Counted from the first letter of the stretch, positions 1 to 64,000 are shown. The stretch is 64,000 nucleotides of DNA from Dehalococcoidia bacterium (GCA_965262735.1 CBDHFS010000002.1:1143217-1207216), one strand, 5' to 3'. Notes: a model not told the origin generated them from the sequence alone. Program-made: numbers and translations.

Positions 1-78
1 GGGATGAATCCCCCAACGTAACCCAACCCCCATATTCCGCCATCGGCCCCTCCCCTCTCCTCAAGCCTGAACAGTTAC
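1..78 (+). mobile_element. MITE-like element, right part (truncated by the window edge)
   Basis: Core GGGATGAATCCCCCAACGTAACCCAACCCCCATATTCCGCCATCGGCC...CCTGAACAGTTAC. Confidence 0.8.
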
Positions 79-237
79 TCACCGCCAACCAGCACCCCCC
101 GGCACGCCGGAAGTCCAGCATAGCCGCTACGGGCGGTAATGGTTGACCAGTGGTTGAACCGGACAGGCTAGGTTGGTATTCCGGCCTCGCCGGTAGTATA
201 TACAGCAGGGGTTCAACCTCGGGTTGGTCACAAACCG

Positions 238-267
238 TTGTGAATGCGGCCAAAGCAGTGTTATAAT
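238..267 (+). promoter_or_regulatory. Putative sigma70-type promoter with extended -10 (TTGTGA-N18-TGtTATAAT) upstream of the dehydrogenase gene
   Basis: TTGTGA at 238-243 and TG at 259-260 followed by a perfect TATAAT at 262-267. It lies in a locally AT-rich stretch about 80 nt upstream of the ATG at 348. Confidence 0.45.
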
Positions 268-347
268 ATATATGTAATACTTAGTATACTAATTCATAAT
301 AACGTGGCCTTCCCGCCGACGGGCAAACCACAAGCGAGGTAAGACCA

Positions 348-1418
348 ATGCAGCTATTGAGTGACATGGGACGCTACGGACACGAACAGGTCGCCATGTA
401 TTGCGACCCGGACGCGGGTCTCCGGGCCATCATCGCCATCCACGACACCACCCTCGGCCCGTCCTGCGGCGGCACCCGCATCTGGCCCTACGCCACCGAG
501 GACGATGCCCTCAACGACGCCCTCCGCCTCTCCCGGGCCATGACCTACAAATCGGCGGCGGCCGGGCTTCCCTTGGGCGGCGGCAAGGCGGTCATCATCG
601 CCGATTCCCGCACCCAAAAGACCGAGGCGATGCTCCGGGCCTACGGCCGGTTCGTCGACACCCTCGGTGGCCGCTACCTGACCACCACCGACGTCGGCAG
701 CACCGGACTGGACCTGGAGTTCATTCGGCAGGAGACCCGCCACGTCGTGGGTCTGGCCATTTCCGCCGGCGGCAGCGGCGACACCTCGATTATGACCGGC
801 CTGGGCGTTTACATGGGCATGAAAGCCTGCGCCAAGTCCGTCTGGGGCGACGACTCCCTCGCCGGGCGCAAGATTGCCATGCAGGGCTTCGGCAAGGTGG
901 CCTACAACACCGCCGGTCATCTCCTGGAAGAAAACGCCGCCGTGGTAGCCTGTGACGTTTATCCCGGAGCGGTGGACCGGGCCAGAAGCATGGGCATCAA
1001 GGTGGTGGCGCCCGAGGACATCTACGACGTTGACTGCGACATCTTCTCCCCCAACGCCCTTGGCGGCGTAATCAACGGGGACACCATCCCCCGCCTGCGC
1101 GCCCAAATCGTCGCCGGGGGCGCCAACAACCAACTGCTGACCGACGCCGACGGCGAAAATCTCCAGCGGAGGGGCATCCTATACGCCCCCGACTACGTGA
1201 TTAACGCCGGGGGCATCATCAACGTCGAAGCCGAGCTTGGCGCAGCCTACAACCCGGACCGGGCCAGGGAAAAGACCGAGCGTATCTACGACATCATGGG
1301 ACAGGTCATCGAGGTCTCCACCCGTGAGGAAATCACTACTGCGCAGGCCGCCGACCGCCTGGCCGAACAGCGCATCGCGTCTATAAAAAAGATTCGGGGA
1401 ATCCACCGCGGCGGCTGA
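348..1418 (+). CDS. Leucine/valine/phenylalanine dehydrogenase (Glu/Leu/Phe/Val dehydrogenase family)
   Basis: 356-aa ORF. Catalytic-Lys motif LGGGKAVII and dinucleotide fold QGFGKVAY. GAGG lies about 8 nt upstream of the ATG. Confidence 0.85.
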   Translation: MQLLSDMGRYGHEQVAMYCDPDAGLRAIIAIHDTTLGPSCGGTRIWPYATEDDALNDALRLSRAMTYKSAAAGLPLGGGKAVIIADSRTQKTEAMLRAYGRFVDTLGGRYLTTTDVGSTGLDLEFIRQETRHVVGLAISAGGSGDTSIMTGLGVYMGMKACAKSVWGDDSLAGRKIAMQGFGKVAYNTAGHLLEENAAVVACDVYPGAVDRARSMGIKVVAPEDIYDVDCDIFSPNALGGVINGDTIPRLRAQIVAGGANNQLLTDADGENLQRRGILYAPDYVINAGGIINVEAELGAAYNPDRAREKTERIYDIMGQVIEVSTREEITTAQAADRLAEQRIASIKKIRGIHRGG

Positions 1419-1480
1419 CCCACCCCGGTTCCATGGAGGTCTTCACGCAACCGGTTTCTCCTCATACTTCAGTAACCATA

Positions 1481-1522
1481 GCAGCGGGAAGTTCAGGCAT
1501 GAGTACCTGAACTTCCCGCTGC
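1481..1522. terminator. Perfect 17-bp stem hairpin between convergent genes (possible bidirectional terminator, no U-tract)
   Basis: GCAGCGGGAAGTTCAGG (1481-1497), loop CATGAGTA, CCTGAACTTCCCGCTGC (1506-1522). Confidence 0.4.
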
Positions 1523-1532
1523 AACTTTCGAT

Positions 1533-1703
1533 GTAACAGTTCAGAGTTGGTGAGGTAAATTGGTTTCAGCCAAGGCTTGCCGGCAACTGCCAATTGTTTC
1601 CAGGGGGTTTGGGGCAGGGGGCTTGGATGATTTATCCCCCAACGTAACCCAACCCCATATTCCGCCATCGGCCACTCCCCTCCCCTCAAACCTGAGCAGT
1701 TAC
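1533..1703 (+). mobile_element. MITE-like element (long subfamily, 171 bp)
   Basis: Inverted-repeat ends GTAACAGTTCAG../..CTGAGCAGTTAC. Flanking duplication CTTTCGAT at 1525-1532 and 1704-1711. Confidence 0.85.
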
Positions 1704-1723
1704 CTTTCGATGTATCCGGGTCC

Positions 1724-2662
1724 CTAGACCAGCGTCAGGGTAGAAGCGGGAAATAACTCTTCAGGATCGACCTTCTCAGGGATTACTCCTTGCTCGACGT
1801 TGAATCGGGCGAAGGTTTCCAGCGTCTTGCGGGAACTCTCGAACCCATAAGGGATCGGATCATCCCCCACTACGTCAGCCATTTTCAGCAAGGCGCGGTC
1901 CGCCTGGCTTAGATGTTCGCCAGAGCGCAGGCGCTCGATGTAGTGGGTCTTGGCCGTCTTGAACACGTCGAACAACTCTCGCTCAAGGCCCGGATTCGAC
2001 TCCAGCTGCGCGTTCTTGACCACCAGCATGTGGCTTATGGGATAGATTCCGGTCTTGCGGTGCCAGGCGGCGTCAGCCGTGTCCGGCTCCGAGAACAGGG
2101 GTTGGACGTCAGGCGAGTCGACTGGTCCCGCGCCAATGGCGGCGTCTATCTCTCCGGAGAGCAGCATTTCCCCCAGGTCGTTGTTGGGGGACGACACCAC
2201 GTTTGGTGGCGCGACGAATTCGGCGACGTGTTCATCGCCGGACAGGACCCAGGTTACGGCTTCCAGGTCCACACCATACTCGGTTTGCAGGATGCCCCGT
2301 GTCCAAACCCCGGGAGTAAGCGTGTAGCTGCGCAGCCCTACCTTCCGCCCTTCCAGGTCTTTGGGTGACGTGATTCCACTGCGTGTATTATATACCAGCC
2401 CTCCGTGGTAGAAGGCGCGAGTCAAGAAGACCGGTATTCCGGTAAAGGGCTTCCCGTGGGCGCGGGCACACATGTACGTCGAGAGGGCCATCTCCGCAAC
2501 ATCGAACTCCAGACCGCGCACCATGCGCCGGAAAATGCTGACCACCGGGGACACTTCGATATGTTCCATGCCAAACATCTTCGAAGCTATGGTCCCGTCC
2601 TTCAACGGTGTCGTGTGGCCGTAGCTGCCCACGGCTGTACGCAATACCAAGTCTGTCATCAT
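1724..2662 (-). CDS. 4,5-dihydroxyphthalate decarboxylase-like protein (PhtD/NMT1-type binding-protein fold)
   Basis: 312-aa ORF. The segment IFRRMVRGLEFDVAEMALSTYMCARAHGKPFTGIPVFLTRAFYHGG matches my recollection of PhtD-type decarboxylases. Confidence 0.6.
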   Translation of the reverse strand: MMTDLVLRTAVGSYGHTTPLKDGTIASKMFGMEHIEVSPVVSIFRRMVRGLEFDVAEMALSTYMCARAHGKPFTGIPVFLTRAFYHGGLVYNTRSGITSPKDLEGRKVGLRSYTLTPGVWTRGILQTEYGVDLEAVTWVLSGDEHVAEFVAPPNVVSSPNNDLGEMLLSGEIDAAIGAGPVDSPDVQPLFSEPDTADAAWHRKTGIYPISHMLVVKNAQLESNPGLERELFDVFKTAKTHYIERLRSGEHLSQADRALLKMADVVGDDPIPYGFESSRKTLETFARFNVEQGVIPEKVDPEELFPASTLTLV

Positions 2663-2824
2663 CTCTATCTCCCGGTAGCTATCTCCTGCCGGTCACAGCC
2701 CAACAACAAGCTACTCCTGTTACCGCCGGTTGGCAACACTCACCGTGGGACCGACAGGGTCTTTTACAGGCAGGGTATTTTAATTGTTCCCCGTCATCCC
2801 TCCGGCAAGTTCAGCGCTGCATTG

Positions 2825-2899
2825 CCAGACCACCCCAATTCAGGGGGTTTGGGGGATGAATCCCCCAACGTAGCCCCATACCCCGAAAATCAAAAGACC
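2825..2899 (+). repeat. 75-bp core-containing repeat (subfamily shared with 52365-52439)
   Basis: ACCCCAATTCAGGGGGTTTGGGGGATGAATCCCCCAACGTRGCCCC..CCCGRAAAATCAAAAGACC. Confidence 0.8.
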
Positions 2900-3019
2900 T
2901 TATTTAACTCCGTGCCCGGCTTGCCGCCGTGCCCTTCTGCCCTGTAAGCTTGAAACCGCCCCGTTCATCGGACGCACCCGCCGACGGAGCCAAATCTCAA
3001 CCATTCTGAAGGAGCCGCC

Positions 3020-4690
3020 ATGCCCAACCTCAATGGAGGTCATCTTTTTATCCGCTGCCTCAAGCAAGAAGGCATCCAGAAAATATTCACCATCGTCGGC
3101 GACACAATTCTCCCCCTGGTGGACGCTGCCGCCGACGAGGGCATCGAGTTTATCGATGTCCGGCACGAAGGCGCGGCGATGCACATGGCCGACGGCTACG
3201 CCCGCATCACCGGCCAACCCGCCGTCGCCATGTTCACCGGCGGGCCCGGCTTCGCCAACGCCATCTCCGGCCTGCCGGCCATCTACACCTCCGAAAGCCC
3301 GGTGATTTTCGTGGCCGGCTCTGCGGAGCTGCCGGAAAAGGGCATGACAACCTTCCAGGAAATTGACCAGGTGAGCATGGCCGCTCCCGTCACCAAGGGT
3401 TCGTGGCTCATTCATGACCGCCGCCGCATCCCCGAGTACGTCGCCACCGCCTTCCGCACCGCCATGTCCGGGCGGCCCGGCCCGGTACACCTGACCCTGC
3501 CCATAGACATACAGGAGCAGGCCGTATCCGAGGAAGAGCTTCCTCCCTACCTGCCGCGCGAGTACCGCAACATGGGTCGCTCCCAGGGCGACGCCGCCCT
3601 GATTGACGAGGCCGCCTCGCTGCTGACCAACGCCCGCCGCCCGGTGATTATCGTCGGCAACCCGGCCCGATACTCCGTCGCTCCCGAGCAACTAGAAGCG
3701 TTGGTCGAGGCCACCGGCGTCCCCATCTTCACCGTCGAGCAGGCCCGGGGCCTGATAGACGACCAGCATCCCCTATGCTTCGGGTACGCCGACGGCGCGC
3801 TGAACCGGGCCGCCCGCAAGTTCCGCGAGGCCGACGTGGTGCTCCTGCTGGGCAAACGTCTGGACCACCGCTACCGCTACGGACAGATTTTCGACACCGA
3901 CGCCAAGCTGATTCAGGCCGACCCGTCGGAGGCCGAAATCGGCCGCAACCGGGGCGTCGCCGTCGGACTGCTGGGCGACCTGGGCGCCATCACCGAGCAA
4001 TTGACCGCTGCCGCGTCCCATAAAGGCAAGGCCAGCGTGGACGCCTGGGTGGCCGAGATTAAGCAGGAACAGGACGCCTGGCTGGAAGAACTTCGGGGAC
4101 ACGCCAAGGGCGAAGCGCCGCTCCATCCCCTGGACGTTTACACCCGGCTGGAAGGGTTGATTGACGACGACACCTTCATCGTCATGGACGGCGGCGACTA
4201 CGTTCAGTGGGCCCGGTCCTACCTGCCAGCCCGCAAGCCCGGCCATTTCATCCGCCTGGGGCCCCTGAGCCACCTGGGCGCCGGCATCCCCTACGGCATG
4301 GCCGCCAAGCTGGCATCCCCCCGCAGCAAGGTAATCGTGCTGTGCGGCGATGGCTCCTTCGGCTTTTACACCATGGAATACGACACCTGCCTGCGCCACA
4401 ACCTGCCCATCACCGTCGTTATGGGCAACGACTCCAACTGGGGCATAGACAAGACCTTCCAACTGGCCTACTACAACCGGGCCGTCGGCACCGACCTTCA
4501 ATTCCGCCGCTACGACCGGGTGGTCGAAGCTCTGGGCGGACACGCGGAGTTTGTCGAGAATGCCGAAGACTTGATTCCTGCGGTAGATCGGGCAATCAAC
4601 TCCGGCCTGCCGTCGCTGGTCAACGTGGTGGTCAAGCCCGGCGCCAGCCCTCTGGCCGACGCCATGATTACCCGCAGGACCGGCCGGTAG
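3020..4690 (+). CDS. Thiamine-diphosphate-dependent enzyme, acetolactate synthase large-subunit-like
   Basis: 556 aa. N-terminal Pyr domain (HEGAAMHMADGYAR) and C-terminal ThDP motif GDGSFGF...GNDSNWG. Confidence 0.8.
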   Translation: MPNLNGGHLFIRCLKQEGIQKIFTIVGDTILPLVDAAADEGIEFIDVRHEGAAMHMADGYARITGQPAVAMFTGGPGFANAISGLPAIYTSESPVIFVAGSAELPEKGMTTFQEIDQVSMAAPVTKGSWLIHDRRRIPEYVATAFRTAMSGRPGPVHLTLPIDIQEQAVSEEELPPYLPREYRNMGRSQGDAALIDEAASLLTNARRPVIIVGNPARYSVAPEQLEALVEATGVPIFTVEQARGLIDDQHPLCFGYADGALNRAARKFREADVVLLLGKRLDHRYRYGQIFDTDAKLIQADPSEAEIGRNRGVAVGLLGDLGAITEQLTAAASHKGKASVDAWVAEIKQEQDAWLEELRGHAKGEAPLHPLDVYTRLEGLIDDDTFIVMDGGDYVQWARSYLPARKPGHFIRLGPLSHLGAGIPYGMAAKLASPRSKVIVLCGDGSFGFYTMEYDTCLRHNLPITVVMGNDSNWGIDKTFQLAYYNRAVGTDLQFRRYDRVVEALGGHAEFVENAEDLIPAVDRAINSGLPSLVNVVVKPGASPLADAMITRRTGR

Positions 4691-4738
4691 CGCTGCCTGT
4701 AAATCCGTTCATTCTCAGGTTCTCCAAGGACTTCCTTA

Positions 4739-4772
4739 TCCAGGGGGTTTGGGGGATGAATCCCCCAACGCA
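4739..4772 (+). repeat. Solo G5/C5 hairpin core repeat
   Basis: TCCAGGGGGTTTGGGGGATGAATCCCCCAACG. Confidence 0.85.
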
Positions 4773-4878
4773 CCCCATCCAAAAACAACGCCGGGCGCTG
4801 CATTAACCCGCACCCGGCGCAACTGTTTTCTGTATGGTGGATGCGGACCCGCGGGTCCGCACACCCGCCCATATCCGG

Positions 4879-6513
4879 CTACTCCAGCAGGAACCCCTCG
4901 TAACCGTTGGCTGCCACGTCCAGCCGCTTGGCCCGCATCACTGGAGCGGCGTCCGGGCTGGTCAGCAAGGCCCGCGCCTTGCCGGGAATGTTCGCCCCAA
5001 CGAACCACGAGTTAGCCTGCGAGCGCAGCAGCTTCGACCCTTCTTCGTTGACGTGGTTGACCCAATCGTCCTCCGCCTGAAGCGTAGGCGAAATACGGAC
5101 ATACTCGTTGTCCCGCACGTAGCGGATGCACTCCGTTACCCATTCCACCAACGGCTCGGCGGCCCGCACGAAGTTGCCCACCGAGGCGGCGTTGATGGTG
5201 AACATATTGGGGAAGCCCGCGCTCTGGATTCCCATGTAAGTGCGCGGGCCGCCGGCGAACTTCTCCTTCAACGACTGCCCGCCGGCACCGCGGATGTCAA
5301 TGCGGTTCAACGACCCGGTTACGGCGTCGTACCCCGTGGCAAAGATGATGACATCCAGCTCGTACTCGGCCTCCGTGGTCTTGAGGCCGGTGGGGGTTAT
5401 ACGCTCGATGGGAGCCTTTTTGACGTCTACCAGCAGCACGTTGTCCCGGTTGTAGACCTCGTAGTACCCGCTCTCGCAGGGCAGGCGCTTGGAACCGAAC
5501 ATGTGATCCTTGGGGGCCAGCATTTCCGCCACCACCGGGTCGTGGACCCGATCGCGAATCTTGTTGCGCACAAACTCCGCATAGTCCTCGTTGGCCTCTC
5601 CGGGCAGCATCACGTCGTAGAAATTGGACAGCCACTTCTTGAAACCCGGCTCCGCCCACAGGTTTTCGTACTGTTCCAGCCGTTCTTCCTCAGAGACTTC
5701 CAAGGCCGAGCGGGGGTCGAACTGATGAACAAAAGACCCCGCCGTCTCGCTGCACTTCTTGAAAATCTCCGGGTAATTGGCTTTGATTTCCCGCTGCATC
5801 TCATCGGAAATGGGGCCGTTCCGCAGCGGCGCGCAGTAGTTGGCCGTCCGCTGGAAAACCGTAAGGTGTCCCACCTCTTTGGCTATCTCGGTAATCAACT
5901 GCACTGCGGTAGCTCCGGTGCCGATCACCCCCACCCGCTTGCCGGCCAGGTCCATGCCTTCCTTCGGCCATCGTCCCGTGTGACACCAAGCGCCTTGGTA
6001 GGTGTCCAAACCCTCGAAATCCGGCACGTAGAACGCCGACAGCAAGCCAACCGCCGTCACCAGGAACGGCGCCCGGGCCTTGTGCCCGTCTTGAATCTCC
6101 ACCAGCCAGGTGTTCCGGTCTTCCTCAAAGGAACAGACCGCGACCCGCGAGTTGAACCGCATATCCCGCCGCAGGTCGAACTTGTCGGCGACATAATTCA
6201 GGTAACGCTCGTTTTCGGGCTGACCGGAGTAAAGCTCCTTCCAGTCCCATTCCTGGAGCAACTCCTCGGAGAAGGAATACCCATAGGTGTAGCTCTCCGA
6301 GTCGAAGCGCGCGCCGGGATAGCGGTTCCAGTACCACGTTCCGCCGACGCCGCTGCCATCTTCAAAGACCCGGACCGACATCCCCAACTGACGGAGACAA
6401 TGAAGCTGGTAAAGCCCGGTCACCCCGGCGCCGATGACGATTGCGTCAAACTGTTCAACCCCATCTTCGGGCGCGGCCCCGTTAGTCTGCGTATGCTGCG
6501 CTGAATTCACCAT
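4879..6513 (-). CDS. Baeyer-Villiger (type I flavin) monooxygenase
   Basis: 544 aa. FAD fold GAGVTG, GGTWYWNRYPGARFD, and BVMO fingerprint FEGLDTYQGAWCHTGRWP. Confidence 0.85.
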   Translation of the reverse strand: MVNSAQHTQTNGAAPEDGVEQFDAIVIGAGVTGLYQLHCLRQLGMSVRVFEDGSGVGGTWYWNRYPGARFDSESYTYGYSFSEELLQEWDWKELYSGQPENERYLNYVADKFDLRRDMRFNSRVAVCSFEEDRNTWLVEIQDGHKARAPFLVTAVGLLSAFYVPDFEGLDTYQGAWCHTGRWPKEGMDLAGKRVGVIGTGATAVQLITEIAKEVGHLTVFQRTANYCAPLRNGPISDEMQREIKANYPEIFKKCSETAGSFVHQFDPRSALEVSEEERLEQYENLWAEPGFKKWLSNFYDVMLPGEANEDYAEFVRNKIRDRVHDPVVAEMLAPKDHMFGSKRLPCESGYYEVYNRDNVLLVDVKKAPIERITPTGLKTTEAEYELDVIIFATGYDAVTGSLNRIDIRGAGGQSLKEKFAGGPRTYMGIQSAGFPNMFTINAASVGNFVRAAEPLVEWVTECIRYVRDNEYVRISPTLQAEDDWVNHVNEEGSKLLRSQANSWFVGANIPGKARALLTSPDAAPVMRAKRLDVAANGYEGFLLE

Positions 6514-6614
6514 AAAGCTCTCCTTTAAGGCGTTTGGGACACCATAACAACAATCCCAGCCGGCCCGGAGTACCCATTTAACGTCCGGCCCGGTACTGCC
6601 GAAAGACTTCCTAA

Positions 6615-6652
6615 TTCAGGGGGTCTGGGGGATGAATCCCCCTACGTACCCC
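6615..6652 (+). repeat. Solo hairpin core repeat
   Basis: TTCAGGGGGTCTGGGGGATGAATCCCCCTACG. Confidence 0.8.
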
Positions 6653-6712
6653 ACCCGTTCTACCCGGGGCCCCTCAAAGGACTTCCCTTCTCAAAGCCAT
6701 CATAACCCCAGT

Positions 6713-6901
6713 CTACTCCCCGTCCAAGTCCGAAGTGTCATCGCTGTGGGAGCCGCGGAGGACGCAATGCCCGCACCGGCGGCAGACCGGATGCAAGTTA
6801 TTGTACTGCGGATGCCGTATGGTACAAAACCCTGCATCCGCATCCTGGCAGCGGGGGCACCCCTCACAGTACCGCCCACCGGCCCCCTGCGAAAGCCGCA
6901 T
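6713..6901 (-). CDS. Candidate small Cys-rich protein (two CxxCxxC clusters), hypothetical
   Basis: 62-aa sub-ORF MRLSQGAGGRYCEGCPRCQDADAGFC...VCRRCGHCVL, on the same strand as its flanking genes. The GGAG abuts the ATG, which is poor spacing. Confidence 0.25.
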   Translation of the reverse strand: MRLSQGAGGRYCEGCPRCQDADAGFCTIRHPQYNNLHPVCRRCGHCVLRGSHSDDTSDLDGE

Positions 6902-6974
6902 CTCCTGTTCCGGCAGCGTGGTAACGTTACTAAACGCGCCTTGTTCGCCCCAAGACTCTCGCAAAATTCCCTTA

Positions 6975-7010
6975 TCCAGGGGGTTTGGGGGATTCATCCC
7001 CCACCATAAC
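6975..7010 (+). repeat. Solo hairpin core repeat (loop flipped to TTCA)
   Basis: TCCAGGGGGTTTGGGGGATTCATCCCCCACC. Confidence 0.8.
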
Positions 7011-7052
7011 CCACCCCATTCGTTCCGGGGATCTCCAAGTCCCAATAATTCC

Positions 7053-8057
7053 TTACTCGACGACCACTGCCTCATCCAGCAACACCCCTCCCTCGCTGTA
7101 TGCCCGGGAAATCGGGTCCCGCAGCAGCGCCGCCTGCACCAACTCCACCGGAACGGTTCTGGGCGTGCCGGGGACCGTCACCCGGCGCAGGACCCGCCGC
7201 GGGGCCACCACCCCTTCGGCAGCGTTATGTTGGGCCTGCCCGCGCTGTCCCGACGGCGGCAGGGCCATCTCAACCCGTATCCGTGAGTCCCCATCGGCGG
7301 CGCCGGGGAGCAGTCGGCTCAACGTCGTTGCCGTGGACGCCGCCCATCCGGCCTGGGAAAGCGGAAACGGCGGAGACACCCAACCCTGGGAACTGTGCCC
7401 CGCCAGCAAAATCCACCGGCTGGTGCGGGTAAGGTTCCCGCACTCAATGGACACCTTGGTCTCGCCCTCACTCTCCATGCCGCCGTCGGCGTTGAACTCC
7501 TTGGTGTCTAGCAGATATTGCCCGTGTACCGTCCCCGCAGGTATCGGCGGCAGCAGACCGGACAACTCCGGATCCCCGGTAACATTCGCGTCGGCAGCCG
7601 CCAACGCCGTTATCTCACCGGAGCTCCACTGCACCTCGTCTTCAACCTCAATGGAGCCTTTGGTCATCGCCTGTCCCACCGGGCAGAACCGCGCGGCCCG
7701 GTGCAGGCGCAGCCGCTCGTTTTCCGACAGGTTTCCTTTCAGCGTAACCAGCTCCCGCACACCAAAACCGGCCCCATAGGACCGCTCCACCGGCTCCACT
7801 TGGAAGTCAACCGCAATGTCCTCCAGGGGAATACCACCGCGGTAGGCCACGCCCACCAGCGTAACGACGGTTCAAGCGGCCCATGCGGCCACCGACAGGT
7901 AGGGCGGCGGTGGTCCCGCCATGTCTGCATCCTCGTTGACGATGCCCGTAACCATTGGCCACGGCCCCCGCTGTCCGGGGGCCGCGCCGATGACCGTCAT
8001 CACCGACTGCCCATCCAGAGCCGTTGCCACGATGTTCCGTTCCGGCAATTCAGCCAT
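7053..8057 (-). CDS. Tandem OsmC/Ohr-family protein with in-frame TGA at 7872-7874 (candidate selenocysteine; alternatively a pseudogene)
   Basis: ORFs 7872..8084 and 7053..7856 are in the same frame and separated only by one TGA. The context PPPYLSVAAWAA-TGA-TVVTLVGVA puts the TGA where OsmC carries its first conserved Cys. The second motif AARFCPVGQ is present. GGGGGA lies 5 nt upstream of the ATG at 8057. Confidence 0.55.
7841..7857 (-). promoter_or_regulatory. Candidate bacterial SECIS-like hairpin 14 nt downstream of the in-frame UGA
   Basis: The mRNA reads GGUGGG-CGUGG-CCUACC, a 6-bp stem including one G.U pair with a G-containing 5-nt apical loop. Folded by eye only. Confidence 0.3.
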
Positions 8058-8087
8058 CAATCCCCCGCTCAACCTGAGCTGCATTTA

Positions 8088-8121
8088 TCCCGGGGATTTG
8101 GGGGATAAATCCCCCAACGTA
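8088..8121 (+). repeat. Solo hairpin core repeat (loop TAAA)
   Basis: TCCCGGGGATTTGGGGGATAAATCCCCCAACGTA. Confidence 0.75.
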
Positions 8122-8156
8122 CCCCCCGGTTCATCCCGGGTCCCTCGAAAGACTGC

Positions 8157-8657
8157 CTAACCCCGCGCGTACTCCGCAATCTCGGCATCCCAAGGCCCAG
8201 ACAAGCGGCCCTTGGCCACGCCGACGCCGCCAATGACGTACTCTCCCTCGGCGTTGCCCCACTCCGCTCGCGGCATCTCATAGGACAATTCTATCCCGTT
8301 GCCATCCGGGTCATGGATGTAGATACCGATGGAATGGCCGTGGTCGGAAACCCGCTCAATCGGAATGTTCCGCTCCTTAACGCGGTGGTACAGCTCCTTC
8401 AGGTCGTCCAGACTGTCCATGTACCAGGCCATGTGATTCAGGCCCACCTGCCCCCGCTGCGGCCCCATCGCGTCGTCGCCCACCTGGGTCAGGGCAATTT
8501 CATGGGAGTTGCCCGGATCGGCGGTCATAAACGCGGCCCGGCCCGGCGTAAACCCGTAGGTGGTCAGACCCAGCAGGTCCTCGTACCACTCCCGGGACCG
8601 TTCAGCGTTGCGCACGAAGAGGTTAATGTGTCCCAGACCCCGTGGCTTGTAACTCAT
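8157..8657 (-). CDS. VOC family protein (glyoxalase/extradiol dioxygenase fold)
   Basis: 166 aa. GLGHINLFVRN...HEIAL...GLNHMAW...GIYIHDPDGNGIEL. Confidence 0.8.
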   Translation of the reverse strand: MSYKPRGLGHINLFVRNAERSREWYEDLLGLTTYGFTPGRAAFMTADPGNSHEIALTQVGDDAMGPQRGQVGLNHMAWYMDSLDDLKELYHRVKERNIPIERVSDHGHSIGIYIHDPDGNGIELSYEMPRAEWGNAEGEYVIGGVGVAKGRLSGPWDAEIAEYARG

Positions 8658-8703
8658 AATCTTCCTCCTTCAACTTCCCGTAGACCAGATTCGCCTGGGG
8701 AAC

Positions 8704-8848
8704 GTAACAGTTCAGACTTGGTGAGATGAATTGGTTTCAGCCAACTGCCACTTTTTTCCAGGGGGTTTGGGGGATGAATCCCCCAACGTAACCCAACCCC
8801 CATATTCCGCCATCGGCCACGCCCATCCCCTCAACTCTGAACTGTTAC
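8704..8848 (+). mobile_element. MITE-like element (short subfamily, 145 bp)
   Basis: Inverted-repeat ends GTAACAGTTCAG../..CTGAACTGTTAC. GGGGAAC occurs on both flanks, offset by 1 nt. Confidence 0.85.
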
Positions 8849-8983
8849 GGGGGAACCACCCCCCACTGACTGCAACCGAATTTACCACACACCGCGCCCC
8901 TCGCTCAACAAGCCCTGTTTGGAAACCCTTCGTCCCCGGTCCCCAAGAGCGCAGGCTCTCAACTTCCGCAACACTCCCTCTAA

Positions 8984-9016
8984 TTCAGGGGGTTTGGGGG
9001 ATGCATCCCCCAACGG
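8984..9016 (+). repeat. Solo hairpin core repeat (loop TGCA)
   Basis: TTCAGGGGGTTTGGGGGATGCATCCCCCAACGG. Abuts the stop codon of the LLM gene. Confidence 0.8.
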
Positions 9017-9024
9017 ACCATCCC

Positions 9025-10206
9025 CTAGTCCGCCGGCTGCGCCATCCGCGCCCCCCGGAACGCCGGCATCACCTCCTGGGCAAAGCGGGTCATCTGCTCC
9101 CGGAACTGCTGCGCCGTCGCTCCCATCGGAAAGCCGATCATCACCTGCTCCAGCCCCGGGTACTTGTCCTCCAACTCCTTCAGGTACTCCACCGTATCCT
9201 CCGGCGTACCGGCCCACCAGGCCCGTTTCTGGATAACGTCCTGGAAGTCCACACCGGCGGCGATATGCCGCGCCGCCCCGCCGGGACCGGTGGCCTCCAT
9301 TTGCCGGTCGTTGTACCGCAGCATCCCCAGGGGAGCGGCAAACTTGACGTGCTCCTCAAACATCGGCTCCAACGCTTCCCGTGCCTTCTCCCTGCTGTCG
9401 TCCAGGTACGACCAGATGCCCAGGGCCAGGTTCTGCCCCAACTCCATGTCCTTTCCCTGCCGCGCGTTGGCCTGCTGGAACCGCCGGATCCATCCGTCCA
9501 CGTACTCCTCGCCGGTGCCCAGGATAACGCCCTTGACACCCCACTTGGCCATGAAGTCGAAGGCCCGGTCGGTGCCGCTGACCACTGGCTGCCATACCTC
9601 CACCGGCAGGTTCAGCGGCCGGGGAACCAGCGTCACCTCCTGCAACTCGTAGCCTCGGTAGGGCACGTTGGGCGGGATGGAGTAGTGGTTGCCCCGGTGG
9701 GTGAAAGCCTCCTGGTTGAAGGCTTTCATAATGATTTCAAACTGTTCCTCGAACAACTCCCGGTTGGCGTCGCCGTCCAGCAAGGGCGCGCCGAAGCTCT
9801 CCACCTCGCGGGTGTGGTACCCGCGGCCGACGCCGAAGACCACCCGCCCGCCGGTGAGAATGTCCACCATGGCGAAGTCCTCGGCCAGCCGGATGGGATG
9901 CCACATAGGCAGGACGTTGAACCCGCACCCGAACTTGATGCGCTTGGTGAACTGGGACAGGTACTGGCTCATAATCAGCAGGTTGGGGATGCACTCGTAC
10001 CCCTCCCGCTGGAAGTGATGCTCGGCCATCCAGAGGATGTCATACCCCAGGTCTTCCATGAGAATGGCGGCTTCTTTAGCGATGTCAAAGGCTTGAATCA
10101 GCCGCTCGTTGGGAAACCAGCGGTCATCGTGAGGCGTACCGGCGAACCCCACGCCCTCCCCCTCCAACACATGACCTGCATACAACGCCGAGAACGTTTT
10201 AATCAT
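9025..10206 (-). CDS. Luciferase-like (LLM class) flavin-dependent oxidoreductase
   Basis: LWMAEHHFQREGYE...GGRVVFGVGRGYH. Start moved to MIKTF (ATG at 10206, GGGGGA upstream), because the longer ORF runs into a MITE. Confidence 0.8.
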   Translation of the reverse strand: MIKTFSALYAGHVLEGEGVGFAGTPHDDRWFPNERLIQAFDIAKEAAILMEDLGYDILWMAEHHFQREGYECIPNLLIMSQYLSQFTKRIKFGCGFNVLPMWHPIRLAEDFAMVDILTGGRVVFGVGRGYHTREVESFGAPLLDGDANRELFEEQFEIIMKAFNQEAFTHRGNHYSIPPNVPYRGYELQEVTLVPRPLNLPVEVWQPVVSGTDRAFDFMAKWGVKGVILGTGEEYVDGWIRRFQQANARQGKDMELGQNLALGIWSYLDDSREKAREALEPMFEEHVKFAAPLGMLRYNDRQMEATGPGGAARHIAAGVDFQDVIQKRAWWAGTPEDTVEYLKELEDKYPGLEQVMIGFPMGATAQQFREQMTRFAQEVMPAFRGARMAQPAD

Positions 10207-10287
10207 GACATCCCCCAATATCGTTTCGTCGCAAGTGATGGTAGAGTAACACTTAGCCCAACCGAGGAAAAGTGCGCGCCGCATCAG

Positions 10288-10431
10288 GTAACAGTTCAGA
10301 CTTGGTGAGATGAATTGGTTTTAGCCAACTTCCACTTTTTTCAGGGGGTTTGGGGGATGAATCCCCCAACGTAACCCAACCCCAATATTCCGCCATCAGC
10401 CACTCCGTTCCCCTCAACCCTGAACAGTTAC
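10288..10431 (+). mobile_element. MITE-like element (short subfamily, 144 bp)
   Basis: Flanking duplication CGCATCAG at 10280-10287 and 10432-10439. Inserted 12 nt upstream of the RBS of the 10452 gene. Confidence 0.9.
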
Positions 10432-10451
10432 CGCATCAGGAGGCCAGAAAC

Positions 10452-10994
10452 ATGACCACTCAGGACTCCGCAGATTCCGTCTCAATTACCGATAAACTCC
10501 GCTTCTGGGAAGAGCAAGACAAAATCAACCAAGAGCTTATTCCCCGGGTAATTCGCCAGCACGAACTCCTCGCCGCCCACATATCTGACCATGAAAACCT
10601 GCCACTAATCGCCGGCAATGCCATCAGTGAGGCCCTGGCCGAAGCTCGCGAGGAGCAGCGACAACAATACGAGGCAGCCCTGGCCGACGTTAACGCCGCA
10701 GCGGCAGAGCAGCGAAGGCAGCACGAGACAGAGTTGGCGGCAGCCAGAGCCGAACGAGAGGAACAGGCGGCGGCACTAGCCGAATTTAAAACCGAAGCGG
10801 AAGAACAAAGCCGCCAGCATCGGGCCGAGCGGGAGGCGGCGAAGGCCGAGCGGGAAGAACAGAGCCGCCAGCACGGGAATGAGGTGGCCGCCTTGCAAGA
10901 GCAGTTGCGTAAAGCCAAGACCTTGCTCATAGGCGTCGCCGCTGGCGCCGTTGGCATATCCGTTATTGCTCTAATCGTGGGCATTGCATTTTAA
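10452..10994 (+). CDS. Coiled-coil, C-terminally membrane-anchored protein of unknown function
   Basis: AGGAGG lies 8 nt upstream of the ATG at 10452. Repetitive AEREEQ/EEQSRQH heptad-like region and a terminal TM helix LLIGVAAGAVGISVIALIVGIAF. Confidence 0.6.
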   Translation: MTTQDSADSVSITDKLRFWEEQDKINQELIPRVIRQHELLAAHISDHENLPLIAGNAISEALAEAREEQRQQYEAALADVNAAAAEQRRQHETELAAARAEREEQAAALAEFKTEAEEQSRQHRAEREAAKAEREEQSRQHGNEVAALQEQLRKAKTLLIGVAAGAVGISVIALIVGIAF

Positions 10995-11012
10995 CGGGAG
11001 AAATAGAGGGGC

Positions 11013-12218
11013 ATGACGATGCAATCATCCAATCTGCTTCCGGCCTTGCGCGAATTGCCGAGCGATGAGTCCGACCAACACCGGTCCTTCCGGGACCACA
11101 TCACCGGCATCGTAAACATGGACCGGGCGATGTATGCCGCCGAATTCGCTTCGGCAGCGTCGTTCGGTATGTGGCGAGTGTTCGTTGATGACGTCTCAAG
11201 GACAAACACGATCTTAGGCACCAATTTTCCGGAAACGGAGATCAACGACTCCTATCTGCAGGCTGCCTACGAGAGGACGGACGTTTTTGACCCTGATATG
11301 AACGTCGTCGAATATTGGCGCGATGCAATGGCTGAAGGTAGTACGGACACTCTTAACGAACTTGGCTGGAAAATGAAAGGCGTAGTTGCAGAGTTTCAAG
11401 CTAGAGACCAACTCAACGAAATTGGGTACGACCTAGAACTTGCCGATAACCCCTACCAGCAAGGTTGGGACCTTCGTGGCACTGACCCAAACGGAGAATA
11501 CGTAGAAATACAGGTCAAAGCCGGGCTCAGTGATAGACAATACGACCGTACCCTGGAAGCCATGCAGGAATCGGACTACCCCTTCATAACGAGTTCCGAC
11601 TTGCACGACAGAATCTCTGAAGACGCTCCAGAATTAGCAGACCGAATAATCGCAGATGTCGGCCCAGACTACGAGCTTGTGGAAGGCATCGAAGATGGTC
11701 TGGCAACCCTCAGCGGAAACATGGGCATCGACGTGCCCGATGGCATCGTGGATATTGTCCCTTACGCTGGCGCGATCTTCGCCGGCGCGCGCCTGATTTA
11801 CAGCGTCATCAAGACCGAAAGGGAATTCAAAGCCGCTGACCGCACCACCAAAAACAAGATTCAGGTTGTCCAGTCCTTGCAGGTAATGTCCCGATTGGGC
11901 ATAAGCGTCACTATGGCAGCAGTAGGCGGGACGGCCGGCACCGCGGCCGGCAGCTTCCTTCCAGGCCTTGGCAACCTGATCGGGGGCATTGGCGGCTCGT
12001 TAGCCGGGGCCGGTATGGGTATGTACCTCAACCGCCACCTGAAACCCCATATGCTCAATCTGGCACTGAACATCACCGGGCTCACAAATGACGACTTGTT
12101 CTACTACAAGAACAGGCCCCGCATCGACGAATTAGCTGCCACCTTCCGGAGAACTTCCAGAGAGCTAACAGCCGCTCCAACGGCTTCATGGCCTCAAATT
12201 CCCGCTGTCACCGGGTGA
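11013..12218 (+). CDS. Hypothetical protein: PD-(D/E)xK-like nuclease-fold motif plus C-terminal glycine-zipper membrane region
   Basis: 401 aa with visibly lower GC (about 47-52% in sampled 60-mers). GVVAEF..(26 aa)..WDLRGTDPNGEYVEIQVKAG resembles YraN/Mrr-type E..D..ExK cores. AAVGGTAGTAAGSFLPGLGNLIGGIGGSLAGAGMGMYL is a glycine zipper. Confidence 0.55.
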   Translation: MTMQSSNLLPALRELPSDESDQHRSFRDHITGIVNMDRAMYAAEFASAASFGMWRVFVDDVSRTNTILGTNFPETEINDSYLQAAYERTDVFDPDMNVVEYWRDAMAEGSTDTLNELGWKMKGVVAEFQARDQLNEIGYDLELADNPYQQGWDLRGTDPNGEYVEIQVKAGLSDRQYDRTLEAMQESDYPFITSSDLHDRISEDAPELADRIIADVGPDYELVEGIEDGLATLSGNMGIDVPDGIVDIVPYAGAIFAGARLIYSVIKTEREFKAADRTTKNKIQVVQSLQVMSRLGISVTMAAVGGTAGTAAGSFLPGLGNLIGGIGGSLAGAGMGMYLNRHLKPHMLNLALNITGLTNDDLFYYKNRPRIDELAATFRRTSRELTAAPTASWPQIPAVTG

Positions 12219-12440
12219 CAAAACCGGACAAAGCCGGACAATCACCGGACAAATTGGGACAAAAACCCTGCCCGCTCACGCTCAAATGTCCGGAATTGTC
12301 CGCTTTTGTCCTGGGTTTCAGACGTTTCGACTGGATGGGTGGTAAATCGGCCTCCTTGGCCGCCGCCGCCTTTACGCCCAAACCCGCCCGAATTAAACTC
12401 CGGGACAGTCCGGGTATGCTGAGGGTTGTACGGTGTACCT
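12207..12440 (-). repeat. GACA/TGTC modular repeat element, copy C (inverted; overlaps the 3' end of CDS 11013..12218)
   Basis: The reverse complement carries CCGGAGTTT, GGACAAAAGCGGACA..CCGGACATTTGAGCGTG and TGTCC(C/G)G words. GACA lies at 12217, 12227, 12237, 12248 and 12258. Confidence 0.75.
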
Positions 12441-12585
12441 TGTCAACGTAATGATATCGAGACCACAGGACTGCCAACCTATCCCAACACCATCTGTACT
12501 ACTCTCCTCTTTCCTCAGTCATCCGTAAATGGGACCATCAAATCCGTCCGTACCGAGGCCCATCGCAGGACTTCCTTACTGACAC

Positions 12586-12743
12586 GTAACAGTTCAGACT
12601 TGGTGAGATGAATTGGTTTCAGCCAACTGCCACTTTTTTCAGGGGGTTTGGGGCAGGGAGTTTGGATGATTTATCCCCCAACGTAACCCAACCCCCATAT
12701 TCCGCCATCAGCCACTTCGCTCCCCTCAACCCTGAACAGTTAC
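12586..12743 (+). mobile_element. MITE-like element (long subfamily, 158 bp)
   Basis: Flanking duplication TACTGACAC at 12577-12585 and 12744-12752. Confidence 0.9.
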
Positions 12744-12852
12744 TACTGACACTTCCCCCTTCCCAACCACGCCACCCATCCTCTACCATAATATTGAACC
12801 CTCGGATTGAACCCGGATTGTTTAATTCGCCTTTCCCGGCTCGCCGGCAAGG

Positions 12853-12978
12853 GCAAATGGGACTATATGAAACAAAATGGGACAGATAAAACATTCCGGC
12901 TTCCAACGGTTCCGTTCCAAACGGGTTGTCCTGCACCACCGGGCGCAAATGACACGAAATGACACGAAATGACACGGT
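12853..12978 (-). repeat. GACA-word repeat fragment, copy E (includes AAATGACACG x3)
   Basis: AAATGGGAC(A) x2, plus a 10-bp x3 tandem at 12947-12976. The reverse complement resembles the unit-2 words of copies A and B. Confidence 0.6.
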
Positions 12979-13044
12979 TTTCAGGAGTCCCAACCTGCGG
13001 CCCCCATGATCCTCTCAAAGGCAGGACGATTGCAAAGTCCCTTC

Positions 13045-13077
13045 AATCGTTCGTCCTGAGGCCCTTGAAGGACTTCC
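13045..13077 (-). repeat. 33-bp hairpin repeat (REP-like family 2)
   Basis: The reverse complement is GGAAGTCCTTCAAGGGCCTCAGGACGAACGATT. Confidence 0.75.
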
Positions 13078-13165
13078 TCGTTGACTCACCCTGGTTCGAC
13101 GGGCTAACCATGCACGGACTCAAAGGACTTTACAATCATCCTGTCTCGAAGGATCGAAGGAACCC

Positions 13166-13238
13166 CGCCTTTACACCCAAACCCGCCTGAATTAAACTCC
13201 GGGACAGTCCGGGTATGTTTCGGGGTTGTACGGTGTAC
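13166..13238 (+). repeat. Direct repeat of 12367-12439 (partial GACA-family module)
   Basis: CGCCTTTACRCCCAAACCCGCCYGAATTAAACTCCGGGACAGTCCGGGTATG..GGTTGTACGGTGTAC is shared with 12367-12439. Confidence 0.8.
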
Positions 13239-13257
13239 TACGGTGTACAATGAGGTT

Positions 13258-13557
13258 ATGAAAGTCATCATCAGAAATCCCCACCGCCGCGAGTTTGAAC
13301 TGGAGGGCAGCCGCCGGGTTGACGCCCTGCTGCGGGAGCTGGACTTGAACCCGGAGCAGGTGCTGGTGGTCCGCAACGACGACCTGCTGACCCGCGACGT
13401 GGTCGTCCGCAACGACGACACCGTGGAGATTGTCACCGCCATCAGCGGCGGCATTGACTTGGGCCGCATTGACTTGGGCCGCATTGACTCGGAAACGGAC
13501 GGCGACGGCGCCGTGGGCATTCAGGGGGTTCCCGTGGGCATTCGGAGGGTTCGATGA
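13258..13557 (+). CDS. ttuB: TtuB/ThiS-like ubiquitin-fold sulfur carrier with a 34-aa extension beyond the GG terminus
   Basis: MKVIIRNP...TVEIVTAISGG (GG at 13447-13452) is a typical ThiS/TtuB end. The ORF then continues IDLGRIDLGRID...VGIQGVPVGIRRVR. The stop overlaps the ttuA start (ATGA). GAGG lies 4 nt upstream of the ATG. Confidence 0.7.
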   Translation: MKVIIRNPHRREFELEGSRRVDALLRELDLNPEQVLVVRNDDLLTRDVVVRNDDTVEIVTAISGGIDLGRIDLGRIDSETDGDGAVGIQGVPVGIRRVR

Positions 13558-14483
13558 GGTGTACCAAGTGCAAGGCAACGGCGTCCATTGAGCTGCGCCG
13601 CCACCACTCCGCCTTCTGCAAGCCCCACTACCTGGAGTTCTTCGACCGGCAGGTGGAGCGGGCCATCCGCCGTCATAAAATGTTCGACCCGGACGACCGC
13701 ATCCTGGTCGGCGTGTCCGGCGGCAAGGACAGCCTCACCCTGTGGGACTACCTGCTGCGCCACGAATACCCCACCACCGGCCTGCACATCCACCTGGGCA
13801 TCGGCGACTACTCCGATACGTCCTATCATCGCACCAAGCGGTTCGCCGAGGGGCGGCAGGCCGACCTGATCACTGTGGACCTGGCCGAGTCCTACGGCAT
13901 GGGCGTCCCCGAGTTGTCCAACGCATTACGGCGGGTCCCCTGCTCCGGCTGCGGCCTGAGCAAGCGGTACATCCTCAACAAGGAAGCCTACGACCGGGAC
14001 TTTACCGTGGTGGCGATGGGCCACAACCTGGACGACGAGGTCGCCACCCTGATGGGCAACGTCCTGCACTGGGAAGTCGGCAGCTTGGCCCGCCAGTCGC
14101 CAGCCCTGCCCTCCAACCGGAACACGCTGGTCAAGCGGGTCAAGCCCCTGTACACCATGACCGAGCGCGAGGTAGCCGCCAACGCCATCCTGCGCGGCAT
14201 AGATTACGTGGATGAGGAATGCCCCAACTCGGTGGGGGCGCGTTCAATCATATACAAGAACGCTTTGGACGACATCGAGGCCAAGTCTCCCGGCACCAAG
14301 CACGGCTTCCTGTCGGTGTTCCTTGACCGCATCCGCCCCATCATGGAAACCTCCCAAGAAGACTTCGACCTGCGTGAGTGCAGCATCTGCGGCCAGGCCA
14401 CCACCGGCGAAGTATGCGCCTTTTGCCGGATGTGGCAAAAGGCGCACGACAAAAAAGGAACCATCCCAATAACCCCTGGATGA
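13554..14483 (+). CDS. ttuA: TtuA/NcsA-type tRNA 2-thiolation PP-loop ATPase
   Basis: N-terminal CxxC...CxxH zinc finger, PP-loop SGGKDS, Fe-S ligands PCSGCG plus ECP, and C-terminal CSIC...CAFC. Confidence 0.85.
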   Translation: MRCTKCKATASIELRRHHSAFCKPHYLEFFDRQVERAIRRHKMFDPDDRILVGVSGGKDSLTLWDYLLRHEYPTTGLHIHLGIGDYSDTSYHRTKRFAEGRQADLITVDLAESYGMGVPELSNALRRVPCSGCGLSKRYILNKEAYDRDFTVVAMGHNLDDEVATLMGNVLHWEVGSLARQSPALPSNRNTLVKRVKPLYTMTEREVAANAILRGIDYVDEECPNSVGARSIIYKNALDDIEAKSPGTKHGFLSVFLDRIRPIMETSQEDFDLRECSICGQATTGEVCAFCRMWQKAHDKKGTIPITPG

Positions 14484-14525
14484 GCGTTCCCCCCTCACCT
14501 CCGGGCCCGTCAGGCGATTCCTCCA

Positions 14526-14558
14526 TTCAGGGGGTTTGGGGGATTCATCCCCCAACGC
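14526..14558 (+). repeat. Solo hairpin core repeat (loop TTCA)
   Basis: TTCAGGGGGTTTGGGGGATTCATCCCCCAACGC. Between convergent genes. Confidence 0.8.
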
Positions 14559-14581
14559 ACCCCGGTTGCAACGGAGGCCGG

Positions 14582-15553
14582 TTACGCTCCCAGAAGCGTT
14601 TCCACGTTCTTCCAAAGGATGGCTTCTTTTTCGGCGTCGGTCAGGCTCTCCAGGCCCAGCACCCAGGACACCGGCCAGTCAATGCACATATCGAAGGGCC
14701 AGTCAGTGCCGAACAACACCTTGTCCACCCCCACGGAGTCGATCAGATAACGCAGCGCTTCTTCGCTGTGGGTCAAGCAATCGTAGTAAAAGCGGTCCAG
14801 GTAGGCGCTGGGCGGCTGCTGAATAAACTCCCGGGCCTCGGGCCGCACCTGCCAGCCCCGGTCCATCCGTCCGATGCCATAGCAGGTGTACCCTCCGCCG
14901 TGGCACAAGCATATCTTCAGGTTAGGATACCGGTCCATCACCCCGCCAAAGACAAAAGATGAGAAAGTTGTCGCGCGGTCGGCCAGGTTGCCAATGGTGT
15001 TGGGCAGGTGGTAGCGGTCTGACCTGGAACTGACGACGGTTGCTCCGCCCTGGTGAATCAGCAGCAGCGCCCCCAGGGACTCGGCCGCCTCCCACAGGGG
15101 CAGGAACTCCGGATCATCGTAGGTCTTGCCGTTTACGTGGTCACCAATCATGGCGCCCTTCAATCCCAGGTCGTTGACCGCGCGTTCAAGCTCGGCCACC
15201 GACGCCGCCACGTCCTGCATCGGCAGGTTGGCCAGCCCGGCGAACCGGTCCGGGCGTTCCCGGGTCAGTTGCGCCACGTAGTCGTTGCATTCCCGGTTCA
15301 TCTCGGCGACCTGCGCCGCATCATAGTCGTAACGGTAAAAATAAGCCCCGGTGGAAAGGACGTGAACGTCCACACCCAGGGAGTCCATATCCTCCAGGCG
15401 CTGCTCCGGCGTCCACAGCGTCCGCGGATTGCCGTAGTGCCCATTCTTGATTTGGGACGGGGACAGGCCATGCCAGTCCTCGCCGGCTCGCATGGCGTCG
15501 AAACATGATTGGGGGGAAATGTGGGCGTGGATGTCAATGGTCCGCATCGTCAA
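14582..15553 (-). CDS. Amidohydrolase_2 family protein (ACMSD-like decarboxylase/hydrolase)
   Basis: IDIHAHISP...LIHQGG...CHGGG...FGTDWPF. Confidence 0.8.
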   Translation of the reverse strand: MTMRTIDIHAHISPQSCFDAMRAGEDWHGLSPSQIKNGHYGNPRTLWTPEQRLEDMDSLGVDVHVLSTGAYFYRYDYDAAQVAEMNRECNDYVAQLTRERPDRFAGLANLPMQDVAASVAELERAVNDLGLKGAMIGDHVNGKTYDDPEFLPLWEAAESLGALLLIHQGGATVVSSRSDRYHLPNTIGNLADRATTFSSFVFGGVMDRYPNLKICLCHGGGYTCYGIGRMDRGWQVRPEAREFIQQPPSAYLDRFYYDCLTHSEEALRYLIDSVGVDKVLFGTDWPFDMCIDWPVSWVLGLESLTDAEKEAILWKNVETLLGA

Positions 15554-15790
15554 AATCTGCTCCTGTCTTGGTTTGCTGTCTTGGTTTCCCGTCTTAGTTT
15601 GATGGACGGCCCAAAATCAGGCCGCCAGGTTATCGGTCAGGCCAGGTTATCAATCAGGGATCGGGCCAACAAAATCCCCCATGCTCTTTCATTGACCGGG
15701 CAATGGGGGACTGTCGTTTCCGTTCGTCCCCCGTTTTTACGGAAGACCGGCTGGGGCCTTGGAATGACTTCTAAATTAACTGGCGTAACG

Positions 15791-16711
15791 CTACCGGCCC
15801 CGCTGCTTGGGGTCGAATATATCCCGCAGCGCGTCGCCGGCGAAGGCGAAACCCATCACGGTGATGGTGATGGCGACGCCGGGGAAAATCAGAATCCACG
15901 GCGAGGTTGCCAGGTACTGCGCCGCCTGCCCGGTGAGCATCCGCCCCCAGGACGGCGTGGGTTCCGAAATGCCCAGCCCCAGGAAGCTCAGCCCCGCTTC
16001 GGTCAAAATGGCGGTGCCGAACATGGAAGACATGATAATCAGGAATGGCGCCACCGTGTTGGGCAGCACGTGCCGCAGCATAATCCGCAGGTCCGACGCT
16101 CCAATGGAACGCGCCGCCAGCGTGTAGTCCATCTCCCTGATGCTGATGGTGGTAGACCGGATGACTCGCACTCCCCGCGGCATGATGGTGGCGGCGATGG
16201 CCAGAATCACGTTGGGAATCGTGTTCCCGAACACGGCCACGATGGTCAGCGCCAGAATCAGGTCCGGGAAAGACATCCACATATCCACCAACCGCTGCAC
16301 GATGTGGTCGGTCTTGCCCATGAAGTACCCGGACACCAACCCCACAACCGCCCCGGCGCCGGTGCCGGCAATCACCGCGAGGAAGCCCACCATCATCGAA
16401 ATCTGCGCCCCGTAGACCACCCGCGAGAAGATGTCCCGCCCGAATTGGTCGGTGCCAAACAGGAAGCTCCAGCTCGGCGCCTCCCGGACCGCATCATAGT
16501 TCTGTTCCTGGTAGCTGTAAGGTGCAATCAACGGCGCCGTGATGGCGGTCAGAATCATCAGGAGCACAATCGAAAAGCCGATGGTGCCCAGGGGCTTTTT
16601 CCGCAGGTAGTACCAAATGTACCGGGTCATACCCGGCCTGCGGGTAGCCTCCCCTACCATCAACCCTTCCTGAACCGACTCGGCGCTGGTGGTCTCTCGT
16701 GGAGTGGTCAT
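15791..16711 (-). CDS. ABC transporter permease (DppC/OppC-like)
   Basis: 306 aa, multi-TM. N-terminal dipeptide-permease region and EAA-like loop AARSIGASDLRIMLRHVLPN. Confidence 0.8.
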   Translation of the reverse strand: MTTPRETTSAESVQEGLMVGEATRRPGMTRYIWYYLRKKPLGTIGFSIVLLMILTAITAPLIAPYSYQEQNYDAVREAPSWSFLFGTDQFGRDIFSRVVYGAQISMMVGFLAVIAGTGAGAVVGLVSGYFMGKTDHIVQRLVDMWMSFPDLILALTIVAVFGNTIPNVILAIAATIMPRGVRVIRSTTISIREMDYTLAARSIGASDLRIMLRHVLPNTVAPFLIIMSSMFGTAILTEAGLSFLGLGISEPTPSWGRMLTGQAAQYLATSPWILIFPGVAITITVMGFAFAGDALRDIFDPKQRGR

Positions 16712-16777
16712 TTCGTTTCCTCGTAAAGCGTCCCTGGGGAACGGCGCTTACCCAATCAACTCGCTAATCAACCCGCT

Positions 16778-17740
16778 TTAAGCATAACGGATGCGCGGGT
16801 CCAGCCACGCATACATCACGTCCACCGTCAGGTTGGCCAGCAGGACCACAAAGGCGATGAACATTACTATCGCCTGCAGGACCGGGTAGTCGCGGGACGC
16901 CACTGCCTGCACGAACAGCTTGCCCAGCCCCGGCAGGTTGAAAATCGTCTCCACGATGATTTGCCCGCTCATCAGGAAGACCACTTCAAACCCGGCCAGA
17001 GTCGCCACCGGCAGCAAAGCGTTCCGCAGCACGTGGACGAACAACACCCGGTTCCGGCGCAGGCCCTTGGCGTCGGCGGTGCGGACGAAGTCCTCCTTCA
17101 GGACTTCCAGCACCGACGAGCGGGTCATCCGCAGGATTTCGGCGGAACTGCGCAACCCGACGATGAAGGCCGGAATCACCAGCACTTCCAGGTTGCGCAG
17201 CGGGTCTTCCCAAAGGTGCGCGTAAGAAATTGACGGTATCCACTCAAAGACCAGCACCAGCAAAACGATAACGATGAGGGCCAGCCAAAAGCTGGGCATC
17301 GCCTGGAGGGTCATGCTGGACGCCCGCAGCGCGTAGTCAATCCATTTGTCCTGCCGCACCGCCGAGATTACGCCGCCCACCACGCCCAAGCTGCAGGCGA
17401 TGGTCACAGCCAATACCCCCAACTCAAAGCTGGTGATTATCCGGGTGCCCATCCGCTCGGCCACCGATTGGCGGGTGTGCCACGAGGTCCCGAAATCGCC
17501 GCGGAAGAAGTCGCCCAGCCAGCGGCCGTACTGCTCGGGCAGGGAGCCACTGAGGCCCAGCTTTTCCCTGACCTCGTCTATTTGTTCCTGGGTGGCAGTC
17601 TCGTATACTTCTTCACCCCCCAGCAGAAGGGCCGTGGCGTAGTCGCCGGGGATGGTGTGCAGCATCGCAAATATGATGACCGACACCCCAAACGCGGTGG
17701 GGACAAAGAGAAGTAGTCTCTTGGTAAGGTAAGTTCTCAT
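16778..17740 (-). CDS. ABC transporter permease (DppB/OppB-like)
   Basis: 320 aa. DFVRTADAKGLRRNRVLFVHVLRNALLP and C-terminal DPRIRY. Confidence 0.8.
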   Translation of the reverse strand: MRTYLTKRLLLFVPTAFGVSVIIFAMLHTIPGDYATALLLGGEEVYETATQEQIDEVREKLGLSGSLPEQYGRWLGDFFRGDFGTSWHTRQSVAERMGTRIITSFELGVLAVTIACSLGVVGGVISAVRQDKWIDYALRASSMTLQAMPSFWLALIVIVLLVLVFEWIPSISYAHLWEDPLRNLEVLVIPAFIVGLRSSAEILRMTRSSVLEVLKEDFVRTADAKGLRRNRVLFVHVLRNALLPVATLAGFEVVFLMSGQIIVETIFNLPGLGKLFVQAVASRDYPVLQAIVMFIAFVVLLANLTVDVMYAWLDPRIRYA

Positions 17741-17966
17741 CGACCGCTCCTCTAATGGTCAAGGATAGCCAACTTCAGTTGTCCAAGCGTATGCGCGAAG
17801 GTTGACGAAGTTACAATCGCGGGGTTTAGTAGTGCGTCCAGGGCTTTGCCATCAAAGGTTCGGGTAATGGGGTCGTGGGCCAATGCGTACCTTTGGCCGG
17901 TGGGATTAGACACCAGGGCAGGTCCCGGAAACGGAGCCTGCCCTGGCCAATCAACCCCTGTTGGCT

Positions 17967-19838
17967 TTAGAAACCTCCGGGCACTCCAGAGGTCTGTCCG
18001 GAGGAAGAACTGTCGTCCTTGCGGGCCGGGTCAATCCACATATGCTGATGCTTTCGGAATGAACCGAACGGAGCGGGGAAGTGGACGTACCCGCGGACTT
18101 CCGGCCAGAAGGACACGGCTTCCTGCTCCCAATAAACCGGGAACTTGCGGTATTCCTTCATCGCCGCCAGTTCGATCTGGTTGGACAACGCCTTGCGGGC
18201 GGTCCGGTCGGTCTCGGTCTGGGCTTGGGACAGCAATTGGTCGTAGCTGTCCGCGGAGGTGGAATCACATGGGTAAGCCGGCGTCCACAGGTTCCCGGTC
18301 GACTCGCAGGCCAGGAGACGGCCCATACCGGCGTTGGGGTCATCCGCGGCCATCGTGTCGTTTCCGGGCAGGAAAGCGCCCCACTCGCCCGTGGTCTCCA
18401 GGGTCCGGTAAGCGATGGTCTCCACCAGGTCGAAGTCGGTCTTAACCCCCATCAGCCGCAGTTGCTCCTGCAGGAAGGTGGCCCGGTTCACCACCTGCTC
18501 ATCGCTCTCGACGGTAAACAGGTAGGTCTCGTCGAAGTCAAACCCCTCGGCTTCCAGGATGGCCTTGGCTTCGGCCCTGGTAGCTTCAGGGTCGTCGGAA
18601 ACGCACCAGCCGGGGACGGCGCAACCTTCTTCTTGGGATATTTCCCAAGGACTGCCCGGAGGCATGATAAACCCGGCGGCGGCCCGGCCGTCCTGAAGAA
18701 TTTTAATGGCAGCGTTGCGGTCGATACCCATGATGATCGCTTGACGCACCTTTACGTTGTCGAACGGCGGGATGCGGGGGTTAATCCACAGCTCGAAGTT
18801 GCCCCGGGTGGGCCGTATGACCGTCTGAATTTGGTCGTGGTCAACGTAAGCGTCATATTGGCCCCAGTTCCGCACCCAGTGCCAGTCGGTCTGGTGGGCC
18901 AGCATCGCTGCCTGCTGCGCCGCTTCGTCCAGAATGCCAAAGATTACCAGTTCGTCGACGTAGGGAAGTTCGGGGATAAAGTAGTCCGGGTTCTTTTCAA
19001 ACCGCTGCTCGTCGACGCCAATGGATTGCCCTTCGGCCCAGACAAAGGGGCCGGTGCCGACGGAAACGTCCTGGAACATCGCCTCTTCACCGCCGGCCTC
19101 GAACCAGGCCTTGTTGAAGATGGCGGCGCGGCGGTTGGACAAGGCCAGCAGAGGAGTTCCGGTCGGAGCAGCCCAGCGGAAGCTGAGGCTCAGATCGTCC
19201 TCGCAGGTCAGCGCGTCCGTATCCACATGGCCCAGGGAACCCTGCATGTAGCTGGCGGTCAACCCGTTTCCGGTAGCCATAGTCTCAAAGCTGAACCGCG
19301 CGTCCTCGCAGGTAAGGATGTCTCCATTGTGCCACTTCACGCCTTCCCTTAACTGGAAGGTTATGCCCTGGCTGTCGTCATGGACGGTCCATCCCACGGC
19401 AGCGTCCGGTACGAACGGGCCGCCGGCGTTGTACGGGTCTTCCATAACCAGGCCGCTGGTGGTGGGGTTCCGGAACCGGTCGGTCACTCCGCTGGCTGCG
19501 CCCCACAGGTTGGCATGTTCGAGCGGGTCTTCGTAGTTAATCCGAAGGGTTCCGCCGTAAACCGGCTGCCCGTAGTAGTCGGTAGGCGGGTTCCAGTAGT
19601 CGGAAAATGCCGGGGCGTATTCAGCCTGGGCCATCATGCTGCCGGCAGGCGTGTCGGCCATCGCCGGCATGGCCGTGGGAGCAGCGGCGGGCGCCGCCAC
19701 TGGAGCGGCAGTCGGCGGGGGCAGGGGAGTCGAAGTTGGCTCTTCGGCGGTGCCGCAGGCGGCAATTAACGCCAAGGCCAACAGCAATACAGGGAGCGCG
19801 ATCGCTGCGCGGTAACGATTCAACCGAGGTTTCCGCAT
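17967..19838 (-). CDS. ABC transporter substrate-binding lipoprotein (family 5, peptide/nickel type)
   Basis: 623 aa. Lipobox LIAAC followed by a Pro/Ala-rich linker. Lies upstream of two Dpp-type permeases. No ATPase gene is adjacent. Confidence 0.75.
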   Translation of the reverse strand: MRKPRLNRYRAAIALPVLLLALALIAACGTAEEPTSTPLPPPTAAPVAAPAAAPTAMPAMADTPAGSMMAQAEYAPAFSDYWNPPTDYYGQPVYGGTLRINYEDPLEHANLWGAASGVTDRFRNPTTSGLVMEDPYNAGGPFVPDAAVGWTVHDDSQGITFQLREGVKWHNGDILTCEDARFSFETMATGNGLTASYMQGSLGHVDTDALTCEDDLSLSFRWAAPTGTPLLALSNRRAAIFNKAWFEAGGEEAMFQDVSVGTGPFVWAEGQSIGVDEQRFEKNPDYFIPELPYVDELVIFGILDEAAQQAAMLAHQTDWHWVRNWGQYDAYVDHDQIQTVIRPTRGNFELWINPRIPPFDNVKVRQAIIMGIDRNAAIKILQDGRAAAGFIMPPGSPWEISQEEGCAVPGWCVSDDPEATRAEAKAILEAEGFDFDETYLFTVESDEQVVNRATFLQEQLRLMGVKTDFDLVETIAYRTLETTGEWGAFLPGNDTMAADDPNAGMGRLLACESTGNLWTPAYPCDSTSADSYDQLLSQAQTETDRTARKALSNQIELAAMKEYRKFPVYWEQEAVSFWPEVRGYVHFPAPFGSFRKHQHMWIDPARKDDSSSSGQTSGVPGGF

Positions 19839-20354
19839 TCCGTGTCCTCCTAGAGTAATGTCGAGATTACTGTGTGGCTCGCGTTACTCGGTGACCCCGG
19901 AACTGGTCTCACGTTGCTAACCGCATCTGCCAAAAACCCACAGAGAGATTGCGTCGAACACCGCCGCTTACTCCCTGCCAGCAATCGTTGGAAAATATAC
20001 ATACTGGCCCCGGTTTTGTCAATCAAGAAAACCCACTATTAACAGCGAGTTTTCGTCACCAATTTATAATCAAATCGCTCTTTTTCACCCCTATATGAGC
20101 CATATAGTCCGTCGATACCCAGCCAATCACATGACTTCGACAACCTTAAACAGCAGATTTGACGCGCCCTCCAAGTCCGTTTCGTCCCAATTCCCTCGTG
20201 CTTGCGCCTTGGTGAAGTTTACTGACACCTGCCTCTTTCCAGCCTCGCCATTCCGGGGTTACCATATCTTGTGACTTGCCAATCAGGACCCGTTAAATCA
20301 CGGCCCTATTCACCTCAAGGCATTTCAAGGCCCCAGGGCAGAATGGATTGGCAG

Positions 20355-20400
20355 GAAATGGGACAAAACGGGACAGTTTTTAAAACCCCACTTTGCTCGA
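20355..20400 (-). repeat. GACA-word single unit, copy F
   Basis: AAATGGGACAAAACGGGACAGTTTTTAAAACCCCACTTTGCTCGA. The reverse complement resembles GAGC..TGGGG..TTTTTGTCC units. Confidence 0.5.
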
Positions 20401-20508
20401 CCCTTTACCCGATGCCCTTGCCCGTCCCCGGTTGACGCTGCATCCAACCGTTCTTAAAATAGGAGAGCAAAATAATAGCGGGGCGCCATTATTGACGGCA
20501 AGGATACG

Positions 20509-20973
20509 TTGAACGAGCTGACTAAAACACTACTAGGACTGTTTCTTCTGGCCGCCTGTATCGCTGTCGTTCCTTTGGCAGCCAATGCCGGCCTGCTAAT
20601 CTTGGGCACGGATCCTAACCCCCGCCATCCACCCGGCGACCTGATGGGCGAGGCAGTGGGTTGGGCTATCCTCGGACTGCTAATCAGCGCCGTTTCAACC
20701 ATCATTGGCGAGTCCGTTAGCAGCGTCCCCAACCCCCAGAACTTCTACACCAGGCATAAGGGGCTTATTCTGGGAAGCGCCGTCGGTGTCGCTTTGGCCT
20801 TGTTCTTTGGCACCAACTTCGCCTACCTGCAAATGGCCAGCGTTGACGGACAGGCAATTACATCGGTGCCTCTGGGCATCATGTCCGGGGCAACCGTGGC
20901 GCTCATGGGCGCCGTCGCCGGAGTGGTTATGGGGTTCATTCTGCGGCGCGCTGTCGTAGCCGTCGCCGGGTGA
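20509..20973 (+). CDS. Hypothetical membrane protein
   Basis: 154 aa with a TTG start, 4 predicted hydrophobic helices and lower GC than the neighbours. No recognisable family. Confidence 0.4.
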   Translation: MNELTKTLLGLFLLAACIAVVPLAANAGLLILGTDPNPRHPPGDLMGEAVGWAILGLLISAVSTIIGESVSSVPNPQNFYTRHKGLILGSAVGVALALFFGTNFAYLQMASVDGQAITSVPLGIMSGATVALMGAVAGVVMGFILRRAVVAVAG

Positions 20974-21074
20974 AACCAACCGGCCCGTCCGTCAGCTCCG
21001 GCCTGCTGCTCCGGCAGGCATTCCGGCATCTCGGTAATTCAATGTAGTTCAATCCGGTACTTGAGGAGTTCCCA

Positions 21075-21857
21075 ATGCGCGAAAACACATTGAAACAGAA
21101 GCTGGCCGCTGGGAAAGCGGTATTCGGGGTGATGATTACCTTCCCATCGTCCCCAGTGGTCGAGATGCTGGGCCAACTGGGGTTCGACTGGGTACTGCTG
21201 GACAACGAGCACGGGAACATCACCGTGGACAACGTGGAAGACCTGGTGCGCGCCGCCGACCTGACCGGGATCGCCCCCATTGTCCGGCCAGTGGGCAACC
21301 GGCCTGAGATTATCGCCCCCTTCCTGGACCGGGGCGCCTGGGGCGTGCAGGTCCCCCACGTCAACACCGCAGGGGAAGCCATGGCCACCGTCGATGCGGT
21401 GAAGTATTACCCCCTGGGACACCGGGGCATCTTCAGCCGCAGCCGCCCAGCCGATTACGGGTTTACCGGCTCAACCCAGGACTATGTGACCCAGGCCAAC
21501 GACAACACTCTGGTCTGCTTGATGCTGGAAGAAGTGGAAGCCATAGACAACCTGGGAGAACTGGTGCGGGTGGACGGCGTGGACGTTTACTTCATCGGCT
21601 CTGGCGACCTGTCCCAGTCCATGGGATACCCCGGCCAGCAGACCCACCCGGAAGTGCAGGAACAAATGGAAAAGGGCGTCAAAATCATCCGCGACGCCGG
21701 ACGCATTGCCGGGGTAAGCTGCCCGGACAACCTGGTCCCGAAGTTCCTGGGCCTGGGCGTCCAGTATTTCCACAGCAACGTGGGAACGCTGCTCCAGACG
21801 TCCAGCATTCCCTATCTGAAGACCATGCGGGAGTCCGCGGCAGCGGCAGGTCTGTAA
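21075..21857 (+). CDS. HpcH/HpaI family aldolase
   Basis: GKAVFGVMITFPSSPVVEMLGQLGFDWVLLDNEHG...GVQVPHVNT. Confidence 0.8.
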   Translation: MRENTLKQKLAAGKAVFGVMITFPSSPVVEMLGQLGFDWVLLDNEHGNITVDNVEDLVRAADLTGIAPIVRPVGNRPEIIAPFLDRGAWGVQVPHVNTAGEAMATVDAVKYYPLGHRGIFSRSRPADYGFTGSTQDYVTQANDNTLVCLMLEEVEAIDNLGELVRVDGVDVYFIGSGDLSQSMGYPGQQTHPEVQEQMEKGVKIIRDAGRIAGVSCPDNLVPKFLGLGVQYFHSNVGTLLQTSSIPYLKTMRESAAAAGL

Positions 21858-21937
21858 TATCCTGCTCCGGCGTCCCGGCCAAGCATCCCGGACTCGAATC
21901 AAATCCTGGCAGGCAAATCCTCACGGGCAGGTGCAGC

Positions 21938-22492
21938 ATGGCGCGAATACCCCAGGTTACCCGGGAATCGGTGCCCGAACGGTTGCGGGCGACCTTCGAT
22001 GAAGTGTCCGCCGGACCCGGCGGCGTCGGAACCGGCCCCATGTCCGTGCTGAAGCACAGCCCCGAAATGTCCCGCCGCGCCATCCCGCTGTTCGGTTACG
22101 TCCGCAACGAGTCCACCGTCCCCAAGAAACTGCGCGAGTTGGCGATGATTACCACCGCCCGGGCCATGGACTGCCCTTACATCTGGCACGCCCACGCCGC
22201 CGAGGCCCGCGCCGAAGGGTTGGACAACGCTTGGATTAACGCCCTGCGCGACGGGACCGACCTGCCGACGATGGCCGACGACGAACAAGCCGTGTTCAAT
22301 TTCGGCATGGAAATGTTCCGCGCCCGCCGGGTAACCCCTCAGACCTTCCAGACAGTCCGGGACCTCCTGGGCGACCGGGGCCTGGTCGAGCTGACCACTT
22401 TGTTTGGGTTCTACACCATGCTCGCCTTCAACGCCAACGCGGTGGAACTCGACCTGCCCCACGACTCACCAGAGCCTCCCCTGCCCATATAA
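21938..22492 (+). CDS. Carboxymuconolactone decarboxylase (CMD/AhpD-like) family protein
   Basis: 184 aa. KLRELAMITTARAMDCPYIWHAH is the typical CMD core. Confidence 0.75.
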   Translation: MARIPQVTRESVPERLRATFDEVSAGPGGVGTGPMSVLKHSPEMSRRAIPLFGYVRNESTVPKKLRELAMITTARAMDCPYIWHAHAAEARAEGLDNAWINALRDGTDLPTMADDEQAVFNFGMEMFRARRVTPQTFQTVRDLLGDRGLVELTTLFGFYTMLAFNANAVELDLPHDSPEPPLPI

Positions 22493-22635
22493 TCCCGTTG
22501 GTCCCGGGGCCCTCCGGGACCTGCTTGTTTAGTCCGTTCGTCCTGAACTTGTCAAAGGACATCCCCAACCCGTTGGCCAACACGACCCGCGCAACGACCC
22601 GATTTCATCCCGCGCCAATTGCCGGGACAACGTTG

Positions 22636-22686
22636 CCGGGGGATTGCCGGGCGGCCCGGCAATCCCCCCGGACAGGTTATTTTGCC
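22636..22686 (+). terminator. Putative intrinsic terminator
   Basis: CCGGGGGATTGCCGGG / CCCGGCAATCCCCC(C)GG forms a stem of at least 14 bp with a 3-nt loop, followed by ..TTATTTT. It lies about 145 nt downstream of the CMD stop. Confidence 0.5.
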
Positions 22687-22828
22687 GGCGCTGCGGCCCC
22701 TCCCGTTCGACTTCCGCCTGACCCCCCACTTCCCGTTAGTTCAATGCAATTGCCTAATGCACCATATCGGTCACCTAAATCGGTAATTGTTACGATTATA
22801 CGCTATGTTTTGGCCGGTCATCCAATCG

Positions 22829-22857
22829 TTGCAATTACCGGAACGTCAGTATATATT
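22829..22857 (+). promoter_or_regulatory. Putative promoter TTGCAA-N17-TATATT
   Basis: Found in a local low-GC patch about 120 nt upstream of the GTG at 22977, which is preceded by AAGGAGG. Confidence 0.4.
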
Positions 22858-22976
22858 GAACACGGCATAGTAGCATTGGGCGGGGATCGTCCTCGTATCC
22901 AGGCCCAAGGGTTTTCTTACCGGCGCTGGTTGGCCTGCTGAGCCGCCAATTTTACCAAGACCAAGGAGGTCAGTCA

Positions 22977-23279
22977 GTGGCTCTATCCGATCGAACTCTG
23001 GTATGTGTGGATTGTGGCGCAGAGTTTGTTTTTACCGTGGGAGAGCAGGAGTTCTTTAACTCCCGCGGCTTCGTAAACGACCCCAAACGATGCCAGACCT
23101 GCCGCTCCGGCCGGCGCGCCGAGCAGAGAGGCGGCGGCTTCGACGGCGCCCCTCGGGAAATGCACCCCATCGTCTGCGCCCAATGCGGCGCTGATGCCAT
23201 GGTTCCCTTCCGCCCCCGCGGGGATCGCCCGGTTTATTGCAGCGACTGCTTTAGCAACGCCCGCAACAGCGGTCTCTAG
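22977..23279 (+). CDS. Zinc-ribbon domain protein (two CxxC...CxxC modules)
   Basis: 100 aa. CVDCGAEFVFTVGEQEFF...CQTC and CAQCG...YCSDCF. Strong AAGGAGG RBS and a GTG start. Confidence 0.65.
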   Translation: MALSDRTLVCVDCGAEFVFTVGEQEFFNSRGFVNDPKRCQTCRSGRRAEQRGGGFDGAPREMHPIVCAQCGADAMVPFRPRGDRPVYCSDCFSNARNSGL

Positions 23280-23577
23280 CCACCCGCCCCCTCCGGCACA
23301 ATACACCGGAGGCCAGGCAAACCCCTGCCCCGGCCTCCGGTTACTTATTTCCTGGCAGGATTCCAGCCGGGACGGTGTTACTTGCGACGCATAACTTAAC
23401 ATCCTCGTTCTGGGTATTCTGAACCCGTCCGTCCCGATGCTCTCGAAAGACATCCTTGGCCCCGCTGCCCGCCGCGGTTGGACTTCTCGATGCCCCGCCG
23501 ATACAATGGCATTCGCTTCAGGGGATCCCACGGCTCCCCGATTCCACCCGACTCCGACGACTCCGATCCGGGGCCTG

Positions 23578-25032
23578 ATGAATTTCACCGACCTCCGAGA
23601 CTACATCACTTTTTTGGAAGGCAAGGGCCAACTGCACCGCATCGCCACTCCGGTCAGTTGGGACCTGGAAATCACCGAGATTGCCGACCGGGTCGTGAAG
23701 TCCGGCGGCCCTGCCCTGCTCTTTGAAAACGTCGAGGGATACGACATCCCGGTCGTAATCAACCTGTTCACCACCGACCGCCGCATGGCCTGGGCCTTGG
23801 GCGTAGACGACCTGGACGAACTGGCCCAGCGCATCCGGCGCCTGCTGCAACTGGCGCAGGGTCCGCCGGAAGGCTTGATGAACAAGCTACGTACCTTGGG
23901 GCAACTGGTTCAACTGGGGTCGTTCCAACCCAAAACCGTGCGCAATGCTCCCTGTCAACAGGTTATTCTTGAAGGCCCCGACGTCGACCTTTTCCGGTTT
24001 CCCATCATCAAGTGCTGGCCCGAAGACGGGGGGCGCTACATCACATTGCCCCTGGTCATCACCAAGCACCCAGACACCGGGGTCCAGAACTACGGTATCT
24101 ATCGGATGCAGGTTTTCGACTCGCGCACCACGGGAATGCACTGGCAAACCCATAAAGTAGGCGCCCAGCACTACCGCAGCAGCGCGGACAATCGGCTGGA
24201 AAAAATGGAGGTCGCCGTTGCCCTGGGAGCGGACCCGGCGACCATTTGGGCCGGCTCAGCTCCGCTGCCCCCGGACATGGACGAAATGGCCTTCGCCGGC
24301 TTTATCCGGGAAGAAGGGGTGGAGTTAGTCAAAGCCAAGACGGTTGACCTGCTGGTGCCGGCCCACGCCGAAATTATCCTGGAAGGCTACGTCGTCCCCG
24401 GCGAGGAGCGACCCGAAGGCCCCTTCGGAGACCACACCGGCTACTACTCCCTGGCCGAACCCTACCCGGTCTTCCACGTCACCACTATCACCCACCGCAA
24501 AGACCCCATTTATCCCACCACCTTCGTCGGACGCCCTCCCAAAGAGGACTACTGGATGGGCAAGGTTACCGAACGGGTTTTCCTTCCCTTGATCAAGTTG
24601 ATGCTGCCGGAGGTGGTGGACATCAATATGCCGGCGGAGGGCATCTTTCACAACCTGGTGATTGTGTCCATCAAGAAAGAGTACCCCGGACAGGCGCGCA
24701 AGGTGATGTTCGGCCTGTGGGGGCTGGGCCTGATGAGCCTGGCCAAGACCATCGTGGTGGTTGACGATTTCGTGGACGTGCAGGACCCTTCGGAGGTGAC
24801 CTGGCGGGTGGCCAACAACCTGGACCCGGGCCGGGACCTGGTGGTGGTGGAAGGCCCCCTTGACGACCTGGACGTGGGATCGCCCACCGCCAAGTTCGGC
24901 AGCAAGCTGGGCATAGACGCCACCCGCAAGGGTCCGGGCGAAGGCTACCACCGGGGTTGGCCGCCGGACATCGAAATGTCGCCCGAGATCAAGGCCCTGG
25001 TGGACCGCCGCTGGACCGAGTACGGATTATAG
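23578..25032 (+). CDS. UbiD family (prFMN-dependent) decarboxylase, menaquinone/ubiquinone-type
   Basis: Start set at MNFTDLRDYITFLE. GGPALLFENVEGY and other UbiD-typical blocks. A UbiA-like gene lies immediately downstream. Confidence 0.85.
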   Translation: MNFTDLRDYITFLEGKGQLHRIATPVSWDLEITEIADRVVKSGGPALLFENVEGYDIPVVINLFTTDRRMAWALGVDDLDELAQRIRRLLQLAQGPPEGLMNKLRTLGQLVQLGSFQPKTVRNAPCQQVILEGPDVDLFRFPIIKCWPEDGGRYITLPLVITKHPDTGVQNYGIYRMQVFDSRTTGMHWQTHKVGAQHYRSSADNRLEKMEVAVALGADPATIWAGSAPLPPDMDEMAFAGFIREEGVELVKAKTVDLLVPAHAEIILEGYVVPGEERPEGPFGDHTGYYSLAEPYPVFHVTTITHRKDPIYPTTFVGRPPKEDYWMGKVTERVFLPLIKLMLPEVVDINMPAEGIFHNLVIVSIKKEYPGQARKVMFGLWGLGLMSLAKTIVVVDDFVDVQDPSEVTWRVANNLDPGRDLVVVEGPLDDLDVGSPTAKFGSKLGIDATRKGPGEGYHRGWPPDIEMSPEIKALVDRRWTEYGL

Positions 25033-25041
25033 GAAAGGCCT

Positions 25042-25932
25042 ATGAACGCCGACGCCGTATCCTCGTCCCTGGCCCGCCGGGTTGTCGCCAAGGTCCCACT
25101 CTACCTTAGCTCCATCCGCATCTGGGAGTCGCTGTTCGCCCTGCCCTTCGCCTACATCGGCATGGTGCTGGCGGCGGACGGCTGGCCCGGATGGGACGCC
25201 TTCATCTGGATTAACGTGGCCATGTTCGGGGCGCGCACGCTGGCCATGTCCGGGAACCGGGTCATCAACGCCAGGGAAGACGCGCTGAACCCCCGCACCG
25301 TCAACCGCCACCTGCCCCAGGGTCTCCTGACGCCGGTCGAGGTCATCGGCATGATGGTCGTGTCGGCGGCGATATTCCTGGTTGCGGCCTGGCAACTCAA
25401 CACCCTGGCGTTAATTCTAGCTCCGGTGGCGGCGGCCTACGTGGTGCTGTACTCCTACGCCAAGTATTACACCTGGGCTTGCAACTTAATGCTGGGTTGG
25501 GCGCTGGCCATTGCCCCGGCCGGGGCTTGGGTTGGAGTCACCGGCAGCCTGGACCTGCCGGCGGTGCTGCTCAGCTTCGCGGTGGCGATGTGGGCCGGCG
25601 GCTTTGACATCATTTATGGATGCACCGACTACGACTTCGACCGCGCCAACGGCATCAAGTCCGTGCCGGTCAAGTTTGGCATCGCCGGCGCCCTCTGGAT
25701 TGTGCGAGGAATGCACGTCCTGGCGGCGGCGTCCCTCCTGGCCCTCGGAATTTGGCTGGGTCTGGGACCACTCTACTACGTCGGCTGGGCGATCGCGGCG
25801 GCGCTGCTGGTGTACGAGAACAGCTTAATTAAGCCCCACGACTTGTCCCGGGTAGGCGTGGCCTTCTTCCGGGTCAACAGCTACATTTCGGTGCAGTTGC
25901 TGGTTTTCACCATTCTGGCAGTAGTGATATAG
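25042..25932 (+). CDS. UbiA family aromatic prenyltransferase
   Basis: 296 aa, about 8 TM helices. NRVINAREDA and YGCTDYDFD Asp-rich motifs. Confidence 0.8.
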   Translation: MNADAVSSSLARRVVAKVPLYLSSIRIWESLFALPFAYIGMVLAADGWPGWDAFIWINVAMFGARTLAMSGNRVINAREDALNPRTVNRHLPQGLLTPVEVIGMMVVSAAIFLVAAWQLNTLALILAPVAAAYVVLYSYAKYYTWACNLMLGWALAIAPAGAWVGVTGSLDLPAVLLSFAVAMWAGGFDIIYGCTDYDFDRANGIKSVPVKFGIAGALWIVRGMHVLAAASLLALGIWLGLGPLYYVGWAIAAALLVYENSLIKPHDLSRVGVAFFRVNSYISVQLLVFTILAVVI

Positions 25933-26007
25933 GGACATCCATCGGTCGCCCAGAGGTTCTCCAAGGACTTCCTTTCAACTCGTTCGTCTCAACCCGTTCG
26001 TCTCGAC

Positions 26008-26039
26008 CCGTTCGTCCTTTGACCCTCGAAGGACTTCCT
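26008..26039 (-). repeat. REP-like family 2 copy, abutting the PrpD stop, with CGTTCGTCTCRACC x2.5 tandem at 25982-26018
   Basis: The reverse complement is (TAA)GGAAGTCCTTCGAGGGTCAAAGGACGAACGG. Confidence 0.75.
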
Positions 26040-27400
26040 TACCTCCGCACCGTGCGGTTGGCAACGCGGGTCAGGGCGACCACTTCGCCCACGTTTGCCG
26101 CCCGGTCCAAGTCCCACAAAGCAGCCAACAGGGGTTCAACCTCGGCTGTGGGGAGGACGTCACCCACCAGTGCCCGGAACTTTTCGTCCAACTGAGCGTC
26201 GGTCAAAGGGTTTTCCGGCGCGCCGGTGGCGTGTTCGACGCGATGCCGGTGTTCCCGCCCATCCTGCAACGTAACGGTCACTTCGACGGCGTCTTCCGCC
26301 ATTGACTCGTCTATCGTCGCCTCGATGCGGTCCCGCAGCCCGGAAATCACCGGGTCCAGCACCCGGGCGTCGGTATATTGGGCCGGGAAGGCTCCGCCAT
26401 CCACCAACCCGACAGCCATGCTGTGCTGGTAAGAAAACTTGCCTTCCAGCCCCACCTGCGGGTTGGGCCGGTCCACCAACTCCAGCACCAGCGGATGCAC
26501 CCGGGCGGCGATGGTTTGCACATCTTCGTGGGTGACGCCGGCTTCATTCTTCAGGGCAATCATGGCGTCGATTAACGGGTGGTTCACCACCCCACAGGCG
26601 TAGGGTTTCAACCCGTTCATGGTCAGTTCCCAAGACTCGCCAAGACCGTCGGTGGCCCGTTCCAGGTGGCTGTTCTCCGACATCACCGCCGCAAAGCCGC
26701 GCCGTCCTTCCAGAATGGAAGTGGTGGACGTGAAGCCCCGTTGAGCCAGCAGGGCCGCCAGCACACCGCTCTCGGCCGACCGTCCGGGGTGGAAGGGCTT
26801 GGTCATGGAGCCGAAGACTTCCCGCACTCCCGCCGCCTGCGTTCCGGCGATGCCCAGCCCGTAGGTCATCTGCGCCAGGTCCAGGCCGGACAGCTTTCCA
26901 GCGGCGATTATTGCCCCGAAAACGCCGCAGGTGCCGGTGATGTGCCAACCCTCGTCGTAATGGTAGGGATGCACCGACATTCCGATGCGGCAGCAGACCT
27001 CCATTCCCAGCACCGCCGCCGAGAGCACATCCCGACCGCTGGCGTTCAGGTGTTCGCCCAAGGCCAGCGCCGCAGGCAAGACTGGCGATGAGGGGTGGAT
27101 GACCGTTGGGAAATGGGTGTCGTCGTAGTCCTCCAGGTGTCCCAAATACCCGTTGGCAAGGGCCGCGTTCTGCAAACTGGTGCGCGTACCGGCGCCCACC
27201 ACGGACGCCAGACTGCGCCCGCCTTCAACGTCAAAGACATCCAGCAGGATGTCCAGCGACGGGTCCCGGGATGCGTACAGGGCAACGGCCAGAAAGTTAA
27301 TCAGGCACCGCTTGCCCTCGTGGATGATGGCGTCGGGTATCCCGTCCGGTCCGCAGTCAACGACGTACCGGGCAATGTCTTCAGTGGTCCCCATGCTCAC
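26039..27400 (-). CDS. MmgE/PrpD family protein (2-methylcitrate dehydratase-like)
   Basis: 453 aa with the typical PrpD N- and C-domain pattern (DYDDTHFPTVIHPSSPV...). Confidence 0.85.
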   Translation of the reverse strand: MSMGTTEDIARYVVDCGPDGIPDAIIHEGKRCLINFLAVALYASRDPSLDILLDVFDVEGGRSLASVVGAGTRTSLQNAALANGYLGHLEDYDDTHFPTVIHPSSPVLPAALALGEHLNASGRDVLSAAVLGMEVCCRIGMSVHPYHYDEGWHITGTCGVFGAIIAAGKLSGLDLAQMTYGLGIAGTQAAGVREVFGSMTKPFHPGRSAESGVLAALLAQRGFTSTTSILEGRRGFAAVMSENSHLERATDGLGESWELTMNGLKPYACGVVNHPLIDAMIALKNEAGVTHEDVQTIAARVHPLVLELVDRPNPQVGLEGKFSYQHSMAVGLVDGGAFPAQYTDARVLDPVISGLRDRIEATIDESMAEDAVEVTVTLQDGREHRHRVEHATGAPENPLTDAQLDEKFRALVGDVLPTAEVEPLLAALWDLDRAANVGEVVALTRVANRTVRR

Positions 27401-27555
27401 CGCCTGTTATAGAAAGATTGCCCAAGAAAAAGGTGGGCGAATTATAGCATGGGCTGACAATCCGGTCAGAAAATATTGCAGCCCAGGGCAATCGCGTTAT
27501 AAATGGGCGCATTATTTGCTATGTAAATCGGCCCTCCCTCGGGTTGGCGCTTTTA

Positions 27556-27681
27556 TCTAATCGTGCCCCTTGCTGCAAGGTTGGGTGGTGGCTTCACAGC
27601 AGGGGGCACGAGGGTTTGTCTAATCGTGCCCCCCGCTGCAAGGTTGGGTGGTGGCTTCACAGCAGGGGGCACGAGGGACCG
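27556..27681 (+). repeat. Tandem 63-bp repeat (2 units), each a 14-bp-stem hairpin with a 21-nt G-rich loop
   Basis: Units start at 27556 and 27619. The stem is CGTGCCCCYYGCTG/CAGCAGGGGGCACG and the loop is CAAGGTTGGGTGGTGGCTTCA. Confidence 0.85.
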
Positions 27682-27688
27682 CAAATTT

Positions 27689-28082
27689 GCCGGAGTTTTT
27701 GAGACTGACCTGGGGGATACCGGGGAGTCGTTGGTTATTGACCCAGCCCAATTCCCGGTTGGGGAGGCGAAAAAGCTGGGAATACCGGACAAAAGCGGAC
27801 ATTTGAGCGTGGGGGCTGAGGATTTTTGTCCGGGTCTTGTCCGCTAATGTCTGGGCAATGTCTGGTTTTATCACCATTTTGTCTGGCTTTGTCACCCCTG
27901 AAATACCGGGGAACCGGCCCGGCGGTTTTGGGTGCGGAAGTTTTCCCGGTGTCATTTTGTGTCATTTTTGCCGGGAGCGCGGTTGCGCCGGAAAACTTCC
28001 GGGCAGCCCGTTCCCGAACGATATAAACACGACAGAGATATGGTAGCGGGGAGATACCGGAGTTGGAAAGGGGCAAGTGTCA
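27689..28082 (+). repeat. GACA/TGTC modular repeat element, copy A (two stem-loop units plus conserved 3' module)
   Basis: Aligns with 44054-44430. Shared blocks are GCCGGAGTTT, GACATTTGAGCGTGG, GGAAGTTTT, CGGGCAGCCC and ATATGGTAGCGGGGAGATRCCGG..TTGGAAAGGGGCAAGTGTCA. Confidence 0.8.
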
Positions 28083-28187
28083 GGTTGTGCCAGAACAATC
28101 ATGACGCGATTGCCCTCTGTTGCAGCCCCGTTGAGGGCTGCAACAGATAAACCAGGGTTGCCGGGCGCCGGCCTCAACCGGCATGGG

Positions 28188-28973
28188 CTAGTTGTCGGCG
28201 ACTCCGGCGGCTTCGCGGACGTCGGCGCTCAGGTGCTGCCCGTAGAACTCGAAGACCTTGTTCCAACCGTCAACGGCAGCGTGGACCCGGTAGCTGGGGC
28301 GGTCGACGGCGAAGAAGCCGTGACCGGCGTCGTCGTAGCGATGGAAGTCGTAGTTCTTGCCGTGCTGCCGGAGGGCCGCCTCGAATTCATCAACGTCAGC
28401 GGGAGAGGGGCGGGCGTCCTCGTTGCCGAACAGACCCAGCAACGGACAACTGATGCCCGCGGTGTAGTCAATGGGCGCAACCGGCTGGCGCGAGCGTTCG
28501 AGTTCGCCTTCGGGGACCTGGTTCACTCCGCCACCCCAGCAGTCGACTGCGGCGTCGATGCCGGAGAGGGTGCCGGCGGCGAGATAGACCTGGCGTCCGC
28601 CGGAGCAGAAGCCGATGATGCCAACCTTGCCGTTGTGATAGGGCAGGGCGCGCAGGACACCGATGGCGGCGGACACATCGCCCATCGTCCTGGCGTCGGG
28701 CATTCCACCAGCATCGCGGACACTCTCGCTGTTGGCCTGGGAGCTACCCTTGCCCTCGCGGAAGTGCAGGTTGGGGGAGATGCAGGCGTAGCCGTTGTAA
28801 GCCAGCTTGCGGGCCATTTCCCTGGAGGCGTCGTCCCAGCCGGGCATGTGGTGAATCAGCACCACGCCGGGAAAGGGACCTGCGCCCAAAGGACGGGCCA
28901 GGTAGGCGTCAATCTGGTCGCCTTCGTGTCCAACCATGTTGATGGTCTCAGCTATCAGTCCATTGTAAGGCAT
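28188..28973 (-). CDS. Dienelactone hydrolase family protein
   Basis: Start at MPYNG (GAGGAGG RBS). Cys nucleophile elbow GFCSGG. Confidence 0.75.
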   Translation of the reverse strand: MPYNGLIAETINMVGHEGDQIDAYLARPLGAGPFPGVVLIHHMPGWDDASREMARKLAYNGYACISPNLHFREGKGSSQANSESVRDAGGMPDARTMGDVSAAIGVLRALPYHNGKVGIIGFCSGGRQVYLAAGTLSGIDAAVDCWGGGVNQVPEGELERSRQPVAPIDYTAGISCPLLGLFGNEDARPSPADVDEFEAALRQHGKNYDFHRYDDAGHGFFAVDRPSYRVHAAVDGWNKVFEFYGQHLSADVREAAGVADN

Positions 28974-29068
28974 ATAGTTATTCCTCCTCGGTGGCTTGGT
29001 TAAGTGACCTGACATTTATGTCAGCTTGGGAGCCGATGCTTGAAGATTACTACCAGCGCAAATTGGTG

Positions 29069-29833
29069 TCAAACGACGCCGGTGTTGTCCAGAAAGGCGT
29101 TTAGCATCTGCCGCATTTGCGCCTGGTACGCCGGGGCATATTTGGCGAACTCACGCAGGTTCCGGGCCGACTCTTCCGCGGGGTCGAACCGACGGCCCAT
29201 CAGCCGGTAGTCGCCGGCCAGCTCCCGGTTCCACGTTTTCAGATCTGCCAGTGTCAACTGAGGCTCAAACTGGAACCCGTAGGAGTTGCCATACCGAAAG
29301 GCCAGGTTAATCTTCCGGTAGCGGCCGTCGCGCCGCAGCATATACCCTTCCGCCAGCTTCACCCCCCCGTCCGGCACGGAGAAACATTCGCCGTGGAGGG
29401 TGGGAACCAGCGGAATCTCAATCTCGCCGAACACCGGGTCTTCGGACCCGGCGGGGGTCACGTCAATCTTGCGCAGACCGAACTGGTAGCCGCCGGTGGG
29501 ACGCACGACTCCGCCCAGGGCAGCCGCCATCAACTGAGCGCCGAGGCATACCCCGAACACCGGCACGTCCCGCTCCATGGCATCCCGCAGGTAATGACGC
29601 TCTTGCCGCAGTGCGGGAAAGGCATCGTTGGCGGACATGGGCCCGCCCAGGGCGATAATCAACCCTACGTCCTCCAGGGCAGGCGCCGCAAAAGAGACGT
29701 AATCAGGCGCCCCGGCGTAGACGGGCAGGGTATCCACGGATATTCCCCACTCGGCCAGCACCGAGGAAAAGTTGCCGCCCAGGGTCTCAACCGGGTGATG
29801 CTGAATCACCAATGCCCGCGTCACAACGACCAC
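29069..29833 (-). CDS. Class I glutamine amidotransferase-like protein
   Basis: [16 protein letters not shown] nucleophile elbow. 254 aa. Confidence 0.7.
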
Positions 29834-30342
29834 CCCTCGGGCGGGGCTGGCGATTGACGCAGTTGCTCCAAAACCAGCAGGTCGGTGGGAAAAGCCAACG
29901 GTTGGGGCAGCTCAGTGAGGGGGAAGTAACCCACGGCATCCAGGTCGTCGCCCGCTTGCAATTCTCCGCCGGTGACGCGCCCCCAGAACCAGATTCCCAC
30001 CGTCAAGGACTGGGGGTTGTGGAAGTTGGAATGGACGGCGCACACCGGCCCCAACTCGACCAACAGGCCGGTCTCTTCCAGGAACTCCCGGCGGGCGGCA
30101 TCCCGAACGTCCTCGCCCCATTCGACGTAACCGCAGGGAATGCACCAATGCCCTTCATACCCGCCCCGGGAGCGGCGCCCCATCAGAATTGTCCCGCCGT
30201 CAAGCAGCACCACCGCCACGCCGACGGCGGGATTCCGGTAATGGACAAACCCGCAGCCAGGGCAGGTGGGACGCGCCAACCCGCCCCGGTCCCGCATTTC
30301 CAGTTGGCCGGCGCAAAGGGGGCAGAAGCAGTAATCGGGCAT
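29821..30342 (-). CDS. NUDIX hydrolase with N-terminal zinc ribbon (NudC-like architecture)
   Basis: CPLC...CPGC zinc ribbon and NUDIX box [23 protein letters not shown]. Confidence 0.8.
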
Positions 30343-30365
30343 AAGGACCTCTTCGTCGTTATGGT

Positions 30366-31940
30366 TTAGCCTGACTGACGCCCCCGACGCAGCGCCCGTC
30401 CCGGCAGAGCCCCGGTGTTTTCGCCCCGGTCAATGACCACCTGCCCGTTGACGATTACGTAGTCAATGCCCACCGGGTAATGCTTGGGGTCTTCCCTAGT
30501 AGCGTGGGTCTTCACCGTGTCCGGGTTGAACACCACGATGTCTGCCTTGAACCCGTCCCGCAGCAACCCCCGGTCGGGAATCCCCAACCGTTGGGCCGGG
30601 AAGGATGTCATCTTGCGGATGGCTTCGGGCAGCCGCAGATGTCGCTCGGCGCGGACAAACTCAGCCAGCACGATGGGGAAGCAGCCGTAAGTCCGGGGGT
30701 TGGGGTACTCGCCAAAGAGAATAGCGTCGCTGGCAATCATCCCATAGGGGTGGGACACGAAGGCGGGCAGAGTCTGGGGATTGGTCCCCAGCCCTACGGT
30801 GGAGAGGCCCAGGTTTTCCTCCAGCAACAGGTCAAAGAGGGCATCAGCCGGGTCCTGGCCCCGCATTTCGCCGATGTCGGTAATCAGCCGCCCGTCGTAC
30901 TGCCGGTTTTGCGGCTGGGTGAAGTTGGTCAGCCAGTTGTTTTCCAAGCGGTCGCGCACCAATTCCTGCTTCATGCGCTCCCGGTCGTCCTGGTCCCGCA
31001 ACGCCGCCATCAGACGCTCCGGCCCGCCGTCCTTAGCCCAGTGGGGCAGGCCAATGGTAACGGTGGTGCCGGAATACGGGTAGGTGTAGCAGTCAAAGGT
31101 GACATCCAGACCCTCGGCGCGGGAATCGTCCACCAATCCCAGAAAGTCCAAGTGGCTGCCGACGCCCTGCGCCGGCTGGCGGTAGTGGGTCAAATGCACC
31201 GGCACACCGCTGCGGCGGCCGATTTCCACCGCCTCCTCCCAGGGAGCCAGCACCCCGTTGGCCCGCAGGCTGGCGCGCGTGTGGGTGTGGTAGATGCCGC
31301 CCAGAGACGCAGACGTCTCGGACAGGGCCGCCAGTTCGGCGGTGTCGGCGTAGGAACCCGGGGGGTAGTCCAAGCCGGTAGACAGCCCCCAGGCCCCCTC
31401 TTCCATCGCCTCCCGCACCACCGCCTTCATGTCGGCCAGCTGCGCCGGTGTGGACGGCCGGTCGTGCCACCCGACGCTCCAGATGCGGACGGGCGCGTTG
31501 CCCAAGATGTAGGCGATGTTGACGGCGACGGTGTTGTCGTACTTGCCCAGCAGTTCGGCGACGGTCAGCCAGTCGGCGGGCATGGGCGGGTAGCCGTTCA
31601 GGCCCGAGTCCAGCCAGATGTAGCGGTGCAGTTCATCCTGAGTCTTGAACGGGGCGTGGGAAATTCCGTCAATGCCGACCAACTCGGTGGTGACGCCCTG
31701 CCGCACCTTGGGGTCGTGGTGCGGCTCGCCCAGGATGGTCAAACCGGCGTGGGAGTGCAGGTCTATGAAACCCGGACAGACGACGCATCCCGCCGCATCG
31801 ATGATCCTGGCGGCCTCTAGGTGGGACACGTCCCCCCGGTGAACGGCGACGCGTTCTCCCTCGACGGAAACCGCGGCGTAGAAGCCGGGGCTGCCGCTGC
31901 CGTCAATAACCTGGCCGTTGGTGATAAGCAGGTCTAGCAT
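30366..31940 (-). CDS. N-acyl-D-amino-acid deacylase (D-aminoacylase) family amidohydrolase
   Basis: Start set at [27 protein letters not shown]. Confidence 0.8.
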
Positions 31941-32055
31941 AAAATACCCCTGAGATGTCTTTCGAGGCCCCCGGCCTCGGGGAGTTTCCTGGACGGAAAT
32001 TATCCGGGACACGTTGGGGGGCGTTTTACCACCAGACCTGCGGCGGACATCAACA

Positions 32056-32370
32056 CTAACCCAAAGATCCTCTCTCGCAAGTTAAAAAAACCGATGCAAA
32101 TGCCACAAGAACTCCGGCGACAAATATCAGGACAAACTTCCTGCTGGGCTGGGCCCCTGTCCCTAGAGTAAACTTAAGTCCAACGCCCACAAGGGCGTAA
32201 ACAGGCATTGCCGCTAGGCTGAGCTTGCAGGCCCGAGCCCTCAGACCGTCAACAACCCCGGGGTTTACTCCCCCAATTTTACAGCCGCTCGCGTTAACAT
32301 CGTCGTATTCCGCCGCCGCAGTCGAAACTCCTCCGATATAGAGAGAAGCAAGCAACAAGAGGATCGGCAC
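32056..32370 (-). CDS. Hypothetical small membrane protein
   Basis: 104 aa in a low-GC patch, with hydrophobic N- and C-terminal helices. No family recognised. Confidence 0.35.
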   Translation of the reverse strand: MPILLLLASLYIGGVSTAAAEYDDVNASGCKIGGVNPGVVDGLRARACKLSLAAMPVYALVGVGLKFTLGTGAQPSRKFVLIFVAGVLVAFASVFLTCERGSLG

Positions 32371-32429
32371 AAAAACCAGAAGTTTCGACCTTTGAATGGA
32401 ACTCCCGCTGAATGGAACTCCCGCATCCT

Positions 32430-32474
32430 GATAACAAACAATGGAAGGGGGCTGCGAAGTCCAGCCTCCCCCTT
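32430..32474 (-). terminator. Putative intrinsic terminator of the upstream amidohydrolase gene
   Basis: On the minus strand: AAGGGGGAGGCTG-gacttcg-CAGCCCCCTT, followed by CCATTGTTTGTTAT. Confidence 0.4.
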
Positions 32475-32548
32475 AAGGTTGTAGGTCGACATCGAGACTC
32501 CACTGCCCTAACTTTGGGCAAGGGTGACACCAGCGGTTCCCACCGACT

Positions 32549-34150
32549 CTACCCCTCAAACACCGTCCGTCCCCCAACTATTGTTCGCTCCACCGGGATG
32601 TCCTTGATGGTCGTAGGATCAACTTCCCGAGGGTCGGCGCCCAGGACTACCATATCCGCCAGCTTGCCAATCTCAATGGAACCCTTGAGGTCTTCTTCAA
32701 AGGAGGCGTAGGCGCCGTTGATGGTGTACAGCTTCAGGGCTTCTTCCACAGTTACTTTTTGGTTGGCGCCCCATACGTTGCCCCGGCTGTCGGTGCGGGT
32801 GACGCAGCTCTGAATACCCAGCAGCGGCTCAAACGGCCCCGGCGGGTAGTCGGTGGCGCCAGTGGAGACCACGCCGTAGTCCAGGAACGACCGCTGGGCA
32901 AACATCCACTTCAACCGTTCCTCGCCGTAGAAGGGCATCTTTTCCCCGTGGTGGTAGACGTAGGTGCAGAAAGGGGTGGCGATGGTTCCCAGGGCGCGCA
33001 TCCGGTTGAGGATTTCCGGGTTGACCAGGGTGCAGTGCTCCACCCGGTGCCGCGGGTCGTTGCGGGGAAAGACTTTTTGGGCCTTCTCGTAAGCCCTGGT
33101 CACCATATCAATGGCAACGTCACCGTTGGCGTGGATGCACACCTGGAAACCGGCCTCGTGCATCTGCATCACGTTCTGTTCAACTTCTTCCGGCTCCATT
33201 GCCAAGATGCCGTGGTCGCAATCGCTGCCGATGTATGGTTCCGAAAGGTAGGCGGTGCGGGCGGCGATGGCCCCATCCGCCACCATTTTGATGCCGCCCA
33301 GCCGCAGGAGGTCATCGCCAAACCCAGTCTTCAACCCCGCATCCCGCAGCGCCGGAAAGTGAGGGTAGTACATCAGGGCATACACTCGCAGCGACAGGTC
33401 TCCGGCGTCCCGCCCTTCCTGGTAAGTGGCCAGCTCTTCCTGCACCACCCGGGCATCATGGACGCTGGTCAGCCCGGCCCGATTCAGCATTTGGCAGATG
33501 GTGGTCAGCCCCTGGCGGCGAATCTCCGGGGTCTCCGGGGGAATCAGCCCGAACCGCACTGGTTCGATGGCCCGCTCGTACACCACACCGTTCAGTTCGC
33601 CCGTGTCGGAGTGGCGGCCCATGCGTCCTCCGGGCGGGTCCGTCGTCTCGTTGTTGAACCCGGCAACTCTCAGAGCGGCGCGGTTCAGGTAGTAGATGTG
33701 CCCGGCGCGGTGGGCCACCATAATGGGATGATGCACGCTCACCGCGTCCAGGTCTTCCCGGAACAGGAAACGGTTCTCCGCGGTCTTGGTGTCGTCGAAC
33801 TTGAACCCCTGGACCCACTGACCGGCGGGGGTGGACGCCACCCGCTCGGCCAAAGCCGCCTGAATTGCGGCGATGCTGGGCAAGTCGCAGTCCGCCGCCA
33901 TGACGTGGCGGATGCCGCTGTTGAGGACATGGATGTGGGCGTCAATGAAACCCGGTATGACGGTCTTGCCGGCCAAATCCAAAACCTCGGTGCCGGGACC
34001 AACCAGATTCGAGACTTCGGCCCCGCTGCCGACGGCGACAATTCGGCCGTTGAGAACAGCCACGGCCTCAGCCTTTGGTTGCCGCGGGTTGATGGTGATA
34101 ACGTTGGCGTTGCGGATAACCGTGTCTGCTTTGAGGGTGTAAGTTGACAT
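32549..34150 (-). CDS. Amidohydrolase_3 (YtcJ-like) metal-dependent hydrolase
   Basis: 533 aa. IPGFIDAHIHV...CIHANGD...HRVEHC. Confidence 0.8.
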   Translation of the reverse strand: MSTYTLKADTVIRNANVITINPRQPKAEAVAVLNGRIVAVGSGAEVSNLVGPGTEVLDLAGKTVIPGFIDAHIHVLNSGIRHVMAADCDLPSIAAIQAALAERVASTPAGQWVQGFKFDDTKTAENRFLFREDLDAVSVHHPIMVAHRAGHIYYLNRAALRVAGFNNETTDPPGGRMGRHSDTGELNGVVYERAIEPVRFGLIPPETPEIRRQGLTTICQMLNRAGLTSVHDARVVQEELATYQEGRDAGDLSLRVYALMYYPHFPALRDAGLKTGFGDDLLRLGGIKMVADGAIAARTAYLSEPYIGSDCDHGILAMEPEEVEQNVMQMHEAGFQVCIHANGDVAIDMVTRAYEKAQKVFPRNDPRHRVEHCTLVNPEILNRMRALGTIATPFCTYVYHHGEKMPFYGEERLKWMFAQRSFLDYGVVSTGATDYPPGPFEPLLGIQSCVTRTDSRGNVWGANQKVTVEEALKLYTINGAYASFEEDLKGSIEIGKLADMVVLGADPREVDPTTIKDIPVERTIVGGRTVFEG

Positions 34151-34291
34151 CGCGCCTCTGCGAACCTCCCGACCGTTGCTGCCGGGTATAGTCCCATTTT
34201 TGCATGGAAATGTCCACGGTCTTCACCCATTTAATCCGTCCGCCCCCGCGGATACAGGGGCAATCCCAGCGAGAGCCGCAGCGCTTCCTTA

Positions 34292-34325
34292 TCCAGGGGG
34301 TTTGGGGGATGAATCCCCCAACGTA
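34292..34325 (+). repeat. Solo hairpin core repeat
   Basis: TCCAGGGGGTTTGGGGGATGAATCCCCCAACGTA. Confidence 0.85.
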
Positions 34326-34438
34326 TCCCACTCCATCCGCCCTGATACCCTCGGACGGCATCTTTGTTGACCCTCCGGCAGGCGCCGCCTATACTCGGCC
34401 CAAATCCAGCCGGAAAACAGTCTTAGAAGGGGGAAACT

Positions 34439-35377
34439 ATGGCGATTTTGGTATTGGGCGGGACCGGCTTCATCGGCCCTCGACTCATCCGCAAACTCGT
34501 GGAGCGGGGCAACGATGTGGTCTGCATGGACATCAACCCCGGCGCCGCTGATTTCCCTGGCATGGAAGACCAGGTGCGAGTCATCCGCGGCGACGTCACC
34601 CAGTTTGAGGACGTCGTCCACGCCGTCACCGTCGCCGAACCCGACCGGATAATCAACTTAGCCTATCTGCTGGGCGGCGGGGAAATCAATCCTCACCTGA
34701 ATATGCGCCTCAACATCCTGGGCATGGACAACTGCTTCGAGGCTGCCCGTTTGTTGGGAGTCAACCGGGTGGTGTACGCCAGTTCCATCGCGGTCAGCGG
34801 CCAACAGAGCAACTTCGGCGACCGGCTGGTCAACGAGGACGACGGGATGTTCGGGACCAGCCAGTACGCCACCCACAAGATTTTCAACGAGTTCCAAGCC
34901 ATGATGTATATCCAGAATTACGGGTTGTCCATCACGGGAATCCGCCCCGCCAACGTAACCGGGCCGGACAAGGTGCGGGGATCGACCGACCACGTGCAGT
35001 GCATCACGCTGCCGGCGCGGGGCGAACCGGTCAGCTTCCCGTACCAGTCCATGATGCGTCTGCCCATCCACGTTGAAGACATCGCCGAGGTATTCGCCCG
35101 GGTGCTGCTGGTGGACTCCGGCCACCACCCGGTCTACAACTCCGGCGGCCACGCCATCAGCCTGGGCGACCTAGCAAACATGGTGCAGGAATTCCTGCCC
35201 GAGGCACGAATTAGCTTCGACCAGGAGGGCGGGTTGGAGCAGTCGGGCAACTACCTGGTGGACAACAGCCGACTACTGGACGAGTTCGAGATTACCTACG
35301 CCCCATTCCGCCAAAGGGTGCTGGAGATAATCAACGACGTGCGGGCAGAGGAGGGACTGCCACTGGTGGCGGGGTAG
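34439..35377 (+). CDS. NAD-dependent epimerase/dehydratase (extended SDR)
   Basis: VLGGTGFIGPRLIRKL Rossmann motif and YxxxK (YATHK). Confidence 0.8.
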   Translation: MAILVLGGTGFIGPRLIRKLVERGNDVVCMDINPGAADFPGMEDQVRVIRGDVTQFEDVVHAVTVAEPDRIINLAYLLGGGEINPHLNMRLNILGMDNCFEAARLLGVNRVVYASSIAVSGQQSNFGDRLVNEDDGMFGTSQYATHKIFNEFQAMMYIQNYGLSITGIRPANVTGPDKVRGSTDHVQCITLPARGEPVSFPYQSMMRLPIHVEDIAEVFARVLLVDSGHHPVYNSGGHAISLGDLANMVQEFLPEARISFDQEGGLEQSGNYLVDNSRLLDEFEITYAPFRQRVLEIINDVRAEEGLPLVAG

Positions 35378-35512
35378 ACGGACGAAGGGCATCGCCATTT
35401 GGTAGCGCGGCCCTCCGGTAGCATTTCTGTACGCTTGCCGCTATCATACGCCTGTACCTGGAAGAACCAAAACGGATAACCAACGGTATCGCACCGAAAG
35501 GAGGATGCACCA

Positions 35513-36499
35513 ATGGCTAAGGATTATACGATTTTCGTAGGCAGCGTCGGCGGCGGACTGTCTTACAGCCCCGACGGCGGCGAGAGCTGGAACCGGGTCC
35601 GCGACCCCCTGCCCTCGGAGTGCAACATCAGGGCGCTGACAGTCTATCCTAATGACCCCCACCGGGTAATCGCCGGGTCAGACCTGGGACTCTTCCGCAG
35701 CAACGACAACGGCGGCGCTTGGGAGCATATCGAGTCCCCCCTGGACGACGGCATTCAGACTTGGTCGGTCACCGTCGACCCGGAGGACAGCGATACCATT
35801 TTCGTCGGCGCCCGCCCCGACGCCTACCGCTCCCGGGACGGCGGCAAGTCCTGGGACCACCTGGACATCGGCGTAACCATCCCCTGTCCGGTGGGCATCC
35901 CCCGCACCACCAACGTCATCGTAGACCCCCGCGACCACCGCACCATCTGGGCCGGCATCGAGGTTGACGGCGTGTACAAGAGCCTGGACGGCGGGGACAA
36001 CTGGGTCCATCTGCCAGACCTGGGACCCGACCCCTTCCACGGGGACGTCCACGGCATGGCCATCAAGCCGGGCCGGGAGACCTCGGTTTACGTTACCAGT
36101 CCCTTCGGCATCGCCACCAGCACCGATGAAGGCGAGTCTTGGGATTACCACGAGTTCCCCAAGTTCAATGAGAACGATGCCCGCTCCTACTGCCGGGGCG
36201 TGGCTCTGAAGGCCGACGACCCCAACACCATGTTCGTGGGCAACGGCGACTCCATCCCCGGCCTGACGGGCACCATCCGACGGAGCAAGGACGGGGGCAA
36301 GAGCTGGGACGAGGCCCCGCTGCCGGTGTCCCCCAACTCGGTGGTCTACTGGTTCGGCACCCACGCCGAGCGGCCCAACGTAATCGCCGCCGCCAGCATC
36401 TACGGCTACCTCTACGTCAGCGAGGACGGCGGGGAGTCGTGGAACAAGTTGAAGAAGGAATTCGGCGAGGTCCGCACCTTGGCCGTAACCCCCAATTAG
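35513..36499 (+). CDS. BNR/Asp-box repeat beta-propeller protein (Ycf48/sialidase-like)
   Basis: Seven SxDxGxxW Asp-box repeats (SPDGGESW, SNDNGGAW, SRDGGKSW, SLDGGDNW, STDEGESW, SKDGGKSW, SEDGGESW). Confidence 0.75.
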   Translation: MAKDYTIFVGSVGGGLSYSPDGGESWNRVRDPLPSECNIRALTVYPNDPHRVIAGSDLGLFRSNDNGGAWEHIESPLDDGIQTWSVTVDPEDSDTIFVGARPDAYRSRDGGKSWDHLDIGVTIPCPVGIPRTTNVIVDPRDHRTIWAGIEVDGVYKSLDGGDNWVHLPDLGPDPFHGDVHGMAIKPGRETSVYVTSPFGIATSTDEGESWDYHEFPKFNENDARSYCRGVALKADDPNTMFVGNGDSIPGLTGTIRRSKDGGKSWDEAPLPVSPNSVVYWFGTHAERPNVIAAASIYGYLYVSEDGGESWNKLKKEFGEVRTLAVTPN

Positions 36500-36628
36500 C
36501 CCGCGCTGACACCGTCAGTCAGACGCTTGGTGCATTTCCGGTGGTGGAGGAACTGTCCTCCACCACCGTTTTAGCCCTGCCAACGGGCGGTCAATGCCTG
36601 TATAATACGGGCGGAGGGAAGAAATTCC

Positions 36629-37153
36629 GTGACCATCGAACTGCCGCCGCCTCGCTCCAACGATATTGACGCCCACGCGGCGATGAGCCATCGGTTTATT
36701 GACCAAGCCAGGGACGAGTTGCGACGCGGAGACCGCCTGCAAGCCTCTGAAAAGCTCTGGGGCGCCGCGGCGCACGCGCTCAAGGCTGTTGCAATTCAGC
36801 GCGGGTGGCAGCACACAGAACACCGGAACATTCACAGTATTGCCATTCAATTGGGCAACGAATTTGGCCGTCCCGACTTTGAGACGAAGATCCACGTTGC
36901 CAACTCGTTCCACATCAACTTTTACGAGAACGTGGAAGAGGAAGACAGTATCCGCTGGGCCATAGGCGAGGTCGAAAGCTTGGTTGCCGACCTGGAAGAG
37001 GTACGATCTTCGGAACCAAGACCCTTCACTGTTGCCAACGAGTCTGACCGGAACCGGGTGGCGCACCTGCTGGGCCTGCGCCGGAGCGAACGGCCCGACA
37101 TCGGCGCCCGCTCCGAGGTTGGATTCAGTAAAACCCATCGGGAAGATAATTAA
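36629..37153 (+). CDS. All-alpha PaREP1/HEPN-like domain protein (tentative)
   Basis: 174 aa with a GTG start. ASEKLWGAAAHALKAVAIQRGW..H resembles the PaREP1-type helix pair as I recall it. No Rx4-6H motif seen. Confidence 0.4.
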   Translation: MTIELPPPRSNDIDAHAAMSHRFIDQARDELRRGDRLQASEKLWGAAAHALKAVAIQRGWQHTEHRNIHSIAIQLGNEFGRPDFETKIHVANSFHINFYENVEEEDSIRWAIGEVESLVADLEEVRSSEPRPFTVANESDRNRVAHLLGLRRSERPDIGARSEVGFSKTHREDN

Positions 37154-37165
37154 GGAGTTGTAGTC

Positions 37166-38089
37166 GTGAAGCTCGTGTTTTTTGATGATTTCAAGCTGGG
37201 TGTGGTCAAGGGGGACTCGGTGGTGGACGTAAGCGCCGCCGTCAGCGGCCTTCCCCACACCTCGCCCCAGGACCTGCTGAACCGTCTGGTCGAGAACTTT
37301 GACCAGCACCGCGGCGCATTGGAGGCGGTGGTCAACGAACAGCCCGGGGTCCCAGCCAATTCTCTCCGCCTCCGCTCTCCGGTGCCCAAGCCCAACAACA
37401 TCGTGGCCATGGCGGTCAACTACATGGAGGACGGCACCCGGGCCGAACCGGCGCCCATCAACGCCTTCCACAAGTCGGGGAACGCGGTCATCGGCAACGG
37501 CGACACCATGGTCCTGCCCGACGTCCCCGCCACCATTTTCGAGGGCGAGGCCGAAATGGCCTTTGTCATCGGCAAGACCGCCAGCATGGTCAAAGCCGAG
37601 GACGCCTACGACTACATATTCGGCTACCTTAACTTCATTGACGGGTCGGCCCGCGGCCTGCCGCCCGCCGGCAACACCTTCTATCAGATGAAGTCGCGGG
37701 AAACCTTCGCGCCCATGGGGCCATGGCTGGTCACTGGCGACGAGATCGCCGACCCCCTGAACCTGCAAGTGCAGCTGACGGTCAACGGAGAAGTCAAGCA
37801 GAACTTCAACACCAACGACATGGCCCACCAAATTCCCCGCGTGGTCGAATGGGTTACGTCCATCCACACCCTGCACCCCGGCGACGTCATCGCCACCGGG
37901 ACCAACCACCGGGGTCTCAGCGCCTTCCAGGACGGCGACGAGATTACCCTGTCGGTTGAGGGACTGGGCACCCTGAGCTTCAACGTTCACGACGACCTGA
38001 AGCGGACTTGGGGTCGGGATACCCGTCTTGACCGCATGGATGCGGGACTGGAAGGGACTACGCCCCAACTGACGGGCAAGTACGCATAG
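37166..38089 (+). CDS. Fumarylacetoacetate hydrolase (FAH) family protein
   Basis: EGEAEMAFVIGK...GYLNFIDGSAR...FAPMGPWLVT. Confidence 0.85.
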   Translation: MKLVFFDDFKLGVVKGDSVVDVSAAVSGLPHTSPQDLLNRLVENFDQHRGALEAVVNEQPGVPANSLRLRSPVPKPNNIVAMAVNYMEDGTRAEPAPINAFHKSGNAVIGNGDTMVLPDVPATIFEGEAEMAFVIGKTASMVKAEDAYDYIFGYLNFIDGSARGLPPAGNTFYQMKSRETFAPMGPWLVTGDEIADPLNLQVQLTVNGEVKQNFNTNDMAHQIPRVVEWVTSIHTLHPGDVIATGTNHRGLSAFQDGDEITLSVEGLGTLSFNVHDDLKRTWGRDTRLDRMDAGLEGTTPQLTGKYA

Positions 38090-38102
38090 CCCATAGCCAG
38101 CA

Positions 38103-38870
38103 TTGACCTCAGCTTCCGTGTCGAACCTTGCCGGCAAGCTGGTGACGGCGACCTGGCGAGACCTGGCGGTTCTCGCCTACGAAGCAGACTCCGGCGCGCT
38201 GCAACAGCGGCTGCCCCGGGGTCTTTCGCTGGACTTATGGCAGGGCAAATGCCTGGTCAGCCTGGTGGGGCTCCGGTTCCTCAACTCTAAAGTCCTGGGG
38301 ATTCCCCTGCCCTTTTTCGGCAGCTATCCGGAGGTCAACTTCCGGTTTTACGTGCGGAGGGACGCCGGTCAAGAGTTGCGGCACGGCGTGGTGTTCATCC
38401 GGCAAGTGGTCCCACACCGCCTGACTGCCCTGACCGCCCGGCTAATCTATCACGAGCAGTTTGCCGCCATGAAGCTGAGTTGCTCCGCCGGGATCAATTC
38501 GGGGGAAGCTCCAGCCGGTGGCAGCAGTCTGCCCCGGGTTGAATACGGTTGGAGCGGCCACGGCGGCGAAGGACACATGGCGGTCTGGGACTTGCAGCCG
38601 CCGGCCCTGCCCCAGCCGGATTCGATTGAGGAATTCGTGACCCAGAGGCATTGGGGATACGGCGCCCAACCCGACGGCTCCACGCTGGAATACCGGGTAT
38701 CCCGGCCAACGTGGGAGGTCAGCCAAGCCAGACAATCCGCATTGGGAAGCACGGGGGAGCCTTGGTTCGGAGCGGAGTTTGACCATGCCCTTCGCGGGAC
38801 TCCAATCTGCGCCCTGTATGCTCAAGGCTCCGAGGCGTCAATCCACCGGGGGGTCAAGTTGCGTCAGTGA
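38103..38870 (+). CDS. DUF2071 (YqjF-like) family protein
   Basis: TWRDLAVLAYE...VSLVGLRFLNSKVLGIPLPFFGSYPEVNFRFYVR is the pattern I associate with DUF2071. Confidence 0.5.
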   Translation: MTSASVSNLAGKLVTATWRDLAVLAYEADSGALQQRLPRGLSLDLWQGKCLVSLVGLRFLNSKVLGIPLPFFGSYPEVNFRFYVRRDAGQELRHGVVFIRQVVPHRLTALTARLIYHEQFAAMKLSCSAGINSGEAPAGGSSLPRVEYGWSGHGGEGHMAVWDLQPPALPQPDSIEEFVTQRHWGYGAQPDGSTLEYRVSRPTWEVSQARQSALGSTGEPWFGAEFDHALRGTPICALYAQGSEASIHRGVKLRQ

Positions 38871-38979
38871 TATTAGTGATAACCCTCGGCGGCGCGGTTT
38901 CGGGACAGACTCGCGGGAGTCTCGCCCGAGAATCTGTTCACTCTACCGCCAACAGGGCCTCAAGGTCGCAGGTAAGGGT

Positions 38980-39246
38980 CTAAAGATTGGTTTCAATCAC
39001 GTTCCAAACCAACCGGTTATCGACATTGGCATAACCGTGAATCAGAATGTTTCGGAACGCGATGATGCGTTGGTAACCGCTAATTCGTCCCGCCGTCTCC
39101 TGGTCGATACTCGCCAGCTTGGACATTGCTTCGCCGATGATCTCGAATTCCCGCTCCACAGCTGCGCGCAGCATCTCGTCGAGTTCGCAATCCCCGAAGG
39201 TCTTGCGGGCGGTGAACCTGGCAACAAGCACAGCGGCACGCTGCAT
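38980..39246 (-). CDS. hepT: HepT-type HEPN (DUF86) toxin
   Basis: EIIGEA...RNILIHGY (Rx4H). Immediately downstream of an MNT gene. The N-terminus looks about 10 aa short and no canonical upstream start exists in frame. Confidence 0.75.
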   Translation of the reverse strand: MQRAAVLVARFTARKTFGDCELDEMLRAAVEREFEIIGEAMSKLASIDQETAGRISGYQRIIAFRNILIHGYANVDNRLVWNVIETNL

Positions 39247-39268
39247 GTCGTGAAGATGCTTTTTGGTC

Positions 39269-39577
39269 TCAAGCCTCGTAAACTGGCTTCTTGGTCTCTT
39301 CCACCGACTGCAGAAGGTACGGGTTGGTTATAGTCGAACCGACAACCAAGTCCACGGGTTTGCCAAAAAGCTGCTCCAGGGCTTCCAGCAAACCGAAGTA
39401 GGTGTCTGCGTACGCGGGTAACGCCTCCGGCAGGAACTCAACCACGAAGTCCATGTCGCTTTTTTGTGCGTCATACTCTCCCATGGCGGCCGAGCCGAAG
39501 AGGTCTAGCCGATGTACATGAAAATGCCGGCAAAGACGTCTCAGTTCTGGGCCTTGCTTGTGTATAGTTGGGGTCAC
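39269..39577 (-). CDS. mntA: MntA-type minimal nucleotidyltransferase antitoxin
   Basis: LFGSAAMGEYDAQKSDMDFVV (GS...DxD). Confidence 0.8.
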   Translation of the reverse strand: MTPTIHKQGPELRRLCRHFHVHRLDLFGSAAMGEYDAQKSDMDFVVEFLPEALPAYADTYFGLLEALEQLFGKPVDLVVGSTITNPYLLQSVEETKKPVYEA

Positions 39578-39612
39578 AATGTGTCCTCTTGCACAACCAA
39601 TCCCCCGCGGGC

Positions 39613-40482
39613 CTAATAGTCCGCGGCCGCGCGGCTAATGACCAACATCCGGTCCATCTGCGCCAGGTCCTTTTCCACCGAGACCTCGGCATCGGGGAAC
39701 AATTCCAAGGCCCTCCGCGTGACCGGAGCCACCTGCTCCGGGTCCAGCTCCAGCAAAATGATGCCGTGCTCCTTGAGCTTGCCAGCGGCGGCCTGCCGGA
39801 GCAGACGATCAATCAAGTCCAACCCCTCGGGACCGCCGTCCAGCGCGCTAGCGGGTTCCCACTGGATTTCCGGCTGAAGGGTCGGAATGCGCTCGGTGGG
39901 CAGGTAGGGCAGGTTGGCCACCACCAGATCCACCGGCTCCGGTAGCGGCTCCAGCAAGTCACCCTTCAGCAAGGTAACCCGGTCGGCCACGTTGTGCGAC
40001 TGCACGTTGTAGTTGGTCACGTCAAGCACCGGGTCAGCGTTGTCAATAGCGTAAATTCGGGCTGCCGCCAGGTGGATCGCCAGGTTGACGGCCACCGCCC
40101 CGGTGCCGGTGCCAACGTCGGCGATGACCAGCTCCGGGGTCTCCATTCCCATCAACGCCATGAACAAGGCGTGTTCCACCAGGGACTCGGTTTCCGGTCG
40201 GGGAATCAACACGTCGGCGTTGACCAGCAGGTTAATGCCGTAGAACTCCCGGTACCCCAGGATGTAGGCTAGGGGTTCGCGCTTTAACCGCCGCTGGATG
40301 ATTTGAGACAAGGTCTCTTCCTGGGCGGGAGCGACTTCGGTTTCCTGCTGGGAGAACAGCGCGGAGCGGGGCATACGCATCACGTTCATCACCATCACCT
40401 CGGCCTCCAGCCGGGCGTCGGGGATGTCCGAGGCTTCCAGGGTGCGGTGAGTCTGCTGGATGACCTGGCGTAGAGACGGCAT
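39613..40482 (-). CDS. prmC: Release-factor glutamine N5-methyltransferase
   Basis: DVGTGTGAVA SAM motif and VANLPY (NPPY variant). Directly downstream of prfA. Confidence 0.8.
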   Translation of the reverse strand: MPSLRQVIQQTHRTLEASDIPDARLEAEVMVMNVMRMPRSALFSQQETEVAPAQEETLSQIIQRRLKREPLAYILGYREFYGINLLVNADVLIPRPETESLVEHALFMALMGMETPELVIADVGTGTGAVAVNLAIHLAAARIYAIDNADPVLDVTNYNVQSHNVADRVTLLKGDLLEPLPEPVDLVVANLPYLPTERIPTLQPEIQWEPASALDGGPEGLDLIDRLLRQAAAGKLKEHGIILLELDPEQVAPVTRRALELFPDAEVSVEKDLAQMDRMLVISRAAADY

Positions 40483-40490
40483 GACCGCGG

Positions 40491-41570
40491 CTAGGCGATG
40501 CCTTCGCCAAGCAGTTGGGTCTGTTCGTGGGACACCAGCGCGTCAATTACGTCGTTCAGGTCGCCGTCCATCACTCGCTGCACTGGGTGGAAGCTGGACG
40601 AAATGCGGTGGTCGGTGATGCGGTCCTGGGGGTAGTTATAGGTGCGGATTTTCTCGGAGCGTTCGGCAGTCCCAACCTGCGCCTTGCGGTTCTGGCTGAT
40701 TTCAGCGTCGTGGCGCTCCTGCTCAGCTTCGAACAGCCGGGCGCGCAGCATGGCCATTGCCTTTTGCTTGTTCTTGTGCTGGGAGCGCTCGTCTTGACAA
40801 ACCACCACCACGCCAGTGGGTTCGTAGACGATGCGTACGGCGGTAGCAACCTTGTTGACGTTCTGGCCGCCGTGGCCGCCGGCGTGAAAAATGTCGATGC
40901 GCAGGTCTTCGGGATTGATTTTCAGCTCAACCTCGTCGGCCTCGGGCAAGACCGCGACGGTGGCCGTGGAGGTGTGAATCCTTCCCTGGGCCTCAGTGTC
41001 CGGAACCCGCTGCACCCGGTGGACGCCGCGTTCATACTTGAGGCGGCTGAAAGCGCCCTTGCCCTGTATCTCGAAGACAATCTTGTTGAACCCGCCCAAG
41101 TCCGACGGGTTGGAGTCCATTACCTCGACTTGCCAGTGTTGCAGTTGGGCATAACGCGAGTACAGGCGGTACAGGTCGGCAGCGAAAAGGCTGGCCTCCT
41201 GCCCACCGGTCCCGGAGCGGATTTCGACAATCACGTCCCGTTCGTCGTTGGGGTCCTTGGGCAGCAACGCGATTCTAAGGGTTTGGCCTAACTCTTCAAT
41301 CCCACTGTCGGCGGCCTCCAGCTCTTCCCGGGCCATTGCCGTCAATTCGGGATCGCCGCCTTCGCCCACCAACGCACGGAGATCTCCCTGCTCCTGGGTT
41401 AGAGTCTCGTACCGCCGAGCGATGCCGACTAAGTCTTCCAGGGTGGCCCGCTCCTTGGCCAATTCCTGTACTCTCTCGAAATTGACCGCAACCTCAGGCC
41501 GGCCCATTTCGGCTTCGATTTCTTCATGGCGGCGGACGATGGGATTTAGCTTGTCGAAGATGGAACTCAT
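40491..41570 (-). CDS. prfA: Peptide chain release factor 1
   Basis: RVQRVPDTEAQGRIHTS (PxT region) and HAGGHGGQNVNKV (GGQ). Confidence 0.95.
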   Translation of the reverse strand: MSSIFDKLNPIVRRHEEIEAEMGRPEVAVNFERVQELAKERATLEDLVGIARRYETLTQEQGDLRALVGEGGDPELTAMAREELEAADSGIEELGQTLRIALLPKDPNDERDVIVEIRSGTGGQEASLFAADLYRLYSRYAQLQHWQVEVMDSNPSDLGGFNKIVFEIQGKGAFSRLKYERGVHRVQRVPDTEAQGRIHTSTATVAVLPEADEVELKINPEDLRIDIFHAGGHGGQNVNKVATAVRIVYEPTGVVVVCQDERSQHKNKQKAMAMLRARLFEAEQERHDAEISQNRKAQVGTAERSEKIRTYNYPQDRITDHRISSSFHPVQRVMDGDLNDVIDALVSHEQTQLLGEGIA

Positions 41571-41856
41571 GGCTGTCAGCTTCGGTTACCAAGTAAATTT
41601 TTCGTGGACGGCGGCCAGCCGCCGCTAAGGTTAGTTTATCCCATTCTCCGGCCAGTAACAACTGGTTGCAACAGTAACAACGATAATTCACCGCTCCTTA
41701 TATCGCCAAAAACCACCGGGAACGCAGAATGATTGCCAAGTCTGTCGGGGGTGGGCACCCTGAGCCGGTCTAACCAAGGCAAGCCAGCACAAGCCAGCCC
41801 TCCGGCGAAGCGACGGCGAAGCTACGAAGGAGCCATCCAATTATCCTCATGCCGGC

Positions 41857-42585
41857 TCATGCCGGGGTTCCTGGCTTGGTCCCGTAGTGGAGGGCGACAG
41901 TCCCGAACCCCAGGGACAAATATCCCACGTCCACCAGGCCGACCTGCCGGAACAACTCCGCCAGGCGGTTGGCTTCCAGGAAGTAGTCCACCGACTCGGG
42001 AAGGTAGGTATAGGCCGTGCGGTCTCCCACAATCAACTGCCCTATCAAAGGGACCAAGCCGTGAAAGTACAGCCGGAAGAACCTCGCCCGTAATCCCCGG
42101 CCCATAGGCGTCAGTTCCAGGGTGGTAACCCGGCCGCCGGGCTGCACCACCCGGACCATCTCCGCCAGGGCCTGGGGCAGGTCGGGCATATTGCGCAGGC
42201 TAAACCCGGCGGTGGCGCAGGCGAAGCAGCCGTCCGGGAAGGGCAGGGACAGGGCGTCGCCGGCCAGCAATGTAACGCCGCCGCTCAGTCCCTTGTCCCG
42301 GGACTTGGTACGGCCCACTGCCAGCATCTCCGGCAGCAAGTCAACCCCGACTGCGTGACTGACTCCCGGACGCCGGGCTAACGCCAGGGCGAGGTCTGCG
42401 GTTCCAGTGGCGACGTCCAGCGCGATCCCCTGAAGGCCCTGAGCGGTCAGCGCGGCCGTCTTCCGTTTCCAACGATGGTGCATCCCCCCGGTCATCAGGG
42501 TATTCATCAGGTCGTACCGGGGAGATATGCGGGCAAACAGGTCGGCGACGTACTGCTGCTTGGCCGGTCCGCTCAGCTGCGCCAT
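41857..42585 (-). CDS. ubiE: Demethylmenaquinone/ubiquinone methyltransferase
   Basis: FARISPRYDLMNTLMTGGMHHRWK...DVATGTADLA. Confidence 0.85.
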   Translation of the reverse strand: MAQLSGPAKQQYVADLFARISPRYDLMNTLMTGGMHHRWKRKTAALTAQGLQGIALDVATGTADLALALARRPGVSHAVGVDLLPEMLAVGRTKSRDKGLSGGVTLLAGDALSLPFPDGCFACATAGFSLRNMPDLPQALAEMVRVVQPGGRVTTLELTPMGRGLRARFFRLYFHGLVPLIGQLIVGDRTAYTYLPESVDYFLEANRLAELFRQVGLVDVGYLSLGFGTVALHYGTKPGTPA

Positions 42586-42609
42586 GTCGACAACTCAACC
42601 AACCGACGG

Positions 42610-43212
42610 CTAGGCGTCGCTGCGGTCCCGGTATTGCAGGTCCTCGGGCAGTTGGTCGGCAACGCCCAAAGACACCAGGATTCGCTCGACGAAGTAACGC
42701 ACGATGTCATCCACGGAATTGGGATGCAAGTAGAATGCGGGAACCGGGGGCAGCATGGTCACGCCCATGCGGGAAAGGGTGAGCATATTTTCCAGGTGGA
42801 TGCTGTGGACCGGGGTTTCCCGGGGCACCAGCACCAACCGCCGGCTCTCCTTCAGGCAAACGTCGGCGGCCCGCAGCAGCAGGTTGTTGGACACGCCGTG
42901 GGCCAGCGCCGCCAAGCTGTTCATGCTGCACGGGACCACCACCATGCCGCCGGTGGCAAATGTACCGCTGGCGATGGGGGCCCGCAGGTCTTTGATGGGG
43001 TAGTAGGTGAAGGCCGGATGTTCCACCCACTCGGTCAGAGTGTCGTTGAAGGACTCTCCCAACTCGTCCTGCCAGACCAGCTTGCCGCCGTTGGAGCAAA
43101 CGCAGATGGTCGGGATGGCCCGACGCAGCAGTTCGTCCACGGTGCGGCGGGCCATGATGGCGCCGCTGCCCCCGGAGATGCCGACGATGATGGGTTTGAC
43201 CGTGTTTGGCAT
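42610..43212 (-). CDS. ubiX: Flavin prenyltransferase UbiX
   Basis: Start set at MPNTVKPIIVGISGGSG. PCSMNSLAALAHG. Confidence 0.85.
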   Translation of the reverse strand: MPNTVKPIIVGISGGSGAIMARRTVDELLRRAIPTICVCSNGGKLVWQDELGESFNDTLTEWVEHPAFTYYPIKDLRAPIASGTFATGGMVVVPCSMNSLAALAHGVSNNLLLRAADVCLKESRRLVLVPRETPVHSIHLENMLTLSRMGVTMLPPVPAFYLHPNSVDDIVRYFVERILVSLGVADQLPEDLQYRDRSDA

Positions 43213-43419
43213 CCGTCTTGGACTCCAGCCGCCGCACCCGGAAGAGGGGCAGCGAATTTGTCCACCGCCGGGTTTGGCCCGGCGGGGATGGTCTTGAACA
43301 GGCAAACGCCCCGATGCTTTCCTTGCAACTCGGGGCGCAGCGCAAGGCAACTTGTCTCAACGCTGCGCCCGCTTCGTGCGAGGGGATACGTCGGGGCGTG
43401 TAGGTTAGCCGGTTGAATC

Positions 43420-43866
43420 CTAGTCGAGCACCAACTCCCGGTTCTGGCGGGAGGGAGCGCCCATCATTGCCAAGCCTTCTTCGGCCTCGGTGTTGTTGCA
43501 GAAGAACTCGATGCGGTTGCCGTCGGGGTCGAAGAAGTAGATGCTGGAGGTCATGCCGTGGTCGGTGTTGCGGTCCAGGTTGGCCCCTGAGGCCTTGAGT
43601 TCCTGGTAGACGTCTTTCAAGTCATCCAGGTCTGCTACCTGAACGGCGAAGTGGTTCAGGCCCAACTGACCCTCGGTCACCGGCAGGGCGCCTTCGGGGG
43701 CCTGGAACAGGGCCAGGTCATGGTGAATCTTGCCGCAGGTCAGAAAGGTGCCGGTGGGCCGAGACAGGGAGATCTCGAACCCCAGGACGTCGGTGTAGAA
43801 CTTGGTGGATGCGTCCAAGTCCTTGACGTTCAGCACCAGATGACCAACTCTCTTGGGTTTTGCCAT
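43420..43866 (-). CDS. VOC family protein (glyoxalase/dioxygenase fold)
   Basis: VGHLVLNVKD...HHDLAL...GLNHFAVQV...IYFFDPDGNRIE. Confidence 0.8.
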   Translation of the reverse strand: MAKPKRVGHLVLNVKDLDASTKFYTDVLGFEISLSRPTGTFLTCGKIHHDLALFQAPEGALPVTEGQLGLNHFAVQVADLDDLKDVYQELKASGANLDRNTDHGMTSSIYFFDPDGNRIEFFCNNTEAEEGLAMMGAPSRQNRELVLD

Positions 43867-44053
43867 TTGGTCCCTCCTTTAGAGTGGCGTCACAAGCAGA
43901 CCGCAGGGGGCCTTATGACCGCCTGAAATTCACCCGAGTATACGCCGGAAACCGCCGGTTGCCAAGGGTTGGCAGGGAGCGATGACAGGGCAAGCGCCTC
44001 ATAAATTCGGCGCTTTATTTGGCACCTCTCTCGTTGGGGCTGCGGTCCAATCT

Positions 44054-44430
44054 GCCGGAGTTTGGGGACGGCCCTTGGGGAACCACGGGCATGGGAAGCG
44101 AAAAGTCCGAGAATACACGACAAAAGGCGACATTTGATGACATTTGAGCATGGAGCCGGAGGTTGTTTTGTCGCAGATTGTCGTGTCATTGTCCGATAAT
44201 GTCGCGGAAATGTCGCGTTTTGTCGCCTTTTTGTCGCCCCTTGAACGCTAGGCAAACGGGCCCACCGGGTTTGAGCATGGAAGTTTTTTTCTGTCCCATA
44301 TTGTCCCATTTACACTGGGTGCGATTGCCCCAGGAACCAGCGGGCAGCCCACTCCCAAGCCACAGAAATCTCCCAAGCCACAGAAATATGGTAGCGGGGA
44401 GATGCCGGTTTTGGAAAGGGGCAAGTGTCA
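44054..44430 (+). repeat. GACA/TGTC modular repeat element, copy B
   Basis: Same block order as copy A. Stems are ACACGACA(44115-22)/TGTCGTGT(44179-86) and GCGACA(44127-32)/TGTCGC(44169-74). Contains an 18-bp x2 tandem repeat at 44352-44387. Confidence 0.8.
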
Positions 44431-44437
44431 CAGGCAC

Positions 44438-44470
44438 GGAAGCCCTTCGAGGGCCTCAGGACGAACGGAT
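44438..44470 (+). repeat. REP-like family 2 copy
   Basis: GGAAGCCCTTCGAGGGCCTCAGGACGAACGGAT. Confidence 0.8.
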
Positions 44471-44540
44471 TAGATGGGCAGGGCAAACGGATTAAAAGGG
44501 GGAACTCGCAACGAGAACGAAAAGACCTCGGCCCACGTGG

Positions 44541-44710
44541 GTAACTGTCCAGGGTTGAGGGGAGCGGAGTGGCTGATGGCGGAATATGGGGGTTGGGTTA
44601 CGTTGGGGGATGAATCATCCAAACCCCCTGCCCCAAACCCCCTGAAAAAGTAGCGGTTGGATGAAAGCCTTGGCTGAAACCAATTTACCTCACCAAGTCT
44701 GGACAGTTAC
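44541..44710 (-). mobile_element. MITE-like element (long subfamily, inverted)
   Basis: Flanks are CCACGTGG and CCACGTTG (1 mismatch). Confidence 0.8.
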
Positions 44711-44791
44711 CCACGTTGCGCCGTCGTTGACAAGCAGGGTGGCGAAATTTACACTTCGGGACATCCGGGGGATTTCCCCAATTACCTTCGC

Positions 44792-45214
44792 TTGGTTGCC
44801 GACCTGCTCATGTCCCCTTCCATTGACCCCCAACGGCTGAAACTCTCCGACGACGGGCTTCACGGAGTCTTGCTGGGTTGCCAGTGCCTTGATTGCGGGG
44901 TGCGGATATTCGGGCCGGCTACTTTTTGCCAGTCCTGCACGTCCGACAACCTGTCCCCCGTTGAGTTCGGGGCCAAGGGAAAGTTGTTCAGCTACACCGT
45001 GGTGCGAGTGCCGCCGCCGGGGTGGCCCGGGGCGGTCCCCTACGTGCTGGGAGAAGTCGAGCTTTCCGAAGGCCCCCACGTTCTGGCCGAGGTGGTGGAC
45101 GCGGACAGTTCATCCTTGGCGGTCGGCTTGATGATGGAGTTGGTCGTTGCCCCGGTGCCGGGGCATCCGCAGGGAGAGGACGTTAGGGTGTACCAATGGC
45201 GGCCGGTCACGTAA
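44792..45214 (+). CDS. DUF35 OB-fold/zinc-ribbon protein (thiolase-associated)
   Basis: CLDCG...CQSC rubredoxin-like ribbon followed by an OB fold. TTG start. A thiolase gene lies downstream. Confidence 0.7.
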   Translation: MVADLLMSPSIDPQRLKLSDDGLHGVLLGCQCLDCGVRIFGPATFCQSCTSDNLSPVEFGAKGKLFSYTVVRVPPPGWPGAVPYVLGEVELSEGPHVLAEVVDADSSSLAVGLMMELVVAPVPGHPQGEDVRVYQWRPVT

Positions 45215-45220
45215 CGATAA

Positions 45221-45253
45221 GGAAGTCCTTCCGTGAGCCTCGGGACCAACGAT
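45221..45253 (+). repeat. REP-like family 2 copy
   Basis: GGAAGTCCTTCCGTGAGCCTCGGGACCAACGAT, 7 nt after the DUF35 stop. Confidence 0.7.
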
Positions 45254-45351
45254 TAAACAGAGGGTATCAGGGCCTGCCCCGTGACCAGGTTGAATTATCG
45301 GACGGTCGAGACGTACAAACCTCGCCATTCGGCAAAAGATAAGGTGACTAG

Positions 45352-46506
45352 ATGAGTCAGTTCCGTCCCGGGCGGGATGTCATGGTAGTGGGGGTGGGTC
45401 TGCACCCCTTTGGCCGGTTCCCGAATGAAGATTTGGCGGGGATGGCCCTGGTATCTGTGGTCGAGGCGCTGCGGGATGCCGGCGTTGCGTGGAAGGACAT
45501 TCCCGTCGCCTACTTCGGCCACGTTTATTATCAGGGGATGTCGGTGGGCGAGACCGCTCTGGCCAAGCTGGGCCTGACCGGGATCCCCATCATCAACGTC
45601 GAAAACGCCTGCTCTAGCGGGTCCACCGCCTTCTGGCAAGCCTATTGGGGGATAGCGTCAGGGATGTTCGACCTGGCCCTGGCCTTCGGCGCGGAGAAGG
45701 TGCCGGGTGGGCCGGTGACGGTCACGTCTGAGGAAAGCCCGGACCGGTACATCGGTGCCGACCACATGATGGCGGGGTATGCCCTGCGGATGCGCCGCTA
45801 CATGGAAGAGACGGGCGCGCCCGCCGATGCGTTTGCCCAGGTGACGGTCAAGGCCCGGCAGAACGCATCGTTCAACCCTTTCGCCCACCGCAAGCAGACC
45901 TACACCATCGCCGAAGTGCTGGAGTCGCGGTTGATTGCCGACCCGTTGACGCTTTTCCAGTGCTGCCCCACCAGCGAAGGGGCCGCCGCCGCGGTGTTGT
46001 GCGCCCGGGAGGAACTGGCAAGCTACGGGCTGGACGAGAGCCGCGCCGTGCGGGTGGCGGCGGCGTGCCTGACCTCCGGCAACTACAACGGCCGGGGAAG
46101 CGACCATTCGGCCTTCAGTCCCTACCGCACCGAACCGGCAGCGCTGCAAGCCTACGAGATGAGCGGGTTGGGGCCGAGGGACGTGGACCTGGTGCAGGTA
46201 CACGATGCGGCCACCATCGGAGAAATTCAGCAGTTGGAGGCGCTGCACCTGGCGCCCTGGGGCGAGGGATGGCAGGCCACTCTTGAAGGCCGCACGGCTT
46301 TGACCGGGGAGATTCCCACCAACACCGACGGGGGCCTGCTGGCAATGGGGCACCCCTTCGGCGCGACCGGAATCCGCATGATTCACGAGACGGTGACCCA
46401 GTTGCGGCAGGAAGCGGGGGAACGACAGGTAGCCAACGCCAAGGTGGGGCTGGCCCAATGCTCCGGGGCGGGCGACGTCACCACGGTGCATATCCTGACC
46501 AAATAA
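45352..46506 (+). CDS. Thiolase-like (SCP-x/nonspecific lipid-transfer type) protein
   Basis: 384 aa. NVENACSSGSTAF active-site Cys region and C-terminal GHPFGATG...CSGAG. Confidence 0.8.
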   Translation: MSQFRPGRDVMVVGVGLHPFGRFPNEDLAGMALVSVVEALRDAGVAWKDIPVAYFGHVYYQGMSVGETALAKLGLTGIPIINVENACSSGSTAFWQAYWGIASGMFDLALAFGAEKVPGGPVTVTSEESPDRYIGADHMMAGYALRMRRYMEETGAPADAFAQVTVKARQNASFNPFAHRKQTYTIAEVLESRLIADPLTLFQCCPTSEGAAAAVLCAREELASYGLDESRAVRVAAACLTSGNYNGRGSDHSAFSPYRTEPAALQAYEMSGLGPRDVDLVQVHDAATIGEIQQLEALHLAPWGEGWQATLEGRTALTGEIPTNTDGGLLAMGHPFGATGIRMIHETVTQLRQEAGERQVANAKVGLAQCSGAGDVTTVHILTK

Positions 46507-46553
46507 AGCCCGGCCAGACCAAACAAAGCCCGGCCCACCGCGCCCAATTCTTC

Positions 46554-46865
46554 ATGCCCCGGACGGGAGACCAGTTTCCGTTTATGTCCACTTACATCGT
46601 GCTGGCGGCAATGAAGGGCCGCTTCGTTTCCCAACAGGGCAACTTCTACGACAACTTTCAGATGATGGGGTACGTGGAAGCCGCCGATTCCCACGCCGCC
46701 GTAACCCACTTCTTCGACCAGTCGCCGTTTCCCATCCAGTGGCAGGACGTGGAGTACCTGTGGGCCGAGGAGCTGACCGGCGACCCGCAGAACGGCCACC
46801 ACGGGGAGTATCACCGAGTATACGTAGAGCAACTGAGGGAACGGTGGGACCGTCCGGGGAATTGA
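46554..46865 (+). CDS. Hypothetical protein
   Basis: About 100-aa ORF with an uncertain start (46554 or 46584). No family recognised. Confidence 0.3.
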   Translation: MPRTGDQFPFMSTYIVLAAMKGRFVSQQGNFYDNFQMMGYVEAADSHAAVTHFFDQSPFPIQWQDVEYLWAEELTGDPQNGHHGEYHRVYVEQLRERWDRPGN

Positions 46866-46924
46866 GGAAGCCCTCGGGACTGACGATTTGCGGAATTCCT
46901 TCGAGGGCCTCAGGGAAAACGATT
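46866..46924 (+). repeat. Two adjacent REP-like family 2 copies
   Basis: GGAAGCCCTCGGGACTGACGATT plus GGAATTCCTTCGAGGGCCTCAGGGAAAACGATT. Confidence 0.7.
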
Positions 46925-46942
46925 GAAAGGGGGCCGGGGCGG

Positions 46943-47722
46943 TTAGGCCCCGGCGTGGTCCCTTAGCTGGCCAAAGTCGGAGCGGAAGCCTTCTACCAAA
47001 GCCCGGCGGTCGGTGCCGTGCAGGATGAACCGCGCGCCCTGGCTAATCCAGTATTTGGAAAGCTCCGGCGTTTGGTGATGCACCAGCACCGGGATGCCGT
47101 GGGCCTCGGATGTGTCAATGACCCGCTTGACCGTGGTGCGGTACTCCTCCCGGTCGTACATATCGGGGACGCCCAACTGAATGCTCATGTCGTTGGGGCC
47201 GACGAATATGCCGTCTATGCCGGGGACGTGCAGGATGTTTTCCAGGTTTTCGACCGCCGCCACACTTTCGATGCCAATGATGGCGATGTTGTTCTTGTTG
47301 CGCTCTTCCAGGTAACGCTTGGTGTCGTCGCTGATGTGCTCACCGCCGTCTATGACGTGCCGGGCAGCCTCGCCTTTCAGCGGGCGCCACTTGGCCGCGG
47401 CCACCACACTCTTGACCTGCTCAACCGTTTCGCAATAGGGCGCCAGCACACCCTGGGCCCCGGCGTCAATGGCCATAGTCACGTAATGGGAGTCGGGGAT
47501 GGGAATCCGGACAATGGGAACGACGCCGGTGGAGTTGAACACCCCGAGGAAGTCGCCCAACTCGCCCCTGCTGCGGGAGTTGTGCTCGGTGTCAATCACC
47601 ACGTAGTCCAGGCCCACGCCGTCCATGAAAGGAATCCACTTAGGGTTGCGGGCCACGCTAATCATCGTACCAAAGACCCGCCCGCCCGATTGCAAGACCG
47701 CTTTTAGTTCCGCGCCATTCAT
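46943..47722 (-). CDS. HpcH/HpaI family aldolase (second paralogue)
   Basis: Start set at MNGAELKAV (GAAGAGG RBS). VGLDYVVIDTEHN. Confidence 0.8.
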   Translation of the reverse strand: MNGAELKAVLQSGGRVFGTMISVARNPKWIPFMDGVGLDYVVIDTEHNSRSRGELGDFLGVFNSTGVVPIVRIPIPDSHYVTMAIDAGAQGVLAPYCETVEQVKSVVAAAKWRPLKGEAARHVIDGGEHISDDTKRYLEERNKNNIAIIGIESVAAVENLENILHVPGIDGIFVGPNDMSIQLGVPDMYDREEYRTTVKRVIDTSEAHGIPVLVHHQTPELSKYWISQGARFILHGTDRRALVEGFRSDFGQLRDHAGA

Positions 47723-47727
47723 TTTGC
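47697..47727. repeat. 31-bp perfect direct repeat, copy 1 (covers the aldolase start codon)
   Basis: ACCGCTTTTAGTTCCGCGCCATTCATTTTGC is identical to 48398-48428. Confidence 0.95.
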
Positions 47728-47807
47728 CTCTTCTATTTCCTGTAAACATTTTGGGCAATGCCCGGGCCTACTTTGGCCCAGATGCTCGCCAGTTTGTTCT
47801 CTGGGGA

Positions 47808-48347
47808 TCAGTGTACCCAGGTTTTTCTGCACCAATTGCAATAGTACTCCGTAACTCTGGTCTCTAGTTTCCTGTGGCAATCGGGGCACCTGCGTGATGC
47901 ATCAGAATCGTCAGTAGCCTGGCCAATGGAGTTATAGAACCAGGACATTCTACTATTGATTCTCTGGCCAGTTCTAGCTCCCTGTATACCTCCTCGGAAC
48001 ATATTACCCAAAACGGTGCCAAGTCCGGTGTAATAGCCTCCGCCTAAGTTTGAGCCAGACCGACACAGGATTAGCAACAACCCCAACTGTCCGATGAAAG
48101 GGATTACCCCTACAAGCATGACCCAGCCGGAGAGTCCAACGTCGTGCAGACGTCTTACACACACCGCTAAGAATGGAACCAGCAGAACCAGGAAAATCAC
48201 AAGTAATGCTGGTGCTGAGAAACCACCCACTATAAGGATTGCTCCCAAGTAGGCGAGGACAAACAGCCAGAACTCTAGACGAGACGCCTCACCAGAGAAG
48301 TCGAATGCCTTCTTGGGAATGGCCAAAGCCACTTCTTTCAGATCCAT
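47808..48347 (-). CDS. DUF805 family membrane protein with C-terminal zinc ribbon
   Basis: GEASRLEFWLFVL...CVRRLHDVGLSGW is DUF805-typical, with a CPDC...CNWC tail. Visibly low GC. Confidence 0.65.
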   Translation of the reverse strand: MDLKEVALAIPKKAFDFSGEASRLEFWLFVLAYLGAILIVGGFSAPALLVIFLVLLVPFLAVCVRRLHDVGLSGWVMLVGVIPFIGQLGLLLILCRSGSNLGGGYYTGLGTVLGNMFRGGIQGARTGQRINSRMSWFYNSIGQATDDSDASRRCPDCHRKLETRVTEYYCNWCRKTWVH

Positions 48348-48397
48348 TCATCGCCTCCCTCGCTTCCAATGATCGTTTCCTTTGGAAGGGTCGACCA

Positions 48398-48428
48398 ACC
48401 GCTTTTAGTTCCGCGCCATTCATTTTGC
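48398..48428. repeat. 31-bp perfect direct repeat, copy 2
   Basis: Identical to 47697-47727, 701 bp away. Confidence 0.95.
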
Positions 48429-48498
48429 TGACCAATCCTTTCTGTAGCCATACTTTGTAAGGTAGGCCCAGTATATCATTGGCCGGGTTTCCGGGTAA

Positions 48499-48531
48499 GG
48501 AAGTCCTTCGAGAGCCTCGGGGCGAACGGTT
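48499..48531 (+). repeat. REP-like family 2 copy
   Basis: GGAAGTCCTTCGAGAGCCTCGGGGCGAACGGTT. Confidence 0.8.
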
Positions 48532-48593
48532 GAGGCTGGGGCGAAGGATTTTAGCCGAGGTCCGCAGAGCGAGGCAGAGTTGGTATACTGGCG

Positions 48594-49817
48594 TTGCCGC
48601 CGCGCAAAAACGACACCGGGCCCGCAGGGAGCATTTTGAACGAAGTCAGCATCATAGACCAGCAATCCGACTGGGACGCCGTCGCCGCCCAACTTGGCGG
48701 GGAACGGGAGTTGGCGGTGGACCTGGAAGCCAACAGCCTGCACGCCTACCGGGAACGGATCTGTCTAATCCAAATTGCCACCGACCGGGCCAGCTACATC
48801 GTTGACCCGCTGGCCGTGGATGACCTCAGCCGGTTGGGGGATATTCTGGGCAACGCAGAAATCGTCAAGGACGGCCACGGCTGCGACTATGACATCCGGT
48901 CCCTGGACCGGGACTACCAATTCTCCATTCGCGGGTTGTTTGACACGCAGATAGCCGCTCGATTTCTGGGTTGCCGGACGCCCAACTTGGGGGCGGTGCT
49001 GGCGGATTTTCTCAACGTATCCATCCCCAAGAGCCGGGAGTTGCAGCGGTCCAACTGGGCCCGGCGGCCCCTGCGCCCCGCCGCGTTGGAGTACGCCGCC
49101 AACGACGTCAATCACCTGGTCCGGCTGTCCGACACACTGCGGGAGCGGCTGCGGGAAGTGGAACGGCTGGAATGGGTCGAGGAGGAATGCCACCGGCTGA
49201 CGCAGACCCGCTTCACCCGTCCGGGACCGGCGGAGTTCGCGTTTTTGCGGGTGAAAGGCAGCGACCGGCTGGACGGCCGGGAGTTGGCAATCCTCAAGGA
49301 GTTACACGGTTGGCGGGAAAGGCTGGCCGAGCGTCAAGACCGCCCGGCATTCCAGATTGCCGGTAACGACGACCTGATTCAGTCGTCGCTAGTTGCCGCG
49401 CAGCACGGAACGGCCGACCTGGGACTGGTGGCTCTGATGACCGAATGTGGGCCCAGCCTGGGACCACACCTTTCCGCCGGCGTGGATTCCACCATAATCA
49501 ACGCCGCCCGCCGAGGCCTGGACAGCCCACCCTTTGTCAAACCGGAGCGTCCCCGCCGTTTCAACCCCTGGACGCCGGACGGGAAGGCGCTGCTGCAATC
49601 GTTGAAACGTCGGCGCACCGAGATTGGCGCCGCGCTGGACTTGGACCCGGCCCTGATTTGGCCGGCCCCCAGCCTGGAGCGCATGGCGCTGGCCCCGGAG
49701 GAATGGCGCATCGAGATTGAAGAGGGCGGCGCTGCCGAGGTTCGGGCCTGGCAGCGCCGGGAGTTCGGAGACCGTTGGCAAGATGTCGTAGAGACCCACG
49801 GCCGGGAAGGTCAATAA
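48594..49817 (+). CDS. rnd: Ribonuclease D (DEDD 3'-5' exonuclease plus HRDC)
   Basis: LAVDLEANSL...ICLIQIAT...YAANDVNHL. The start is uncertain. Confidence 0.8.
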   Translation: MPPRKNDTGPAGSILNEVSIIDQQSDWDAVAAQLGGERELAVDLEANSLHAYRERICLIQIATDRASYIVDPLAVDDLSRLGDILGNAEIVKDGHGCDYDIRSLDRDYQFSIRGLFDTQIAARFLGCRTPNLGAVLADFLNVSIPKSRELQRSNWARRPLRPAALEYAANDVNHLVRLSDTLRERLREVERLEWVEEECHRLTQTRFTRPGPAEFAFLRVKGSDRLDGRELAILKELHGWRERLAERQDRPAFQIAGNDDLIQSSLVAAQHGTADLGLVALMTECGPSLGPHLSAGVDSTIINAARRGLDSPPFVKPERPRRFNPWTPDGKALLQSLKRRRTEIGAALDLDPALIWPAPSLERMALAPEEWRIEIEEGGAAEVRAWQRREFGDRWQDVVETHGREGQ

Positions 49818-49850
49818 AGAAGTCCTTCGAGAGCCTCAGGAAGAACGATT
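49818..49850 (+). repeat. REP-like family 2 copy, starts immediately after the rnd stop codon
   Basis: (TAA)AGAAGTCCTTCGAGAGCCTCAGGAAGAACGATT. Confidence 0.8.
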
Positions 49851-49929
49851 TTAAGAGTTCAGAACGAGCGTGTTTCAATAAACGTCTGAGCAACTGTCCC
49901 CGTGGATCAGGGAGACCAACGGGAGCCGG

Positions 49930-51021
49930 CTAAAACCCGAAGGTTACGACCTGCTGGCAGAACCGGGCCGTCTCAACCAGATCCGGTATGACCACGTACT
50001 CGTCCACGGTGTGCATCTGGTTGGTGGACATTCCGACCACCACGTTGGAGATGCCGTTGAGCCGGAAGACGTTGCCGTCGGTGCCACCGCCAGAGGGCCG
50101 GATGTTGGGCGCCATGCCCATGTCTCCCATGACCCGGGTAGCCAGCCTGACGATGGACTCCTCCGGGTCCAGAGTGTACATCTGGAACATTACCTCCAGG
50201 TCTTCCTCGATGGAGGCTTCCCGATACCGCTGCCGGGCCTCGTCCAGCGTGGAGAGCAGTTGAATCTTCAACAGGTCGAAGGTTTCGGAGTTGCGGCTGC
50301 GGAACTCTCCACCAAATGTCGTCAGGGCCGGCACCGCGTTGCGGACCGTGCCGCCGGAAATCAGGCCGACGTTGAAGGTGGTCTCTTCGTCCAGGCGGCC
50401 TTGCGGCAGTTGGTTGATGATGTCGGTGGCGATGCGGATGGCCGACAGTCCCTTTTCCGGCTCCACGCCGGCGTGGGCGGCCCGTCCCCGGACCACCACG
50501 TCAAAACGCATGTAGGTGGGGCTGGAGCCGGTGATGGTGTTGACCGGGCCGTTGCCGTCAAACACGACAGCTTCGGTAGCGTTAAGCATGGACCAGTCCA
50601 GGTGACTGGCGCCCACCAAGCCGATTTCCTCGCCGCGGGTGAAGACGACCTGGACCGGGCGATGGGGCCGGCCGTCTTCCATGATTGACTCCAACCCCTC
50701 CATGATGGCAGAGAGGCCGGCCTTGCAGTCGCCGCCCAGGATGGTCGTACCGTCGGAGGTTATGCGCTCACCGTGGATTTGGGGTTGAATGCCCCGGCCC
50801 GGCTCGACGGTATCCATGTGGGCCGAAAGCAACAACGGGTTTTTCCCGGCCTCAGTAGCGATAACGTTGCCGAAGGCATCCCTCGCCACGGCCAAGCCCA
50901 GGTTTTCCAACCTGGGAATCAGGTGTTGGGCGACTTCCTCCTCTTCCTCGGAAGGGCTGTCAATCCGCACCAAGTCGCAAAAAGACCCGACAAGCCGGTC
51001 TTGGTTAATCATAAGAGACAC
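49930..51021 (-). CDS. M20 family metallopeptidase (PepT/tripeptidase-like)
   Basis: LLSAHMDTVEPG...FTRGEEIGLVGA. Confidence 0.8.
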   Translation of the reverse strand: MSLMINQDRLVGSFCDLVRIDSPSEEEEEVAQHLIPRLENLGLAVARDAFGNVIATEAGKNPLLLSAHMDTVEPGRGIQPQIHGERITSDGTTILGGDCKAGLSAIMEGLESIMEDGRPHRPVQVVFTRGEEIGLVGASHLDWSMLNATEAVVFDGNGPVNTITGSSPTYMRFDVVVRGRAAHAGVEPEKGLSAIRIATDIINQLPQGRLDEETTFNVGLISGGTVRNAVPALTTFGGEFRSRNSETFDLLKIQLLSTLDEARQRYREASIEEDLEVMFQMYTLDPEESIVRLATRVMGDMGMAPNIRPSGGGTDGNVFRLNGISNVVVGMSTNQMHTVDEYVVIPDLVETARFCQQVVTFGF

Positions 51022-51178
51022 CTCTTCATCAGTTGAAAACGCTTGTTGGAAGTTATGCGGGCATTATACCGCAACCCGCTGCGGCGGGGGTTACAAGCAT
51101 TATTCACGATGGAAGAACACGGACAAAGTTGGCAGGGGTGTCGTAGTGGGAGGAGAAAGCCGGGCGGGGGTAGTTATT

Positions 51179-51255
51179 TGGTAGCGCATGGGGGATTCGA
51201 ACCCCCGATCTCCGCCTTGAGAGGGCGGTGTCCTGGGCCGCTAGACGAATGCGCC
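51179..51255 (-). tRNA. tRNA-Glu: tRNA-Glu (anticodon CUC), CCA encoded
   Basis: Minus strand GGCGCATTCGTCTAGCGGCCCAGGACACCGCCCTCTCAAGGCGGAGATCGGGGGTTCGAATCCCCCATGCGCTACCA. The cloverleaf folds by eye and the anticodon loop is CUCUCAA. Confidence 0.9.
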
Positions 51256-51349
51256 ACCGAAAAAGGTGCCAGTCCTCGGCCCAATTTACCGGACTGGTAC
51301 GGTGATGTTACCAGACCGGTCAAGGCTTGTAAACCAGTCAAAATCGGTC

Positions 51350-51492
51350 GTAACTGTTCAGGGTTGAGGGGACCGGAGTGGCTGATGGCGGAATATGGGG
51401 GTTGGGTTACGTTGGGGGATGAATCCCCCAAACCCCCTAAAAAAGTGGCAGTTGCCTGAAACCAATTCATCTCACCAAGTCTAAGCTGTTAC
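51350..51492 (-). mobile_element. MITE-like element (short subfamily, inverted), about 95 bp from tRNA-Glu
   Basis: Full-length alignment to the other copies. The core loop is flipped (TTCA in element orientation). The flanking duplication is unclear. Confidence 0.8.
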
Positions 51493-51566
51493 GGTTGGAA
51501 TGGTCGGCTTTTCTACCTCCCTGCGCAGCGGCTATAATCGCCGAAATTGGCAGCGAGGGTGTTTTG

Positions 51567-52274
51567 ATGACACAACAGCCTTCACGACCCGATTCCATGC
51601 GCGGCCCTACCATGCAGATTCACCAGGTATTGACCGGGCCACCCCATGAAGGAGAGGCCGGGCAGGGCCTGGTGTTCCGCACCAGCCGGGGCGACGTCCC
51701 GGCCATACTGCACCAGGCTGAGGACTCCCAACTGGCGGCAATTTACGTTTGCGGAGCGGGCGGCGGGTTCGGCGGGCCCGCAGGCGGGGTCTACGCCCGG
51801 TTGGGTGAGTCTCTGCGGGAAAAGGGAATCACCGGGATGCGGCTGAATTACCGGCAACCCAACGTCTTTCCCGAATGTGTCCTGGACCTGCTGGCCGGGG
51901 TTATGTTTCTGCAAAAGAAGGACTACGGCCCGGTGGCGTTGGTAGGCCATTCCTTCGGAGGGGCGGTGGTGGTAGCCGCTGGAGCCGCCAGCCGTCATGT
52001 TTGCGGGGTAGCCGCCCTGGCATCCCAGACCTACGGCGCCAACATGGCTTCCCTCCTTTCTCCCAAGCGGCTGCTGGTCGTCCACGGGAAGAACGACACC
52101 CGGCTGCCCTTCAGCTGCGGGGTGCAGATTTACGATTGGGCCCAAGAGCCGAAGCAGTTGGTGCTTTACGAAGGGGCGGAACACCGCTTGCAGGAGTGCG
52201 GGGAGGAGCTGGAAGCACTGCTGGAGCAGTGGATTCCGGACACTCTAAGTTCTGCCGGGTCTCAACCGGAGTAA
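51567..52274 (+). CDS. Alpha/beta hydrolase (dienelactone hydrolase-like)
   Basis: VGHSFGG nucleophile elbow. Start set at MTQQPS, because the longer ORF begins next to a MITE. Confidence 0.65.
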   Translation: MTQQPSRPDSMRGPTMQIHQVLTGPPHEGEAGQGLVFRTSRGDVPAILHQAEDSQLAAIYVCGAGGGFGGPAGGVYARLGESLREKGITGMRLNYRQPNVFPECVLDLLAGVMFLQKKDYGPVALVGHSFGGAVVVAAGAASRHVCGVAALASQTYGANMASLLSPKRLLVVHGKNDTRLPFSCGVQIYDWAQEPKQLVLYEGAEHRLQECGEELEALLEQWIPDTLSSAGSQPE

Positions 52275-52364
52275 GAAACTATATTTACGATCCCTCCCCC
52301 TCAAAGCGTGGCCCAGCAAGCCCGGGGAGGGATTGCAGATAAGGGGGTCCTTCGAGACCCCCAT

Positions 52365-52439
52365 GGTCTTTTGATTTTCCGGGGACGGGGCCACGTTGGG
52401 GGATTCATCCCCCAAACCCCCTGAATTGGGGTAGTCCGG
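52365..52439 (-). repeat. 75-bp core-containing repeat (inverted partner of 2825-2899)
   Basis: The reverse complement aligns over about 75 bp with 2825-2899. Confidence 0.8.
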
Positions 52440-52484
52440 CAAGGCGGCACTGAGCTTGCAGGGGCAATTGCGGGGAATACTTAA

Positions 52485-52514
52485 AAGGCCCTTCGAGACC
52501 CCCAGGACGTACGG
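52485..52514 (+). repeat. REP-like family 2 copy (degenerate)
   Basis: AAAGGCCCTTCGAGACCCCCAGGACGTACGG. Confidence 0.6.
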
Positions 52515-52613
52515 ACTGAGTTGCCGTACGTCCTGGATAAGCAGCCTTTTGAGATGTTCTCTGCAGCCCGGGGTTGCCGACTCTTCCCACCCGCTTCCGA
52601 GTCGGCAACACTC

Positions 52614-53015
52614 TCAGCGCAACTCCACCACCCGGTCAATGGTGGGAATGTCCGGCCGGAAGGTCGCGCGCCAGGCTTCCAAACCCTTAATTTTCGCGAC
52701 GCTCCCAATCCAGCCGCCCACCAGGTCCAGGACGGCCATGATTTCTTCGGGGCTGGCGCCGGCCTTGTTGGCGGCGTGCATGTGCAGCTGAACGTGGGAC
52801 ACCAGGTCGCCGCTGGCGACGCAGGCCACGACTATCAGCAGTTCCTTGGTCTTCCGGTCAATCAAGCCTTCCTTGAGGTAATTGGCCTCGGTGTTGTCGT
52901 TGTGCCGGGCCAGAGCTTCCGGCCCGCCCAGGTGGGCCACAAAGTCGTGCAGCCCAAAGCGGAACCCACGCAGCGCGGTGGTGCGTTCCAATTCCCGTTC
53001 CATGTCGGTTGACAT
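52614..53015 (-). CDS. CMD/AhpD-like family protein (tandem paralogue 1)
   Basis: Start at MSTDME (AAGGAGAAG RBS). DRKTKELLIVVACVA...HMHAANKAGASPEEI. Confidence 0.7.
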   Translation of the reverse strand: MSTDMERELERTTALRGFRFGLHDFVAHLGGPEALARHNDNTEANYLKEGLIDRKTKELLIVVACVASGDLVSHVQLHMHAANKAGASPEEIMAVLDLVGGWIGSVAKIKGLEAWRATFRPDIPTIDRVVELR

Positions 53016-53093
53016 CTTCACTTCTCCTTGATTCGCCATTGCCGCGGCGGTATTGGTGGGGCGCAATCGGGACCGCCTGGGAATTAAATACGT

Positions 53094-53498
53094 CTAGCGC
53101 AGTTCCACTACCCGGTCGATGGTGGGGATGTCGGGGCGGAAGGTGGCGCGCCAGGCTTCCAGCCCGTTGATTTTGGCGACGTTGCCAATCCAGCCGCCGA
53201 TCAAGTCCAGCACCGCCATGATTTCCTCCGGGCTGGCACCGGCCTTGTTGGCGGCGTGCATGTGGATTTGGAGGTGCGAAACGAGGTCCTGCTTGGCGAC
53301 GCAGGCGACCACCAACGCCAATTCCTTGGTCTTGCGATCCAGGGTCGTAGTGTTAATGTAGGTATCTTCAACGTGCTGGTTGACTGCCTTCAATGCTTCC
53401 AGGTCGTATTCGGCGTAGAAATCGTGCAGGCCGTAGCGGAACCCGCGCAGTTCGGTGACTCTTTCCAGGACTTCCTGTTTTTCTTGCTCGGTGGGCAT
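53094..53498 (-). CDS. CMD/AhpD-like family protein (tandem paralogue 2)
   Basis: 134 aa. The C-terminal 60 aa are nearly identical to the neighbouring paralogue (..WRATFRPDIPTIDRVVELR). Confidence 0.7.
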   Translation of the reverse strand: MPTEQEKQEVLERVTELRGFRYGLHDFYAEYDLEALKAVNQHVEDTYINTTTLDRKTKELALVVACVAKQDLVSHLQIHMHAANKAGASPEEIMAVLDLIGGWIGNVAKINGLEAWRATFRPDIPTIDRVVELR

Positions 53499-53616
53499 TG
53501 TACCTCCTGCTTTGACAGACTTGGGATACTGGGCCGGTTAATCCAAGTGTAATGGCCAAGCGTATTTGCCAAGTGTACTTGACGGGGTTGGCGGCGGCAA
53601 ACCGACCGCGTGGGTG

Positions 53617-53774
53617 GTAACAGTTCAAAGTCGCGGGGAGGGGAGGGGCCGATGGCGGAATATGGGGGTTGGGTTACGTTGGGGGATTCATCCCCCAAAC
53701 CCCCTGGAAAAAATTGGCAGTTGCCTGAAAGCCTTGGCTGAAAACAATTCACCTCACCAAGTCTGGACAGTTAC
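53617..53774 (-). mobile_element. MITE-like element (inverted)
   Basis: TGGGTGG occurs on both flanks. Confidence 0.8.
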
Positions 53775-53797
53775 CATGGGTGGAATACCACGCCTGC

Positions 53798-54718
53798 TCA
53801 GCCGGGCGGACCGTCCGCCCAGGGTTTCAACATGGCGTAAATGACGTCGTTGATGGGAGTGGGGACACCGGCCTCGCGGCCAGCCCGGACGACGGCGCCG
53901 TTCAGGGCCTCCAACTCCAGGGGGCGTCCGGCAACGATGTCCGAGTGCATGGAAGCGTGCATCTGTTCCAGGGAACCTTCCATGTAGGCGAGAGTGTCGT
54001 CAACGACGTTGGGGGGCAAAGCGATGCCCGTGGCCCGGCCAACGGCTTCAACTTCTTGCATACACCCGACGACGACCCGCCGCCATTCGGGACGGGGCAT
54101 CAACTCCGCCAGGGTTTGCCTTGCCAGGGTGGTGGTCCCGGCCATGGTGGCGATGAACAGGAACTTGGTCCAGAGTGTCCGGTGGATGTCCTGGTTGAAC
54201 CGGGCCGGTATGCCCGATTGTTCCAGCGTCTCCAGAATACGCCGGCCCCGGGCCGAGTCACCACCCCCGGTCTCGCCGAACTCGATGCGGACCACGGCCC
54301 CGGTCTGCCGCACCACGCCCGGCTCCGGCAGACCGGCTTCGATGTAGGCCGCGCCGGGCATCACCCGGTCCTGCCCCAGCGCATCGGCGGCGGCCCGGTA
54401 GCTGTCGATCCCGTTCTGCAAGCAAAGGACGGTGGTGTCCGATGACACCAGGGGCGTCATGGCCGGCACCGCCTCCCGGTTGTGGTAGGTCTTGACGGTC
54501 AGCAGGACGAGCTCGACCGGCCCAACTTCGGCCGGGTCGTCGGTGGCCCGGCATTCCACCGGCAGTTCGCCTTGCTCGGTGACAATTTTCAGCCCGGCGG
54601 ACTTGATGGCCCGCAGATTAGGGCCGCGAGCGATAAGGGTGACGTCGTTGCCGCCGCGGGCCAACATCCCGCCAAAGTAACCGCCAATGCTTCCGGCCCC
54701 CATCACTGCAATGCGCAT
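53798..54718 (-). CDS. panE: 2-dehydropantoate 2-reductase (ApbA/PanE family)
   Basis: MRIAVMGAGSIGGYFGGMLARGG Rossmann motif and a PanE-like C-domain. Confidence 0.8.
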   Translation of the reverse strand: MRIAVMGAGSIGGYFGGMLARGGNDVTLIARGPNLRAIKSAGLKIVTEQGELPVECRATDDPAEVGPVELVLLTVKTYHNREAVPAMTPLVSSDTTVLCLQNGIDSYRAAADALGQDRVMPGAAYIEAGLPEPGVVRQTGAVVRIEFGETGGGDSARGRRILETLEQSGIPARFNQDIHRTLWTKFLFIATMAGTTTLARQTLAELMPRPEWRRVVVGCMQEVEAVGRATGIALPPNVVDDTLAYMEGSLEQMHASMHSDIVAGRPLELEALNGAVVRAGREAGVPTPINDVIYAMLKPWADGPPG

Positions 54719-54948
54719 ATCGTCTCCCATTAAATCGGCGTCTTAAATCGGCGTCGTCTCGGTTAGCAACGCCCGGCCACCAACATAACCCAATCGGCAG
54801 CAGCGGGACAACCGGCGGCGATCAGGGTACGTTTACCAGGACTCAGGAATGAAGGACTTTGCGATTGTCCCAAGCTGCTAACCGGGGCTATCGCATGGGA
54901 ATACTACGCCTTGTGGAGCAGGACCGACGGGGCTGAATTGCTGAAAAG

Positions 54949-55015
54949 CACGACAAACCAAGACATTTGAGCGTGGGGCCGCAGCAACTTTGTCGTGTTT
55001 TGTCGCTTGGTGACC
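54949..55015 (+). repeat. GACA/TGTC single stem-loop unit, copy D
   Basis: CACGACA(54949-55)...GACATTTGAGCGTGGGGCC...TGTCGTG(54991-97), then TTTTGTCGC. Confidence 0.7.
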
Positions 55016-55251
55016 GGGCCAACCGGAAAGGCCGAGGCCGGGGTCCGGCTCGCAGAATTGGTCATCAATCTCCAGCGTCAATCGCAGGTTAAAGGGCGGT
55101 TTGCCCAAGGGTTTTCGACGGCTATCGTTTACGTTAAAGAGGCGTGACGGCCGTTGTCAACGGCCAATTGTCATGGGCTGGCTCCAGCCCGTTTACCGCG
55201 GGTTGCCGGATGGTCCCACTGCGATTTCCCTTGACTGCCGACAAACCCCGC

Positions 55252-55280
55252 TTGACGCTGGCGGCATTTGTCCTTATTCT
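55252..55280 (+). promoter_or_regulatory. Putative promoter TTGACG-N17-TATTCT
   Basis: About 50 nt upstream of the ATG at 55334. Confidence 0.35.
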
Positions 55281-55333
55281 CGAACTTGCTTGACGGGGCA
55301 GCCGCCCCGAACCACTCCTTTGGGGAGAACGAA

Positions 55334-55756
55334 ATGACCCAACCAGCCCCGCGCATCACGCCGCCCGTTCCCCAACCCGAATCGGATTTTTACTGGGAAA
55401 AGTGCAAGGAAGGTGAGCTTTGGCTGCGCCACTGCCGCGCCTGCGACCGCACCTACTTCTACCCCCGGGACATTTGCCCCCTTTGCTTTTCCCGGGACAC
55501 CGATTGGGTCCAGACCGATGGCCGGGCCACGGTCCACACCTTTGCCATCGTCCACCGCGCGCCCATACCCGCGTTCCGCGACAAAGCCCCCTACATCACC
55601 GCCGTGGTGGAGTTTGAAAGCGGGGGACGCATGGCCACCAACCTGGTCGAGGTTGAGCCGGACCCAGCGGTCGTCAAGTGCGGAATGCCGGTAGAGGTCG
55701 TGTTCCAGGAGTTGGACGAGAACATATCCCTGCCCTGTTTCCGGCCGGCTTCCTGA
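55334..55756 (+). CDS. DUF35 OB-fold/zinc-ribbon protein
   Basis: CRACD...CPLC ribbon plus an OB fold. GGGGAGA RBS. Confidence 0.7.
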   Translation: MTQPAPRITPPVPQPESDFYWEKCKEGELWLRHCRACDRTYFYPRDICPLCFSRDTDWVQTDGRATVHTFAIVHRAPIPAFRDKAPYITAVVEFESGGRMATNLVEVEPDPAVVKCGMPVEVVFQELDENISLPCFRPAS

Positions 55757-55770
55757 CCGGGTGCCGGGAC

Positions 55771-56610
55771 TTGGCCGCGTTGGATCAAACCGGGAACCAA
55801 TCCGGGAGCGCGTCCGGTAACGAACCGGGCGCCCTCACCGGCAAGGTGGCAATCGTGACCGGCGGAAGCCGGGGCATCGGCAGGGCCATCTGCAGCGGCT
55901 TGGCCGAGGCCGGATGCCGGGTCGTGGTGGCATCGCGCACCGAGGCCGAGACGGCGGCGGAACACCGGTTTCAACGCTTTGCTTCCGGGACAATTCACGG
56001 CACCGCCGACGCCATCCGCCAACGAGGGGGAGAGGCTTACCCGGTCAAGTGCGACGTTACCCGGGCGGATGACATTGAACACCTGGTTGGCGCCGCTTTG
56101 GAGCGTTTCGGACGCATTGACGTGGTGGTCTCAAACGCTGGGATCGACTGCGAATCGCCGGTGCCGGACCTGACGCTGGACTCGTTGGACCAATGCTTGG
56201 CGGTAAATGTCCGCGCTCCCCTGTTGCTGTGTAAATTCGCCCTGCCCGCGATGATGGGCAACGGTTCGGGAGGGTCGATTTTTGCGGTGACCTCCGGGGC
56301 GGCTCGCGGATACCGGCCCGGACGGGTAGCCTACTCGATGAGCAAGGCCGCGCTGGACCGGATGTTCCTCAACCTGGCCGAGGAAGTCAGACCCCACAAC
56401 ATCGCCGTCAACGTGTTCAGCCCGGGCCGGGTGGACACCTGGATGAACCGCAACGGGGACTGGCCCGGCACCGCCCACATTCCGATGGCGCAGCCCGACG
56501 AGGTTGTTCCCGCCGCGGTCTGGCTGGCCCAACAGACCGCCGAGACCTTCACCGCCAACCTGGTGGAACGGGCCGAGTTCGGGCACACCTGGGGAGTTGC
56601 CGGCGGATAG
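55771..56610 (+). CDS. SDR family oxidoreductase
   Basis: GKVAIVTGGSRGIGRAI, NAG, YSMSK. The start is uncertain (TTG at 55771 or 55780). Confidence 0.75.
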   Translation: MAALDQTGNQSGSASGNEPGALTGKVAIVTGGSRGIGRAICSGLAEAGCRVVVASRTEAETAAEHRFQRFASGTIHGTADAIRQRGGEAYPVKCDVTRADDIEHLVGAALERFGRIDVVVSNAGIDCESPVPDLTLDSLDQCLAVNVRAPLLLCKFALPAMMGNGSGGSIFAVTSGAARGYRPGRVAYSMSKAALDRMFLNLAEEVRPHNIAVNVFSPGRVDTWMNRNGDWPGTAHIPMAQPDEVVPAAVWLAQQTAETFTANLVERAEFGHTWGVAGG

Positions 56611-56613
56611 GGG

Positions 56614-56756
56614 GCAACTGTTCAGGGTTGAAGGGAGGGGAGGGGCCGATGGCGGAATATAGTGGTTGGGTTACGTTGGGGGATTCATCCCCCAAACCCC
56701 CTGAAAAAGTGGCAGTTGGCTGAAACCAATTTACCTCACCAAGTCTGAACTGTTAC
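56614..56756 (-). mobile_element. MITE-like element (inverted), starts 4 nt after the SDR stop codon
   Basis: Full-length alignment, with one mismatch in the terminal inverted repeat. Confidence 0.8.
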
Positions 56757-56877
56757 AACTGACGGGCAGCACTACCGCAATTGCTGCTGGGGTACTATAC
56801 TTCCTTGAAATCTGACCCCGGAAATCTGACCCCGGAATTCCACCCAGAGAAACCACAACCGGCAAGGAGGATGCACC

Positions 56878-57186
56878 ATGACTCAACCACGCGCAGCCGC
56901 GATGGAAATTGCGCCGAAGATGGCAGAATTGAGCGCCGAGGTGTTGTTCGGCGACGTTTGGGAACGCCCCGGTTTGTCCAAGCGGGACCGCAGCCTCATC
57001 ACCGTCGCTTCGTTAATCGCCCTGTACCGCACCAACCAACTGCGGGGCCACATCGGCCGCGCGCTGGACAACGGCGTCACCAAGGAAGAGATTGGCGAGC
57101 TCATTACCCACATGGCGTTCTACGGGGGATGGCCCACCGCGGCCAATGCCGTCAGCGTCGCCAAAGAGGTCTTCGACTCCCGGTAG
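56878..57186 (+). CDS. Gamma-carboxymuconolactone decarboxylase-like (CMD family) protein
   Basis: 102 aa. VWERPGLSKRDRSLITVA...EEIGELITHMAFYGGWP. Confidence 0.75.
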   Translation: MTQPRAAAMEIAPKMAELSAEVLFGDVWERPGLSKRDRSLITVASLIALYRTNQLRGHIGRALDNGVTKEEIGELITHMAFYGGWPTAANAVSVAKEVFDSR

Positions 57187-57290
57187 CCGGGCGGGCGCCG
57201 GTCCGCAGCAATTGAAAAACCAGTTGAAAGAACGGTAAATTTGCCGCCTCGGTACAGTCGGGGCGGCGGAAAGCATTGGGGAGGTAGGTC

Positions 57291-58961
57291 ATGCCAAGGA
57301 TGACGGGGGGCCGGTTCATTGCCGAGACGTTCCAGGGTTACGGCGTAACGCACGTCTTTTTCATGCCGGTGATAATTCAGCGCGCCCTGCTGGAAATGGA
57401 GGCCCTGGGCATCAACCGGATTATGACCCACGGCGAGAAGGCGGCAGCGTACATGGCCGACGGGTACGCCCGCGCGTCACGCAAGGTGGGCATCTGTATG
57501 TCCCAGTCGGTGGGGGCGGCCAACCTGGCGGCGGGGCTGCAAGACCCCTTCTTGGCCAATTCCCCGGTGATGGCCATCACCGGACGACGTCCCCAACCGG
57601 ACCAGTACCGGCACTCGTACCAGGAAATTGACCACACCGAACCTTTCAACGCAGTGACCAAGTACAACGTGCTGGTCAACGGCGCCGATCAGTTGCCTCA
57701 ATTTCTCCGGCAGGGGTTCCGGTCGGCGACCTCCGGGATTCCCGGGCCGGTGCACCTGGACTTTGAAGGCACCACCGGGACGGTGATCGGCGAGGGCGAG
57801 GCCGACCTGGAAGTGCTGGTTGATGAATCATTCGCCCGGGTGCCGCCCTTCCGTCCGGAGCCGTCCACGGAGTTGGTACGGCAGGCGGCGCAGGTTATAT
57901 CTCAGGCCCGGCAGCCGGTCATCGTCGCCGGCGGCGGCGTGGTCGCTTCGGGCGCCGAGGCCGAGTTGGTGCAGCTAGCCGAAATGCTGTCCATCCCGGT
58001 GGTGACGTCGCTCAACGCCAAAGGTTCGATCCCGGAAAACCACCCGCTGGCCGTCGGGGTGGTCGGCGCCTACTCCCGTTGGTGCGCCAACCGGGTGGTG
58101 GCCGAGGCCGACCTGGTGATTTACCTGGGCAGCGGCACCGGAAGCCAGGTAACGAACGAATGGAAGGTACCGGCGCCCGGCACTCCCACTGTGGAAATTA
58201 ACATTGACGCTTCGGAGTTGGGCCGTAGTTATCCGGCCCAAGCCGCGCTGCAAGGCGACGTGCAAGCATCCCTGCGCAAGCTCATCGACGTAATGGAGCC
58301 GCTGGGGCCGAGGACGGAATGGGTCGGGCGGGCCCAGCAGTTGGTTGGCGACTGGCGGGAAGAAGTTTCAGTCCACGTCAACTCCGACACCGCTCCCATG
58401 CGACCCGAGCGTCTGTGCCAGGAGATCTCCAACTTCCTGCCATCGGACTCGATTCTGGTGTCCGACACCGGCCACGCAGGGATCTGGACGGGCACCATGC
58501 TGGACCTGAACCACCCGGAGCAGAGCTACCTCCGCTGCGCCGGCTCGCTGGGTTGGGGGTTCCCCGCCGCGATGGGCGCCAAGTGCGCCGCCCCGGAACG
58601 CCCGGTGGTATGCTTCACCGGCGACGGCGGCTTCTGGTACCACCTGACCGAGCTGGAAACTGCGGTGCGCTACGGAATCAACACGGTCACCGTGGTCAAC
58701 AACAACCACTCCCTGAACCAGGAGAAGAGCGGCAACGAACGGACCTACGGCGGTCAGACCGCTGGTTCTGATGAACTCTGGATGCTGTCGGACGTGGACT
58801 TTAGCAAAGTGGCCGAGTCTATGGGGTGTTTCGGCATACGAGTGGAACGGCCCGGAGATATGCAGAGCGCGTTGGAACAGGCGATTGCGTCGGGGAAGCC
58901 GGCGGTGATTGACGCAGTTTCCGACATTGACGGGATCGCTCCACCCGCTTGGAGCCCTTAA
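57291..58961 (+). CDS. Thiamine-diphosphate-dependent enzyme, acetolactate synthase-like (second paralogue)
   Basis: GEKAAAYMADGYAR and GDGGFWY...VVNNNHSLN. Confidence 0.8.
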   Translation: MPRMTGGRFIAETFQGYGVTHVFFMPVIIQRALLEMEALGINRIMTHGEKAAAYMADGYARASRKVGICMSQSVGAANLAAGLQDPFLANSPVMAITGRRPQPDQYRHSYQEIDHTEPFNAVTKYNVLVNGADQLPQFLRQGFRSATSGIPGPVHLDFEGTTGTVIGEGEADLEVLVDESFARVPPFRPEPSTELVRQAAQVISQARQPVIVAGGGVVASGAEAELVQLAEMLSIPVVTSLNAKGSIPENHPLAVGVVGAYSRWCANRVVAEADLVIYLGSGTGSQVTNEWKVPAPGTPTVEINIDASELGRSYPAQAALQGDVQASLRKLIDVMEPLGPRTEWVGRAQQLVGDWREEVSVHVNSDTAPMRPERLCQEISNFLPSDSILVSDTGHAGIWTGTMLDLNHPEQSYLRCAGSLGWGFPAAMGAKCAAPERPVVCFTGDGGFWYHLTELETAVRYGINTVTVVNNNHSLNQEKSGNERTYGGQTAGSDELWMLSDVDFSKVAESMGCFGIRVERPGDMQSALEQAIASGKPAVIDAVSDIDGIAPPAWSP

Positions 58962-59071
58962 CCGGCTTTTGAGCAAACCCAGCCCCACGACAGCCAGCCG
59001 TGCCAGCAAACAATTTCCCCCGGACGCCCGGTTGACCCGGCATCCGGGGGAAATCATTTTCGCGACTTAAA

Positions 59072-59104
59072 GGGAGTCCTTCAGGGCCATCAGGGCGAAC
59101 GGTT
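59072..59104 (+). repeat. REP-like family 2 copy
   Basis: GGGAGTCCTTCAGGGCCATCAGGGCGAACGGTT. Confidence 0.75.
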
Positions 59105-59134
59105 GGAATTGCCAGGGTCCCGGGTGGCTGGACG

Positions 59135-60001
59135 CTATCGCCCAATGGCGGACAGGAAGGACTTGGCAGCCGCGTAGTCCCGGGCGCCGCCCCGCCGGAT
59201 AGGAGGGAGCAGATAAATGTTGTGCCGTCCCGCCGCGCGGAAATCCTGGAACAGCTCCAACGCAAACTCCACACCCGAACGTCCCGCAGCCAATTCGGAC
59301 TTCAACTCCGGCGGAGGCGGGGCAAAACTTACGCCGTACGGCTCCATTATCTGCAAGCCATAGAACACCGGCACCGGTATTTCCGTTCCGGCGACCTCGA
59401 CGTAGGCGGCCTCGAAACGGTCCGCGTCCACCGGGTTGAAGACGGGTTGGGTAATCAGGAACCGGGCCCCGGCCTGCACCTTGCGGTGGGCCAGCCCAGC
59501 TTCACGGGCCAGGCCCCGGCCCAGGTCAACCGCGCCGCCGGTGCAGAAATCGGTGGGATTGTCCAGCAATGCGCCCCGAAAGTCGACGCCCCGGTTCATC
59601 CGGGCAATCGCCGCGATAAGCTGGCTAGGCCGGTAATCGTTGACCGGCCTGACCTGGGACAATTCCGGCTCCGAAAATGGGTCCCCTTGGACCACGATGA
59701 CGTTTTCCAACCCCAGCATCTGCGCTCCCAGCAGGTGGGACTGAAGGGCGAGAATGTTCATGTCGCGGGTGGCCAGGGTAAACGCCACGTCCAAGCCAGA
59801 TTGCTTCCGGATGGACGCCGCCAGGATCGCCGGGTCGGCTCGGACGGAGCGACCGGGGTTGTAGTTGACCGAGATGACGTCGGAGGTCAACGCGGCGGCG
59901 GCCTGAACCGCCTCTGGGTCCCCGGAGCGGGGAGGCGAGAAATCGCAGATAACGCAGGAGCGTCCCGTTGCCTCGCAACAGAGGTCGGTTATCGCGGCCA
60001 C
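59135..60001 (-). CDS. Methylenetetrahydrofolate reductase-like protein
   Basis: 288 aa. FSPPRSGD...TLATRDMN...LVVQGDP-type blocks resemble the MetF family. Confidence 0.55.
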   Translation of the reverse strand: MAAITDLCCEATGRSCVICDFSPPRSGDPEAVQAAAALTSDVISVNYNPGRSVRADPAILAASIRKQSGLDVAFTLATRDMNILALQSHLLGAQMLGLENVIVVQGDPFSEPELSQVRPVNDYRPSQLIAAIARMNRGVDFRGALLDNPTDFCTGGAVDLGRGLAREAGLAHRKVQAGARFLITQPVFNPVDADRFEAAYVEVAGTEIPVPVFYGLQIMEPYGVSFAPPPPELKSELAAGRSGVEFALELFQDFRAAGRHNIYLLPPIRRGGARDYAAAKSFLSAIGR

Positions 60002-60025
60002 AGGCTCCTCTGGCGGAGAAACGAA

Positions 60026-60058
60026 GGAAGTCCTTCCAGGACCTCAGGACGAACGGTT
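60026..60058 (+). repeat. REP-like family 2 copy
   Basis: GGAAGTCCTTCCAGGACCTCAGGACGAACGGTT. Confidence 0.8.
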
Positions 60059-60077
60059 CAAAGACGGCTGCCGGGAG

Positions 60078-60830
60078 TTAGCGGTCAATCTGAGCAAGAC
60101 ACTCGCGGAAGCGGTTGATGCCCTTCTGCTCGGACAGCCCGATGAAGTACCGGATTCCCTGGAGGTGGGCCACCACGTCCCGGGGCAGCATCAGCAGGTC
60201 ATCCCGAGGCTCGTTCATGTGATAGAGCGTGTCAACCCCATCTTCCAGCCCCACGTACAGCGTGTCTTCCAGCAGGGCCAGTTCCTTCGTGTCCATGTCG
60301 TTGCGGGCAATCCAGCGGGAAAACACAAAGGGCAGACCGGTCCAGGTATTCCATTCCTGGCCCAGGTCGTAACGGTGGGGAAATCCCCGCGCACCCCGGC
60401 GCTGGCGCAAGGCCCGGTTGCCGATGAGGAGGAAAGCGTCGTATTCCTGGGGTTGAAGTCCGACGAATTCCCCCGGCTGCACCCCATACTTGAGCTTCAG
60501 CAGCACTTCCAACAGCTTGGGCGAGGTCCGCGCGTCGTCAATGATGCCGATGCGAGCGCCTTCAAGCTCTTCGATGGGCTTGGTGGAGTACAGGAATACA
60601 CTGCCGGAAGCCTCGGTGGTGGCGGTGCAGAACCCGGACACGGGTTGGAAACGGTCCTCGAGACGGAAAGCGTCCACCAGAGGCACCGGCCCGGCGTCAA
60701 TGCGGCCTTCCTCGGCGGCCGGCCCCACCGCGCTGGGGACCATTTCGTACAACTCCAGGCCCCGCCGGGCCATGTCGAAGTAGAAGGGTTCGGAGTGTAT
60801 GTAAGGGACTTTGCCCACTTTTATCGCCAT
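60078..60830 (-). CDS. mqnA: MqnA/MqnD family menaquinone (futalosine pathway) protein
   Basis: Start set at MAIKVGKVPYIHSEPFY. The periplasmic-binding-like fold pattern is typical of MqnA. Confidence 0.65.
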   Translation of the reverse strand: MAIKVGKVPYIHSEPFYFDMARRGLELYEMVPSAVGPAAEEGRIDAGPVPLVDAFRLEDRFQPVSGFCTATTEASGSVFLYSTKPIEELEGARIGIIDDARTSPKLLEVLLKLKYGVQPGEFVGLQPQEYDAFLLIGNRALRQRRGARGFPHRYDLGQEWNTWTGLPFVFSRWIARNDMDTKELALLEDTLYVGLEDGVDTLYHMNEPRDDLLMLPRDVVAHLQGIRYFIGLSEQKGINRFRECLAQIDR

Positions 60831-61001
60831 AAGCGTAAAACCCGCCAGCGCCTGTATGTTTACGGATGGTGTTTCCCAAGGGCCTGACGCCGGCTGACCA
60901 ACCCGACCCACCAGCGTTTTCCGGCCCCATGATTGTAGATTTTACCCCGTGCGGCGTCAAGGCGGCGCCGGGGTTCGCACCAGCCGGGGTTCGCACCAGT
61001 A

Positions 61002-61033
61002 GGAAGTCCTTCGCGGGTCTCAGGACGAACGAC
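61002..61033 (+). repeat. REP-like family 2 copy (preceded by 16-bp x2 tandem at 60968-60999)
   Basis: GGAAGTCCTTCGCGGGTCTCAGGACGAACGAC. Confidence 0.8.
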
Positions 61034-61082
61034 GCAACGGACTTGGCAATGGCCGCGGTGTTGGCACGAAGACCAACGTGGC

Positions 61083-61237
61083 ATAACTGTTCAGGGTTGA
61101 GGGGGGCAGAATGGCTGATGGCGGAATATGGGGGTTGGGTTACGTTGGGGGATTCATCCCCCAAACCCCCTAAAAAGTGGCAGTTGGATGAAAGCCTTGG
61201 CTGAAACCAATTTGCCTCACCAAGTCTGGACAGTTAC
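61083..61237 (-). mobile_element. MITE-like element (inverted)
   Basis: Flanks are AACGTGGC (61075-82) and AACGTAGC (61238-45). Confidence 0.85.
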
Positions 61238-61400
61238 AACGTAGCCGCTGGTTTGGTGATTATCGGCTGGGGAAGGTATGATTGTTTATGGGCGCTTGCA
61301 ATATCCGGGCTGGCTCTGCAAGCAACCTTACTTTTAACCTGCATCCAATTGCCTGCGCATCACCGGGGTGATGCGTCCCGGGGTTGGAAATTGAGGTCAA

Positions 61401-62783
61401 GTGAGACCATTGATTTGGCTGCCCATTACTATGCTGTTGGCCGCCGGGTGGCTGGCTGCCGGGCCGGCCCAAACCGGCCCCGGCGATATTTCGGTCACCA
61501 TCCAGCGGGCGGAAAGCGATTTCCCCGACGGCATCAAGTTTTTCGTAACCGCGTCCGGCCCCGACGAAATTGACGACATCCGGGTGTTCTTCAAGAAGCT
61601 GGGCCAGACCAACCGCAGCGCCTACCGGGTGGTGGAGTTTGAACCGGGAACGGAGATTCAGGGCGAAGCCGTGGTCCACAGCGGCACCCGAGGCGAGTTC
61701 ATCCCGCCGGGGACGCGGATCGAGTATTCGTTCGAGATTCGCGACACGGCCGGCCGCCGCCTGCGGACCGACGACCAGGTCTTCGTCTATCTGGACCAAC
61801 GTTTTGACTGGCAAACCCTTTCCGACGGTCTGATTACCGTCTACTACAACCAGGAAACCATCGCCGACCGCGCCCAGGAGATTCTCAACACGTCAGCCGC
61901 AACCCTGGAGCGCATGGGGCCCATCCTTGGCATTGACCCGGAGCTCCCGCTGCACATCGTGGCCTACTCCAACTACCGGGATATGGTGGACGCTCTGCCC
62001 TTTCAGGCTCAAGCGGTGAGCCAGGGGCTGGTGACTCAGGGCATCGCGTTTAGCAATGAGCGGGTGCTGCTGGTGCTGGCCGGACAGGGCGGATACCTGG
62101 GCACCACCTCCCACGAATTCACGCACCTGCTGGTGGCTGACGCCTCCGGCACGTCGGCCGAACGCGTCCCACGCTGGCTGAACGAAGGACTGGCGGAGTA
62201 CGGCAATCTGCGGCCTTCCCCGGACTACGACTCGGCTTTGGAGCGGGCAATCCGGGATGACGCCGTGCGTCCCCTGTGGTTCCAGAATACCTTCAGCGGC
62301 ACCCCCGATGAGGTGATCATTGCCTACGGGCAGGGCAAGTCGGTGGTCGAGTACCTGTTGACCAACTACGACGAAGCCAAAATGGCCGAGCTAATCAGGA
62401 CGCAGGCCGATACGCTGGACATTGACGAGGCTCTGGAAGAGACCTACGGGTTCGGCTTGTACGAGTTGGACACCCAATGGCGGGCTTCGGTGGGTCTGCA
62501 ACCCTCGCCGCCGCCACCGGTGCGGCCCACCCGGGAATCGCTGCCCCCACCGACGGCCCGACCGGCCGGGCCGGTCCAGGCGCCCGCTGTAGTTCAACCA
62601 GAGCAACCAGCGAGTGTGCCCGACCAAGTAGAACGGGAAGAACGGGATAAAACGCCCCAAGCCACGCCGGGCTGCGGTCTGACCCCTTCCCAGGAGCCGG
62701 GCCCATTGGACCCGGCGCTGCCGCTGCTGTTTGCCGGAGGGTTGGGGTTGCTGTTGGTCAATCGCTGGAAGGGCCCAGCCTAG
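61401..62783 (+). CDS. Secreted/anchored zincin peptidase (peptidase_MA-like)
   Basis: Signal-like N-terminus, HEFTHLL...NEGLAEYG (HExxH+E), a Pro-rich linker and a C-terminal TM helix. GTG start. Confidence 0.65.
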   Translation: MRPLIWLPITMLLAAGWLAAGPAQTGPGDISVTIQRAESDFPDGIKFFVTASGPDEIDDIRVFFKKLGQTNRSAYRVVEFEPGTEIQGEAVVHSGTRGEFIPPGTRIEYSFEIRDTAGRRLRTDDQVFVYLDQRFDWQTLSDGLITVYYNQETIADRAQEILNTSAATLERMGPILGIDPELPLHIVAYSNYRDMVDALPFQAQAVSQGLVTQGIAFSNERVLLVLAGQGGYLGTTSHEFTHLLVADASGTSAERVPRWLNEGLAEYGNLRPSPDYDSALERAIRDDAVRPLWFQNTFSGTPDEVIIAYGQGKSVVEYLLTNYDEAKMAELIRTQADTLDIDEALEETYGFGLYELDTQWRASVGLQPSPPPPVRPTRESLPPPTARPAGPVQAPAVVQPEQPASVPDQVEREERDKTPQATPGCGLTPSQEPGPLDPALPLLFAGGLGLLLVNRWKGPA

Positions 62784-62841
62784 TAGCTACGATAAGAGTT
62801 CCTGAAGAGTCCCTGCCCCGGAATGGAAGGGAGGTCAACAA

Positions 62842-62876
62842 GGGAGTCTCCTTCGAGAGCCTCAGGACGAACGGTT
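62842..62876 (+). repeat. REP-like family 2 copy
   Basis: GGGAGTCTCCTTCGAGAGCCTCAGGACGAACGGTT. Confidence 0.8.
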
Positions 62877-62953
62877 GGACTCCTCAAAACAACATACTGG
62901 ACAACGTACTGGACAAACTAGTGGTTGAACGGATTAGATGGGGAATAGCGGCG

Positions 62954-63922
62954 TCAACGGGTGCGCGGGTTGAAGGCGTCGTTCACCGCGTCGCCCAGCA
63001 GGTTGAACGAGAATAGCAGCACGGATATGGTGATGACCGGGCACAGGAGCAGGTGAGGGTCGCTGCGCAGCACCGATATGTTGCTGCTCTCGAAAATCAT
63101 CCGCCCCAGGCTGGGCGTCGGCGGCTGGACACCGATGCCGATGAAGCTGAGGAACAGCTCCGCCCCGGCGAACGCTGCCAGCCCCGCGGAAACCGACACG
63201 ATTACCGGGCTGACCACGTTGGGGAAGACGTGGACCCGCAGGATTCGGGCGGTGGAGGCGCCGACGGCCCGCGCCGCTTCCGAATATTGGTTCTCCCGGA
63301 CTTGCAGCACCTGCCCCCGCACCAGACGCGCCATGCCGAACCAGGAGAAAATCGCTAGGGCAAAGGATACCAGCGCGAAGTCCACGAAGCCCAGCCGGGC
63401 AATCCAGTCTATGCCGGTGCCGTCTTCAAAGGCATGGACCCACGAAACGATGCGGGGCCGGATGGTAGCCAGGATTATCAATAACAGGAAAATCTCGGGA
63501 AAGGCTGAGGTGACTTCCCCCACCCGCATGATGACCCCATCGGCCCACTTGCCCATGTAGCCGCTAATCAGCCCCAGGATAATCCCCATCAAGAGGCTGC
63601 CCCCGATGAGGGCGGTAACCGTGATGATAACCGTCGTCCGCAGCCCGTATATAACGCGGGTCAGCATATCCCGCCCCAGCCGGTCGGTACCGAAGGGGTG
63701 GCTCCAGGAAGGCGCCTGCTTGGTGCGGTCCAAGTCCTGGTCGTTGTAGCCGTAAGGTGTCACCAACGGGGCCAGGATGCCGGACCCGTACATCACCACG
63801 ATAACCCCAAAGAACACCATTGCCAGCTTCTTGCGCACCAGCCGCCGCAGCGACAGCGCGATAAAGCTGCGGCCCCGCATTGACGGGGCGCCCAGCCCGG
63901 TCGTGACCGGTTCAGCCCGCAA
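62954..63922 (-). CDS. ABC transporter permease (DppC/OppC-like)
   Basis: 322 aa, multi-TM. AARAVGASTARILRVHVFPN. Confidence 0.8.
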   Translation of the reverse strand: MRAEPVTTGLGAPSMRGRSFIALSLRRLVRKKLAMVFFGVIVVMYGSGILAPLVTPYGYNDQDLDRTKQAPSWSHPFGTDRLGRDMLTRVIYGLRTTVIITVTALIGGSLLMGIILGLISGYMGKWADGVIMRVGEVTSAFPEIFLLLIILATIRPRIVSWVHAFEDGTGIDWIARLGFVDFALVSFALAIFSWFGMARLVRGQVLQVRENQYSEAARAVGASTARILRVHVFPNVVSPVIVSVSAGLAAFAGAELFLSFIGIGVQPPTPSLGRMIFESSNISVLRSDPHLLLCPVITISVLLFSFNLLGDAVNDAFNPRTR

Positions 63923-64000
63923 CGTAGCCTCCTCCCAAACGGATTCTGGGGTCCATAACCGGGTACATCAGGTCAACGATGAGGTTGGCCAGCACGAACA
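63912..64000 (-). CDS. ABC transporter permease (DppB-like), C-terminal fragment cut by the window edge
   Basis: ..FVLANLIVDLMYPVMDPRIRLGGGYVAG*. Overlaps the next gene's start by 11 nt. Confidence 0.6.
   Translation of the reverse strand, partial: FVLANLIVDLMYPVMDPRIRLGGGYVAG

Follow-up and report, generated by a model that had tools for sequence, protein, structure and literature searches.

On the minus strand of the DNA analysed here (a window of 64,000 nucleotides from a Dehalococcoidia bacterium, GCA_965262735.1 CBDHFS010000002.1:1143217-1207216), two open reading frames, 7872..8084 and 7053..7856, share one frame and are parted by a single TGA at 7874-7872, and the question that this locus raises is whether that codon closes a gene or is translated. 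An earlier interpretation, which we call the sequence-only reading, had taken the TGA as selenocysteine (Sec) in a protein of the OsmC type. We find that the gene is very probably a genuine selenoprotein in which UGA is read as Sec, and the earlier proposal is supported on three sides: by the Sec machinery of the genome, by the column that the codon occupies among homologues and by a conserved hairpin that follows it.

The reading frame and its database record

Read through from the ATG at 8057, the two frames give a protein of 334 aa, and the earlier claim that they belong together is confirmed, with one candidate selenoprotein gene of 334 codons spanning 7053..8057 (minus strand) and closed by a TAA at 7055-7053. 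Translation most likely begins at ATG 8057-8055, in agreement with the M[ASV]EL... of the homologues. That this interval encodes one selenoprotein of 334 residues, and not two open frames, is a reading that we hold with high confidence. The motif around the recoded codon runs ...PPPYLSVAAWAA-U-TVVTLVGVAYRGG..., with ...RAARFCPVGQAM... farther along, and the Pfam profile for OsmC (PF02566) spans the TGA in its match to residues 48-139, which scores 33.9 bits (cut-off 27.5), in keeping with the sequence-only expectation that read-through would yield one OsmC/Ohr domain.

An alternative ATG upstream, at 8084, adjoins a repeat element. The neighbours of the gene comprise a glyoxalase/VOC-family gene, a flavin (Baeyer-Villiger type) monooxygenase and a luciferase-like monooxygenase; this arrangement is kept only within the genus, and the synteny comparison found no conserved operon partner beyond it.

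Public databases almost always cut the gene short at the TGA. Among the best 120 database homologues, 119 are 247-273 aa long, cover only the C-terminal ~74-81% of the query and start just after the TGA, and the sole full-length entry (P0005) has W at the TGA column, where its DNA likewise reads TGA and the translation assumed TGA=W. For this protein NCBIfam offers no family.

Decoding of the UGA at codon 62

The genome of the host (4.1 Mb in two contigs) contains selA, selB, selC and selD. The tRNA-Sec scores 66 bits and is called by ARAGORN as SeC with anticodon tca, and it lies above its curated cut-off, as do selA (563 bits), selB (347 bits) and selD (398 bits), the last of which itself has one in-frame TGA. 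As 194 of the 203 species genomes in this taxonomic family carry selA, Sec use is a lineage-wide trait, and the same near-universality renders a test of co-occurrence between the gene and selA uninformative. A global reassignment of TGA was considered and rejected: the codon terminates 547 of 1480 long open frames genome-wide, and among the 52 tRNAs in a whole-genome ARAGORN search the UCA anticodon occurs only in tRNA-Sec. Elsewhere in the window TGA serves as a normal stop, as had been remarked before, and the example then given, at 1416-1418, closes an ORF of 356 codons.

A UGA at a redox Cys position with Cys homologues is the standard signature of a Sec/Cys pair. The in-frame UGA at 7872..7874 (minus strand), read as Sec62, falls at the peroxidatic position of the OsmC/Ohr fold by conservation, by structure alignment and by the existence of Cys forms. 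Aligned with the sequences of PDB entries, U62 coincides with the catalytic Cys of 9wo1 (OsmC), 2bjo (B. subtilis OhrB) and 4mh4 (OsmC-like), and Cys125-Pro126 with the second Cys-Pro of the same three proteins, which agrees with the earlier placement of the TGA at the peroxidatic Cys and of a second Cys in a CP motif. Cys125 (TGC, 7683..7685, minus strand), presumably the resolving Cys, stands in an invariant (F/Y)CPVGQ, and both U62 and C125 are invariant in alignment A3. Distant homologues were sought with HMMER, exhaustively, among 1.8 billion representatives; the two-domain proteins P0122, P0127, P0131, P0136, P0141 and P0149 that this gave share 31-42% identity in alignment A2 and carry Cys at the column without exception, and for five (P0149 aside) the DNA shows that the codon there is TGT or TGC. 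Single-domain relatives from the same class occur as Sec forms (LGA-U-TAMT or LAA-U-TVVT) and as Cys forms (LGA-C-TAMT). The column is thus occupied by Sec in every intact copy of the taxonomic family (62/62) and by Cys in other two-domain and single-domain proteins.

Downstream of the codon lies a SECIS-like hairpin at 7840..7858 (minus strand), composed of a 5' arm UGGUGGGC at 7858-7851, a GUG loop at 7850-7848 and a 3' arm GCCUACCG at 7847-7840. With the U of the UGA taken as position 1, positions 17-24 pair with 28-35 around the triloop; the stem begins 13-14 nt beyond the UGA and the apical loop 21 nt beyond it, and the free energy of the local hairpin is -11.5 kcal/mol. The bSECISearch model reportedly allows a spacing of roughly 16-37 nt between UGA and loop. 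The sequence-only reading had drawn the structure as GGUGGG-CGUGG-CCUACC; a hairpin is indeed present 14 nt after the UGA, but an 8-bp stem capped by a GUG triloop describes it better. An Rfam scan of 7700-7950, with E up to 10, gave no match and hence none to a SECIS model, and the 81 nt after the UGA are not more stable than shuffled sequence (z = -0.17), with only the local hairpin standing out.

Across 39 two-domain Sec genes the seven core pairs are standard in 273 of 273 cells, compared with 22-59% in shifted registers, and the loop is GUN throughout the Sec forms, its GU being invariant. Two pairs show compensatory change (19-33 as GC, GU or AU; 21-31 as AU, GU or GC). Because such changes within the two-domain set come essentially from one clade (L025-L028), and because the stem overlaps the conserved amino acids VGVAY, covariation alone is weak, and the case rests on synonymous sites and on the Cys forms as a control. 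Among 61 conserved four-fold-degenerate columns, whose mean third-position entropy is 1.54 bits, the sole synonymous columns of zero entropy are Gly+7 (GGC 39/39) and Ala+9 (GCC 39/39), both of them in the stem, and the third position of Val+6 is only ever G or A, each of which pairs with the opposite U. The five two-domain Cys forms make 4, 5, 5, 4 and 1 of the seven homologous pairs and vary in their Gly and Ala codons, despite keeping similar amino acids (G-V-A-H/Y/S/T). In the single-domain Sec genes L066 and L068 the stem persists with additional substitutions (U-A, U-G or C-G at pair 20-32), and L067 has one mismatch. The same design of an 8-bp stem and GUG triloop follows the UGA of selD in the same genome (SHCAG-U-AAKL), which encodes an unrelated protein and in which the loop begins 27 nt after the UGA, as against 21 nt in the tandem OsmC gene. 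Conserved in 39 of 39 Sec forms and not kept in the five Cys forms, the hairpin is tied to the TGA, and the codon comparison indicates selection on it and a restriction to the Sec forms.

Acting as a bacterial SECIS, the hairpin would recruit SelB with Sec-tRNA(Sec) to the ribosome, upon which the UGA at codon 62 would be recoded and Sec62 inserted. Structures 3' of a stop codon can also promote read-through, and the hairpin could instead favour near-cognate decoding of the UGA, for example as Trp or Cys, with no SelB-mediated insertion of Sec; we consider this very unlikely, given a complete Sec machinery that is nearly universal in the lineage, a hairpin built to the same plan as that of selD, a classic selenoprotein, and a column that is a redox Cys position with Cys homologues.

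Termination at the UGA would leave two polypeptides, a 61-aa N-terminal fragment and a 267-aa protein re-initiated at the GTG at 7856, and this we judge to be highly improbable. The GTG does lie 15 nt after the TGA, and the 267-aa product is the one annotated in most databases, but such a split would interrupt the helix that bears the catalytic residue (H51-73 in the model) and leave the products without that residue, each Cys form is one uninterrupted chain, and the GTG itself sits inside the conserved hairpin.

The history of the codon was followed by six-frame searches that read through stops in 203 genomes of the taxonomic family, of which 64 carry the gene; a single-protein query of genome contigs for related loci had returned no relatives, and the genome-wide search was used instead. 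All 62 intact full-length copies, drawn from 13 genera at 49-82% identity, have exactly one in-frame TGA and none has Cys, and one TGA is likewise found in a further two-domain Sec copy from another family of the class (G384, 52% identity). DNA was extracted for 40 loci, of which L052 lay outside the motif-search pattern, so that column counts rest on 39; in these the TGA occupies one common column inside the best-conserved motif, YLxVAxWAA-U-TVVTxVGVAYRG. Synonymous variation accompanies conserved amino acids on both sides of the TGA, and on its 5' side the amino acids are conserved with four-fold sites free to vary (1.5-1.9 bits), which implies that this region is translated.

It is against this record that a pseudogene, with the TGA as an early stop in an OsmC-like gene undergoing decay, has to be weighed. 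Gene callers do break up or shorten the gene everywhere, and fragmented copies exist, but these are found in only two of the 64 carrier genomes (G116, G071), and decay is scarcely credible for a gene with a single TGA in a common column, purifying selection on both sides of it (the 61 upstream codons included), no further stops or frameshifts and a confident full-length AF2 model. The chance that an assembly or sequencing error conceals a true TGT, TGC or TGG is negligible: a single-base difference would suffice, but the same TGA is present in four independent assemblies of a strain of ~95% nucleotide identity, made from four samples with long and short reads, and in more than 60 other genomes.

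The duplicated OsmC fold and its active site

The protein predicted from Sec decoding has two parts. The N-terminal catalytic OsmC-like domain (residues ~1-148; 7614..8057, minus strand), which holds Sec62 and Cys125-Pro126, is recognized by PF02566, hhalign and Foldseek. It is followed by a variable inter-domain linker (residues ~149-172; 7542..7613, minus strand) of low conservation and pLDDT 68-82, and then by a degenerate OsmC-like domain (residues ~173-334; 7056..7541, minus strand), recognized by hhalign and by the order of elements in the AF2 model. This full-length model, made with a 36-sequence alignment, reaches pLDDT 91 and pTM 0.92 and has two halves with the same order of strands and helices; all confident Foldseek matches to it in the PDB are OsmC/Ohr proteins (probability 1.0, TM ~0.55-0.67, ~140 columns).

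Compared by hhalign, the N-half and the C-half match each other at 96% (E 4.3e-9), in an alignment that sets U62 against an invariant Ser241 (WAA-S-T; 7337-7335, minus strand), the Sec/Cys-equivalent position of the C-domain, and Cys125-Pro126 against Asp314-Pro315. A reference profile of 42 canonical single-domain OsmC-like proteins is matched by the N-half at 99.7% (E 3.9e-27) and by the C-half at 96% (E 4.2e-9), and the residues correspond as before. On the strength of these profile matches and of the correspondences at Ser241 and Asp314, the protein contains the OsmC fold twice by internal duplication, with neither redox residue retained in the second copy (Ser241 stands in place of Sec and Asp314 in place of Cys), as the sequence-only reading had sensed in describing a second, Cys-less OsmC-like domain. 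Pfam gave no match on the C-terminal half alone, and profile-profile comparison was needed. The AF2 model of the isolated C-domain is poor (pLDDT 64.6), and a Foldseek search with it gives weak support, the best match being the OsmC-like 2opl at probability 0.97-0.98; so poor a predicted fold would be in line with a domain reliant on its partner.

In OsmC/Ohr enzymes two identical subunits are tightly intertwined and the active sites lie where they meet. For that reason the single chain, in which a degenerate second domain is fused to the first and only one active site is possible per chain where a homodimer would have two, probably forms an intramolecular pseudo-dimer whose one active site contains Sec. 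In Ohr the catalytic partners of the peroxidatic residue are Arg18 and Glu50. Here, R73 and R120 are invariant in alignment A3, and Glu50 aligns with the variable position P52 (P/Q/E/A/H/G among homologues); since the tandem protein and its homologues do not preserve the catalytic Glu of Ohr there, the details of the active site may differ from those of canonical Ohr. By analogy with these enzymes we infer peroxidase activity for the tandem protein, together with its substrate and reductant: Sec62 would reduce a hydroperoxide and so pass to a selenenic acid, Cys125 would resolve this to a selenenylsulfide, and a thiol or lipoyl-type reductant would regenerate the enzyme.

Relation to known families

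An OsmC-like selenoprotein family was catalogued in 2005 from the Sargasso Sea (Zhang, Fomenko & Gladyshev), with three Sec sequences assigned to COG1765/PF02566, the motif UxxT and a predicted SECIS (PMC1088965); a 2008 analysis of GOS data counted 5 Sec and 161 Cys members (PMC2398784), and the family is still listed among prokaryotic selenoproteins in a 2026 review (PMC13188914). The sequence-only reading, in pointing to OsmC-like families among marine selenoproteome predictions, was therefore correct (PMC1088965, PMC2398784). The protein described here resembles the catalogued family in its OsmC/PF02566 domain, in having Sec at the first catalytic Cys and a SECIS-like element directly after the UGA, in its origin from a marine uncultivated bacterium and in the existence of Cys homologues. 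Unlike that family, compared by its published description (examples AACY01145085 and MCS5647933.1), it is 334 aa long with two OsmC-like domains, the second of them dead. The motif here is U-T-V-V-T, with Thr at +1 and +4, whereas the published UxxT, known by description, would literally place Thr at +3, and the exclusive use of Sec in the 62 intact copies of the taxonomic family contrasts with the preponderance of Cys in the GOS counts.

With the Ohr/OsmC two-Cys peroxidases (2bjo OhrB, 6ecy OhrA, 4mh4, 1vla) the protein shares the fold, a peroxidatic residue in a long helix and a resolving Cys in a CP motif, and it departs from them in having Sec for Cys, a single-chain tandem in place of a homodimer and one active site in place of two. 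Closer at hand are the single-domain relatives of the same class, both Sec (L066-L068) and Cys (L069-L073, L075), which share the motif LAA-U-TVVTL.GVA.RR; with no degenerate domain at the C-terminus, they look like the ancestral state before fusion.

A literature search found nothing specific on tandem or fused OsmC proteins or on SAR202 selenoproteins. The OsmC-like selenoprotein family is known; new are the fused architecture, the all-Sec usage in the lineage and the near-universal truncation in databases, and the fusion of a live with a dead OsmC domain is apparently undescribed, the published examples of the catalogued family being known here by description only. We would give even odds to a fuller proposal, namely that the protein is a natural single-chain pseudo-heterodimer, in which a live Sec domain is joined to a dead duplicate that completes a dimer-like scaffold, and that it is fixed for Sec (62/62) in this SAR202-type family of Dehalococcoidia, with Cys only in distant lineages.

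Knowledge of Sec decoding itself is unchanged by the finding, which does provide a lineage-specific example of a putative SECIS (an 8-bp stem with a GUG triloop) that has no Rfam match. It also corrects a systematic annotation error, in that homologues are stored without their catalytic residue and function prediction and metaproteomic searches consequently miss the enzyme. A well-supported selenoprotein is added to a group of abundant, mostly uncultivated ocean bacteria, and the joining of a live and a dead OsmC domain amounts to a natural experiment on the ways in which an obligate dimeric peroxidase can turn into a single chain with one Sec site. If the pseudo-heterodimer proposal is true, these proteins would form a distinct, undescribed subfamily of selenoenzymes with a one-active-site architecture, and the enzyme might be tuned to the removal of organic hydroperoxides in bacteria rich in flavin monooxygenases.

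Sequence context of the in-frame UGA

In the tandem OsmC-like selenoprotein gene (window 7053-8057, minus strand), the in-frame UGA, very probably read as Sec62, is preceded directly by an Ala codon (window 7875-7877). This codon is GCU in 36 of the 39 aligned two-domain homologues, its third-position entropy being 0.46 bits vs a gene mean of 1.54, and the base 3' of the UGA is A in every homologue aligned. This biased Ala codon and constant A may reflect a context effect on recoding or on termination.

Other Sec genes in the genome and the class

The selD gene of the source genome (L019; G000:C1:560342-561265) is a selenoprotein gene too, with an in-frame UGA within SHCAG-U-AAKL. The hairpin that follows has a stem of 8 bp and a GUG triloop, and its loop begins 27 nt past the UGA. 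Across the class, single-domain OsmC-like genes also commonly carry a TGA in frame at their catalytic column, the position of the peroxidatic Cys of OsmC/Ohr, as seen at the extracted loci L066-L068 and L042 and in further matches in the class genomes G335, G372, G387, G418 and G419; G335 alone has three such matches. The annotations of these single-domain genes are probably truncated as well.

Repeats, an indel and broken copies

An intergenic repeat of ~46 nt, with the palindromic core TTGGGGGAT(NN)ATCCCCCAA, occurs in five copies in a 2.6-kb part of the window (6612-6657, 6972-7017, 8085-8130, 8754-8799 and 8981-9026) and resembles REP or terminator elements. Copies flank the selenoprotein gene on both sides, one lying ~35 nt past its stop and another abutting the 5' side of the upstream ATG at 8084. 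In a ~95% identical strain, a gene for a 362-aa luciferase-like monooxygenase (L076:113-1201) lies between the glyoxalase and selenoprotein genes, where the counterpart interval in the window (8058-8156) spans just ~100 nt, repeat included; the difference is a gene-sized indel adjoining the repeat.

Two genomes of the same taxonomic family carry broken copies of the selenoprotein gene, one in three pieces with a gap of ~840 bp and one TAG (G116:C1:1154660-1156502), the other in two pieces whose frames differ (G071:C5:2298227-2299203). These are rare pseudogenisation events in a gene family that is otherwise intact.

Follow-up and report, generated by a model that had tools for sequence, protein, structure and literature searches.

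The Correia/NEMIS elements of Neisseria are promoter-bearing interspersed elements, and the pneumococcal BOX elements are modular interspersed repeats in which an internal tandem array varies. Among iteron and operator arrays, ParR-parC has two blocks of 11-bp repeats, the omega/ParG operators consist of heptad or tetramer boxes, some direct and some inverted, plasmid Rep iterons occur with inverted operator repeats, and tandem Pho boxes combine a 7-bp TGTCA-type word with a 4-bp A/T spacer at an 11-bp period. In the E. coli oriC, two oppositely oriented DnaA arrays have an 11-bp period as well (PMC10380432, PMC9198467). Promoter reuse, with highly similar upstream sequences before non-homologous genes, has been described in prokaryotes (PMC3575422); a Porphyromonas MITE contains a minisatellite (PMC4596501); and REP/BIME and REPIN sequences are abundant short non-coding intergenic repeats with a long persistence in a lineage (PMC8049555).

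Here we describe a real, hitherto undescribed cassette found in a 64-kb window of Dehalococcoidia DNA (the whole stretch analyzed, 64,000 nucleotides; chromosomal, 61% G+C and rich in metabolic genes), which is a case of an interspersed intergenic regulatory or mobile repeat. It is modular, non-coding and lineage-specific, combining a promoter-like box with a phased array of 7+3 words, and it lies 5′ of a gene throughout, being gained, lost and resized among close relatives.

By analogy, the nearest concept for its dispersal pattern appears to be promoter re-use, or mobile promoters (PMC3575422). Like these and the Correia/NEMIS elements, the cassette has a promoter-like box, is intergenic and gene-directed and is present or absent between relatives; unlike them, it contains a ~130-bp helically phased iteron block, has neither terminal inverted repeats nor a TA duplication, and lies upstream of the resident promoter instead of replacing it. 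With REPINs it shares inverted units able to form a hairpin of ~100-130 nt (PMC8049555), but it lacks the 20-40 nt palindromic REP unit adjoining GTAG, its units being 10-11 bp words in 7+3 arrays; its hairpin register is unconserved, no cassette occupies a convergent (3′-3′) spacer among 13 loci, and no RAYT gene was seen in the ~64 kb plus the loci compared. The likeness to iteron and operator arrays lies in one short word per helical turn, direct and inverted words around a central gap, A/T-rich spacers and promoter adjacency, and the cassette word TGTCA(C/T) followed by 3-4 A/T bases matches the Pho-box grammar. Those arrays, however, are single-copy and located at an origin or beside the gene encoding the protein that binds them, whereas the cassette is dispersed at ~1 per 10-20 kb and fronts unrelated housekeeping genes with no cognate protein gene adjacent; in contrast to DnaA boxes, its words do not contain CACA. 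The BOX elements and the Porphyromonas MITE have in common with it a conserved head and tail, a variable internal repeat number, an intergenic location and changes in internal-unit copy number between strains, but the cassette unit is one helical turn (10-11 bp) and not 23-45 bp, and the cassette adds an inverted triad and a conserved gap and is devoid of MITE-type termini.

Architecture of the cassette

A sequence-only reading of the window had proposed at least four units with a common loop. The core of this loop, GACATTTGAGCRTGG, was found four times with ≤2 mismatches in the 64-kb window, at 12276-12290(-), 27798-27812(+), 44139-44153(+) and 54962-54976(+), while dinucleotide-preserving shuffles contained a mean of 0.30 matches and reached four in 0/100 cases. 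The four listed units thus stood, yet the family proved larger, with extra P2 boxes (see below) and the cassettes E and F. Likewise, every stem word quoted was present at its coordinates, and the two perfect stems of copy B, with symmetric 4-nt internal loops (aaag / agat), were as described, but only the first one or two right-hand words had been noted; on the strand of that reading, a full copy starts with 2-3 GACA words and the core, and ~15 nt farther on come 5-8 TGTC words. Arrays of at least four TGTC words spaced 10-11 bp apart were obtained in 0 of 50 shuffles, and the architecture recurs in at least six related genomes that were assembled independently, complete long-read chromosomes included. 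Chance low-complexity sequence or an assembly artefact, an explanation favored by nothing but the shortness of the individual words, is therefore refuted by the shuffle controls together with the independent assemblies, and we consider its likelihood negligible.

The description given here follows the strand of the neighboring gene; for A, B and D, the earlier view had shown the opposite strand. Running toward the neighboring gene, a full cassette consists of a promoter-like box (P2), a degenerate mini-array and the iteron block. P2 is followed by a variable stretch, usually ~85-130 nt in length, closing with the mini-array, in which 2-3 degenerate AAATGNGACA words precede ~15 nt and CCATGCTCAAA. 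The iteron block (~130 bp) comprises ~7 direct GACA(A/T)3 words, a gap with CCACGCTCAAA and three inverted words (TGTCCGGAAATGTCCGCTTTTGTCCGG). On its 3′ side there is T(A/T)TTCCCAG, and farther on the resident promoter and the gene. The members in the window are as follows.

12206-12313, plus strand: copy C, iteron block only, with five direct GACA words from 12217 to 12258, the core TCACGCTCAAA at 12276-12286 and inverted words at 12287, 12297 and 12307; overlaps the stop codon of ORF 11013-12218
12748-12990, plus strand: cassette E, P2 (12748-12789) and mini-arrays (three AAATGACACG words, 12951-12974) without a main block; upstream of a ThiS/TtuB-like gene at 13243
20224-20400, plus strand: cassette F, P2 (20224-20265) and mini-array (AAATGGGACA AAACGGGACA ... 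CTTTGCTCGA, 20355-20400); upstream of a resident promoter and ORF 20509-20973
27689-27784, minus strand: gene-proximal module of cassette A (AAACTCCGGCA...), common to B and partly to C and E
27785-27896, minus strand: iteron block of cassette A, with GACA at 27788 and 27798, the core TTTGAGCGTGG at 27802-27812, TGTC words at 27827, 27838, 27848, 27859, 27880 and 27890, and a degenerate word near 27870
27920-27973, minus strand: mini-array of cassette A (the second unit of the sequence-only reading), with TGTCAT at 27950 and 27960 and a degenerate core
28040-28081, minus strand: P2 box of cassette A, cTGACAC-ttgcccc-TTTCCA-N18-TACCAT, from the pattern search and 15-copy alignment; the reverse complement of the 3′ module of that reading
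44115-44238, minus strand: iteron block of cassette B, with GACA at 44119, 44129 and 44139, the core at 44143-44153 and eight TGTC words from 44169 to 44232
44268-44312, minus strand: mini-array of cassette B, the homologue of that of A, in which TTTGAGCATGG is retained (44270-44280), with TGTCCCAT words at 44292 and 44302
44388-44429, minus strand: P2 box of cassette B, from the pattern search and 15-copy alignment; both hexamers kept in the orthologue of the relative L140
54949-55007, minus strand: short iteron block of cassette D, with GACA at 54952 and 54962, the core at 54966-54976 and TGTC at 54991 and 55001
55131-55172, minus strand: P2 box of cassette D, variant 2 (ATGACAA-N8-TTGACA-N18-TAACGT), from the pattern search; common to the window and L140 except for one base

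Cassettes A (27762-28082) and B (44093-44430) are paralogues that share 68% identity across 350 bp, and the composite nature of both, with a common 3′ module that had been judged non-coding, was borne out: the A and B ORFs are alike only in short, frame-shifting stretches and are not conserved in frame, so that a coding hypothesis was rejected. A small ORF beginning in the 3′ module ('MVAGR...') was also discarded, as by reading it meets a stop at codon 4 in L010.

The P2 pattern, (C/A)TGACA(C)-N8-TT(T/G)(C/A)CA-N18-TA(C/A)C(A/G)T, was found in 15 copies, and no match was obtained in 776 kb of unrelated control loci. Homology begins sharply, exactly at the TGACA word, and two conserved hexamers are separated by an 18-nt spacer that is fixed in length (17 nt in one copy) and variable in sequence; a second variant has a perfect TTGACA plus TA(A/C)CGT. 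Between orthologues the hexamers are constant while the spacers drift. P2 thus has the form of a sigma-70-type promoter, i.e., hexamers 16-18 bp apart that are kept better than the spacer. Judged from this pattern, the conservation of P2 is the signature of a putative promoter that would fire toward the block and the gene. The A and B hexamers agree with the sigma-70 consensus at 8/12 positions only, which is why a promoter scanner made no call on them; the scanner did call better promoters near the PrpD and glyoxalase genes. Compared by eye with the consensus sequences, the conserved boxes did not fit a sigma-54 promoter (wrong GG/GC spacing), an IHF site (TTR absent) or a DnaA box (CACA absent).

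Helical phasing and the hairpin question

Spacing of the direct words was determined for 77 words in 14 copies. Intervals of 10 bp occurred 31 times and those of 11 bp 25 times (56/64 intervals), giving a mean of 10.45 bp, and the remaining intervals, 21/22 bp in length, lie at decayed words. In 13/14 copies, 29-30 bp separate the last direct word from the first inverted one. In the A/T-tract periodogram of the 64-kb window, blocks C, A and B rank first, second and third, with a phasing power of 3.2-3.9 at a period of 10.6-10.7 (window-wide median, 0.15; 99th percentile, 1.4), and the D, E and F units are within the top eleven windows. The block therefore has the makeup of an iteron array, with at least three short words at helical-repeat spacing. 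Words fall into a CCGGACA type and a CGACA type, and one subtype runs through all words of a copy. The strict 10/11-bp spacing of 5-8 words is predicted by binding to one face of B-DNA, whereas a hairpin offers no rationale for it. The 29-30 bp gap corresponds to a non-integral number of helical turns.

The sequence-only reading had explained the same words as co-varying stems of a selected RNA or single-stranded DNA hairpin, and its main interpretation was essentially that the element is a structured RNA. In its full form, this explanation holds that an sRNA or a long 5′ leader is transcribed from P2 and that the triad pairs with array words, the hairpin serving for processing, for termination or as a protein sponge. 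Several features are in keeping with it. In most copies, P2 precedes the block by ~45-330 bp (typically 115-150 bp), and again in most a U-rich stretch (TTTTCC / TATTCC) follows the 3′ arm. All copies can be folded into a long hairpin on either strand, each better than its own shuffles (z-scores, -2 to -8). In L051 there is a perfect 27-bp inverted repeat, with a triad-partner match of 27/29. Moreover, the register of that reading had a covariation score of 0.109 versus a shuffled mean of 0.060, a value reached by 2/500 shuffles, although by this score related sequences beat shuffles in 5-25% of structure-free cases.

The alignment, on the other hand, gave no sign of base-pair compensation. 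RNAalifold on a 12-copy alignment returned 17 pairs, all within near-invariant words, and the covariation term was +1.06, a penalty and not a bonus. The register L1.R1, L2.R2, L3.R3 pairs at 81.7%, and the shifted register L1.R2, L2.R3, L3.R4 pairs at 80.1%; these are mutually exclusive, so both cannot be real. Only 7 double-change cells were found per register, located at the word flanks that set the CGACA-type copies B and L034 apart from the other copies. The three-word arm is nearly invariant, but its best array partner matches at 14-22/29 positions (L051 excepted), in varying registers with loops of 5-68 nt, the pairing partners and the loop sizes of the hairpins (16-68 nt) change from copy to copy, and at least four surplus words stay unpaired. 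For copy A, the words are present but the pairing listed was crossed, with CCGGACA as the outer left word and TGTCCGG as the inner right word, so the listed pairs cannot nest in one hairpin; in its predicted minimum-energy hairpin, the left words pair with right-hand words 2 and 3.

What had been taken for compensatory stem variants, CCGGACA versus CGACA, are thus word subtypes common to the words of a copy, and since the subtype is common to all of them, the apparent co-variation is not base-pair compensation. Complementarity between the arms is a side effect of one word being present in inverted copies. Searches for an RNA agreed with this outcome: at the gathering threshold, Rfam 15 matched only a tRNA (51182-51255) in the whole window, and a permissive scan of 27500-28200 yielded sub-threshold miRNA-like hairpin noise only, in line with the earlier statement that no described ncRNA was recognized. 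No canonical intrinsic terminator was detected at the triad by a terminator scan, which reported weak internal word-to-word hairpins only, on the strand opposite to the genes. Further, the sequence between P2 and the block is unconserved, and an RNA fold would leave the 10.45-bp phasing unexplained. We therefore regard a structured RNA as improbable.

Presence, absence and resizing among relatives

In the genome collection, a 15-mer scan identified true homologues only in OZ253670.1 (at least 7 copies) and DAOUIZ010000024.1 (at least 1 copy), both metagenome-assembled Dehalococcoidia, among the matches listed, and the ~105 other matches listed were due to chance. A metagenome scan with a 21-base gapped pattern gave 2 matches, both chance coding sequence; viral scans gave 0 and then 8 matches, all of them chance; and BLAST of element A against plasmid and phage collections gave no match. 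Syntenic loci were found through the flanking genes. A protein encoded on 18 ENA contigs shows 100% identity to the window PanE, and these contigs were taken as the window's species; the identity of the window PanE to that of L140 is 96% and to that of OZ253670.1 87%; PrpD orthologues (82-86% identity) gave four further syntenic loci.

Cassettes differ between relatives at the DLH, PrpD and PanE loci. L117, L119 and L120 carry a cassette at the DLH locus, and the whole of it is missing from the window, while the DLH promoter (TTGACA-N17-TAATCT) is kept in all, the window included. L116, which is closest to L120, is without exactly 128 bp, representing the block plus the triad, with a junction microhomology of 1-2 bp. 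The DLH-PrpD spacer is 141-176 bp in relatives versus ~790 bp in the window, and the proximal PrpD promoter (TGCTATAAT) is kept in the window and in all relatives compared. The ~790-bp spacer also contains other inserted sequence besides the cassette. At the PanE locus, P2 is common to the window species and L140, and an unrelated MITE replaces the block in L140; OZ253670.1 has a 224-bp spacer only, with the cassette absent. Orthologous B copies of the window and L140 are 92% identical, and the indels between them are of whole words, measuring 11 and 15 bp in the block and 10 bp in the mini-array. Arrays thus expand and contract by whole words. The 15-bp indel in the L140 orthologue of B breaks the helical phase.

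These differences bear on a further explanation, namely that the cassette is a non-autonomous mobile element of the MITE or REPIN kind. In one version, a transposase whose gene lies elsewhere in the genome would bind the GACA words (with a sub-terminal grammar of the Tn7/Tn402/Mu type), and in another an HUH/Y1 enzyme would act on the long hairpin; P2 would be the remnant of a transposase promoter in the left end, and the orientation bias described below would result from selection against antisense insertions. As with MITEs, presence and absence at orthologous sites were observed among close relatives. The 128-bp block, which is edged by inverted words, is cleanly missing in L116, but this loss is equally explicable by hairpin-mediated slippage. 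In addition, the cassette has a sharp boundary, exactly at the TGACAC word, its TGTC(A/G)TTTT words presumably resemble Tn402/Tn7-type terminal repeats, and another MITE family is very active in these genomes.

Comparison of filled and empty sites at the DLH, PrpD and PanE loci, however, revealed neither a consistent target-site duplication nor a terminal inverted repeat beyond the 6-7 bp word, in contrast to the co-resident GTAACAGTTCAGAC MITE, which has clear terminal inverted repeats and 7-10 bp duplications. The words run the 'wrong' way for TG...CA ends, and direct and inverted arrays abut across a conserved gap. Paralogues are old (68-78% identical; A versus B, 68%), and CCGGACA-type and CGACA-type words each occur in both the window and OZ253670.1, indicating that the subtypes are older than the split of the two, with no sign of recent bursts, while orthologous copies keep their words and hexamers under apparent constraint. 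Neither a regulator, transposase, integrase or HUH gene adjoining any copy nor a Y1_Tnp match was found among the window genes scanned and the annotated relatives. Set against the likeness at orthologous sites, these observations make a mobile element of this kind rather unlikely in our view, though less so than an RNA. The family was not recognized as REP/BIME or attC in the sequence-only reading, and this held: the element has no REP-like palindrome (20-40 nt, flanking GTAG, inverted doublets) and no attC boxes (R''/L''-L'/R', GTTRRRY), it is built from GACA words of 10-11 bp in a 7+3 array, and, in contrast to attC sites, it is flanked by syntenic housekeeping genes that have promoters of their own. 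An unrelated MITE, with the target duplication GTGTCAGTA, lies at the 5′ edge of cassette E.

Gene context and proposed role

Cassettes or blocks were located upstream of unrelated genes at 13 independent loci, the downstream genes being PrpD, glyoxalase, PanE, ThiS/TtuB-like, a small membrane ORF, ChlI/ComM-like, POR, ribosomal protein L25, a luciferase-like oxidoreductase, OTCase, an alpha/beta hydrolase, DLH and one unnamed gene. Each cassette is directed at a gene start. Of these 13 contexts, 5 are tandem, 6 divergent, none convergent and 2 unresolved; the cassette is co-oriented with the genes in 5/5 tandem cases, the only ones in which orientation is informative (p ~0.03). Orientation set by the replication strand, as for IS200/IS605-like elements, was considered and rejected, because within the same 64 kb C, E and F run opposite to A, B and D, so that orientation follows the gene and not the replichore. 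The toward-gene direction alone would thus seem to be tolerated or useful. Resident promoters lie 3′ of the cassette and are conserved in relatives without it. The neighboring genes are metabolic or ribosomal, with no DNA-binding regulator among them. ORF 11013-12218, which abuts copy C, was examined as a candidate for the cognate protein and dismissed, since it belongs to no Pfam/NCBIfam family and is not DNA-binding-like; its N terminus is acidic, and its C terminus is glycine-rich and membrane-like.

Among the options offered by the sequence-only reading (a structured sRNA, a hairpin-end mobile element or a protein-binding scaffold), the last fits best; the hairpin covariation argued in that reading is unsupported. 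From its sequence features, we estimate a probability of about 0.5 that the family, which is non-coding, interspersed between genes and restricted to one lineage (Dehalococcoidia, Chloroflexota), is a promoter/operator-like cassette acting on duplex DNA. An oligomerizing sequence-specific protein would then dock at the words along one face of a DNA that is intrinsically curved, and a grammar of the PhoB/OmpR type or the ParR/omega type would fit. Such a protein may regulate P2, insulate the promoter resident at the downstream gene, or do both. Several observations weigh against this reading: regulators are absent from the neighboring genes, the A and B hexamers fit the sigma-70 consensus at only 8/12 positions, neither the 29-30 bp gap nor the 15-bp indel of L140 respects the helical phase, and every copy retains the ability to form a long hairpin, which leaves some probability to an RNA or single-stranded DNA role.

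More tentatively, and with the odds leaning against it, the cassette may be an undescribed portable module in which a promoter and a phased 7+3 iteron platform are moved or copied before arbitrary genes, enrolling them in the regulon of one oligomerizing DNA-binding protein, or, equivalently, it may represent a new class of bacterial mobile element, the machinery of which recognizes one-turn iterons. If the words dock one protein, the cassette would be a natural portable promoter/operator unit that rewires unrelated housekeeping genes in a class of uncultivated, environmentally abundant bacteria, and a docking array would provide a handle on regulation in Dehalococcoidia, i.e., a 10-bp word in a fixed geometry with many genomic copies. 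Should the cassette instead be what is left of a transposon, its ends would represent a new architecture.

For annotation, the cassette accounts for ~130-450 bp of otherwise unassigned DNA per intergenic spacer, and caution is advised with ORF or hairpin-RNA calls across cassette regions. At the PrpD gene of the window, the listed GTG start lies 2 codons upstream of the real ATG.

Dispersed repeats in the window

A miniature element (MITE) of 145-175 bp is very abundant, with ten full copies in the 64-kb window, and its ends are the terminal inverted repeats GTAACAGTTCAGAC...GTCTGAACAGTTAC, bordered by clear target-site duplications of 7-10 bp. Fragments of about 40 bp are found as well, for example at 2839, 4736, 6610, 6970, 8085, 8984, 14525, 34289, and 52393. 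The same MITE occurs in the more distant Dehalococcoidia relative OZ253670.1. In cassette E, a non-coding intergenic GACA-word cassette, the TGACAC word is the precise insertion point of one copy, and in the 96% relative (L140) this MITE takes the place of the D block, the short iteron block of cassette D (54949-55007, minus strand).

MITE copies in the window
1-78
1533-1704
8704-8848
10288-10431
12586-12743
44540-44710
51350-51492
53616-53774
56616-56756
61084-61237

The third dispersed repeat, CGTTCGTCCTGAGGCCCTCGAAGGACTTCC, is about 30 bp long, contains a small hairpin, and is present in at least nine copies in the window. Since these frequently lie right behind gene ends, the repeat could be a terminator-like element or one akin to REP.

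Copies of the ~30-bp repeat in the window
13025-13090
26004-26045
44433-44472
46887-46935
48493-48538
49805-49855
60015-60066
60995-61055
62829-62882

Sequences adjoining the cassettes

A 74-bp segment that includes AAACTCCGGGACAGTCCGGG is present twice (12366-12438 and 13165-13238; 92% identity). Cassettes A and B contain a related sequence, their gene-proximal module, which lies between the iteron block and the gene. The first word of block C contains the stop codon of an ORF (11013-12218; 401 aa) of lower G+C content (GC3 of 0.63 versus ~0.8 in its neighbours), for which no family match was found in Pfam or NCBIfam; the N-terminal half of its product is acidic, and the C terminus is rich in glycine and membrane-like.

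Between the PrpD promoter and cassette A stand two tandem 63-bp repeats (27552-27677; 95% identity), absent from relatives, each of which forms a strong GC hairpin, CGTGCCCC..GCTG...CAGC..GGGGCACG. Another hairpin, with a 12-bp stem (28115-28150), directly follows the DLH stop.

Paralogous and paired genes

Three paralogous thiamine-diphosphate enzymes of 556 aa are encoded at 3020-4690, 4834-6504, and 57291-58961, two of them in tandem; these genes are too diverged to have been picked up by nucleotide self-comparison of the window. A 245-bp duplication (52616-52859 versus 53096-53339; 82% identity) corresponds to two neighbouring carboxymuconolactone-decarboxylase-family (PF02627) genes, as annotated in the same-species locus L130. 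Surrounded by housekeeping genes, the HepT-like RNase and MNT-type nucleotidyltransferase pair at 38980-39577 is a type VII toxin-antitoxin-like module.
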